Virus record (IMG/VR): IMGVR_UViG_3300032190_000013 | Location: 1-37,763 of that record | Source of the DNA: a virus | DNA length: 37,763 nt | Direction: 5' to 3' (one strand) | Part shown: piece after piece, positions 1 through 37,763 of the stretch | How positions within the stretch are numbered: position 1 is the stretch's first letter | How the letters are laid out: each line of letters begins with the position of its first letter | The notes under the pieces: model-generated | The model's database searches: none | What the model saw: the letters and a program-made list of their open reading frames with translations, nothing else | What the model was told of the DNA's origin: nothing | Made by a program: the position numbers and the translations under genes

Positions 1-55
1 TTCCAGTATCAGTTCATGTTTTTTGTTACGATAGATTCCTTTTAAATTGTTAAAG
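1..55. repeat. 55-nt terminal direct repeat, identical to 37709..37763 (circular-assembly overlap)
   Basis: Bases 1-55 (ttccagtatc...aattgttaaag) recur exactly as the last 55 bases. Joining them restores a continuous minus-strand ORF in frame. Confidence 0.9.
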
Positions 56-168
56 ACGGTTGCGTGTTCAATTTCCGCTATCTTTTCTGCTAATTTTGGA
101 TAAATCTTGTTCCAATCATAAGGGATCCCGTTGCAATCAGTGAGCCCAACGAAAATCTCTAATCTCAT
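1..168 (-). CDS. N-terminal 56 codons of a 107-aa hypothetical protein (cassette gene A); gene crosses the circular junction and continues at 37708..37553
   Basis: ATG at 168-166 with GGAG 8 nt upstream. Translation is MRLEIFVGLTDCNGIPYDWNKIYPKLAEKIAEIEHATVFNNLKGIYRNKKHELILE. 168 nt + 156 nt = 324 nt, in frame after removing the 55-nt overlap. Confidence 0.7.
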   Translation of the reverse strand, partial: MRLEIFVGLTDCNGIPYDWNKIYPKLAEKIAEIEHATVFNNLKGIYRNKKHELILE

Positions 169-180
169 TTAGGACGCTCC
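155..180. repeat. Inverted repeat IR1, left copy (partner 36979..37004, 24/26 identical)
   Basis: Reverse complement of 155-180 is ggagcgtcctaaatgagattagagat; 36979-37004 is ggagcgtctaaaatgagattagagat. It covers the SD, the ATG and codons 1-5 of gene A. Confidence 0.85.
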
Positions 181-221
181 TTTCATTTACTTTTCAATGA
201 CCTCCCCTTGGCTACGACAAC

Positions 222-251
222 ATTATAGCATAATGCTTTACAATTTGTCAA
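222..251 (-). promoter_or_regulatory. Near-consensus sigma70-type promoter P1 driving cassette gene A
   Basis: Minus strand reads TTGACA (251-246), 18 nt, TGcTATAAT (-10 at 227-222). It lies directly downstream of a terminator and about 55 nt upstream of the gene A ATG. Confidence 0.6.
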
Positions 252-292
252 GCGCTTTGGTTGGAACATTTTTAACACAAAGCAGTTTTTAA

Positions 293-320
293 TTAAAAAA
301 GCCCCATCTCGGGGCTTTTG
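293..320 (-). terminator. Rho-independent terminator after the membrane-protein gene (bidirectional shape)
   Basis: Stem GCCCC/GGGGC (301-305/311-315) with loop atctc. An A6 run at 295-300 gives a U-run on the minus strand; TTTT at 316-319 on the plus strand. Confidence 0.7.
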
Positions 321-375
321 TATAGTTTAGCCACTATATGTAGTATATCACAACTTGTTTCAAATTCAAAAACTC

Positions 376-639
376 TCACAAGTTTTCTTGTCCTTTATCC
401 TTAAAGTACATTTTAAAGAACTGATCTAAGAGGATCATCATTATTACGTCGGCTACAACAAAACCAAAAAGAACCATAAAATAAATGCCTGCTTCTCCTG
501 CGCTTTTCAAAAGTTCTAGTGCTTGCCTGAGCCCTATCCAAAGCCAATACCCAGTTGCAATAAAAGAAACTATTGTTGTTAAAGCTATTAGCATAAATAT
601 AATTGCCAGCAGCATTTCTTTTACCGTCATTTCTTTCAT
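376..639 (-). CDS. Small integral membrane protein (2-3 predicted TM helices), unknown function
   Basis: ORF with ATG at 639 and GGAGG 8 nt upstream. Hydrophobic stretches are LLAIIFMLIALTTIVSFIATGYWLWIG and IYFMVLFGFVVADVIMMILL. Confidence 0.7.
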   Translation of the reverse strand: MKEMTVKEMLLAIIFMLIALTTIVSFIATGYWLWIGLRQALELLKSAGEAGIYFMVLFGFVVADVIMMILLDQFFKMYFKDKGQENL

Positions 640-656
640 TTGCAAAACCTCCCTAC

Positions 657-1088
657 TTATTTCCTCAAAAATTTTGCGAGCTCGAACGCAATATGGTTTA
701 AGGTCCTAAAAGCCTTTACTCTCCAATATCTACGTGCGTTGACGCTTCTTTTCGGCAATCCAACTAACATCTGCCCGATCTCTTCGAGGGTCATCTTCTC
801 CTGGTATCTCCAAAGCCATACCTGCTTTTCATCTTCCGTTAGTTTCTCAAGGGCTTCATCCATCATCTCAAGAACCCTCACGACCTCAGCGTCTCTGAAA
901 ACTTTGGAATTTTGGTCTCTTTCTGGCTTCCCGCAGTAAACTATAAACGAAGTATGGATTAGCATAGTGTCAGCATATCTCTCAAGAAATTCCCTGTGCC
1001 TCCATAATTCGTGAACTTCTTGTTTTACAAGTGTTCTATTCTCAACGACTTTATCTAAAATTTCCCAAATGCTCGGGGTGGATCTCAT
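657..1088 (-). CDS. Late transcriptional activator, sigma-70 region-4-like HTH (ArpU/RinA-type position upstream of the packaging genes)
   Basis: C-terminal LTEDEKQVWLWRYQEKMTLEEIGQMLVGLPKRSVNARRYWRVKAFRTL resembles sigma region 4 / ECF-type HTH. It is the last regulator-like gene before the terminase region. Start is ATG 1088 or GTG 1094. Confidence 0.6.
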   Translation of the reverse strand: MRSTPSIWEILDKVVENRTLVKQEVHELWRHREFLERYADTMLIHTSFIVYCGKPERDQNSKVFRDAEVVRVLEMMDEALEKLTEDEKQVWLWRYQEKMTLEEIGQMLVGLPKRSVNARRYWRVKAFRTLNHIAFELAKFLRK

Positions 1089-1090
1089 GC

Positions 1091-1321
1091 TCACCCACCC
1101 CTTTCTTTTTGCCTCTCTTTCAGGTATAGTGCTTCGACTTCTTCATATGCGTTAATGAGATTCAAAGCTGCATTGATCAACCGGTTGTTAACACCATCCA
1201 GCGGAATTTGCTTTATTTTGCTCTCTATGTTCTTAATCTTTTTTCTCGAACGATAAAGAAGCGAAAAAAGAGGATATACATCAGACAAGGCTTTTGCTGT
1301 GTTTTTCAGCTTCTTTGACAT
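1091..1321 (-). CDS. Small hypothetical protein, paralogue of 1306..1542
   Basis: 76-aa ORF with GGAGG RBS. Shares AKALS-x-Y-x3-SLL-x-R-x-KKI-x-N with the upstream ORF. Confidence 0.6.
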   Translation of the reverse strand: MSKKLKNTAKALSDVYPLFSLLYRSRKKIKNIESKIKQIPLDGVNNRLINAALNLINAYEEVEALYLKERQKERGG

Positions 1322-1542
1322 TTTCCAACCTCCTCAGAGGATTTTTTCTTCTTAAGTTCTTCATAGATCTCCAAAAAATGCAGAGAAGCCCGAAGCTGAG
1401 AAAGCATTCCATACACATATACATTCGCTGGCATTTTCGCCAATTCCGAAACAACATTCTCTATCTTCTTCTTATGCCTGCTTAAGAGCGAGTATGGCTT
1501 GTACGCGATACTAAGCGCTTTTGCGATTTCTTTCTTTGTCAT
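1306..1542 (-). CDS. Small hypothetical protein, paralogue of 1091..1321
   Basis: 78-aa ORF with RBS aagggggataaagaATG. Same N-terminal motif as the downstream neighbour. Confidence 0.6.
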   Translation of the reverse strand: MTKKEIAKALSIAYKPYSLLSRHKKKIENVVSELAKMPANVYVYGMLSQLRASLHFLEIYEELKKKKSSEEVGKCQRS

Positions 1543-1729
1543 TCTTTATCCCCCTTTTCAACTCTTCCTCCTTTACTTCAACTATTTCAATTCTTTTTAG
1601 TTTATGCCTATGTCTAAACCGAAATTTTTCCAGTGCTTGCTCTCTACTTCGTGCCGCTAGCTGATACTCTAACCGCTTTCCCACTGATTTTTGTCGTGCT
1701 ACTATCGTAAAGTTTTTCAACTCGATCAT
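1511..1729 (-). CDS. Small basic hypothetical protein
   Basis: 72-aa ORF with RBS aaaggggactaaaggATG, in the same operon orientation. Confidence 0.5.
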   Translation of the reverse strand: MIELKNFTIVARQKSVGKRLEYQLAARSREQALEKFRFRHRHKLKRIEIVEVKEEELKRGIKNDKERNRKSA

Positions 1730-1746
1730 CCTTTAGTCCCCTTTCC

Positions 1747-2049
1747 CTAGATTTTTGCTTCTTCTAAAAGTTTTTCCTCAAGCCTTTCGAGAATCTGAAC
1801 CGGATCTTCCTTGAGAATTGTGTAACTGAATGTCTTCCACTCCTGGGCGGCAATACGAACAGGATTAGCCTTTATAGCAGTTCCTTGATACTTTCCATCT
1901 AACTTGAAATAGATCCTTTGGAGTATGTTGTCTTTCTCGGTCACAACCTCATAACTGTCATTGCCTTTGTCCAGAACAACGTAAATTTTCTCGGTTCGTC
2001 CGTAAGCTTTATGAACTCCAGAAAAGAAGATAATGAACATTATCATCAC
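1747..2049 (-). CDS. Hypothetical protein with hydrophobic N-terminus
   Basis: 100-aa ORF. Its start overlaps the upstream stop (ATGA at 2046-2049). N-terminus is MMIMFIIFFSGVHKA. Confidence 0.55.
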   Translation of the reverse strand: MMIMFIIFFSGVHKAYGRTEKIYVVLDKGNDSYEVVTEKDNILQRIYFKLDGKYQGTAIKANPVRIAAQEWKTFSYTILKEDPVQILERLEEKLLEEAKI

Positions 2050-2597
2050 CTCATTTCTAGGGCGCCGTTTTTAATTCGGTTTCTAAAATCCTCGAAGTTC
2101 CCATCTACCCATTCGTAGTCATTTTCACTAAGCCAATCTATTAGTTTTTCTCTGGTGTTCTCATCCGTTGGATATACAATTATCTTTTCCTCTTCTTTCT
2201 TTCCGTCGCGATACTCTTTAAGGAAGCCGGGATCTATTAACTTTTCCGCCTCTTCATTCGATATGCAGCCTTTCATAAAGTCTTCTTGCGCTTTGTTTAC
2301 CAATCTTTCGAGGTAACTATGTCTCGGCCTTATCATCTTTACCGTTCGATTGGAAACGAGCCCCCTAACACGAACAAGAACCAACTCTCCCAACACGAAA
2401 ACATATTCTTTGGCAAACATGTGTGGGAACTTATCAAGAACTGTAATCGTGACTATCCCGTCTTCGCGCTTCATATCAGAGACCAAACCATTCTTCTCTA
2501 ATGCTGTATAGAACCTTCCGAACAACATTTTGGTTAACCCTCCTTTGAAAACCAATTCTGTGCCTTCTGGTATCAGGAGTTTGCCTTCTTTCATCAT
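2046..2597 (-). CDS. Hypothetical early protein (183 aa)
   Basis: ORF with RBS gaggaggaatagccaATG. I recognise no family. Confidence 0.6.
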   Translation of the reverse strand: MMKEGKLLIPEGTELVFKGGLTKMLFGRFYTALEKNGLVSDMKREDGIVTITVLDKFPHMFAKEYVFVLGELVLVRVRGLVSNRTVKMIRPRHSYLERLVNKAQEDFMKGCISNEEAEKLIDPGFLKEYRDGKKEEEKIIVYPTDENTREKLIDWLSENDYEWVDGNFEDFRNRIKNGALEMR

Positions 2598-2610
2598 TGG
2601 CTATTCCTCC

Positions 2611-3003
2611 TCAAAACGGTACATCGTCATTTTCGGGTACTTCCGGTGGGATGTATTCGGCTTCAGGCTCTTCAGTGTTTTCGGTCTCAGGGGTCTGCAA
2701 TTTTCCCCTGAGCCTGAAAACCTTACTCGCCACAACGTTCACGAACGTTTTTTCATCTCTGTGGTCGATTTCGAGTCGACCTATCACTAGAACAAGATCT
2801 CCTTTCTGGATCTCGTCTATCCAGGGTTGGTCGCCCCAGGCGATAACCCTGAACCAGTCTGTGCCGCGCTCATTCCCGTCGCGGTCTTTTCCCCTTGAAA
2901 CGGCAAGAGAAAGGGTTCTATATGTCTTTCCATTGGGTGTGTATCTCAGTTCGGGCTCACGTCCTATGTGTCCCATGATGTAGATTTTGTTTAAATACGG
3001 CAT
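2611..3003 (-). CDS. ssb: Single-stranded DNA-binding protein
   Basis: OB-fold-like N-terminus (NKIYIMGHIGREPELRYTPNGK...WFRVIAWG) and an acidic C-terminal tail ending DDVPF (canonical SSB tip D-D-D-I-P-F). Confidence 0.9.
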   Translation of the reverse strand: MPYLNKIYIMGHIGREPELRYTPNGKTYRTLSLAVSRGKDRDGNERGTDWFRVIAWGDQPWIDEIQKGDLVLVIGRLEIDHRDEKTFVNVVASKVFRLRGKLQTPETENTEEPEAEYIPPEVPENDDVPF

Positions 3004-3005
3004 GT

Positions 3006-3551
3006 CTAATCCCCCTTCTTCGTGGAAGGCAAAGCGTTCGCAAGTCCACCTATAAGCTCGCGCAGCTGTTGAGCCTGCGGATTCAGTTCCGGAATTCCTG
3101 AAAGCTTCGCTTTTCTTTCCCTATCGCTGAAGGAGTTATAAATCTTAATAAACTGCGCCCGAATAACGGGTTTCTGATCAACTGTCATCATTTGGAGACT
3201 TTCCCAACCTATCGCTTTGAGCGCTTCTCTTGCTTTCCAGTCATCAAGTTCTGGAGGGCACCAATACCCATCCGCACTATGCAGATGATCCATAACCTTG
3301 TTCCATGCTTCTTCAGCTGTCTCATTAGGAAGAGAATCAATCGCCGCGGATCTAATATCAGCAACTTTCGGAGGGTAATGAGAGGTCTTGACAACGTACT
3401 CAATTGCGCGCTCAAAAGCGTCGTCATCCAGGTCTTTCAACATTCTGTACCACAGCTTGGAAGTCTCTGGATCCTCTACAACATCCGACATTTCCGGGAA
3501 GAATTTCGACAAGGCATACATTCCCGCCGTAAAGGCTTTCTTGCTAAGCAT
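3006..3551 (-). CDS. Putative replicative helicase loader (SPP1 G39P-like)
   Basis: N-terminal pattern FTAGMYALSKFFPEM...WYRMLKDLDDDAFERAIEYVVKTSHYPPKVADI resembles the G39P loader family. It sits between the replication initiator and ssb. ATG 3551 has an aggaaggtga RBS. Confidence 0.5.
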   Translation of the reverse strand: MLSKKAFTAGMYALSKFFPEMSDVVEDPETSKLWYRMLKDLDDDAFERAIEYVVKTSHYPPKVADIRSAAIDSLPNETAEEAWNKVMDHLHSADGYWCPPELDDWKAREALKAIGWESLQMMTVDQKPVIRAQFIKIYNSFSDRERKAKLSGIPELNPQAQQLRELIGGLANALPSTKKGD

Positions 3552-4407
3552 CGTCATCACCTTCCTCAAGAACTGCTCTAAGCCCTGCGTATGCGTGCCT
3601 TTTTCCCTTATTGTTGTAACGCCCTTCAGAAACCTTCAAGAAGTTGGTGGGCTTCATTAGCCAGTCGAAATCTGCAATCCAATCCTTCTTCCGGCCAGCG
3701 AGAAAATCGGAGTCTTCCACTTTCCTGAAGAAGTCTTCCCAGAATGATAGATCTGGATAATCCTTCCATCTCGCTGAAACATATCTCTTCCGGGTTTTAC
3801 TCCACTCTGAAACAGGTTTGATCCTGGGAAGCGAAGGGCATAGTTCGAGGAATAATTCTCTGATTTGCTGGAAAGGCACTTTCTTAGCAGGGTTTGACTG
3901 TCTCACTGACGACTGCCCGTTAGGGCAGTTATTATTATATATATCTAGTTCTTTATCTAGGTCTCTATCTAGTTCTTTATCTTTGGTCTCATTTTCCGTC
4001 TCACTTACCGTCTCACCAACCGTCTCAGGAACCGTCTCACTTATCGTCTCATTTAGTGTCTCACTTTCCGTCTCATTTTCACTCTCATTTTTCGATGTAT
4101 AATGAGACGGTTTAAGTTTTGGCCCTAAGTCATATACAGCGAATTCTTTTTTTGAAGTTCCAGCAACAAAGTTAATAATCCCGAACTGTTGAAGCCTGTT
4201 TCGACAACGGTAAAAAGTTGCCCGTGTCAAACAAGCTTTGTTCGCAATATCCGAAGCCGCAAGTTTTACCTCACCCGAATCGCCAAAACTTAGCCAATAG
4301 TCATTCAAAGAATCAACTATGGCAAAGAATAAGGCGATATCTGACGGTGTCAAAGGTAAATATCTCGCGAGCTTCCAGAATCTGCGAACTATGTCCAGGT
4401 ACGTCAT
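3544..4407 (-). CDS. Replication initiator / replisome organiser (winged-helix N-terminus, acidic repeat linker, conserved C-terminal domain)
   Basis: 287-aa ORF. C-terminal WIADFDWLMKPTNFLKVSEGRYNN is typical of phage replication-organiser proteins. The central (E-T-x-x)n tract is encoded by 12-bp tandem repeats. Confidence 0.65.
   Translation of the reverse strand: MTYLDIVRRFWKLARYLPLTPSDIALFFAIVDSLNDYWLSFGDSGEVKLAASDIANKACLTRATFYRCRNRLQQFGIINFVAGTSKKEFAVYDLGPKLKPSHYTSKNESENETESETLNETISETVPETVGETVSETENETKDKELDRDLDKELDIYNNNCPNGQSSVRQSNPAKKVPFQQIRELFLELCPSLPRIKPVSEWSKTRKRYVSARWKDYPDLSFWEDFFRKVEDSDFLAGRKKDWIADFDWLMKPTNFLKVSEGRYNNKGKRHAYAGLRAVLEEGDDDA
3985..4092. repeat. Nine tandem 12-bp repeats (consensus cGTCTCAnnnnn): iteron-like array inside the replication gene
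   Basis: ggtctcattttc cgtctcacttac cgtctcaccaac cgtctcaggaac cgtctcacttat cgtctcatttag tgtctcactttc cgtctcattttc actctcattttt, read directly from the sequence. Confidence 0.85.
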
Positions 4408-4436
4408 AAGATCACCTCACAGCTTGGTTCCACTAG

Positions 4437-4476
4437 TTAAAAAAGCCCCGCCTGGTGGTCCAGGCCAGGCAGGGGA
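4437..4476 (-). terminator. Rho-independent terminator between recT and the replication gene
   Basis: Minus strand reads cccctgcctgg-loop-ccaggcgggg (10 bp with a 1-nt bulge) followed by cTTTTTT (plus-strand A-run 4439-4444). Confidence 0.6.
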
Positions 4477-4491
4477 GTGTGGGGAGTGATT

Positions 4492-5376
4492 TTATGTCAA
4501 GGGGGCAGGTGACTCCCTTCTAAGGGCTTTGTTTGGGAAAGGCCCTTCTTTGGGTTCTTCTTTTCCCTCTTCAACCGGGGTCTCTCCAACTTCAACAACC
4601 TCAAATTCATTCTCGTTCGGAAAGTCAAGGATGTCGTCCGTTTCGATTTGGGTACGGATCGTCTCGTCCTGTGCAAGACCCCTTTGCGTTTCGATGCTTA
4701 GCGGCAGGAGTTTGCAGAGCTGCTTGAGGACCGTCTTTTTCGCCATATCATCGTAGAAGTTGTTCCAAGGAGAGTAAGGAGAATTTGCAGATGGGCTGAG
4801 CTTCCTATATTTCTCGATCTCAGGGATAGACATAACCTTGAATGCATAACCACCGTCTTTGAATATAGCAACAGCGTAGTAAAGACGAACTTTGCCGCGA
4901 TCGCCGTCAAGGAAAGGCTTATGCCTCAAATATGGGTTGGTTCCATATTCAAATTCGAAGTAGTCCTTTTCATAAACTGCTTCAGCAAAAACCGCTTTGA
5001 TTTCCCCGGAACGCCTAACAAGGTCTAAGGTTCCTTTGTAGCCAATTTCAAACTGGACCTCCATTTTTCCATGATTTTTCCTAGGAATTAACCAGGCATG
5101 GCCTAAGGGAGTGTTTGGTTCTAACCCAAGTTGAGCGCTAGTCATGAGAGCGGCCACAAAACTTTGAGGGGAGCACTCTTGAAGCTCTGGATTCATCCTT
5201 AAAGCTGTTAGCGCTATCCTGGCGATTCTTTCGGCACTCATTCCGTTAGGAAGAGCTCTTTGGATCTGAGATTTCATCTTAGGGTTGTTTAATAGGTCCA
5301 TAATGGTATTGCTTTTCTTTCCGCTCCCTTTTTTAGCTAACTGATTTTTCACTTTTTCGGTTGTCGCCATATTCAT
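4492..5376 (-). CDS. recT: RecT-family single-strand annealing recombinase
   Basis: MKSQIQRALPNGMSAERIARIALTALRMNPELQECSPQSFVAALMTSAQLGLEPNTPLGHAWLIPR matches the RecT N-terminal core. ATGA overlap with the upstream exonuclease gene. Confidence 0.9.
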   Translation of the reverse strand: MNMATTEKVKNQLAKKGSGKKSNTIMDLLNNPKMKSQIQRALPNGMSAERIARIALTALRMNPELQECSPQSFVAALMTSAQLGLEPNTPLGHAWLIPRKNHGKMEVQFEIGYKGTLDLVRRSGEIKAVFAEAVYEKDYFEFEYGTNPYLRHKPFLDGDRGKVRLYYAVAIFKDGGYAFKVMSIPEIEKYRKLSPSANSPYSPWNNFYDDMAKKTVLKQLCKLLPLSIETQRGLAQDETIRTQIETDDILDFPNENEFEVVEVGETPVEEGKEEPKEGPFPNKALRRESPAPLT

Positions 5377-6476
5377 TTCGCCTCCTTGATACTAAACTTT
5401 CTATACTGAGTTTCTTTCGAGTATTCCTCATACAGATCAGGCCGCTCGCTCTTGAGTTTCTTGCTGTCGAGTCTTTTCTGAACGATGGTTTTCCAAACAA
5501 CTTGATATCTGGATGTTCTTCCGGTTTCGAACTCTCCGAGCATTTCCTTGATCTGGTTTTCCCTTAGCCTGATCTCTTCTTCCAGGTCTTTCTTTTGTGT
5601 TTTCAGTTCGTTTAGTTCCTCGATGAGGGTTTCTGCTGTTGGAGGGAGTTGGATCTCTTCAGGGCGGGATTCCGGATAAAGCTGGTTGAGAAGTTTTTCA
5701 GCGTCTTCAGAACCATCAATTTCAGGCGGGATATCCTTTTCAACGTGGTTGAGCCAGAAGTCTTTCTCGCCGTCAATGATCATTTTGCATAGCTCTTCAT
5801 CTTTCTCTACTCGCTTGATCAGCAGCATTTCGTTTCCTACTAAGGCAGCTATATAACCCCAAGATCTGTTTGTAACTATAAAGTAATGCTGAAGCTGGAT
5901 GATGTATTCTTGAGGTATTTCTTCGCCTTCCCATTCCTTCTTCATGTATGGAGACACAAATTTCAGCTCAAGAACACCAAACTCTTTGGTTCTGGGATCG
6001 TAAATATCTCCATCGATATTTCCGACCATCCACGGGTATTCGTTGTGCCTGTAAAACTGGTTGTTGTGGATCAGTTCGTAATCTGAGAGTCTTTTTTTGA
6101 CCATCTGGAATATGGCTTCTTCAACTTCTATTCCTATCTGCATTCTCTCTGTGGGTTCGGGTTGCTCAACCTTTCCGGTTTTCTCCAGGAAGAGCCTGAA
6201 TCTGGACTTGTATCTGGAAATTCCCAGGGCAGCAGCTGCGTCGCTGCCGCCAATGCCTTTTTGCCTTTCTTTAAGCCATTCTTCACGTGTCATTCTTGCT
6301 CGTGATAAAGTCTTTACCTGCTCCATACTGTCGCCCTCTTTCCTTGGAGTTTTGCTGTTGTGATATAATCCCAATAGGAGTGTTTTAGTACTGCTGAAAG
6401 TCTGAGTTTCTTGGTTCTCCTGGTCGCGCAGGGGAACCTTTTTCTTTCCCTCTTTGTTCTCCACTTCATTCCTCAT
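5373..6476 (-). CDS. YqaJ-like (lambda Exo-fold) recombination exonuclease with C-terminal coiled-coil extension
   Basis: The GIGGSDAAAALGISRYKS motif is typical of YqaJ exonucleases, and the gene is paired with recT. An alternative start at ATG 6326 (RBS aagaggg) would remove a 50-aa low-complexity N-terminus. Confidence 0.85.
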   Translation of the reverse strand: MRNEVENKEGKKKVPLRDQENQETQTFSSTKTLLLGLYHNSKTPRKEGDSMEQVKTLSRARMTREEWLKERQKGIGGSDAAAALGISRYKSRFRLFLEKTGKVEQPEPTERMQIGIEVEEAIFQMVKKRLSDYELIHNNQFYRHNEYPWMVGNIDGDIYDPRTKEFGVLELKFVSPYMKKEWEGEEIPQEYIIQLQHYFIVTNRSWGYIAALVGNEMLLIKRVEKDEELCKMIIDGEKDFWLNHVEKDIPPEIDGSEDAEKLLNQLYPESRPEEIQLPPTAETLIEELNELKTQKKDLEEEIRLRENQIKEMLGEFETGRTSRYQVVWKTIVQKRLDSKKLKSERPDLYEEYSKETQYRKFSIKEAK

Positions 6477-6583
6477 CCCCCGCTTTCATATTTGTATGCT
6501 TTGACTATGCCTTTCTCCGCTTCGCTTTTTAGGTAAGTCTTCTCGCCAGGAAGTGCCAAGAGTTTAACAGTACGATCTTTCAC
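6473..6583 (-). CDS. Possible 36-aa coupled ORF
   Basis: GTG 6583 overlaps the upstream stop (GTGA) and has GGAGGG 8 nt upstream. Its stop overlaps ATG 6476 (ATGA). Translation is VKDRTVKLLALPGEKTYLKSEAEKGIVKAYKYESGG. Confidence 0.35.
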   Translation of the reverse strand: MKDRTVKLLALPGEKTYLKSEAEKGIVKAYKYESGG

Positions 6584-7002
6584 GAAACATCCCTCCTTTT
6601 GAATTCCTGAATCCCTATCTCAATAGGGAAGTCAAAGGCCATCTGTTTGCTTACTCGTGGTTTGTAACGTTTGGTATTTACGTCATATGGCATGAGAATC
6701 TGATTCGAAAGCCTGTTAATGTGAGCGATGATAAGAGCTTTATTTAAGACCCGTTCAATTTGCTCATCTTGTGCTTTGTCGATGGCGAGAATCATGTTTA
6801 GGATTCTTTCCAGGACTACTCTTGACCTGCCCGTTGCTTCCTTGATTTCCGTCATTATGTATTCCTTGAGCTGGTCTTCGATTTTTTCCCATTTGTTATA
6901 CTCAGTTAGAATCTTTTTTTGTTGCCAGGACAGGGCTATCGAATCCATGTTCTCTTGAATAAGCCTCACTATCGGGATCCTTCTCATTAGGATTCTGGGC
7001 AT
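6580..7002 (-). CDS. Hypothetical early protein (140 aa)
   Basis: ORF with RBS gaaaggggggcacggcagaATG. Overlaps the upstream ORF by 100 nt in another frame. Confidence 0.55.
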   Translation of the reverse strand: MPRILMRRIPIVRLIQENMDSIALSWQQKKILTEYNKWEKIEDQLKEYIMTEIKEATGRSRVVLERILNMILAIDKAQDEQIERVLNKALIIAHINRLSNQILMPYDVNTKRYKPRVSKQMAFDFPIEIGIQEFKRRDVS

Positions 7003-7171
7003 TCTGCCGTGCCCCCCTTTCCTCTCGAAGTCTTAGAACATGCGGTGCTAAAGCCTCGGCTGTTCTCTTCCAGTCGATTTCGTCTGAAGATTTCCACTCT
7101 CCGGTCTCCTTCATTTCCTGGACGATCGGGAAAAGCGCCCGGCCAAGATTTCTCGCCTGTCTTTCTTCCAT
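6902..7171 (-). CDS. Hypothetical early protein (89 aa)
   Basis: ATG 7171 with GGAGG RBS, sharing one base with the upstream stop. The 3' 100 nt overlap the next ORF, so the true end is uncertain. Confidence 0.5.
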   Translation of the reverse strand: MEERQARNLGRALFPIVQEMKETGEWKSSDEIDWKRTAEALAPHVLRLREERGARQNAQNPNEKDPDSEAYSREHGFDSPVLATKKDSN

Positions 7172-7335
7172 CAAACTTCCTCCTTTCCGTGTTTTTCGAT
7201 GTACGTTTCAATACCATAGGCTTTCATTAGCTCCTCCAGCCGCTCCTCAATCTCTTTGCGCTTTTTTTCATCGGCAGTTTTATAAAGCTCTTTTAACTCT
7301 TCAATTTCCTTTTCCAGATCCGGAAGTTTCCACAC
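7171..7335 (-). CDS. Small coiled-coil hypothetical protein
   Basis: GTG 7335 has GGAGG 9 nt upstream. The longer form (to 7416) would include a GC-rich hairpin at 7364-7389. Translation is VWKLPDLEKEIEELKELYKTADEKKRKEIEERLEELMKAYG... Confidence 0.45.
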   Translation of the reverse strand: MWKLPDLEKEIEELKELYKTADEKKRKEIEERLEELMKAYGIETYIEKHGKEEV

Positions 7336-7422
7336 TCCTTGTCGCCTCCTTTCTCGAAAAGTCCCGCCGGGGTAATCACTCCCCGACGGTGAAAGAGGGG
7401 TGTTGTGGGGTTGCACGGGTCG

Positions 7423-7728
7423 CTATTCCATGATTGCCTTGAACATCTCTTTGTTCTGCTTTAGTGATGCGTATAGCCAAGAAGCTATTGAGGAAATCAA
7501 GCGCTCATCTTGCTCATCGTACCCGGAGTGGAAGAAAATGATATGCATTAGTTCGTGAAGCAATGTTTCTTGCATTCGTTGAGGTTCGCAGCGTTTGAGG
7601 GTTATTAGGTTCTTTTCGTAATTGGTTGCGCCTATCGTGTCGCCTGCCATTTCATCGACAACTTCAATTCGATATCGAATGCCTCCGATTGTTATGTGTC
7701 TGAAGAAGCTCTCGCTGATATTTGTCAT
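7423..7728 (-). CDS. Small zinc-metallopeptidase-like protein (HExxH)
   Basis: 101-aa ORF containing LLHELMHIIFFH (HELMH). I cannot assign a family by eye. Confidence 0.6.
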   Translation of the reverse strand: MTNISESFFRHITIGGIRYRIEVVDEMAGDTIGATNYEKNLITLKRCEPQRMQETLLHELMHIIFFHSGYDEQDERLISSIASWLYASLKQNKEMFKAIME

Positions 7729-7789
7729 AATCCTCCTCCGTTCGGTGTATATTTATATGGGGTGTGGGCAAAGACCGCGAGGTGAAAAA

Positions 7790-8170
7790 ATGAGCACTGA
7801 CAGAATTAAGAATGCATTCGTTACAATGCTTCGACAAAAAATCGCGATTCAGCTGACTTGTCCTCATTGCCGTTCATGGTACTACACAAATCTGGCGGAT
7901 CTTCTTGATAAACATTCATTTTGTCCTACCTGTGGAACTACGGCGGTGATGGATGATTATCGTATTTTCGATATAGTCTCGGTTACAAAAGAAATCGAAA
8001 AAACTTTTGAAGATATGAAGAAACGTTTCCCCGATATCGACCCCGAAGACAAGGCTGACATTGTTAATATCGTTCAAGCTGGAGACCCGATTGTTTCAGT
8101 CTTTGCAGCACGATTTCAGCCAATTGTTTTACATCTGGATCTTCCTGCAAAATCTCAAAAAACTCCTTAA
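7790..8170 (+). CDS. Zinc-ribbon protein, oriented against the early operon
   Basis: ATG 7790 with RBS gaggtgaaaaaATG. Has CPHC-x17-CPTC. No competing long minus-strand ORF lies between 7729 and 8292. Confidence 0.55.
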   Translation: MSTDRIKNAFVTMLRQKIAIQLTCPHCRSWYYTNLADLLDKHSFCPTCGTTAVMDDYRIFDIVSVTKEIEKTFEDMKKRFPDIDPEDKADIVNIVQAGDPIVSVFAARFQPIVLHLDLPAKSQKTP

Positions 8171-8204
8171 GCTCACCTGGGGAAAGTTCGACAGTAATTT
8201 TCAA
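8064..8204 (-). CDS. Possible 46-aa ORF downstream of cro, convergently overlapping the 3' end of 7790..8170
   Basis: TTG 8204 with AAAGGAG 8 nt upstream. Translation is (M)KITVELSPGELKEFFEILQEDPDVKQLAEIVLQRLKQSGLQLERY. Below the ORF-track length cut-off. Confidence 0.3.
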   Translation of the reverse strand: MKITVELSPGELKEFFEILQEDPDVKQLAEIVLQRLKQSGLQLERY

Positions 8205-8292
8205 GTTATCATCTCCTTTCACCCACACCCCTCTTATATTCACTTTTCAAAGACCCGCTTTCGAACACTCACGACCGAAAGGTTTTGCTCCC

Positions 8293-8523
8293 TCAGCCGA
8301 CCTTAGCTGTATCCTTTGGGTAGGGGGAGCGGCGTTTGTATCTCGGAAAGATTTCTTCAATTGGAACTCCAAAGAACGCAGCTATTCGATCCGCTACCTC
8401 GAAGGAGGGAGCTCTTCTTTCGGTTTCAAATGAGTGCAAAGTTGTCCAATGGATCCCAAGCGCTTTTCCAAGCTGTCTGAGAGTCAATTCTTTCTTTTCC
8501 CTGAGCTCTTTAAGAGTAGTCAT
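8293..8523 (-). CDS. Cro-like XRE-family HTH regulator
   Basis: ATG 8523 with GGAGGGAGG RBS. LKELREKKELTLRQLGKALGIHWTTLHSFETERRAPS is an XRE HTH. Divergent from the repressor gene. Confidence 0.85.
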   Translation of the reverse strand: MTTLKELREKKELTLRQLGKALGIHWTTLHSFETERRAPSFEVADRIAAFFGVPIEEIFPRYKRRSPYPKDTAKVG

Positions 8524-8551
8524 GCTGTATCCTCCCTCCTTACATGTCGCC

Positions 8552-8629
8552 GTAATGACTACATTTATATAGTATACCGTCTGACTACGTAAAGTCAAGG
8601 GTTTCAAGTAACGTTGCTGTTACGACTAC
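8552..8629. promoter_or_regulatory. Operator-like repeats in the divergent cro/repressor intergenic region
   Basis: Three same-orientation copies: gtaaTGACTAC (8552-8562), gtcTGACTAC (8579-8588) and gttaCGACTAC (8619-8629). The middle copy lies in the spacer of the cro promoter. Confidence 0.45.
8571..8598 (-). promoter_or_regulatory. Early lytic promoter (PR-like) for cro and the early operon
   Basis: Minus strand reads TTGACT (8598-8593), 16 nt, TATACT (8576-8571). Confidence 0.6.
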
Positions 8630-8660
8630 TTGTTTACTGTATGAATACGAAGGTGATAAA

Positions 8661-9323
8661 ATGCTAGTGGGTGATTTGGTGCAATCATTAGCAGAAAGGC
8701 TTAAACTCTTGAGAGAGTCAAAAGGGCTTTCTTTAAGGAAATTAGCTGAAAAAGTAAATATCCATTTCAGTACGCTTGGTAGTTATGAGCAGGGGCGAAG
8801 AAATCCTGATATCGAAACCCTGAAAATGCTTGCGGAATTCTACAATGTATCAGTCGACTATCTCCTTGGTCTCGTAGACGACCCACAGGGGCATCTTAAA
8901 GGTGAAGTCGAACTCCCAAAAATGGACAAGCAACAGAAAATGGTCCCGCTTCTTGGGAAAGTTTCCGCAGGGCAGGGAGTTCCTGCTGAAGAAGATATAA
9001 TTGGATACATCTCTTTAGAACCTGGAGAACAAGCAGATTTTGCGCTAAAGGTCAAAGGGCACAGCATGCATCCACTTCTCTATGACGGAGATATTGTATT
9101 TGTTCGGAAGCAGCCCATTGCTAGAAACGGACAGATAGCGGTAGTTCGGATCAATGGTGAAGAAGCCGTTATCAAGAAGTTTTTCAGGCTTAGAGATGGG
9201 GTAAAATTGGAATCTGAAAACCCCGAATATAAACCTATATTTATTAAAAAAGATAAGTGGGACGCTGAGTGTGAAGTAATAGGGGTGGTTGTTAGTTTCA
9301 AAAGGAAGTTCCCGAATCTGTAG
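8661..9323 (+). CDS. CI/LexA-like repressor: XRE HTH plus S24 autopeptidase domain
   Basis: N-terminal LKLLRESKGLSLRKLAEKVNIHFSTLGSYEQGRRNP. C-terminal VKGHSMHPLLYDGDIVFVRK...VIKKF (Ser/Lys dyad context). Confidence 0.9.
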   Translation: MLVGDLVQSLAERLKLLRESKGLSLRKLAEKVNIHFSTLGSYEQGRRNPDIETLKMLAEFYNVSVDYLLGLVDDPQGHLKGEVELPKMDKQQKMVPLLGKVSAGQGVPAEEDIIGYISLEPGEQADFALKVKGHSMHPLLYDGDIVFVRKQPIARNGQIAVVRINGEEAVIKKFFRLRDGVKLESENPEYKPIFIKKDKWDAECEVIGVVVSFKRKFPNL

Positions 9324-9347
9324 ATAAGTTCCAAGGGGGGATAAAAA

Positions 9348-9886
9348 GTGAGGAAAACCTCTTTCTTTTTTGTCTTCTTAGTGTTAATGTTGAGCCTTCA
9401 AGTATTTTCCAGTACGTATGCTGTAACAACAGATAATCAAATAGTTTTATTGAAAGATGACGGAACCTGGGAAAAAGTAACGTTGGAAGAAACATACGGG
9501 GATTGAAAGATGTTGATATCGGAACTCCATTTATTCTTGGTGACATTGCGATAACTATAAAACAGGTACTGAGATATAAAGAGGCTCTGATATTAGACGT
9601 ATTCATTGTTAATAATGGAGCCGAAATTGTAGATGCTGATACGTTGTCTTATGGTTTCGACATTCGGGATTCTGAAGGGTACAATTACTCCTCCGGTTAC
9701 ATTCCGGGAATCCCGGAAGAATACTACTATAAGTCTCTGGGTGGCAAAATACGCCCGCGTGGTTATATCAGAGGTTATATCTTCTTCAAAATTCCAGAAG
9801 AGGCCGAGATTCGGGAATTGTACGTCTCTTATCTGTTCGATACCGCTTACGTAGACATCTCCAAGATAGAGCCGAAGGGGCTGTGA
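9348..9886 (+). pseudogene. Secreted DUF4352-like protein split by a frameshift (signal-peptide ORF 9348-9506 plus domain ORF 9461/9503-9886)
   Basis: GTG 9348 (RBS aagggggg) encodes VRKTSFFFVFLVLMLSLQVFSSTYA|VTT..., stopping at 9504-9506. The -1 frame is open from 9461 and encodes a beta-rich domain with no start or signal peptide of its own. Homopolymers a5 (9472-9476) and g4 (9498-9501) lie in the overlap. Confidence 0.5.
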
Positions 9887-9931
9887 TAGCGAGGTTTTAG
9901 TAGTTCTATTTAAAAAGGGAGTGCTGTGCAA

Positions 9932-9961
9932 TTGATAGAAGATGTACGCTAGTGGTATAAT
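9932..9961 (+). promoter_or_regulatory. Promoter of the hicB/hicA-like pair
   Basis: TTGATA (9932-9937), 18 nt, TGgTATAAT (-10 at 9956-9961), about 24 nt upstream of ATG 9985. Confidence 0.55.
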
Positions 9962-9984
9962 ACTAAATTAGAGAGGTGAGATTT

Positions 9985-10329
9985 ATGAAAATCGGCTACG
10001 CTAGGAAAATCACCAAGGAAACAGGAGTACTTATTTACAAGGACAACGGGTTGTATTATTTTTATATTTATGGATTAGGGATTTTAATTTATGGAAAAAC
10101 CCTAGATGATTTGACTTCAAACACTAAGAAAATATTAGATGATTTGATTAAAGGAATCAAATCGGGTGAAATCAAGATTGAATCTCTTATCAAGGATGAA
10201 CCACTTAAAAATAGAGTGCTGTTTAAAATTTCACTTTTCCTTTCTTCTTTACTTCCTGATTCTTCAAAGAAAAATCAAATCAATAAAATGAAACCTTACA
10301 TAGACAAATTAACTCCGCATTATGCCTAA
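9985..10329 (+). CDS. hicB: HicB-like antitoxin candidate (no recognisable DNA-binding domain)
   Basis: RBS gagaggtgag. VLIYKDNGLYYFYIYGLGILIYGKTLDDLTSNTKKILDDLIKGIK fits the HicB N-terminal fold pattern. 8-nt overlap with the downstream gene. Confidence 0.45.
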   Translation: MKIGYARKITKETGVLIYKDNGLYYFYIYGLGILIYGKTLDDLTSNTKKILDDLIKGIKSGEIKIESLIKDEPLKNRVLFKISLFLSSLLPDSSKKNQINKMKPYIDKLTPHYA

Positions 10330-10615
10330 GAAATATCCGCCTCTATCACTAAGAGAATTCAGAGAAATCTTAGAAACCTTCAACATAGTTAGAGAAAGGA
10401 CTAAGGGCGGGCATGTTATTCTGGTCATTGAAATTGAAGGAAAAGAAAGAACCATAGTCTATCAAACTCATATAGACCCCGTCCCACTAGAAGTGCTTAA
10501 AAATACAATACAGGATCTTGAGGTAAGCGTAAGAGAATTCTACTCTCGCTCCAAATCGGCTGCTAAGAAAAAGAATGTCAGGTATAGGAAAAAAGCAGAG
10601 TTAGATGAAGCCTAA
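10322..10615 (+). CDS. hicA: HicA-like mRNA-interferase toxin candidate with basic C-terminal tail
   Basis: LSLREFREILETFNIVRERTKGGHVILVIE...THIDPVPLEVLKNTIQDLEVSVREF matches the HicA/YcfA pattern (G-[GS]-H, then H-x4-V-x5-L-x2-I). The tail is SKSAAKKKNVRYRKKAE. Confidence 0.55.
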   Translation: MPKKYPPLSLREFREILETFNIVRERTKGGHVILVIEIEGKERTIVYQTHIDPVPLEVLKNTIQDLEVSVREFYSRSKSAAKKKNVRYRKKAELDEA

Positions 10616-10659
10616 AAAAAGCTCTTTTGCTAAATTTAACTGAAAACATAAAATCAGTA

Positions 10660-10690
10660 AAGTGCTGTTTAGCACTTTTTTCTTTTACCC
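10660..10690 (+). terminator. Rho-independent terminator after the hicA-like gene
   Basis: aagtgct-gttt-agcactt followed by tttttctttt. Confidence 0.7.
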
Positions 10691-10694
10691 CATA

Positions 10695-10703
10695 TGGTAT
10701 AAT
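10695..10703 (+). promoter_or_regulatory. Possible extended -10 promoter element for the integrase
   Basis: TGgTATAAT at 10695-10703, with no good -35. Confidence 0.35.
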
Positions 10704-10766
10704 TAATTATACTTCTTTACATCATCTTCCTCTTTTCATGTTTCAATTTCTTTGGGAGGGATCTGC

Positions 10767-12227
10767 GTGGGTAAGAAACGCGCCGCCATATATGCCAGGT
10801 ATTCTTCTGACAATCAACAGGAACTTTCTATTGAAGGTCAACTCGATCAAATCCTTGAATTTTGCCAGAAGCACGGGTATGAGGTTGTAAAACAATACGC
10901 AGATAGAGGAGTATCCGCTTTCCTGATAGAAAAACGTCACGACTTTCTCAAACTCATCGAAGACGCAATGGAGGCAAAATTTGATTATGTCGTAGTCTGG
11001 AGCTACGACAGGTTTGCAAGATCGAGGCTGGACGCCAGGCGATATAAAGAACTCCTCAAAGAATACGGTATCAAAGTAATTTCAATTACAGAGCCATATA
11101 TAGATGGTCCTGAGGGAATAATTGTCGAAGGCATGACCGAAACCATAGCTGAATACTTCGTAGCCAAAATGGCCAGAGATTCAATGCGGGGAATGATAAC
11201 CAAAGCAAAGCGTGGGGCTCTTGTAGGAGGATATGCTCCGTTTGGGTATAGGAAGATCAAAATTGGTGACGACTGGAAGCTCATACCGGATGAGAAGGAA
11301 GCCAAAGCAATACAAAAGATCTTCCAAATGCGCGCTGAAGGGGTCACATATTCTGAGATCGCCAGATATTTGAACAACCTGGGATTTAAGACTCGAAGAG
11401 GAGAAAAATTCACTAATGCTAGTGTTGAATGGATGTTGAGAAACCCGAAATATAAGGGTGAGTATGTATTCAACAACCGAAAAAAGAAAGGGAAATTCAA
11501 TCCTTTTGATGAAGTGATCCGGGTTCATATTCCTGAAATTGCGATAGTTTCACCAGAGCTTTGGAAAAAGGTTCAGAAAGTATCCGGGATCCAGAAAAAG
11601 CCTAAGGTTAAATATTTGCTGAGAGGATTTATGCGTTGCGGAGATTGCGGATATCCTTTGACTGGTAGCGCGTATGGCGGAAAAAGGAACCATGGAGGAT
11701 ATTATACCTGCTTGAATTGTAAGAGAAAGCATAACAGGATCCACAAAGTAGGCCGAGATAAAATAGAGGGAAAGGTTCTTAACTTCCTGCATCAAAAGCT
11801 CCGGGATCTTGACCCCGAACAATTGGCAGCGGAAATAAACCTTTCGATAAGACAAAAAATCGATAAAGGAAGAACAGAAGCTTTGAGATCTAAAATTAGG
11901 GAAGTTGAGCACGCTATGAGCAATATAACCAAAGCAATTGAAACCGGAGTATATTCTCAAACGCTACTTAATCGATTATCCGAATTAGAACGTGAACGCG
12001 AAAAATTGACTACTGAATTAACGAAAGCCAGAATGCAAGCGCTAAAGCTTAAGGAAGTAAAACCCGAAGAAGTTGCTATGTTAATGGAAAATTTCAAATC
12101 AGCTTTCTCAAATTACGAGACTCGGTATGCTGTTGTTCATGATCTCATAGATTACATAGTCATCGACTGGCGCAAAAGAGAGGCAAAAATTGCCAGCGCA
12201 GTAGGCAAAATTGCATTGCCTCTATGA
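10767..12227 (+). CDS. int: Large serine recombinase (integrase)
   Basis: GTG 10767 with GGGAGGG RBS. Has a resolvase-type N-terminus (AAIYARYSSDNQ), a recombinase domain, a zinc ribbon (CGDCGYPLTG...YYTCLNCKRK) and a C-terminal coiled coil. Confidence 0.9.
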   Translation: MGKKRAAIYARYSSDNQQELSIEGQLDQILEFCQKHGYEVVKQYADRGVSAFLIEKRHDFLKLIEDAMEAKFDYVVVWSYDRFARSRLDARRYKELLKEYGIKVISITEPYIDGPEGIIVEGMTETIAEYFVAKMARDSMRGMITKAKRGALVGGYAPFGYRKIKIGDDWKLIPDEKEAKAIQKIFQMRAEGVTYSEIARYLNNLGFKTRRGEKFTNASVEWMLRNPKYKGEYVFNNRKKKGKFNPFDEVIRVHIPEIAIVSPELWKKVQKVSGIQKKPKVKYLLRGFMRCGDCGYPLTGSAYGGKRNHGGYYTCLNCKRKHNRIHKVGRDKIEGKVLNFLHQKLRDLDPEQLAAEINLSIRQKIDKGRTEALRSKIREVEHAMSNITKAIETGVYSQTLLNRLSELEREREKLTTELTKARMQALKLKEVKPEEVAMLMENFKSAFSNYETRYAVVHDLIDYIVIDWRKREAKIASAVGKIALPL

Positions 12228-12297
12228 TAAATAATACTCAGTAGTTAGCGCTTGTCAGCGTCCCCTGACCACCTGCATAACCACTGAAAAGTTTTTT

Positions 12298-12340
12298 AAC
12301 CCGCTCCAACTGAGGATTTATGGAGCGGGTTATTTATTTG
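12298..12340 (+). terminator. Rho-independent terminator after the integrase
   Basis: 11-bp stem aacccgctcca/tggagcgggtt (12298-12308/12321-12331) followed by atttattt. Confidence 0.65.
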
Positions 12341-12473
12341 GTTAACAAAGAAACAATAACTCGAAATCGATTTTAAGACCACTTTTTTCACTGTTAATAC
12401 ATTTACATATCAGTACATAGAAAACTCTTCTCACAGCGCAAAAAAATGCGATGATGGTCGCGGCATGCCGCCC

Positions 12474-12502
12474 CGAACTGTCTAGTTAGACAGTATGGTT
12501 CG
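12474..12502. other. Candidate attP core: imperfect 29-bp dyad around a central GT
   Basis: cgaaCTGTCTA-gt-TAGACAGtatggttcg has perfect 7-bp arms at 12478-12484 and 12487-12493. It lies in the 164-bp gap between two convergent terminators, next to the serine integrase. Confidence 0.3.
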
Positions 12503-12511
12503 ATCTTTAAC

Positions 12512-12548
12512 AATAAAAAATTTCCCCTCCAGCATGTAGCCGGAGGGG
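12512..12548 (-). terminator. Rho-independent terminator ending the lysis module
   Basis: Stem CCCCTCC/GGAGGGG (12524-12530/12542-12548). The minus strand continues aaaTTTTTTatt. Confidence 0.7.
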
Positions 12549-12581
12549 TGAGGAGGGAAACGCGAAGAAACTCAGTAGAGA

Positions 12582-12905
12582 TCACTGGGCAGCCACTTTT
12601 TGTAACCAATCATGACCAAATTGCCTGTTTAGATACGACACGAGAGCGTCAATTGCCAGTCCAACGATAATAGTGAAAAGCCAATCAGGTATTTTGATGA
12701 TAACTCCATGTTCTTCCAGGAATTTTTTAATAGCCAAGACGGCTTCGTTTTTCTTTGCAGCCTTTTCACCTTGGGAAAGTTCAAAAGAAGCTTCAATAGC
12801 GACAACAGCGGTAACCACACCTTCTCTTAGAACTTGCCACCATTCATGCTTTCCGAATAAAAGATCCAAAATTGCGAAGGCCTTATCAAGGATTTCCTTT
12901 AACAT
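12582..12905 (-). CDS. Holin-like membrane protein (107 aa; possibly the LL-H holin family type)
   Basis: ATG 12905 with an AAGGAG RBS that overlaps the endolysin stop. Hydrophobic segments are VVTAVVAIEA and WLFTIIVGLAIDALV. Immediately follows the endolysin. Confidence 0.55.
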   Translation of the reverse strand: MLKEILDKAFAILDLLFGKHEWWQVLREGVVTAVVAIEASFELSQGEKAAKKNEAVLAIKKFLEEHGVIIKIPDWLFTIIVGLAIDALVSYLNRQFGHDWLQKVAAQ

Positions 12906-12909
12906 GCTT

Positions 12910-13362
12910 TCACTCCTTTCTAGTAAATTTGTCCCGATCTTCCGGGAAGTTTTTCCAAATAGATATGCACTTCTCTGCGTATTGCGGGTCAGTAGCATAC
13001 CCGGCTGCCTGGATAGCTCGAAAATAGCTTTCAGGATCATGTCGAAGTGCCCATGCTGTCCTGTACCTTCGAGAGTTCCTGATAAGAGCCACATATGCCA
13101 GCATGCTTTCCAAAGGGCTTTGAAAATCTTCAAATTCAACTGTTTCCTCTTTCCAACCGTTTTTGTATTCTGAGGTTCTAAGAACCTGGTTTCCTGGAAT
13201 CCATGGAACGTCTTTAATGCCGAATAAGTTGTTTTTAGGGACATGACGCCCCCATCCTGTCTCAAGAGCTGCCTGAACGAGAAGAATCACAGGTGGAAAA
13301 TCGCAAGCCATTCCGACCAATATAGCTGATTGACGATATTTGCGAATGAAATCTTCCTTCAT
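12910..13362 (-). CDS. Endolysin, GH73 glucosaminidase (FlgJ/mannosyl-glycoprotein endo-beta-N-acetylglucosaminidase family)
   Basis: Motifs VQAALETGWG, NNLFGIK and GYATDPQYAEK. Confidence 0.85.
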   Translation of the reverse strand: MKEDFIRKYRQSAILVGMACDFPPVILLVQAALETGWGRHVPKNNLFGIKDVPWIPGNQVLRTSEYKNGWKEETVEFEDFQSPLESMLAYVALIRNSRRYRTAWALRHDPESYFRAIQAAGYATDPQYAEKCISIWKNFPEDRDKFTRKE

Positions 13363-13374
13363 CCCATGCCAGAA

Positions 13375-13674
13375 TCACCGCCTCGTGAGGATATAGTAAA
13401 TCAGCCCACCAGAAGCAGCGGATCCGACAGCCCATTTGACGATTTCTGATAGTATTTGCCATTTGGTCTTTTTGATTCCCAAAATAGCGTCTGTGAGTTT
13501 GTCGATCAGATCTTTTTTCCAACCGTTGTCCAAATGCTTTTTGAGCTCGTCGATTTTCTCGTTTATTTCTTTGTTTTGCTTTTCGTTCATTATTTCTACT
13601 TCTTTGAGGATTTCTCTCTTAAACTTTTCTTTTTGAGCAATGAAATAACAATCCTCATGAGCACCCTTTCCCAT
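13375..13674 (-). CDS. Lysis-associated tail-anchored membrane protein (coiled coil plus C-terminal TM)
   Basis: ATG 13674 with GAGGTGAT RBS. C-terminus is WAVGSAASGGLIYYILTRR. Immediately upstream of the endolysin. Confidence 0.5.
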   Translation of the reverse strand: MGKGAHEDCYFIAQKEKFKREILKEVEIMNEKQNKEINEKIDELKKHLDNGWKKDLIDKLTDAILGIKKTKWQILSEIVKWAVGSAASGGLIYYILTRR

Positions 13675-13687
13675 TGCAACGATCACC

Positions 13688-14497
13688 TCAATTCACAGGC
13701 ACATATTCAACCTTGATTTTTCCAGTAGTAGGAGTGAACTCGAGTTTTACTATTCCATTTGTGGGTGGTCTATATCCTTTTCGTTGGGCATATGTTTCAA
13801 AGCCCAGGAAAGAAGGAACTGCTATTAGATGTGTAGTTTCTACGTAAGGAGGATTAGCAGCGACTCCTCTGCTAACTTCTGAATGGACAAACTTGTGATG
13901 ATGACCGATTACAACGACATCCAGCCCGGACCACCCGGACCAGATATCTTCCAGTTCATTCAAGGGGCTTCCTTGTCTTCTCCCACCTCTGGAACCGTGC
14001 GTTAGCAAGATCTTGAAGATTCTTGGCGCTCCGTTGTTCTTTTTTCCTATTTCTAGATAAAGGAGCATTTGCCCTTCAGAGAAACGGATATGACGCTTGA
14101 AGCAAGCATATTTTAGGAAATTATCCCCAGTAGCTTTTGAAGCTCTTCTATCATGATTCCCTTCAGCCATTGCCAGCCAATTGAGAGAATCTAAGATCTT
14201 GTCAACTCTGAGCATTGCTTCAATTCCAACTCTTTGTTTGATTTCTTCCCTGGGAATCTTCCCGTCTAGAGTGGCCTGCCGTTCCAATTGTGTACGAATG
14301 TTATTGAAAAAGGCATAATCAAGCGAATCTCCTAAGCCAATGACAGGATCGTTCCCAATCTTTTTCTTTGCTTTTTCAAATGCTTCTTCTCGAAAAGTGG
14401 AAGCATCTTGGTGCAGGTCCGCAATAAGCCATAGCCTTTTGGAAGAGAGTTTAGTCCGAAATATATCTATTTCCGGTACCAGTGTTGTTATGTCCAT
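13688..14497 (-). CDS. Calcineurin-like metallophosphoesterase
   Basis: All five motifs are present: IADLH, GLGDSLDY, GNHD, LTHG and IGHHH. ATG 14497 (RBS aaggggg) is preferred because the longer ORF would run through a terminator hairpin. Confidence 0.85.
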   Translation of the reverse strand: MDITTLVPEIDIFRTKLSSKRLWLIADLHQDASTFREEAFEKAKKKIGNDPVIGLGDSLDYAFFNNIRTQLERQATLDGKIPREEIKQRVGIEAMLRVDKILDSLNWLAMAEGNHDRRASKATGDNFLKYACFKRHIRFSEGQMLLYLEIGKKNNGAPRIFKILLTHGSRGGRRQGSPLNELEDIWSGWSGLDVVVIGHHHKFVHSEVSRGVAANPPYVETTHLIAVPSFLGFETYAQRKGYRPPTNGIVKLEFTPTTGKIKVEYVPVN

Positions 14498-14513
14498 ATC
14501 AACCCCCTTATCC

Positions 14514-14540
14514 CAATAAAAAACCGCCCCGTAGGGCGGT
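14514..14540 (-). terminator. Rho-independent terminator ending the structural operon
   Basis: Stem accgccc/gggcggt (14523-14529/14534-14540) with loop cgta. The plus-strand A-run at 14515-14522 gives a U-run on the minus strand. Confidence 0.75.
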
Positions 14541-14561
14541 ATTATTTGTGAATATAATTCC

Positions 14562-14912
14562 TTATGTGTCAATCTTGACTCGTACTTTCAACCGGGAAAC
14601 GTCGTTATAGCCATCGATAGAAATATTCGCTTTTAAGTAGTAGATCCCGGGCAGGCAATTAGCCTCAAAGATTATCTTGTATAATCCTGTTGCTTCATGA
14701 AACACTTTTGCTGTTGAAACGGCGTTAAATCCTTCATCGTATGATTCGAGCAGGGCCGTGACATTATCTGCATCTTTAAGTTCCCATTGCTGAGAGGTTT
14801 TGTTCCATTCCCGAACTTCAAGCAGGACAACGCCCGAATCATACGCTTCTACCGAGATAGCTGTTATTTCTTCGTTTTTTATGTTCAACCACGTTTTCTT
14901 ATAGTTCGTCAT
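14562..14912 (-). CDS. Small virion/fibre-associated protein, paralogous to the C-terminal domain of the 956-aa protein
   Basis: NCLPGIYYLKANISIDGYNDVSRLKVRVKI compares with NCPNAPGIYYLVVQMFDPQVTRIERIKLRVKI in the upstream protein. ATGA overlap. Confidence 0.65.
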   Translation of the reverse strand: MTNYKKTWLNIKNEEITAISVEAYDSGVVLLEVREWNKTSQQWELKDADNVTALLESYDEGFNAVSTAKVFHEATGLYKIIFEANCLPGIYYLKANISIDGYNDVSRLKVRVKIDT

Positions 14913-17779
14913 GCTACCACCCCGATTTTTACTCGGAGCTTAATTCGTTCTATCCGAGTTACCTGTGGGTCAAACATCTGCACCACGAGGTAGTAAATTC
15001 CCGGAGCGTTCGGACAATTGAAGCCAACTTCAGTACCCTGAACTATTCCAGTTGAAACAACCACGGGTTTCCCGCTTGACCAGTCCTCAATATATGCTTT
15101 TTCAAGAACTCCATCTACTGGTTCGCTATTTGATGCCTTGAAAAACTGCACGTCAAACACGTACCAGCCTCCGCATTCGTAGAACGTTGGTAGCTCGTTT
15201 CCGCACCACGAAAACTCGATTGTAATATCGTCATCTTCGAACGTTGTACTTGCGCCAATGCTTGAAATTTTATAGCTTGACGTTTTCAATGATACGTTAG
15301 CAGCTTTGTTTATCCTTTGCTCGATAACCGAGTCTGGGACTATAAAAACGCTCGAGGTGGTGCTCTTTTGAAACTCCGCCTTTAAAGTCATCGAGAGCGT
15401 AACCGTTTTCGCTGAAGCTTTAACTAATGCAACGCTTGCTGGCTTAGTTTCTTTAATCGTTTCTGCTACCGCAGCATATGCCGAGAGCATTTTTGCTGTT
15501 TCTTGGAACAACCTCGCGCCCGCTGCAATTATCTTTGTAGCGCTGTTTGTTAAAGCCGTTTGAATAAGAAACGTTCTAACTCTCTTCGCTAATAAACTAA
15601 CCTGAGAGGGTTTTACCAGCGAATTGCCTGATATTGTTTCAACTGAAGCCGGAAGGTTCTTAACGCTCGCAAAAGCAAGCGAAGCGCTAACTCCTTTAGT
15701 TATTTGATTAACTGCTAATAAACTAGCTTGAGAAGGGTTAGCTATCGAACTAATTAATTGTGTTTTTGCTGAAGCTGAAATATTTTTCGAACTAACTAAA
15801 CAGAGTAAGGCGCTTGCTTCTTTACTTGTTTGCTTTGTTGTTTGAACCGTTGATGATGCTTGAACTACTATTTCCCTTACGCCCCAAAGCGATGCGCTAG
15901 TTGGTTTGCTTTTTAAGTGGCTGATTAACAGCTCAACCGCGATACCATACGCGTATTCTCCAAAATCCGCGCTTTCCCACACGAGAGCAGCGTCGGTTGA
16001 GCTTAACTTTCGCACTATGCCTTCGTACGTGCCGAAATATATGTAGTTGTCTAACCCGACTACAAGACGTATTTGGTTACCAAAATCGGCACTTTGCCAT
16101 ACAACCGACGCATCAACGGGGTCGAGTTTGAAGATAATGCCGTCCGCTGTTCCAACATATATGTATCCATCTTTCCCGACAGCCGGGCGTGCTCCTACCC
16201 CGAAGTCAGCGCTTGTCCACACGATCGAGCCGTCGGTCGGATTAAGCTGGTACACGAAGCCGTCCCAAGTTCCGGCATAAATTTTCCCGTCTTGACTAAC
16301 CACGGGATATACGTAAGTTGAGCCTAAATCCTCGCTTGTCCAGATAATCGAGCCATCACTGGGATCGAGTTTATATACATAGCCAATATATACGTCGTTT
16401 GTGGCGTCGTACATTCCGGTACCAGCGTATATATATCCATCTGGCCCAGCCGTAACGCTTACAGAAGAGCCAATGAGTGCGGGACTAGTCCATGCGACCG
16501 TACCGTCGGCAGGATTTACTTTTTTTACTACTCCTTCACCTGCAACGTAAATATAACCATCAGTTCCGACCGCCGGTTGTGGGTCACCAGAAGGGTTTAG
16601 AACGGCGCTTGTCCAAACAACAGAACCATCAACTGGGTTCAATTTTCGAAGAATTCCATCGTTTGTAGCGACATATACGTATTTACTAGAATCAACGGCA
16701 GCCGAGAAGATGTAAGCACTGAAATTTTCGCTTTGCCAAACCACAGAACCGTTTAATGGGTTGAGTTTTCGCATTATTCCATCGGCTGCACCGATATAAA
16801 CCGCTCCGACAGCTTCTGACACCTCATCCTGAGAATGCGGAACTATCAGGTCCGCTCCCGCTGGAACTTGTTTTACAGTCGCTACCCTTGCCGATGCTGT
16901 TATCTCCTTTGAAACCGTAATGATTGGGTCAGCTGCAATTGCCCATATAGGACTGACATCGTCTGCAAATGACCAAACGATAGAACCATCAGAAGCATTA
17001 AGTTTATACGTAACGCCAGCGGAATTACCAACATATACAAAATTACCATCATGTGATACAGCAAAAGCATTTGTTCCAATATCTTTTGCCCAAACGACTG
17101 AAGCGTCGGAGGCATTGAGTTTCCTTACAACGCCATCGGCATCACCGACATATACATAATTGCCATCGGGTGATACACTGACACCATAAGCATTGGAGCC
17201 AAAATCTGTGCTAATCCATACAGTAGAACCATCTGAAGCGTTGAGCTTTACTACAAAGCCATCACCCATACCGACATATAAATAGTTGCCGTCGGGTGAT
17301 ATTGCAAGACCATAGGCGGAATAACCTAAATCCGCGCTAGTCCAAACCTGAGAACCGTCAGAAGCATTTAGTTTAATTACATACCCGTAAGCACCACTAA
17401 TATATATGTAATTACCATCAGGCGAAACTACAAGACCGTATATATCGGCAGTGCCATAAACTTGCCAAACAATAGAACCATCAGAAGCGTTCAGTTTGAA
17501 TACATCGCCATCTTCACCGACATATACGAAGTTTCCATCAGGCGACAATGCTACGCCGTATGCGTAAATACCCAAATCCGAGCTTGTCCATATCAACGAA
17601 CCATCGTTTGCGTCTAGTTTATATAAATAGCCGGAATTTGAGCCGACATAAACAGTTGAACCATCAGTTGCTATCCCGCGAGCGTTACCACCATAGCCCG
17701 CTTTCCATATTAGCGAACCTGTTTCAGTATCGATTTTTTGAACGACACCATTATCTAAGCCAACATATATATAACCCAT
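14909..17779 (-). CDS. Tail fibre / receptor-binding candidate: two tandem beta-propellers (YVTN/PQQ-like repeats), a Ser/Ala/Thr-rich repeat stalk and a C-terminal beta-sandwich-like domain
   Basis: About 14-15 copies of a ~40-aa unit (SPDGNYVYVG-x-DG-x-V-x-KLNASDGS-x-VW). Two blocks are separated by a linker near residues 290-330. The gene follows the Tal-like gene. Confidence 0.75.
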   Translation of the reverse strand: MGYIYVGLDNGVVQKIDTETGSLIWKAGYGGNARGIATDGSTVYVGSNSGYLYKLDANDGSLIWTSSDLGIYAYGVALSPDGNFVYVGEDGDVFKLNASDGSIVWQVYGTADIYGLVVSPDGNYIYISGAYGYVIKLNASDGSQVWTSADLGYSAYGLAISPDGNYLYVGMGDGFVVKLNASDGSTVWISTDFGSNAYGVSVSPDGNYVYVGDADGVVRKLNASDASVVWAKDIGTNAFAVSHDGNFVYVGNSAGVTYKLNASDGSIVWSFADDVSPIWAIAADPIITVSKEITASARVATVKQVPAGADLIVPHSQDEVSEAVGAVYIGAADGIMRKLNPLNGSVVWQSENFSAYIFSAAVDSSKYVYVATNDGILRKLNPVDGSVVWTSAVLNPSGDPQPAVGTDGYIYVAGEGVVKKVNPADGTVAWTSPALIGSSVSVTAGPDGYIYAGTGMYDATNDVYIGYVYKLDPSDGSIIWTSEDLGSTYVYPVVSQDGKIYAGTWDGFVYQLNPTDGSIVWTSADFGVGARPAVGKDGYIYVGTADGIIFKLDPVDASVVWQSADFGNQIRLVVGLDNYIYFGTYEGIVRKLSSTDAALVWESADFGEYAYGIAVELLISHLKSKPTSASLWGVREIVVQASSTVQTTKQTSKEASALLCLVSSKNISASAKTQLISSIANPSQASLLAVNQITKGVSASLAFASVKNLPASVETISGNSLVKPSQVSLLAKRVRTFLIQTALTNSATKIIAAGARLFQETAKMLSAYAAVAETIKETKPASVALVKASAKTVTLSMTLKAEFQKSTTSSVFIVPDSVIEQRINKAANVSLKTSSYKISSIGASTTFEDDDITIEFSWCGNELPTFYECGGWYVFDVQFFKASNSEPVDGVLEKAYIEDWSSGKPVVVSTGIVQGTEVGFNCPNAPGIYYLVVQMFDPQVTRIERIKLRVKIGVVA

Positions 17780-17836
17780 TTTCTACACCGCCTTTGAATG
17801 GAATTTATAAGCGGTGATTCGCCTTGTATGGCGAAT

Positions 17837-18202
17837 CTACTCGTAAACAAAAGAAGTATTTCCATCATCGTGGAAAGCAACTAAAACTTTGAAGTTCCTT
17901 CCGTATTTTGTTATTTGGTAACCAGCTATCGGAAAGCGTGTGTAGCTTTGTTCTTTCCCGAACCGTTTTATACAGCGGTAAAAGTGAATCAATCTCCAGT
18001 TATACTCATGAGATACGGGAATTTCGAATATTTTCCCGCTTTCATGAACCATGAGAAAAGCCTCAAGGTTTTTCTGGTCAATGTCATAAAAATGTCTAGA
18101 AACGCTGTTCTCATCGAACTGCGGAATCATCTTTCCGTCTTTATACACTTCTAACCAAACCCACTTCTCGCCTTCTGGAAAATTGAGCTTAGTGGCTTCC
18201 AT
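17837..18202 (-). CDS. Hypothetical protein (121 aa) in the tail-tip region
   Basis: ORF with RBS ataggagtgatggcATG. Confidence 0.6.
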   Translation of the reverse strand: MEATKLNFPEGEKWVWLEVYKDGKMIPQFDENSVSRHFYDIDQKNLEAFLMVHESGKIFEIPVSHEYNWRLIHFYRCIKRFGKEQSYTRFPIAGYQITKYGRNFKVLVAFHDDGNTSFVYE

Positions 18203-18212
18203 GCCATCACTC

Positions 18213-18719
18213 CTATGCTATTTCGTCCCACATAACGGTGATGTTAGCTGTACCGCCTGCAAGAGAGGCTGTCGATGGCACTTCAAGCTGCAAAACACCG
18301 TAATCGGTATAACTACCGGCAGCCGTTATTTCGCCTCCGGCAGTACCACCAATATAAAGGTTTTCGGCTGGTTCAGTTGTTGGAATGTTTGCGGTAGCGA
18401 TTGTTGACGCGGTATTCACAGGTGCTTGGTAAGCCGCTGCTTGTCCGTATCTGAGTATAGTTCCTGGTATGGGTGCGTCAGTATCTGCGTAAACACGGAA
18501 GTTCTTAACTACGGAAGAACCTCCCATATCCGCAACGTAAGCTCTGAACCATCTCTCGAACGAATAGTTTGAACCTTCTGATGGAATCGGTATTGGATAG
18601 TTGGTCGGATTTTGACCGCTTCCAACATCAGCATTCAGTAAGTTGAGGTCAGCAGCGTCAGCTGCTTCAACTGTTTCGGTGCTACCATAAGATACGCGAA
18701 TTTCAACAATAGCCGCCAT
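18213..18719 (-). CDS. Hypothetical virion protein (168 aa, Gly/Ala/Thr-rich)
   Basis: ORF with RBS gaaggaggtataaaacATG. Confidence 0.6.
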   Translation of the reverse strand: MAAIVEIRVSYGSTETVEAADAADLNLLNADVGSGQNPTNYPIPIPSEGSNYSFERWFRAYVADMGGSSVVKNFRVYADTDAPIPGTILRYGQAAAYQAPVNTASTIATANIPTTEPAENLYIGGTAGGEITAAGSYTDYGVLQLEVPSTASLAGGTANITVMWDEIA

Positions 18720-18909
18720 GTTTTATACCTCCTTCTTTCCGGCAAGGATTTTTACATTCTGAGCAATGACTACCGCGCAACGGTCGGTAGTCTCTTGCTA
18801 GTTCGTTTGGGTGTATAGCAACCTTTTCTTCACTATTGATTAGGATCAGATTCCCGTTTTCCCACTTTGCCTCGTACACTTTACCTGTATTTTTGTTTAC
18901 AACTCTCAT
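18703..18909 (-). CDS. Small hypothetical protein (68 aa, Cys-containing C-terminus)
   Basis: ATGA overlap with the upstream 1192-aa gene. Contains HCSECKNPC. Confidence 0.5.
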   Translation of the reverse strand: MRVVNKNTGKVYEAKWENGNLILINSEEKVAIHPNELARDYRPLRGSHCSECKNPCRKEGGIKHGGYC

Positions 18910-21900
18910 GACACTGTACCTCCACCATTTGGTGTGATTATGATTGACGGGTCAATCTGATTCCTGTACTCGCCATACTTCGTTGCGTTGAATACTCTTG
19001 CATTCAAATCATCATGCAAGAACACTTTGTTTGTGCGGAGTAAAGGGTGACGCACGATTATCCGGAGGTATTTAATCGGTAACTCAACTACCGCATACTC
19101 AAAGTCTTCGTTCGTGAAAGTCGCGCTTGGAGTTTGAGTTATCGGAGTCGGTAAGTCAACCGTGTACCGGTAGGATTCCGTTCCATCACATTGCGAGATG
19201 GATATAACAAACCCTGTCAGGTTTATTGGTATCGTGTAAAGTTCTCTTATTGTCGGGTCTTCTCCCCACACTTTAAGTGGTGTATTCCACGTGAGGATCC
19301 CGCCAGTTAGCACGCGCCCGACATAGCCTTTAATCCCGGTAATCGAGCCCCACGAAGGTCTTGCGCCGTACTGGTTTAAAACCTCCTGAATGAACAGGTT
19401 GTCAGTCGCAGGAAAGTTTTCCATAACAGGAGTAGAGTCAAACTCGGGTATAGGCAGAATCATTCCCGAATAATCACAGAACGTATATGACAGCATTGTC
19501 GCGGGATAGAAGGTTTTCTTGCTTCCTAACAATCCCATATACGTGCTGTATCTTACTGCGTCCTCAACTGAGCGGAAGAATAGGTTTTCGAGATATCCTG
19601 CCCACCTGACTACCAGGGTTTGCGAAACCATTCGTTCCGCCCATACTACAAACCTCGGTGCTAGCCAACCGGGAACGCCGTTGTTTTCGTACGCAACAAA
19701 GTCGCTGTCTAATAGCGGCAGCCTGTAACCGAGTAGTTCATCGGTGAATTTTTCTATATCATAGCCAATGATTGTACGTGAATAAACGTATTTCGGAGTT
19801 CCGGAAGCGGTTATGGTTGGAACGTACACGTCAACTTTCGTGATGTCGCGCACATCGTCCTCGGTGAAATACTCATTGAAATATCCCGTTCCAACTAGCG
19901 ACGCTTTTCCTTCATCATCGAACCACGAGAAATCTACATCGGAAGGATAACCGCGCGCGACTAAATCATCGGCTTCTATCCCGCTAACTACCGCGTAACT
20001 TCCAGCCGTGATGTCTGTTCCAGTTGGCCGATCGTACTTCGCGAGGTCTTCTTCTTTCCAGAATTCAGCTATCGGCTCATTGTCTCCAGCGTACATGATT
20101 TGCTTCCATGTCCATTCACCGTTTTCTTCCACATATGCCCAAGCCTCGATAATCATCTTCCAGTCGAACCACGGCTTAACAGATTCATCTAATGGGAGTA
20201 ACTCGCGCGCCGTCATAACTCCCCAAGCTATGTATTTCGGGGTCAAGCTCATCATCTTCGTTGTTGAAGCATATACTCTTGTACTTGCAAAGCCGTCAAT
20301 ATAGTCTATTCCTGATTCGCTGGTCTCAAAGTATTCATCTCCTATCTGGAACGGCAGCCACGAGCCTTGGACGCCTCCACCAACTATCATTCCTATGACT
20401 TTATCTCCTTCTTTGAGGTATATCGTAACGTCGTAACGCCCGTCTTCAGGAATATCGAGCGATGAGAGGTCTAGAACAATCGTTTCCACTATTGGTTTTT
20501 GGGTTGGGTCATCAGATGGTTTTAAGAACGAGTGAACGGCTTTCGTTCCTTCGGCAGGTTCTCCTGTTAACGACAACCATTCGAGATGAGGAATTACCAG
20601 CTTCATGTCGGATCTATACGGAGCGGGTAAGAGTAGGTTATTTACTTCCTCATTTACTAAAAGCGGGGTAAAGTTTTCCGGAATATCAACCACGTATGCC
20701 GGCTTAAATTTTCCTAGCATTATCGCCAAACTGCATAAAGCATTTTGAACGGTTATTCCGGAATCTAATTGTTGCCAGCGTTCAAATGGTGTGTTATTTC
20801 CTTCTGATACATAGAATTCCTTGAACGTTGGAGTCGGGAATAATAACCGCGTTTCTGTCCCTTGGTCAAGCCATGTAGCCCAACCTCTCGGGTCGCCTGT
20901 ATAATCCGCTGCTGTAACGGGTATTTGCGCTAGTTCCGTTGAACAAGTTTCATCATAGAGGATTATCAACCCTGACGGGAGCTGGTCAAGATTGAGATGG
21001 TTTATCGTTGTGGTTATTGATGAATATTTTGCAAAATCAATTATTGCGTTTCGTATTCCTTCAAAATCCGAGCATTCTACCGGGGTATCAAGCCATCGTG
21101 TTTCGCCTGTAAGAGTTGCTTTGTGGTTGATTACGTCTATATCTATGCTATTAACGATAAAACCGCCGTGGAGCTTCGCATACGGTCGATTTGTAGCTAA
21201 ACCGTATTCAAGAAGAGTGTAATAATCCCTATATCCATGATAATTATCGCTTCCATCTATGAGCCATGTGAAAACTCCGCCATACAATAGATGGAACGTT
21301 CCATTTTCTTTATCGTAGAATATAAGCCTTCGAGCTTTGTTCCGGCTTCCGTACGAGCCACAATAGTAATGGACTCCATCTCCAAACTGCCATGTGTTTC
21401 CAACGTAAGTTCCAAAGAATTCGGAGGCGTTTTTCTGATACGGTGTTGTCGGAACATTTCCCGGTTCAAAGCGTAAGAGATATTCGAACGCGCCAACGCC
21501 TTCCGAAAGTATTGCCATATCTCCTGATATTCCTAGTTGGTTTGTCAGGCTTATAGGAATACTGAGACTCGAGCCAATGCTTAAAGCTCCTGCGAGCTCT
21601 TGGAACTTCTGCTCTGTATAGTATGGGCTTGAAGCACCGCCCTCCCATTCCTTCTCTTCCTCGGTTAGTACGGTTGAGAATCTATCGAAGAACACAAAGC
21701 CCGTTGCATTCAACAATGCAGAGGTAACGCCGAGATTTTCAGCATCAGCTTGAACCACGTAAAGCCCTGAAAAGGTTCTTCTGCAATAGTTAGCTAGTTT
21801 CAACCCATCTACATGTTCAATTGGTCCGAACCATAGCGGGTTGATAAAGGTTATAACTTCTTCCGGGGCTTCGTACTCATCGGGATTTTCTCCGCTGGTA

Positions 21901-22484
21901 TAAGCTCCTATCTTTGAATGGAAAGCGTTTTCGTCTCCTGTTTGCAATTTCTCAAAAACAGTAAGCCCGTGAACATCAAAAACACCGTAGCCTCCGATAA
22001 TGCCTTTTAGCTTTCCCTTTGACGCTTCCTGACCTGTTGCTTTTCGAAAGTCTTTCAAAGGGTCTTTTGGATCGATACGTTTTTCGCGTGGCACTATGAA
22101 GGTAGCGCCTTGAATAGTGCCATCGGTAATCTTGAACGTTTTTACCGTTCCGTCGGGGAGTTTAACCGTAACGTACTCGTCTCCTATATATCCGAGAATC
22201 TTACCGATGAGAACGTCCTCTTCGCTTGACCTGAAGATAGACAGTATCCCGTCGGGATCTTCGACTTGTTTGGGGATTTCGTATAGCCTTCCTTTGGTTG
22301 TGTAAAAGTACTCTCCATTTATGTAGCCTTCGCTCATCAAGGCTTTGTATATGTGCCCATCTTTTTCAAGTTCCAGCACTCCTCCAGGAAGAAAATTAAC
22401 AATTTTGTACTTCGCAACGGCTTTCGTACCTTCTTCCTTCCTGTTGACATTGTTGACAAAATCCCTAGCAGCTTTATCTGCCAT
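18906..22484 (-). CDS. Tail tip / host-specificity protein (Tal-like, 1192 aa)
   Basis: Called from size and position after the Dit-like gene. RBS agagggtgaagttATG. I recognise no enzymatic motif. Confidence 0.7.
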   Translation of the reverse strand: MADKAARDFVNNVNRKEEGTKAVAKYKIVNFLPGGVLELEKDGHIYKALMSEGYINGEYFYTTKGRLYEIPKQVEDPDGILSIFRSSEEDVLIGKILGYIGDEYVTVKLPDGTVKTFKITDGTIQGATFIVPREKRIDPKDPLKDFRKATGQEASKGKLKGIIGGYGVFDVHGLTVFEKLQTGDENAFHSKIGAYTSGENPDEYEAPEEVITFINPLWFGPIEHVDGLKLANYCRRTFSGLYVVQADAENLGVTSALLNATGFVFFDRFSTVLTEEEKEWEGGASSPYYTEQKFQELAGALSIGSSLSIPISLTNQLGISGDMAILSEGVGAFEYLLRFEPGNVPTTPYQKNASEFFGTYVGNTWQFGDGVHYYCGSYGSRNKARRLIFYDKENGTFHLLYGGVFTWLIDGSDNYHGYRDYYTLLEYGLATNRPYAKLHGGFIVNSIDIDVINHKATLTGETRWLDTPVECSDFEGIRNAIIDFAKYSSITTTINHLNLDQLPSGLIILYDETCSTELAQIPVTAADYTGDPRGWATWLDQGTETRLLFPTPTFKEFYVSEGNNTPFERWQQLDSGITVQNALCSLAIMLGKFKPAYVVDIPENFTPLLVNEEVNNLLLPAPYRSDMKLVIPHLEWLSLTGEPAEGTKAVHSFLKPSDDPTQKPIVETIVLDLSSLDIPEDGRYDVTIYLKEGDKVIGMIVGGGVQGSWLPFQIGDEYFETSESGIDYIDGFASTRVYASTTKMMSLTPKYIAWGVMTARELLPLDESVKPWFDWKMIIEAWAYVEENGEWTWKQIMYAGDNEPIAEFWKEEDLAKYDRPTGTDITAGSYAVVSGIEADDLVARGYPSDVDFSWFDDEGKASLVGTGYFNEYFTEDDVRDITKVDVYVPTITASGTPKYVYSRTIIGYDIEKFTDELLGYRLPLLDSDFVAYENNGVPGWLAPRFVVWAERMVSQTLVVRWAGYLENLFFRSVEDAVRYSTYMGLLGSKKTFYPATMLSYTFCDYSGMILPIPEFDSTPVMENFPATDNLFIQEVLNQYGARPSWGSITGIKGYVGRVLTGGILTWNTPLKVWGEDPTIRELYTIPINLTGFVISISQCDGTESYRYTVDLPTPITQTPSATFTNEDFEYAVVELPIKYLRIIVRHPLLRTNKVFLHDDLNARVFNATKYGEYRNQIDPSIIITPNGGGTVS

Positions 22485-22488
22485 AACT

Positions 22489-23802
22489 TCACCCTCTTAA
22501 TGTCGCAGTTATTTGAATGGGGTTTCCCTTAACGGATAGCTTAGTTACTTTATAGGTTTTTCCGTCAAGCTGAACGTACATGCCTGCAAGCAAGAAGTCG
22601 TCTTCGAGGACTTCGATTTCGAGCTCCTCGGTAGCCGATAACCTAGCAAATAACAAACTAGCGACTCTCGTGGCTGCTGCTTCGCTGCTCGGGTCATCTG
22701 ATCTTATAGGTGTGTACAGTTCCACTCCGACTTCTACGTAGTACGCCGGAATATATGTCGCGGTTCCGCTCATCGAAACCTCGAAGACACAAGCCGCTGT
22801 TTTCTTAGCTACCGCTGCTAAGTGCGCGCTGTCTTTGTTTGCGAACCCGGAAATGTCAATGTTTATGTACCTATGAATCGATATGGTGTTTTGGTCTTCA
22901 ACAACGACAAAATCTTCCTTTGGTAGCGTGTCTTCGGTTAAAGCCTCAAAGTCGCTCGCGTTGAATATTACGGTTGAAGCTAACGCAACACCGTCTATTT
23001 TTGCTTCCTGAATTCCAGCCGCGCCGTCAACGTTGGAAAAATCCGGGTGCGTAACCGTCGCGCGGCAGTACCCGGTTAGATAGTTCCCGCTAACTTGAGC
23101 ATGAACAGCCCACTTGTTTGCCATCAGATTCCAAACTTTTGACGTACTAGCCAACGTTGTAACGGGAGGAGAATTCAAAGCTCCGTACAACCTGACACCG
23201 CTTACCGGGCTTAGGAACTTTGTACGCTTTGACAAGGGTGTAACAGTTCCGGGATAAGCCATAGGAGTTTCCAGCGCAATAAGTTCTTTCCCTGCATAGT
23301 CAACGAACGTGACGCAACCGAATACCCGCTCAAACAAATTCAAAGCGTCACGTCTTGTCTTGTGAGATTGAAATTCCCGGAACCTGTAATCCTCACCACT
23401 AACAGCTGAAACATCAAACGTGTATCCAGTTCCAGCAACGATGTCGTTTGCTACCTGCGAAACGGTGTAAGCGCCCGTTAAACTCCAGTAAGATAGCGAT
23501 ATTTCATCATCTAACCTTGCACTGAAGGTATCTTTGAACGAAATCTCATATTCTTTGTGGGAGAAATCCGTTTCTTTCTCGACTATGTCCGTGACCTCTA
23601 TTTCGGCAATGATTCCTTCAAAGTCATCGCTGATATACTTGAGCGTTAAAACATCACCTTTATTCAAAGGAAGCGAAGGAGACAGGATAACGAAAGATCC
23701 CTGATAACCTTCCGCTCCTGCCCTCGCTTCAAATGAAATCGATTCAATATTTAATTCTTCAGTTCCATTGAATACAGTCACTCGTGGAGTTATCTTAGCC
23801 AC
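22489..23802 (-). CDS. Distal tail protein (Dit-like)
   Basis: 437-aa ORF immediately after the tape measure gene. The GTG start overlaps the tape measure stop. Confidence 0.65.
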   Translation of the reverse strand: MAKITPRVTVFNGTEELNIESISFEARAGAEGYQGSFVILSPSLPLNKGDVLTLKYISDDFEGIIAEIEVTDIVEKETDFSHKEYEISFKDTFSARLDDEISLSYWSLTGAYTVSQVANDIVAGTGYTFDVSAVSGEDYRFREFQSHKTRRDALNLFERVFGCVTFVDYAGKELIALETPMAYPGTVTPLSKRTKFLSPVSGVRLYGALNSPPVTTLASTSKVWNLMANKWAVHAQVSGNYLTGYCRATVTHPDFSNVDGAAGIQEAKIDGVALASTVIFNASDFEALTEDTLPKEDFVVVEDQNTISIHRYINIDISGFANKDSAHLAAVAKKTAACVFEVSMSGTATYIPAYYVEVGVELYTPIRSDDPSSEAAATRVASLLFARLSATEELEIEVLEDDFLLAGMYVQLDGKTYKVTKLSVKGNPIQITATLRG

Positions 23803-26527
23803 TTAAACCAGCCTCCAACATGAGGGCTTCCTTTGCAGCGTCGTTTATGCGTTTCAAGGTCTCGCTTACATCTACGTTCTTTTCAACGTTTACGTTTATG
23901 TCTATGTCGTACACTTTCTTCGTTTCTATCTTCGGGATCCTGAAGCCGTCTTTGATAATTCCCAACTTATCGAGTACTGCCAGAATTCCGTTTAGCCCCT
24001 TTATGAACAGGTTTATCAATCCAACCATGCCATCAAGAGCCATCTGTGCGATTTTAGAAATACCAATCCAGAGCTTTTTCCAGAAGTTGGCAAAGCCCTG
24101 CCATGCTGCAAAGAAGAAGTCGATTACAGGCTTGACTACCTTAACAATAGCTCCCCAAACTGCTTTGAACACGGAAATTATCCCGTGCATAATTGTTTGG
24201 ATAGTTTTTCCGATGCCTTGCCAACCGCGCTTTATCCAATCGATGGCAGTCATAACGATGCTGAGTAGTTTATCCCAAACAGCTTTTACAAAGCTAACTA
24301 TCGGCTCCCAAACTTTCATCGTGAATTCAGCAACCTCAAGAGCTTTGCCTTTGATTGCGTCCCACATTGTTGCAGCGAAGCCTTTTATCTTCTCAAAAGC
24401 GCTTCCGAAGAACGAAACGAAACCGTTGAGGCCTTCATACCAGAACTTCCAAACACCAGCGCCAACAGCCTTAACTCCACTCCATGCCTTTTTGGCTATA
24501 TCTGAAATGCCACCCCATAGGCTGGAGAAGAAGCCTTTGATTCCAGACCATACAACTTTGATTTTTCCGGCTGCGTCGCCAGCAAACGTTATGATCTTCT
24601 TCCATATTCCAGCGAAGAACGAAACTATTCCGCTCCACAAAGTGGTAATAGCACCATATAAGGTCTTAAATACGTTGAACCAGCTATTGAGTTCCGAGCC
24701 CAGAGTTTTGCGAATTCCGTTCCATATTCCAGCGAAGAAATCTTTAAGTCCCTGCCAGAACTTCTGGAAGAAGTTTCCAACACCCTGCCACAAAGAAACG
24801 AAGAAGTTAGCAACGCCTTCCCATGCAACTTTAACTCCGTCCCAAACGGTTGTGGCAACCTGTTTGACCCAGCTAAATGCAGCCGTAGCTTTCTCAGTTA
24901 GAGTGTTCCAAAAGCCTGTGAAGAAACCTGCGACAGCGTTCCAAACAGCTTTTATGCCACTCCAAAGATCCTCAAATCCTTTCTTTATTGCTGGCCATAC
25001 TTTGTCCCAGTTAACCGCAAGCAAAACAATTGCAGCTGTTATCCCCGCTATTGCCAAAGCGACAGGATTCGTGGCTGTGAAAACGAATAAGGTTTTCAGC
25101 TGTCCGATGGCTGCGATAACAAATGTTTTGATGTTGGCTCCAAGCGTAGCCAAAGCAGAAACTCCAGCGGAAGCGAATGTCTTGAGCGCAGTAACTACTT
25201 GACCCACAATTCCCTTGAGTGGTGCTATCGTAGAACCGAACGATTTGAATACAGGTCCGATAGTTGGAATTGACTTTGCAATAGCACTAAGCACCGCGGC
25301 AAACTCTTTGAACGTGGCTATCATTTTGAGGAAAGAGCCTATTATAATGGCTGACGTACCACCAACTAACAGCAACGTTGATGAGAAAACTGTTAGTTTG
25401 GTTATCGCGCCCTTTATCGGTGCTGGTAGGTTAGAGAACCAGTCAACGACAGCCTTTATCTTTCCGATTATGTCTTTCAACGCCGGAGCTAATTGCTCCA
25501 TGAACACAACCGCAAGTTTTTCTATACTTGAGACGAGAAGCCTGAATTGACCCGCAACAGAATCAAGCTGGATTTTTTTCATTTCAGCCGCTGCACCTGT
25601 GGAATTTTTAAGCGCATTCTCGAATTCAAGTAATTGACCGCTGCCTTTGTTAATCAAAATTCCGATAGCTGAACCAGCTTCCTGCCCGAATAATGCCATA
25701 GCTTTTGCCATATCAACGCCGTGAGCCCTTAGAGTGTCAACAATCTCAGCAAGAGAGTGCATTTTCGGGTTGATGTCTTCAGCGGAAAGCCCCATAGCCT
25801 CTAGCGCGGTTAGAGCTGATTCAGTCGGTGCGATTAGCTGGTTTATCGCGCCCCTGAGATATGTACCTGCCTGGGAACCGTGCAAACCGGCCTTTTCAAG
25901 AGTCATGAGGGCTGCGACTGTTTCTTCAATGCTTTTCCCGATACCAGACATCGCTGGTCCAGCGTAGAGCAATCCCTGAACAAGCCTGTCTAATCTTTCC
26001 GGAGACTTTCCGACTGCCTTAGCGAAAATATCGACAACCTTAGCAGTTTGCGATGCGTGTATTTCAAACTTTGACATTGTATCCGAAACCAATTCCGCAG
26101 CCATAGCTAGATCTCCACCCATAGCTTCAGCAAGGTCCGCAATCGGTCCGAGCATGTTTTTGATTTCATCTACACCCATGCCAGCGCTAGCGAGGTTATA
26201 CGCCGCTTGAGCTATCTGCTGGGTGGTGAATGAAGATTCCTCAGCCACTTTCATTGAGAAGTCCCACAGGCTGCGAAAGTCTTGCTCTGTAGCTCCAAGA
26301 ACTGATTGAACATTCTTCATCTGTTGCTCGAAATCAGCATATGTTTTCATGGCAAGGCCAATGGGGGCCGCCATTGCAGCCCCCATTGCTGTCATCTGAA
26401 GTCCTACGCTTTGAAACACAGAGCCTATTCTCTTCAATTGTTGTGTTTGCTGTTCTATCTTTTTTAACTCATTCGAGGCAAGGTCAACCGCTCGAATGAT
26501 GAGTCTTAGTTCCGCTGCTTGAGCCAT
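23795..26527 (-). CDS. Tape measure protein
   Basis: 910 aa from ATG 26527 (RBS AAGGAGG). Has an N-terminal coiled coil, hydrophobic segments and a long array of roughly 11-residue W/F repeats (e.g. FFTGFWNTL, FFVSLWQGV, FFQKFWQGL). Confidence 0.9.
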   Translation of the reverse strand: MAQAAELRLIIRAVDLASNELKKIEQQTQQLKRIGSVFQSVGLQMTAMGAAMAAPIGLAMKTYADFEQQMKNVQSVLGATEQDFRSLWDFSMKVAEESSFTTQQIAQAAYNLASAGMGVDEIKNMLGPIADLAEAMGGDLAMAAELVSDTMSKFEIHASQTAKVVDIFAKAVGKSPERLDRLVQGLLYAGPAMSGIGKSIEETVAALMTLEKAGLHGSQAGTYLRGAINQLIAPTESALTALEAMGLSAEDINPKMHSLAEIVDTLRAHGVDMAKAMALFGQEAGSAIGILINKGSGQLLEFENALKNSTGAAAEMKKIQLDSVAGQFRLLVSSIEKLAVVFMEQLAPALKDIIGKIKAVVDWFSNLPAPIKGAITKLTVFSSTLLLVGGTSAIIIGSFLKMIATFKEFAAVLSAIAKSIPTIGPVFKSFGSTIAPLKGIVGQVVTALKTFASAGVSALATLGANIKTFVIAAIGQLKTLFVFTATNPVALAIAGITAAIVLLAVNWDKVWPAIKKGFEDLWSGIKAVWNAVAGFFTGFWNTLTEKATAAFSWVKQVATTVWDGVKVAWEGVANFFVSLWQGVGNFFQKFWQGLKDFFAGIWNGIRKTLGSELNSWFNVFKTLYGAITTLWSGIVSFFAGIWKKIITFAGDAAGKIKVVWSGIKGFFSSLWGGISDIAKKAWSGVKAVGAGVWKFWYEGLNGFVSFFGSAFEKIKGFAATMWDAIKGKALEVAEFTMKVWEPIVSFVKAVWDKLLSIVMTAIDWIKRGWQGIGKTIQTIMHGIISVFKAVWGAIVKVVKPVIDFFFAAWQGFANFWKKLWIGISKIAQMALDGMVGLINLFIKGLNGILAVLDKLGIIKDGFRIPKIETKKVYDIDINVNVEKNVDVSETLKRINDAAKEALMLEAGLSG

Positions 26528-26729
26528 AAAGCAACTCCTCCTTAGCAAGGAGCACGAAAAATTCCGTTTTCATAGGGGTATTAATTCCCCAAGGTAGATC
26601 GTTGTGATTCATTGCATATGCCGCAAGATACAGGTAAATGATCCCGTCACCTCTGCCTGCCTTTACCTCTTGCCTTACCTTCGCTATCTCCTGTGGAGTT
26701 GCGAAAGTTGAGCGTAACGATTTCCGGTA
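26484..26729 (-). CDS. Open +1-frame extension downstream of or overlapping the tail chaperone gene (gpT-like part of a frameshift product)
   Basis: The frame is open from 26729 to the stop at 26484-26486. It encodes ...GRGDGIIYLYLAAYAMNHNDLPWGINTPMKTEFFVLLAKEELLYG... and fills the otherwise non-coding 119-nt gap before the tape measure gene. Confidence 0.35.
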   Translation of the reverse strand, partial: YRKSLRSTFATPQEIAKVRQEVKAGRGDGIIYLYLAAYAMNHNDLPWGINTPMKTEFFVLLAKEELLYGSSSGTKTHHSSG

Positions 26730-27015
26730 TCAAAGCAAACACGTCCATAGCAAACAGCTTGTCGAGAAGTTTATCGGGAGTAAATTCTTCCTCTAAGTTC
26801 CAACCTGCAACTGAGGCTTTGATTACCTCGAGCAATTTCTTTGTGTCTTCTTCGGTGAGGTTTGCGTCTTTCATGGACGCGATTTTTTGGAACTTCTCAT
26901 TTAAGCTGGTTAAAGCCATGAGAACATGCAGATTCCTTGCGGTTAGTGGTTTAAGGTAAATCGTTATTCCTGAATCTAGCTTGACTTCTTTTTTGTAATC
27001 AGGCGTTATAACCAT
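26647..27015 (-). CDS. Tail assembly chaperone (gpG-like)
   Basis: 122-aa acidic ORF between the major tail protein and tape measure genes. RBS aaggagggaaactATG. Confidence 0.7.
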   Translation of the reverse strand: MVITPDYKKEVKLDSGITIYLKPLTARNLHVLMALTSLNEKFQKIASMKDANLTEEDTKKLLEVIKASVAGWNLEEEFTPDKLLDKLFAMDVFALIPEIVTLNFRNSTGDSEGKARGKGRQR

Positions 27016-27026
27016 AGTTTCCCTCC

Positions 27027-28067
27027 TTATGAATTAGCAACAACCAGAGATTCAGCATCGAAGTTGACGGGAATCTCGATAGGAGAATCAGCAGAAATAT
27101 CCGCAGAGGCTTCACTTGCTACCATTCCGGTCATTGTAAGTCGAATAGTCACAGTTGGGCTTGATGGATCATCCTGGAAAACAGCCTCGAACGTAAATTT
27201 CGGATCAGACTGAACCCTGGCTCCTAACAGTAGATCTCTCAAGCTGCTACTTGGAGACAACGTTATGTTCCCGGAGTAATTGAACGAGCTCTTTGAAAAG
27301 TCCTGTGGGTCAAGATTTGTTCCCCTGACAGCGGTAACGTCTCTCTCTGCATTAAGCTCAAACGCCGTAACTTGGTTTGTACTTCCATCGAAGCTGATGG
27401 TGGAGTCAGCAAGGACAAAGAACGTTCCGGGGTCAGTCATTGCCTCAATACTTGTGCCGTACTCATAATCAACCGTGATACTGGTTGTTGGAGCGGTAGC
27501 AAGCGTGAATTCCCCTGTTTCGTAGTCAATTGCGCCCCCGTCTGAAAGCGTGCCATCCCCATTATCTGTGATGGCGGAAACTCCATCAATGAGAGCGGAG
27601 AATGAGCCAGCTACAATCGGTGTATTTGCGGTTGTGAATGTTTTATTGGTTCCATCAATGGTGCCACTGGGTACTTCGTCATCAACTGAGATGGTCAGCT
27701 TTTTAAGCCCCTTCCCTTGGAAGGAAGCTTTGAATTGAAGTGTATCGTCTTCGGAACATGATATGCCTAACGTTTCGATAACGGCTTCCTGAAGAGCATG
27801 GTCGTGCACCTGAATGTCAAAAACTGAGGCAGGGTCTAGTGCAGCAATCAGGAAATCGGCTTTGGTGACATCCCCACTAACATCAATCTTGTACGAATGC
27901 GCTTTGATTCTCTTTTTTACAATTCCACCGATTCCCTTTCTCTCCTGAACTTCCGTGGCAACATTTGGAGAGAATGAATCATATATTGCAGATGGTGTTA
28001 CGTCCGTAGGAGTACCTAAAGGATCGAGAATTATCTTAGCGTTAACTGTGCTTCCATGAAGCGCCAT
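27027..28067 (-). CDS. Major tail (tube) protein with an inserted or appended Ig-like segment
   Basis: 346-aa ORF directly upstream of the chaperone and tape measure genes. The segment DGTNKTFTTANTPIVAGSFSALIDGV is Ig-like. No sheath gene is present. Confidence 0.7.
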   Translation of the reverse strand: MALHGSTVNAKIILDPLGTPTDVTPSAIYDSFSPNVATEVQERKGIGGIVKKRIKAHSYKIDVSGDVTKADFLIAALDPASVFDIQVHDHALQEAVIETLGISCSEDDTLQFKASFQGKGLKKLTISVDDEVPSGTIDGTNKTFTTANTPIVAGSFSALIDGVSAITDNGDGTLSDGGAIDYETGEFTLATAPTTSITVDYEYGTSIEAMTDPGTFFVLADSTISFDGSTNQVTAFELNAERDVTAVRGTNLDPQDFSKSSFNYSGNITLSPSSSLRDLLLGARVQSDPKFTFEAVFQDDPSSPTVTIRLTMTGMVASEASADISADSPIEIPVNFDAESLVVANS

Positions 28068-28081
28068 TTAACATCACTCCT

Positions 28082-28693
28082 TTATCTCACTCTCACTTGC
28101 AGTCTGATGGTTGTGGAATAGATCACGAATTCATCACCATATGCTTGGAGATTATAGGTTTCGCTTATAGGTAAGATGAACGCACTTTTCCTGATGTAGC
28201 TCGATTGGTCAATGTCATAGCTGTAAAAGGCTCTAGTGGTCGGGCAATACTTTCCGAACATTTCAGCGAACCGATAGAGCACGTCTTTATCTGCTTCTTG
28301 CCATGATGAGTACACGAATGCAGTTACATCAACGTACAGCGCGCTCTTGGATTGCATGCTGATATATTCCCCTTCCGGGGAATTTACTGGCATAACTACT
28401 ACAGCAGGCATTTGAGCTGCAAGTTCTTCAGCTTTGGGGATATACTTAATTACAGTAATCGATTCTGGTAGCGTTTCTTTGTTTTCCGTGAATGTGTTGC
28501 CTTCGACCGTGCCCTGCCCGTCATGAACGATTTCGGTGTATCCTCCAAAATCGACTTCGTAAACTCCTTCTGTTACTGTTCTGATGATAGTTCCGGTTCT
28601 GGGTGGCAGGGAGTTAAAAATTGAAGCGTATTCGCTCCACTTCTCTTTTATGAACGTTATAACTGCGTCTATAATCCTTTCTCTTTCAATCAT
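28082..28693 (-). CDS. Head-tail joining / tail terminator region protein (203 aa)
   Basis: Called from position only. ATGA overlap with the upstream gene. Confidence 0.5.
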   Translation of the reverse strand: MIERERIIDAVITFIKEKWSEYASIFNSLPPRTGTIIRTVTEGVYEVDFGGYTEIVHDGQGTVEGNTFTENKETLPESITVIKYIPKAEELAAQMPAVVVMPVNSPEGEYISMQSKSALYVDVTAFVYSSWQEADKDVLYRFAEMFGKYCPTTRAFYSYDIDQSSYIRKSAFILPISETYNLQAYGDEFVIYSTTIRLQVRVR

Positions 28694-29106
28694 TTTTCGA
28701 GATACCTCCTAAGCACGTCCACAATCATTGGCATATCAGAATCCGGAACTACAAGGAACGGACGTGCTGGCATCTTCCTGGTTCCGAATTGGAGATATTT
28801 GGCATATTTCATTGGAGTCGCGACTTCTGCATGATTGTGGCTGTAATTTTCATGGATAGAGCGCCTTAACGTTCCGCTGTCAACTAAAATCGGAGGTAAT
28901 GTCCCGTGTCTTCGTCTTTTGCTAGCAATTGTCGAAGGCGCTAACGGAGCCCACTTTTTTGGTCTTCCTTCAGCGTCAAAGTTTTTCATAACAATTCTGT
29001 GCAGGATGATACTGACTGCCTGCATTGCAGGCGTGAGATTCTTCAGTTGCGAGCCTTTTTCCTTGAGAAGCTTTCTTACTTCAGCATCATCAATAATTAC
29101 CTCCAT
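28690..29106 (-). CDS. Virion morphogenesis / tail completion protein (Mu gpG / HK97 gp10-like)
   Basis: FDAEGRPKKWAPLAPSTIASKRRRHGTLPPILVDSGTLRRSI matches the pattern of this family. Confidence 0.65.
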   Translation of the reverse strand: MEVIIDDAEVRKLLKEKGSQLKNLTPAMQAVSIILHRIVMKNFDAEGRPKKWAPLAPSTIASKRRRHGTLPPILVDSGTLRRSIHENYSHNHAEVATPMKYAKYLQFGTRKMPARPFLVVPDSDMPMIVDVLRRYLEK

Positions 29107-29109
29107 AGC

Positions 29110-29451
29110 TCACCACTTCTCTATCTCTTCGTCTGTGATCTGCTGTTCAACGGATTCGATTATCGTTTCTGGGATATACTCTTCCTTCTTCTCGTACTTT
29201 TCCTTTATCCGTAAAAAGTTGCTCATTATAGAACTTCCTAATTCCTGATATCCCGCAGCTGTTATTACTTGTGCTCTTGCATACATGGAGGCTAGGGCTT
29301 CTTTGAATTCCTGAGAAGCGTCTATATCAGATAAAAGAGCTACGCCTTCTTCAGCGTAGCTCCTTATCTGGTCATAAGTTTCCTCAGACGCCCCTAGACT
29401 TTTTCGAACGCTTGCAGGAAGTGATTGAAAGATTGCAACTTCATCTATCAT
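29110..29451 (-). CDS. Head-tail connector / head completion protein (113 aa)
   Basis: Called from its position right after the major capsid gene. Confidence 0.5.
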   Translation of the reverse strand: MIDEVAIFQSLPASVRKSLGASEETYDQIRSYAEEGVALLSDIDASQEFKEALASMYARAQVITAAGYQELGSSIMSNFLRIKEKYEKKEEYIPETIIESVEQQITDEEIEKW

Positions 29452-29466
29452 ACGGGCTCACCGCCC

Positions 29467-30456
29467 TTAGACAGTTATCTCAGCTATTACAATCCCGGGA
29501 GCGTGAGTGATTATTGGGAGTGGGTGAGATTCAGCGAGAATTATACGACCTCTGGGATCTTTGGATTCCCAGGAATCTGAGAAGATCTCGGCGGGATATG
29601 GTCCGTTTTCAACAAATGCGGAAGCGAAGAGAGGCTTCCATACGTTTGGAACAGTTAGACAGACTTTTGGTGTTGATCCTTGGAGTTTAATTTCGGAACC
29701 GTCTTCGCCTTTGACAGTTTCGTCAAATTCGTAAATATCAATGCCAAGAAGCCTTCCGATGTAGGAACCCTTTATAGCTACGCTCCCGAAATCCATTCTT
29801 CTGTTGTCAAGCTTTTCTTTGACTTCTTCGCTTGCAAGGAACGCGTCAACAGCATCGGGAGTCATGAATGCAACGTTTGGAGTGAACCCAATTTGTCTTT
29901 CAACGAGTTTCTTCCATTTTCTAAGATCTTTGAGCGGGGTGGAAGTTGAGGGATCACTCCAGTCAGATGTGACTTTGTTGACGTCTGGTATCTGGAAGTC
30001 AAAGCTGAATGATGTGTGCTCACCGTTGTAAACAATTTTTCCGGTTAGAAGTAGCTGAGCTGCCATGTACTCTATACTGTTGTAAATCCTATCTTTCTGT
30101 CTGGCCTGAATCCTGGCAATCTTTCTTCTGAGTACGTCTTTCGCTGGACCTTCGAGGCTATCGCCAGGAAGCCTTTGAGTCCAAGCGCTATCATATACAA
30201 GCGGATCTTTGAACTTTATGGTTGGAGGCTCAATTTCATAATGTTTGTAGTTAGTGCTCTTGGTTGGTACGGCCGGGCTTTCCCTTTCAACAAAGGGAGC
30301 GAGTACGGGTTCGGAGATTTCGAGGTCAAACTCGATTGTCTTTCCAGCGAAAACGTCTTCTTTCCCTTTTAACAAGGTGTCGTATAAAAGCCTCGGAGAA
30401 GGTTGAATCTGGTTAATTGCCGCGGTCAGAGTTCTGTAGTGGAAAAGGTCAGCCAT
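29467..30456 (-). CDS. Major capsid protein, lambda gpE-like family
   Basis: 329 aa. KEKLDNRRMDFGS and the C-terminal ESHPLPIITHAPGIVIAEITV parallel lambda gpE (KEKLDTRRGSNSE ... SAPLMLLADPDEFVSVQLA). RBS ggagggatagagaATG. Confidence 0.85.
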   Translation of the reverse strand: MADLFHYRTLTAAINQIQPSPRLLYDTLLKGKEDVFAGKTIEFDLEISEPVLAPFVERESPAVPTKSTNYKHYEIEPPTIKFKDPLVYDSAWTQRLPGDSLEGPAKDVLRRKIARIQARQKDRIYNSIEYMAAQLLLTGKIVYNGEHTSFSFDFQIPDVNKVTSDWSDPSTSTPLKDLRKWKKLVERQIGFTPNVAFMTPDAVDAFLASEEVKEKLDNRRMDFGSVAIKGSYIGRLLGIDIYEFDETVKGEDGSEIKLQGSTPKVCLTVPNVWKPLFASAFVENGPYPAEIFSDSWESKDPRGRIILAESHPLPIITHAPGIVIAEITV

Positions 30457-30469
30457 TCTCTATCCCTCC

Positions 30470-31018
30470 TTAGTACTGAGTTTTGACCCAAACACGGCTG
30501 GAGAACTCCTGATATTCGTAATTGCCAGCCAAACCATCTGGCAAAGCGATATCAAGAGCGTCAAGGTTTTCAAGCCCGTCTTTAAGAACTATTCCGTGCA
30601 CAAGAATTGGTGCGCTTGTGTTAGCTTCAACATCGATGAGAAGCACACCGATAGGAGCTCCAGCATCAACAGCGCAAACACTATCGCCAGCAGCGCAGGT
30701 AATAGCGGTGTCAAGGGTGATGATGTTGGTCTCAATGTTAACAGCCGTAACGACGTATGCCTGCGTAGCAGCTCCAATCCAAACTGAATCGCCAACAGCG
30801 AACAGGGAAGCGTCAGCAACGGGAATGTCGGTCGCAGCAGTAGTGACGTCAGCTGTTACAGTTGTTCTAGCAAGTTTTCTTCCACCCTTACCAATAATCG
30901 TGCCGGCTTTAAGAGCGACATTGTTCACTATGTTAATTGCGACCGACTGCCTCACGGGTGGATGGGAAAGATCAAGCAAGTTTTTGAAATTGCTTTCAGT
31001 CACGGTCATCTTTGCCAT
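30470..31018 (-). CDS. Head decoration-type protein (182 aa)
   Basis: Ala/Val/Thr-rich beta-type protein between the scaffold/protease and the gpE-like capsid gene, which is the usual place for gpD/DUF2190-type proteins. Confidence 0.6.
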   Translation of the reverse strand: MAKMTVTESNFKNLLDLSHPPVRQSVAINIVNNVALKAGTIIGKGGRKLARTTVTADVTTAATDIPVADASLFAVGDSVWIGAATQAYVVTAVNIETNIITLDTAITCAAGDSVCAVDAGAPIGVLLIDVEANTSAPILVHGIVLKDGLENLDALDIALPDGLAGNYEYQEFSSRVWVKTQY

Positions 31019-31033
31019 GCGTCATTACCTCCT

Positions 31034-32167
31034 TTACTTTGCATATTTGGCAATTTCTTTTCCTTCTTCTTCGTAGGAATTGGCAGGTTCTTCAGAACCA
31101 GCCTGCCCGGTCTGGATCTTAGGCATGGCTGCGAGAACTTCATCAAACTTTTTCAGATCGTCTTCAGATTCTGAGAGCTTCTTGAACTTGTCGATCACCG
31201 CTGGTGCTACGCCTTTAGCAATCCATGCTTTTCCCCATGCCTCTTTTCTTTCTTCAAACAGCTTGGCTTCTTTTTCTTCCAGTTCTTTCTTTACCTCAGC
31301 TAATTCTTGTTCAAGCTTGACTTTTGCTTCTTCCAGGGCTTTGAACTGTTCAGACAACTGTTTCTTTTCGTTTTCAACGTCTTCGAGTTTCTTACGTGCT
31401 TCCTCGTAAAGTTCTTTGAAGTCCATATCATCGACCTCCTTGTCGTCAAATTTATAAAGGTCCTCAGGTAAGTTTTCCGAGAACGCTGTTATTGGAGTCA
31501 TTGAAGGGTGTGCCGGGGTGTTGGTAAGTGCAACTCCGAGAATGACGCCACCAGCATCTTTTCCGGAGTCTTTGTCTAGATAATGGTCAACAAATTCCGC
31601 TGAGAGGTACTTGAACTTCTTTCGTTTGATGAGATCTTTACCCTCATCATCTGGAACTATGAACGCCCACAGGCCGTCGTCCCTGACTTCGACCTTCTTA
31701 ATAGCGCCGTATGCTTTCCTGTCATCGTGCCCAAGATAGAGCGATGGTTCGTAGTGTGGGATACCTTTTTGGAAATTGTCAGCCATCTGCTGAACAAGTT
31801 CGCGCGTGATGTTGATAACGCCGTAGCGCGGATGATAAAACTTTTTGATAGGAAGGATGTTATGCCAGAATCCTCCTTCAGTTTCGAGTTCATCGAACGC
31901 TATGACGTTTATGAGTGAATCAGATTCTTCAACCTTGCAGTATTCCTCATACAGCCTGCGTGCTTTTGCTTCGACGCTTGAATATCCATACTGAGCCGCG
32001 CGCGTGATTGCTGCTCTTACGAGGTTACAATTCAACGAACCATCTTTGTTTTTGATAGGGAACTTACGTTCTCCTGGTAAAAGAAAAAAGCCCGCCGGGG
32101 CTTTTTTCCTTTCTTCTTCGCTTCGTATCCACTTGATTTGCGAGATGGGTATATTACGAACTTCCAT
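31034..32167 (-). CDS. Prohead protease/scaffold fusion (Mu gpI-like N-terminal region plus coiled-coil C-terminus)
   Basis: LYLGHDDRKAYGAIKKVEVRDDGLWA...KYLSAEF...LGVALTNTPAHPSM resembles Mu I protease. The C-terminus is heptad-rich (KELYEEARKKLEDVENEKKQLSEQFKALEEAKVKLEQELAEVKKELEEKE). Confidence 0.7.
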   Translation of the reverse strand: MEVRNIPISQIKWIRSEEERKKAPAGFFLLPGERKFPIKNKDGSLNCNLVRAAITRAAQYGYSSVEAKARRLYEEYCKVEESDSLINVIAFDELETEGGFWHNILPIKKFYHPRYGVINITRELVQQMADNFQKGIPHYEPSLYLGHDDRKAYGAIKKVEVRDDGLWAFIVPDDEGKDLIKRKKFKYLSAEFVDHYLDKDSGKDAGGVILGVALTNTPAHPSMTPITAFSENLPEDLYKFDDKEVDDMDFKELYEEARKKLEDVENEKKQLSEQFKALEEAKVKLEQELAEVKKELEEKEAKLFEERKEAWGKAWIAKGVAPAVIDKFKKLSESEDDLKKFDEVLAAMPKIQTGQAGSEEPANSYEEEGKEIAKYAK

Positions 32168-32348
32168 TATTCCACCTCCGGTTTGAAGGGTAAAGAGATT
32201 CGATGAAGTCTTTAACCTCGTTGAACACCTGCTTGATTTCTTCAGGAGCGCCTTCTTTTAGTTTCCACGTGAATCTTTCGCCTCGGTCGCGCGCTTCTTC
32301 GTCAATTTCAATCCAATCGTAAAACCCTTCCGGAAGAGCAAATATCAT
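32154..32348 (-). CDS. Small acidic protein (64 aa) coupled to the MuF-HExxH gene
   Basis: ATG 32348 overlaps the upstream stop (ATGA). Translation is MIFALPEGFYDWIEIDEEARDRGERFTWKLKEGAPEEIKQVFNEVKDFIESLY... Confidence 0.55.
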   Translation of the reverse strand: MIFALPEGFYDWIEIDEEARDRGERFTWKLKEGAPEEIKQVFNEVKDFIESLYPSNRRWNNGSS

Positions 32349-33961
32349 TTCAAAACCTCCTTTAACCACTTACGAAACTCTTTAATGATTTCGGCTTGCG
32401 GTGTCCCTTTGAATTTTGCCTCATCGAATCTAAGCGCTTGAGCCGCGAAAAGTTCAGCTAAACACTCTGAATGGCTATCGGCTGCATATCTTGAAACCGC
32501 GTGCTCTGCCATCGGGAATAGGTTTTTATCTTCCATCTTTTTAAGGAACTCAACAAAAGCCGTTTGTTTTCTCTTTTTAACCAAATAATACTCGACTCTA
32601 TGCCCGAATTCGTGATATATAACGTCAGTTATTTTGTCACAAACGGTGAATCCTCTTATTCCTCTTTCCGCTTTTTCTATCGCTTGCATATCTTTCCAAC
32701 GAGTACTTTTCAGCACTATCTTATCAATTTCGTCCGATGTATAGGCAATCACATATGGCTTGACTCTCTGCATTTGCTTCGTAACAAGTTCCTCAATCAC
32801 ATCATCTGAAACATCAGGATACCACCGTCTGTAAACTTCGCGCCACATGTCCCTTGAATATTTCGTCGGAATTACTCCGTTGAAATCTTTCCAAACTTGC
32901 GGATATTCTTCCTTTAAGCGACTTAGTACCTTATTTATTTCTTCGTGAACCTGCGGCTCAATGCCCCTATAATCGCATTCAACTCCAAGAACTTCGCGTG
33001 CGTATTCCTCCGGCGTCATCTTTTTCGGTTTTGGTTTGGAAGGAGTTAATGTTGGAATTTTTGCAACTGGTGCCATTGGAGGTCTTCTTGTTATCCCTTT
33101 GAGTAAGTTTTCTATCAACGTTATGTCCTGTTCTCGCTTCAAGGGTACCAGTTTCTCATCTCGGGAAACCATACGCTCATACTGCCTTGAATCAAGCCAT
33201 TTACTTGCCTTGTCGTAGATTGTGAACGGTACTAAATGAGAACGGCAATTAACGTGAAGAGGAGGCGAGTTAAGCGCAATCATAGTTGGATCGCTCGCTG
33301 GGATAACCATCTTATGACGCGCGCGGCACATCGGAGTCGTTAAATCATCAAGAACCGCTATAAACTCATAGCCTTGAATCACTTCGGAATCATAAGTTGA
33401 AATTAGCTCTCCAACCACATAAGCCCTAGTTGTTTCGGTTACCGCGATGGCATTAGCGCGAGCTTTGGCAATGTTAAACTTCGTTTGAACGGTGTCGCGT
33501 ATTTCTTTAAGGGGTTTCCCTTGCCAAATCAACCCTCGCAGCTCCTCAGTGATTTTATCTGCAAATTCGGCATAACTTTCAGCCAACTCAACCGTGTAAT
33601 CTTGAAGGAACTCATCAACAAACGGTGAGGGCTTCAAGAAATCCGGTTCTCCTTCCAACGCGTTAATCGGGGCAGAACCGGTATATTGCTTCAATTTCAA
33701 AATTGAAAGAATTTCCTCTGTACTCCAACGCTCGGAAAGTTTCTTTTCGTTCTCAATGCCTAGATATTTACGCATGTAATACCTTTGAAGTCCTGCAACC
33801 AGCAAATACAGAGCACGAAATACTGTGTACAGCTTTACCGGGTCACATCTAATTATTTCGCCCTGAGCAATTTTCTCTAGAGAAGGGAATTCAAATGCTT
33901 CGAGGGCTGCTTTTTCAGCTGAACGTTGAATCCTAAGTGCCGTTCCCAGCGGGATTCTCAT
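32345..33961 (-). CDS. MuF / SPP1 gp7-like head morphogenesis protein fused to a C-terminal HExxH (zincin-like) domain
   Basis: MuF core is AIAVTETTRAY...LDDLTTPMCRARHKM...PPLHVNCRSHLVPF. A Pro/Lys linker follows, then about 220 aa containing HEFGH (encoded at 32600-32614) and SECLAELFA. Confidence 0.85.
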   Translation of the reverse strand: MRIPLGTALRIQRSAEKAALEAFEFPSLEKIAQGEIIRCDPVKLYTVFRALYLLVAGLQRYYMRKYLGIENEKKLSERWSTEEILSILKLKQYTGSAPINALEGEPDFLKPSPFVDEFLQDYTVELAESYAEFADKITEELRGLIWQGKPLKEIRDTVQTKFNIAKARANAIAVTETTRAYVVGELISTYDSEVIQGYEFIAVLDDLTTPMCRARHKMVIPASDPTMIALNSPPLHVNCRSHLVPFTIYDKASKWLDSRQYERMVSRDEKLVPLKREQDITLIENLLKGITRRPPMAPVAKIPTLTPSKPKPKKMTPEEYAREVLGVECDYRGIEPQVHEEINKVLSRLKEEYPQVWKDFNGVIPTKYSRDMWREVYRRWYPDVSDDVIEELVTKQMQRVKPYVIAYTSDEIDKIVLKSTRWKDMQAIEKAERGIRGFTVCDKITDVIYHEFGHRVEYYLVKKRKQTAFVEFLKKMEDKNLFPMAEHAVSRYAADSHSECLAELFAAQALRFDEAKFKGTPQAEIIKEFRKWLKEVLK

Positions 33962-35112
33962 TTTTGCTCACCTTCTGGTAACCTCAGCATTGCCCGGATC
34001 CATTTGTTGTCTGCTAGTGGATCAAGGACTCCGGCGTTTATCAAGTCGAGGATGACCTTTGCGTTTTGCGCGCGCTCCTCAGGATTCGGCTCGTCTGAAA
34101 TAGCGAACTCGCCATAGGACTCTTGCTCACCGAAATTGAATACGATCAGTCGGTAAATCACTTGATCTATGAATTCTTTTGCGAGCTGGTCAGCTAAATT
34201 GCGAGCTACGTTCTGGAACATCTTATAGTGGACCGTTCCAAGTGCGTAAGCTCCTGCCTGATTCGTGTTCCCTAAGAGAAGATTCGGCAGCCCGAAGTTT
34301 CTGAATATCATGACATTCAGATATTCAATGGCAGTCTTAAACACCTCTGAGAAGTGCTGCCCACCTATTGATGGTTGAAGGAATGAAATTTCAGTTCTGT
34401 CATCGGTCGCGATGCTTGTCTGCGTGTGTATGTTTGCTAGCGCTTTATTGAGCAACTTAACGCTGGTTGTCTCTGCGCCGCTTTCGTCTTTAACCCTTAC
34501 GTTTGGAGTTCTTCCCCAAACGGTGGGCATAGCGAATCTTTCAACACCGATAGCCCAATTCTTTATGAAGGCTTTTTTGATACTCCAGGGTCTGTATACC
34601 CTACGAAGATAGCTTTCACCATATACGCCATTGCCTACTCTGAAAACAATTGCCTTTTCTAGTGGAATTTCAGCAGTCTTGTCTCTTATCTGCTGTTTGA
34701 TTTCCACGAGTTCTCCGTCTTTAGCAACGAGCGTTAAATAATAGCTGTCGTAAACCGGAATTCTATCCAGTAAAATTTTTCCGTCCTCAATTCGCCAAAC
34801 CTGTTCACCGGCTGACCAGCCATATGCGAATGCGTTCTTTAGAAGTTCGTGGAATATCAGCGACAGATCTCTATCCAGGTTCTCAAGGTTATTGCGCACA
34901 AACTCCGCTATTTTCTCATCCGGGTGGCTGTACTCTCCTATAAATCCCAAAACTGCATTGGTCAGGTATAGAATCGCGGCACTAACGGTTTCGTCCTTTA
35001 ACATCTCCTTGAAGGTCTCCCTGCCTATTTCCTGAACCTCAAATACCTCACCGCTATTTACCGCGTAACCGAAACCAAGTTGCTTTTCTAAATCCTTTGG
35101 CTTTTTCGGCAT
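33958..35112 (-). CDS. Portal protein (Mu gp29/DUF935-like)
   Basis: 384-aa ORF between TerL and MuF. RBS aaggaggcatgaaacATG. Confidence 0.75.
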   Translation of the reverse strand: MPKKPKDLEKQLGFGYAVNSGEVFEVQEIGRETFKEMLKDETVSAAILYLTNAVLGFIGEYSHPDEKIAEFVRNNLENLDRDLSLIFHELLKNAFAYGWSAGEQVWRIEDGKILLDRIPVYDSYYLTLVAKDGELVEIKQQIRDKTAEIPLEKAIVFRVGNGVYGESYLRRVYRPWSIKKAFIKNWAIGVERFAMPTVWGRTPNVRVKDESGAETTSVKLLNKALANIHTQTSIATDDRTEISFLQPSIGGQHFSEVFKTAIEYLNVMIFRNFGLPNLLLGNTNQAGAYALGTVHYKMFQNVARNLADQLAKEFIDQVIYRLIVFNFGEQESYGEFAISDEPNPEERAQNAKVILDLINAGVLDPLADNKWIRAMLRLPEGEQK

Positions 35113-35125
35113 GTTTCATGCCTCC

Positions 35126-36364
35126 TTATGCATCTCTTCTGGTGTAAAACTCTGGGATAGAACCGTTACAATAACCCCATGTAGCAAGTGCCAGAGCTAT
35201 CACACAGTCATCGTGATAACCATCGGGAGCATTCATCTTCAAATTGCCTGACGGGCTTATCTGGTATTCGAATATCTCGAGTTCGTTGATAAGATCTGGG
35301 ATATCATCGTAGTGAATTTTTTCCTGCTCAATTGCAAGCGAAAGGTTGTTTATAAGCTGTCTCTTCGTACTCGGGTTAAATTTGAACCCTTCAACGTCCA
35401 GACCTTCGTATCTCAGATCCTCAAAAATTGGGTCGCCAACTCCTGTGCTGTCAATGATTATCTTTCCAGGATAATCGCGGTAAACACTTTTGATCCTTTC
35501 CTTCTGCAAATTCCAGTCGATTTGGTTGAACCTATCGAAATAGACCAAATTACCGTCTCTATCCAGCACAGCAATAACCGTGAAATCCATATATTTCGCA
35601 AGATCGACCCCAATAAAAAAAGACTCTCCAGGTCGTGCACTGCGAAGAGTCTTTCTTATTAGCTTTCGCACACCACGGAAGACACCGCCTGTATCATCAA
35701 GAAATTCAGCCAGATATTCCTGCCGAAAAGCCCGTTCAGGTAATGTCCTTTTTGCTTCTTCTATTTCCTCAGGGCTTATGTACGGATTGTCAGAAGTAGG
35801 ATGTTGCCAGGATTGATACTCTGGAAATTTTGGATCTTGGCCCCTGGTCCACAGCCTAAAGAACCAGTTTTTACCCTTTGGAGTGCTAATAATAATTGCT
35901 CTACCGTGTTTATCCGAGAGCGTGGGCCTAAGTTGCTCATTCCACACAGATTCCTTTATTCTTGCAGCCTCATCTATGATGAGAAGATCCAGCCCTTCAC
36001 CCACGAGAGAATCTGGGTTGTCTGCTGATTTTCCGACAATTTCAGTTCCAAAATTGGTAATGATCCTCATTTCGGATTTAGAATTCACACAACGGCCTTC
36101 AGCTTTCCATAGGAAGTGCCGAGGCCTTACGTACCTATAAACCTCTCTAAAAACCTTTTGAGCCAATTCATATGTCGGAGCGACCACCCAAACCATCTTG
36201 TTTTTCATAAAAACGTATGGGAGGATCTCAATAGCTGAATACAAAGATTTCCCCCATCTCCTGCCATTGCAGAGAATTTTGAATCTCGCATCCGACATAA
36301 ACGCTTCATATTGGCCTGGGTGAGGCTTGAAACCTATATCTTTCAAGAATTGCTCTTTGTTCAT
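35126..36364 (-). CDS. terL: Terminase large subunit
   Basis: Walker A-like CNGRRWGKS, Walker B LLIIDEAARI and a C-terminal nuclease-type region ending DGYHDDCVIALALA. Confidence 0.9.
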   Translation of the reverse strand: MNKEQFLKDIGFKPHPGQYEAFMSDARFKILCNGRRWGKSLYSAIEILPYVFMKNKMVWVVAPTYELAQKVFREVYRYVRPRHFLWKAEGRCVNSKSEMRIITNFGTEIVGKSADNPDSLVGEGLDLLIIDEAARIKESVWNEQLRPTLSDKHGRAIIISTPKGKNWFFRLWTRGQDPKFPEYQSWQHPTSDNPYISPEEIEEAKRTLPERAFRQEYLAEFLDDTGGVFRGVRKLIRKTLRSARPGESFFIGVDLAKYMDFTVIAVLDRDGNLVYFDRFNQIDWNLQKERIKSVYRDYPGKIIIDSTGVGDPIFEDLRYEGLDVEGFKFNPSTKRQLINNLSLAIEQEKIHYDDIPDLINELEIFEYQISPSGNLKMNAPDGYHDDCVIALALATWGYCNGSIPEFYTRRDA

Positions 36365-36786
36365 TTTTCCAGTCCCCAGCGGTCTGCAATGGCTTTCAGA
36401 AGATCTTCAGCAGTGGTCGCGCCGGCTCCTGAGTTCTTGAGTTTTAGATTTATACCTTTAAGAAGCCTGTCGTAAATCTGGAGTTTTGCCTGTTTTGGGA
36501 GTTCCGGATCTCTAAACCACTTGAAAAGCTCTTCGTTCATTTCATCCAGCTTTTGAAGGTCATCCGGGATAGTTTTTTGAATATGTTCCTGAACAATTGT
36601 TTTAGAGATCTCAGCTCGTTCTTCACGAACCGTCTTTAGGAAGTTAGCAATTGCTGTTTTACTGATGCTTATTCCCTTTTCTTCTTTCAACGCTTTCGAT
36701 ATTTTGCTGGAAGACATACCCTCGGCATATTTTTTGAGGACGTAGTCTTCCAGTTCATATTGCTCGATTTTACTAGGCCTGGGCAT
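36361..36786 (-). CDS. terS: Terminase small subunit (HTH)
   Basis: ATG 36786 with RBS gaggtggaagcATG. HTH is GMSSSKISKALKEEKGISISKTAIANFLK. ATGA overlap with terL. Confidence 0.8.
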   Translation of the reverse strand: MPRPSKIEQYELEDYVLKKYAEGMSSSKISKALKEEKGISISKTAIANFLKTVREERAEISKTIVQEHIQKTIPDDLQKLDEMNEELFKWFRDPELPKQAKLQIYDRLLKGINLKLKNSGAGATTAEDLLKAIADRWGLEK

Positions 36787-36810
36787 GCTTCCACCTCGCT
36801 TTCGTTCAGA

Positions 36811-36845
36811 TATGGAAAGGTATGGCAAGGTATTTAACTTGTCAA
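36811..36845 (-). promoter_or_regulatory. Late-promoter-like region: TTGACA plus 10-bp tandem repeats upstream of terS
   Basis: Minus strand reads TTGACA (36845-36840) agttaa ATACCTTgCC ATACCTTtCC ATA. There is no good -10 at 17 nt (TACCTT). Confidence 0.35.
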
Positions 36846-36872
36846 CGCAAAAACAAAAGGCCCCGAAGGGCC
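36846..36872 (-). terminator. Terminator hairpin T3 (UUCG tetraloop) upstream of terS
   Basis: Minus strand reads ggccc-uucg-gggcc followed by ttttgttttt. Confidence 0.6.
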
Positions 36873-36884
36873 TGTGAATTTTAA

Positions 36885-36911
36885 TAAAAAAGCCCGGAGC
36901 AGCCACTCCGG
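36885..36911 (-). terminator. Terminator hairpin T2
   Basis: Minus strand reads ccggag-tggctg-ctccgg followed by gcttttttatt. Confidence 0.6.
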
Positions 36912-36952
36912 TTAAAAGAATCCAAAAGGATTATATTGCATAATTTGTCAAC

Positions 36953-36974
36953 AAAAAACCCGCCTTTCGGCGGG
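36953..36974 (-). terminator. Terminator hairpin T1 (GAAA tetraloop) ending the two-gene cassette
   Basis: Minus strand reads cccgcc-gaaa-ggcggg followed by ttttttg. Confidence 0.7.
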
Positions 36975-36978
36975 CGAA

Positions 36979-37004
36979 GGAGCGTCTAAAATGAGATTAG
37001 AGAT
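36979..37004. repeat. Inverted repeat IR1, right copy (partner 155..180)
   Basis: ggagcgtctaaaatgagattagagat on the plus strand carries an SD plus ATG (36991). This opens a 26-codon plus-strand ORF, MRLEILLFYLFYSIFYIAEKFTNSCF (36991-37071), antisense to the 3' end of gene B. Confidence 0.85.
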
Positions 37005-37008
37005 ACTT

Positions 37009-37506
37009 TTATTCTACCTCTTCTATAGCATTTTTTACATAGCTGAAAAATTCACCAACAGTTGCTTTTAATTCTGGACGTTCCAAATCTCTCTTTAACA
37101 AGAAGAAAGTTTCTGATATATCATCTTTGAGTTTTACGCTTTCTGTCCAATATACTCTTACTCTGACAAGAATGTCATCCTTAGATTCTTTCAAGATGAT
37201 CCCAAAGTCAACTCTCTTACCTTGATACTTAGTACATAACAAAATCGGTACTGATTCAGTAACCACTTTTGCTAGTGTCATTGACGGCTTTACAACACCA
37301 ATTATTTTGAAACTATCTAGGAAAGACCTCAGGTAAGGAATCAGTTTATAGTCAATATCCTCCCATGTCAAGTCTCTTGAAAGATACTCTTCAAGTGCAT
37401 TTCTTATAAGCTCGGTAGTCGATGAACCCTTTCTTTTTCTGAGGATCCAACCAATTTTTTCTTGAGTTTTCTCATCGATCCTCACATTTACCATCTTTGT
37501 CTTCAT
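37009..37506 (-). CDS. Ribbon-helix-helix (CopG/Arc-like) domain protein with an unknown ~120-aa C-terminal domain (cassette gene B)
   Basis: ATG 37506 with RBS ggaggtggaggc. N-terminal VNVRIDEKTQEKIGWILRKRKGSSTTELIRNALEEYL fits the RHH strand-helix-helix pattern. Confidence 0.65.
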   Translation of the reverse strand: MKTKMVNVRIDEKTQEKIGWILRKRKGSSTTELIRNALEEYLSRDLTWEDIDYKLIPYLRSFLDSFKIIGVVKPSMTLAKVVTESVPILLCTKYQGKRVDFGIILKESKDDILVRVRVYWTESVKLKDDISETFFLLKRDLERPELKATVGEFFSYVKNAIEEVE

Positions 37507-37552
37507 GCCTCCACCTCCCTCAAAAAAAAAAGCAGCCAAGGGGAGGCAAGTG

Positions 37553-37763
37553 TTATATCTTCAAAAGCTCGAATTCAGTCAGATTTTTAACGATTAGAAC
37601 ACTTTCTTGATTTGTCTCCTTCAAGAACCACCTGAAAACCTCTTTGAGCTTTTCTAATTTTTCTTCAGCTGTTTCATCTGGGGTCATTATCAAAAACATC
37701 ACCGAATCTTCCAGTATCAGTTCATGTTTTTTGTTACGATAGATTCCTTTTAAATTGTTAAAG
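37553..37763 (-). CDS. C-terminal part of cassette gene A (continuation of 1..168 across the junction; 37709-37763 duplicates 1-55)
   Basis: The frame continues ...DSVMFLIMTPDETAEEKLEKLKEVFRWFLKETNQESVLIVKNLTEFELLKI and stops with TAA at 37555-37553. Confidence 0.7.
   Translation of the reverse strand, partial: FNNLKGIYRNKKHELILEDSVMFLIMTPDETAEEKLEKLKEVFRWFLKETNQESVLIVKNLTEFELLKI
37709..37763. repeat. 55-nt terminal direct repeat, identical to 1..55
   Basis: Exact identity, read directly from the sequence. Confidence 0.9.

Follow-up and report, generated by a model that had tools for sequence, protein, structure and literature searches.

We analyzed a window of 37,763 nucleotides, the whole stretch of DNA presented here. 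Its two ends carry a 55-bp exact direct repeat, bases 37709-37763 being a duplicate of 1-55, and because of this repeat the window is a circular 37,708-bp assembly with a 55-bp overlap. The genome is that of a temperate siphovirus-like phage. Reading through the junction joins 168..1 to 37708..37553 into a single 324-nt ORF encoding 107 amino acids plus a stop codon (gene A), which is followed after a 46-nt spacer by a second gene on the same strand (gene B; Table 1). An earlier note on this DNA had placed an insulated two-gene cassette across the circular junction, encoding proteins of 107 and 165 aa, with a consensus promoter of its own and a terminator on either side, between late-activator/membrane genes and terS. 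Each of these elements was recovered: the terminal overlap and the ORF joined through it, both gene models, the promoter, the two terminators described below, and neighbors comprising a Sigma70_r4 protein, a small membrane-like ORF, terS and terL.

Table 1. Features of the two-gene cassette and its surroundings, in window coordinates
Feature	Position	Strand	Remarks
Sigma70_r4 protein	657-1094		Neighboring gene
Small membrane-like ORF	376-645		Neighboring gene
Upstream intrinsic terminator	291..322	-	Left edge of the cassette; hairpin and T run; conserved in L018
Flanking direct repeat, left copy GGGGCTTTTTTAATTAAAA	287..305	-	Corresponds to the 3' half of the upstream terminator
Candidate operator, palindrome GCTTGACAA-A-TTGTAAAGC	235..253	-	Overlaps the -35 hexamer of P1
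Promoter P1, TTGACA-18-TGcTATAAT	222..251	-	Score 12/12 with extended -10 TG
RNA element X (AGCCAAGGGGAGG)	201..213	-	About 9 nt from the -10 box; 5' arm of the predicted helix; contains an SD-like sequence
Predicted leader mini-ORF, TTG AAA AGT AAA TGA	183..197	-	Within the conserved motif GGTCWTTGA
Gene A, 5' part	1..168	-	Codons 1-56; continues at 37708
Gene A, 3' part	37553..37708	-	Codons 57-107 and stop; SAM-lyase-family / DUF3574 product
RNA element Y (CCTCCCCTTGGCT)	37534..37546	-	6 nt past the gene A stop; 3' arm of the predicted helix; anti-SD of gene B
RNA element Z, Shine-Dalgarno of gene B GAGGGAGG	37514..37521	-	7 nt upstream of the ATG; complementary to Y
Gene B	37506..37009	-	165 aa and stop; RHH at ~5-45, alpha/beta domain at ~48-165
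Terminator T1	36948..36978	-	3' of gene B; stem 36975..36958
Second hairpin-terminator (36911..36894) and right repeat copy CGGGCTTTTTTATTAAAA (36896..36879)	36879..36911	-	Right edge of the indel
terS	36361-36786		Neighboring gene
terL	35126-36364		Neighboring gene

The promoter P1 matches the sigma-70 consensus at all 12 positions (TTGACA-18-TATAAT) and adds an extended -10 TG; equivalent extended -10 promoters were found in lineages L001, L009, L011 and L013. In four lineages (the window, L001, L011 and L013) the -35 hexamer is overlaid by a palindrome placed identically with respect to the promoter, and we infer that the gene B protein would bind it; a genome-wide search for more copies of this palindrome returned none that was convincing. 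On the left side, the terminator hairpin AAAAGCCCC-GAGAT-GGGGCTTTT at 297-319 is followed on the minus strand by TTTTTTAATT. Part of the T run is taken up in the stem, which is why the terminator scanner reports this terminator only on the plus strand. On the right side, the T1 stem consists of seven pairs, six of them G-C, followed by TTTTTTGTTG, and a terminator 3' of gene B is present in every lineage.

Comparison with a close relative points to an accessory origin of the whole unit. In L018 (UViG_2645727976_000001), whose sigma, terS and terL genes are 82%, 89% and 84% identical to those of the window, the upstream terminator is joined directly to the terS leader and exactly the 1.1-kb unit is missing, with boundaries set by blastn against this relative. 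The GC content of gene A (35.2%), gene B (34.9%) and the cassette (35%) compares with 43.6% for the genome, and the cassette is among the lowest of its 1-kb windows. The A-B pair was found in six lineages with flanking genes that are often unrelated, and five lineages besides the window repeat the arrangement promoter-A-B-terminator, which is more than chance would give. A and B always occur together there while the genes around them differ, such that similarity across the cassette is discordant with that of its flanks. In five lineages the cassette sits directly upstream of terS, and these terS genes are unrelated between lineages; L020 keeps the A-B pair with no terS nearby, and L023 carries a distant gene A homolog alone, with its own promoter and without gene B.

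Altogether, these sequence comparisons support a mobile, moron-type, insulated accessory unit. The moron architecture proposed in the earlier note is thus upheld by the dedicated promoter and terminators, the 1.1-kb indel, the low GC and the unrelated flanks, and the co-occurrence of A and B that it had suggested looking for was found, as neighbors, in the six lineages. The cassette is not a terS partner or packaging component, since L018 does without it and L020 has no terS in its vicinity. Lambdoid morons likewise have their own promoter and terminators, deviant GC, and are absent at the same site in a relative, and expression from the prophage is their usual hallmark. The present cassette differs from them in comprising two genes with predicted internal RNA regulation, and in that the beneficiary of a counter-defense role would be the phage and not the lysogen. 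Blastn of the cassette region against GenBank phages gave no match, nor did tblastn of gene A against the same phages, even at E 1, and scans of viral contigs with P0008 and P0011 found nothing. A word-indexed protein search returned only three relatives of gene A and four of gene B, and an exhaustive HMM search only 12 relatives of gene A (E<=0.001) among 1.84 billion representatives.

We further investigated the product of gene A. Its AlphaFold2 model (pLDDT 90.9, pTM 0.83) has the topology beta-alpha-beta-beta-alpha-beta-beta, and we confidently assign the predicted fold to the ferredoxin-like alpha-beta sandwiches of the GlnB/PII-like superfamily. The best Foldseek matches were the phage SAM lyase structures 6ZM9 (E 3.3e-6, TMq 0.70) and 6ZNB, followed by CutA and PII trimers. 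In Pfam, the single sequence reaches the cutoff of one curated family only, DUF3574, and does so at the borderline (25.3 bits vs a cutoff of 25), while S-AdoMet_lyase (PF23780) scores 20.9 bits, below its 28-bit cutoff. At the level of the family, DUF3574 matches 11/11 members (best E 1.7e-38) and S-AdoMet_lyase 7/11 (best E 1.1e-7), the family profile matches the SAM lyase Svi3-3 (6ZM9) at E 2.2e-7, and hhalign gives 96.3% probability (E 1.7e-9) for the same pair. Used alone, gene A gave only chance matches to PDB sequences with phmmer, a search of PDB sequences with a Svi3-3 fragment found only Svi3-3 itself, and NCBIfam and PADLOC gave nothing meaningful for either protein of the cassette.

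The alignment equates G44, Y46, E56, S58 and Q90-E91-S92 of gene A with G56, Y58, E69, S71 and Q104-E105-S106 of Svi3-3, and G44, Y46, E56, Q90 and E91 are invariant in all 11 family members. PMC7877911 reports Gly56, Tyr58, Glu69, Gln104 and Glu105 of Svi3-3 as positions conserved in active SAM lyases and required for catalysis or for binding SAM; Ser50 of that enzyme has no conserved counterpart in the gene A family. By these sequence criteria, the gene A protein is a member of the DUF3574 / phage SAM-lyase superfamily, with its putative ligand-binding residues conserved. The earlier note had recognized neither protein as a known family and had suggested a structural search; for gene A this search, headed by 6ZM9 and in agreement with the profiles, shows that the family is recognizable.

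Both gene A and Svi3-3 (6ZM9/6ZMG/6ZNB; PF23780) are phage-encoded and have a GlnB/PII-type ferredoxin-like fold in which the Gly, Tyr, Glu and Gln-Glu(-Ser) positions are conserved. Identity between the two is only about 19-25%, Svi3-3 is longer (~146 vs 107 aa), and the C-terminal strands that make its "velcro" trimer contacts (PMC7877911) are missing from gene A. No partner regulator is described for Svi3-3, while gene A is accompanied by gene B. Typical members of DUF3574 (PF12098) differ in being bacterial and longer, often with signal peptides or three tandem domains. The gene A product is probably a homotrimer with active sites at the subunit interfaces, and most likely cleaves SAM to methylthioadenosine (MTA) and homoserine lactone. 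Its substrate is nevertheless uncertain because SAM-AMP lyases, which leave SAM uncut, are members of this superfamily too (PMC12255297).

The product of gene B is a ribbon-helix-helix (RHH) protein carrying a second folded domain without a counterpart among known structures. With RHH_1 it reaches 19.5 bits, slightly short of the 20.5 cutoff, and this profile matches 5/7 family members (best E 7.4e-6). Against the PDB, the family profile finds RHH structures (2KEL, ParG, ORF56 and CopG), with matches to 2KEL, 1P94, 2K9I and 6IYA over residues 3-45, and gene B also matches phrog_876, which is annotated as a transcriptional repressor. The RHH segment resembles the antitoxin-type families DUF6290 and PSK_trans_fac and the addiction-module antidote 5CEG. 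In the predicted model, helices span residues 12-24 and 30-44, and the N-terminal strand is of low confidence in the monomer. The C-terminal domain of ~120 residues is predicted to be alpha/beta and well folded (pLDDT about 90), and Foldseek of the model against the PDB gave nothing better than E 0.67; Bet v 1/START-like and other scattered matches were too weak to rely on. Of what had been claimed for gene B, the N-terminal RHH is now backed by profile and PDB matches, and the C-terminal domain is still without a match to a PDB fold. Gene B thus resembles other RHH regulators (type II antitoxins, CopG/Arc/Mnt and MetJ) in its N-terminal domain and palindromic candidate operator, and differs from them by the folded 120-residue domain. 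MetJ is an RHH repressor that uses SAM as its co-repressor.

The cassette mRNA also carries three short elements that we call X, Y and Z. The Shine-Dalgarno sequence of gene B (Z) is occluded in the predicted fold by a local hairpin with Y, and Y can alternatively pair with X at the other end of gene A. Contiguous Watson-Crick runs of 11-16 nt connect the 5' UTR to the A-B spacer in five lineages, and in a longest-complement test these runs were matched by 0 to 27 of 20,000 shuffles. When the complete ~430-nt mRNA is folded, the minimum free energy structure of each of the five lineages contains the X:Y helix, whose duplex energy is -30 to -35 kcal/mol; the competing local hairpin, which hides the gene B SD, has -15 to -18 kcal/mol. 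RNAalifold recovers the X:Y helix as well. Both sides have changed at 9/16 pairs, giving a covariation score of 0.494 vs 0.229 in shuffles (reached by 0/500; slid controls scored far lower). In L013 all three elements are changed, to GGAAGG/CCTTCC/GGAAGG. A predicted leader mini-ORF of 2-7 codons is present in all five lineages. The helix was not found in L020, which keeps the A-B pair, and is therefore not essential to the pair. Searched against Rfam with a permissive threshold, the sequence matched no SAM riboswitch, and the matches that came up were all sub-threshold and driven by the terminators. We considered whether the U-rich tract after Y could make the X:Y helix a long-range terminator and rejected this, the T run being present in only 2-3/5 lineages. 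What the comparisons describe is a predicted long-range mRNA switch that is conserved, covarying, absent from Rfam and previously undescribed.

Long-range pairings that gate translation are known from MS2, in the coat-replicase "Min Jou" interaction, and from hok mRNA, which folds back between its 5' and 3' ends. The predicted switch is like these in that a distant complement competes with local structure at a ribosome-binding site and that the pairing spans a whole ORF; it differs in sequence and system, and in that its 5' arm is an SD-like decoy beside a leader mini-ORF.

We propose that the cassette is a self-limiting counter-defense unit made of a SAM-lyase-like enzyme, an RHH repressor and an RNA layer, a reading to which we give a probability of roughly 0.55. 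Within it we infer what reaction gene A catalyzes and on which substrate, that gene B acts as a repressor, and in which direction and on what trigger the RNA switch works. The strong, host-recognized P1 would drive a burst of enzyme, which would bind SAM at its subunit interfaces and cleave it to MTA and homoserine lactone. Destruction of this host cofactor is a known route to disarming bacteria, and here it would starve SAM-dependent host defenses, Type I/III restriction and BREX among them. Overproduction of SAM lyases is toxic (PMC7877911), and gene B would later shut off the burst by repressing P1 through the palindrome. The RNA layer may set the A:B ratio: translation of gene B would be blocked while Y pairs locally with Z and freed when Y pairs with the decoy X at the 5' end of the mRNA. 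As X would be where ribosomes bind to translate the leader mini-ORF, their presence on the leader could choose between the two pairings. The 16-20-bp X:Y duplex could in addition serve RNase III as a cleavage site or shield the 5' end.

A functional parallel is the SAMase of T3 (gp0.3, anti-restriction and anti-BREX), which shares the role proposed here, an early removal of SAM driven from a host promoter. The two families have no similarity detectable by hhalign, where the match was not significant. The T3 gene is bracketed by the RNase III sites R0.3 and R0.5, and gene A by the two arms of one helix; T3 is virulent with the gene at the leading genome end, while the phage studied here is temperate and pairs the enzyme with a dedicated RHH partner. 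The recurrence of the cassette at the same site upstream of unrelated terS genes suggests selection for genome position. By analogy with lambda-type packaging, a cassette at this site would be on the end of the DNA that goes last into the capsid and first into the cell, and the early entry of the terS-side end is a possible reason for the position. Against the counter-defense reading, counter-defense genes classically lie in the early region and not between a late regulator and terS.

Several other readings were weighed against this evidence. The pair could form a toxin-antitoxin-like or abortive-infection module of the prophage, in which A is a toxin that stops growth by depleting SAM and B is an RHH antitoxin that neutralizes A by binding it with the C-terminal domain and autoregulates P1, such that losing B under stress or superinfection would free A and exclude other phages. 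That A and B stay paired in every case, even away from a phage late-region context, speaks for this, as do the likeness of the gene B RHH to DUF6290, PSK_trans_fac and the 5CEG antidote, the toxicity of SAM lyases at high expression (PMC7877911), a strong constitutive-type promoter with a palindromic candidate operator, and an elaborate control over how much B is translated per A, which would fit a need for fixed stoichiometry. Neither protein, however, convincingly matches any PADLOC defense model, and gene A falls in no toxin family of Pfam, NCBIfam or PADLOC. The toxin would come first with a 46-nt spacer, whereas the antitoxin usually comes first and the genes overlap; the large, well-folded C-terminal domain of gene B is unlike the typically disordered tails of antitoxins; a distant A homolog occurs without B in L023; and SAM-lyase family members of known biology work for the phage, against host defense. 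We find this module less economical than a regulated counter-defense enzyme and consider it unlikely. A hybrid of the two is more doubtful still: X, Y and Z would form a reciprocal RNA switch that picks either the enzyme or its RHH partner for translation, and the C-terminal domain of gene B would sense SAM or its breakdown products or cap the enzyme. If so, the cassette would be a two-state module of a new type, and the prophage would hold a metabolic "kill switch" used for counter-defense on entry and for SAM-depleting abortive defense in the lysogen.

The activity of gene A could also be directed elsewhere, as a SAM-AMP lyase acting as an anti-CRISPR against the messenger of type III-B CRISPR-CorA, with B still its regulator. 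SAM-AMP lyases belong to the same PII-like trimeric superfamily and share with gene A their conserved, catalytic Glu and Gln, a phage-encoded example, the candidate AcrIIIB4, has been characterized (PMC12255297), and tolerance of the gene by a temperate phage would be accounted for if the substrate were not toxic. Yet the T-loop of gene A, Y46-RNKKHELIL-E56, has no Cys between Y46 and E56 and hence no counterpart to the T-loop Cys reported to be strictly conserved in these enzymes (C66 of the C. botulinum enzyme; PMC12255297). Gene A is moreover detectably similar in sequence to Svi3-3, and the equivalents of Y58 and E105 are invariant as in SAM lyases; according to PMC12255297, only the Glu and Gln are structurally common to a SAM lyase and a SAM-AMP lyase. 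Neither CorA nor a type III system can be seen in the surroundings. We therefore hold this substrate to be improbable. In five lineages gene A lies between the arms of an 11-16-bp inverted repeat, and gene conversion can also make the arms of such a repeat covary, so X and Y might act in DNA, as the ends of an invertible or excisable segment. We rejected this inverton as highly implausible: gene A has the same orientation in 17/17 contigs recovered, no invertase lies in or beside the cassette, and X falls exactly within the 5' UTR and Y just past the stop codon. The SD/anti-SD core common to X, Y and Z, together with the joint change of all three in L013, makes sense only for RNA. We see equally little prospect for an ordinary late or packaging function, for instance as a terS-associated DNA-binding factor. 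The position directly upstream of terS in five lineages would suit it, but a close relative with terS/terL 84-89% identical lacks the cassette, the adjoining terS genes are unrelated between lineages, L020 has none nearby, and the fold predicted for gene A is one of enzymes or ligand-binding proteins.

To our knowledge, phage SAM lyases have been found almost only in virulent T3-like phages and a few environmental clones, and we know of no previous work addressing how a temperate phage could carry so toxic an enzyme. The cassette would provide a compact, portable enzyme-plus-regulator unit that is directly testable. Should the proposed reason for its position be true, placement on the first-entering end would be a general design rule for counter-defense genes in temperate phages. 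Gene B reveals a new folded domain joined to an RHH regulator, and gene A gives a functional lead for the uncharacterized DUF3574. It counts against SAM cleavage that some bacterial members of that family, which are secreted proteins or lipoproteins or have tandem domains, would be unlikely to act on SAM. The relatives P0012 and P0013 carry three tandem domains in one chain, which hints at a trimeric unit.

The two-gene unit at the circular junction is a discrete mobile cassette that joins a member of the SAM-lyase family whose ligand site is intact (gene A) to a ribbon-helix-helix (RHH) protein (gene B), and in its mRNA a covarying helix competes with occlusion of the Shine-Dalgarno (SD) sequence of B. 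Since the window's end repeats its start exactly over 55 bp, in direct orientation, we treat the genome as circularly assembled, with a length of 37,708 bp. The SD of gene B, GAGGGAGG, lies 7 nt 5' of the ATG. Re-derivation of the ORFs, promoter, terminators and junction from the sequence agreed throughout with the coordinates and the cassette anatomy in the earlier note. The surrounding genome belongs to a temperate tailed phage. Its terL is only 37% identical to the closest GenBank phage match, and the cassette region has no nucleotide match among GenBank phages.

Features of the cassette and of the phage genome that carries it
Feature	Position	Strand	Remarks
Gene A	168..1 + 37708..37553	minus	107-codon ORF, across the junction
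Gene B	37506..37009	minus	165-codon ORF
Promoter P1	251..222	minus	perfect TTGACA-18-TATAAT with extended -10 TG
Upstream terminator	297-319	minus	G+C-rich hairpin and T run
Downstream terminator (T1)	36975..36958	minus	strong
Two further terminator-like hairpins	36911..36894, 36873..36858	minus	ahead of terS
A-B cassette	junction	minus	between membrane-like ORF and terS
Small membrane-like ORF	376-645	minus	89 aa; between sigma-like gene and cassette
Sigma70 region-4 protein	657-1094	minus	
SSB	2611-3003	minus	
Replication initiator	3544-4407	minus	
RecT-like annealing protein	4492-5376	minus	
RecE-like exonuclease	5373-6476	minus	
HTH/S24 repressor	8661-9323	plus	
Large serine recombinase	10752-12227	plus	
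terL	35126-36364	minus	
terS	36361-36786	minus	

The A-B pair is present in six lineages, including that of the window, and in five of them the order is Sigma70_r4 gene, A, B, terS. An HNH gene precedes terS in one lineage (locus L011, between B and terS). Terminase small subunits differ in type between lineages, and the cassette therefore adjoins non-homologous packaging modules. Flanking genes do not track cassette similarity: in L001 and L007 the sigma-like and terS genes are unrelated to those of the window although A and B are the most similar, whereas in L014 identity is 61% for terS and 73% for terL but no more than 34-37% for A and B. A close relative, L018 (IMGVR_UViG_2645727976_000001), has sigma, terS and terL genes 82%, 89% and 84% identical to those of the window and no cassette; there, a conserved upstream promoter/terminator segment passes straight into the terS leader. 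By blastn, the two genomes differ here by a 1.1-kb indel (window 295..1 + 37708..36899), whose edges are an 18-19-nt direct repeat, GGGCTTTTTTA(A)TTAAAA, from the 3' halves of two terminators. The GC content of the cassette is 35%, against 43.6% for the genome. The comparative evidence, the indel and the composition together show that the cassette is an exchangeable accessory module whose two genes are functionally linked; the indel, the deviating GC and the discordant flanks also bear out the earlier reading of the unit as a moron.

Lineages carrying the A-B pair, with identity to the window, helix strands and promoter palindrome of a representative locus
Lineage	Loci	A, B identity	X	Y	Palindrome over -35	Remarks
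Window			AGCCAAGGGGAGG	CCTCCCCTTGGCT	GCTTGACAA-A-TTGTAAAGC	
2	L001-L006, L012	60%, 47%	AGTCAGGAGGGAGG (L001)	CCTCCCTCCTGACT (L001)	TTTACAA-T-TTGTAAA (L001)	
3	L007-L010	72%, 51%	GGAGTTGGGAGGGAGG (L009)	CCTCCCTCCCACTCC (L009)		
4	L011, L015, L017	31%, 33%	AACAGCGGGGAGG (L011)	CCTCCCCGCTGTT (L011)	TGACA-AAA-TGTCA (L011)	one contig in a Thermotogaceae MAG bin
5	L013, L014, L016	37%, 34%	GAAGTCAACTGGAAGG (L013)	CCTTCCAGTTGACTTC (L013)	GTTTGAC-ATATC-GTCAAAC (L013)	
6	L020-L022	39%, 31%				neighbour a convergent PLD-like gene; no terS

Neither protein had been recognised as a known family in the earlier note, a view that does not hold. Gene A matches Pfam DUF3574 at 25.3 bits (curated threshold 25) and S-AdoMet_lyase at 20.9 bits, below the threshold of 28; its better score is thus with DUF3574, which includes secreted and triple-domain bacterial proteins. 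In PHROGs it weakly matches the T3 SAMase family, whose methyltransferase label there is wrong, as it is in the T3 record. The family is tiny, with three sequences in a word-indexed protein search; at E<=0.001, 1.84 billion representatives yield twelve. An AlphaFold2 model built from three sequences is confident (pLDDT 90.9, pTM 0.83) and predicts a beta-alpha-beta-beta-alpha-beta-beta, ferredoxin-like fold. Its top Foldseek match in the PDB is the characterised phage SAM lyase Svi3-3 (6ZM9, E 3.3e-6, TM 0.70), followed by 6ZNB, with CutA and PII trimers ranking lower; its matches among viral models are numerous small, uncharacterised phage proteins and, as a weak match, an annotated SAM hydrolase. 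A profile of 11 family members matches Svi3-3 at E 2.2e-7, and hhalign gives 96.3% probability.

The alignment pairs G44, Y46, E56, S58 and Q90-E91-S92 of A with G56, Y58, E69, S71 and Q104-E105-S106 of Svi3-3, and G44, Y46, E56, Q90 and E91 are invariant across the gene A family. Only Gly56, Glu69 and Gln104 (Svi3-3 numbering) are strictly conserved in active SAMases; Tyr58 and Glu105 close around the ligand, and almost no activity is left in E69Q (PMC7877911). On this evidence gene A is a new, divergent member of an already known enzyme superfamily, the SAM lyases, with its ligand site intact. It differs from Svi3-3 in being shorter and in not conserving Ser50, and the family has no detectable similarity to T3 SAMase itself. 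Among distant bacterial DUF3574 relatives (P0012, P0013, P0017), three tandem domains per chain occur; P0013 has a signal peptide and a PEP-CTERM-like anchor and P0017 a lipoprotein-like leader. Three fused domains outside the cytoplasm, in effect a covalent pseudo-trimer, speak against SAM as the substrate of every DUF3574 protein.

Gene B joins an unassigned domain to a DNA-binding domain of known type. Residues about 3-45 form an RHH domain: RHH_1 is found in five of the seven family members, and the profile matches the RHH structures 2KEL, ParG, ORF56 and CopG as well as the repressor family phrog_876. Residues about 48-165 have a confident predicted fold (pLDDT about 85-93); the model includes a sheet of five strands and a long helix at the C-terminus, with no significant fold match in the PDB (best E 0.67) or sequence match in PDB and Pfam profile comparisons. 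Protein search gave only four family sequences, and more were recovered from the loci. At P1, the -35 hexamer lies within a palindrome. All four lineages with upstream sequence available have one at the equivalent promoter position, and no other convincing copy of the P1 palindrome was found genome-wide. We infer that B binds this candidate operator.

The five phage-type lineages share three RNA elements absent from the earlier note. X starts 7-12 nt past the -10 box, has an SD-like GGAGG at its end and lies directly 5' of a conserved motif, GGTCWTTGA, which opens a TTG mini-ORF of 2-7 codons. Y, the reverse complement of X, begins 6-9 nt past the A stop codon; Z, the SD of gene B, complements the CCTCC core of Y. 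Outside the SD core X and Y differ in all five lineages and complementarity is always kept. The longest Watson-Crick runs (11-16 nt) were matched by 0-27 of 20,000 shuffles per lineage, and the helix is present in every minimum-free-energy fold of the whole ~430-nt predicted mRNA (5/5); RNAalifold also finds it from a MAFFT alignment. In an alignment anchored at the helix ends, and so somewhat fitted, 88.6% of cells pair, 9 of 16 pairs have changed on both sides, and covariation scores 0.494, shuffles giving 0.229 +/- 0.049 (0/500 reach 0.494). Sliding the partner by 1-3 columns lowers pairing to 38-62%. The A-B spacer folded alone forms a Y:Z hairpin of -15 to -18 kcal/mol that buries the ribosome-binding site of B, while the X:Y duplex reaches -30 to -35 kcal/mol; in L013 the core is altered jointly in X, Y and Z (GGAAGG, CCTTCC, GGAAGG). 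These energies and this joint change point to mutually exclusive pairings that gate translation of B. With extensions X:Y spans 16-20 bp and could be an RNase III substrate, or could protect the mRNA 5' end; the T3 SAMase gene likewise has RNase III sites on its flanks. The helix is absent from the L020 lineage, and no Rfam family matches the cassette RNA.

In the proposed counter-defence mechanism, host RNA polymerase would fire P1 on DNA entry, and A would reduce SAM or a SAM-derived signal, blunting SAM-dependent defences; T3 SAMase is documented to act against Type I restriction and BREX. B would build up as fast as the X/Y/Z switch allows and then shut off P1, making the enzyme tolerable in the lysogen. 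The conserved site just 5' of terS may, by analogy with lambda-type packaging, place the cassette on the first-injected genome end.

A toxin-antitoxin or abortive-infection module, with A and B as its linked partners, is an unlikely alternative to this counter-defence reading; a more distant A homologue (P0011, locus L023) stands solo with its own consensus promoter and without B. Less probable still is that A is a SAM-AMP-specific anti-CRISPR. SAM-AMP lyases have the fold, the Glu and the Gln in common with A, yet do not cut SAM (PMC12255297); their T-loop Cys, reported as strictly conserved, is absent from gene A. We consider it very improbable that the complementary X and Y form a DNA-level inverton. 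A packaging role, for all the proximity to terS, is equally remote, and membership of the packaging machinery was rejected on the comparative evidence (cassette-less L018, unrelated flanks, terS-less lineage 6). The literature searched describes neither the pairing of such an enzyme with an RHH protein, nor the mobility of the A-B pair between phages, nor the cassette's long-range RNA switch.

Several minor observations concern the cassette itself. A second tiny ORF (window 183-168, ATG AAA GGA GCG TCC TAA) separates the TTG mini-ORF from gene A, its stop adjoining or overlapping the first codon of A. Equivalent sites exist in L001 and L009, and an in-frame fusion to A in L009 accounts for the annotated 114-aa form; the arrangement looks like a relay of translational coupling from X to gene A. 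Just past T1, TTGACAAATTATGCAATATAAT (36928-36949, minus strand) resembles a copy of P1 (TTGACAAATTGTAAAGCATTATGCTATAAT) lacking 8 nt, with a spacer of only 10 nt and the second terminator hairpin next; it may be the relic of a dead promoter, or a very short transcript may begin here.

Other observations concern the neighbourhood. terS and HNH loci of cassette-bearing lineages lie at L011 4188-4490 and 4809-5309 and at L008 835-1080, and in some lineages terS is of another type, with a zinc-ribbon-like CxxC motif at the N-terminus. Beside the A-B pair of L020, a convergent 688-aa protein with two PLDc_2 domains (1697-3763, minus strand) is possibly a nuclease, and these surroundings may be a defence or counter-defence neighbourhood. 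The 89-aa membrane-like ORF is a second indel (window 372-663, minus strand), missing from L018, where the sigma stop and the conserved promoter segment are 17 nt apart. That segment (291-369) is 86% identical in L018, directly 5' of the terS leader, and holds a promoter-like site, TTGAAT-16-TGtgATATACT (369..342, minus strand), with terminator 319..297 about 25 nt downstream; a similar TGATATACT-plus-terminator segment is present in L013, L014 and L016. The arrangement looks like a brief leader RNA ended by a promoter-proximal terminator before the late genes, as at lambda PR'-tR', and would suggest late-gene control by antitermination, in which case late transcripts could read through the cassette. 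Just 5' of terS (36786-36873, minus strand), a -35-like TTGACA reads CTGGCA in L018 (3900-4001) and a conserved promoter is therefore improbable here; transcription of terS likely starts farther upstream. Finally, the lowest GC of the genome (34-36% in 1-kb windows) is found at about 9300-10900, between the repressor and the serine recombinase, where small plus-strand ORFs (9976-10329 and 10322-10615) may mark another accessory or moron region.
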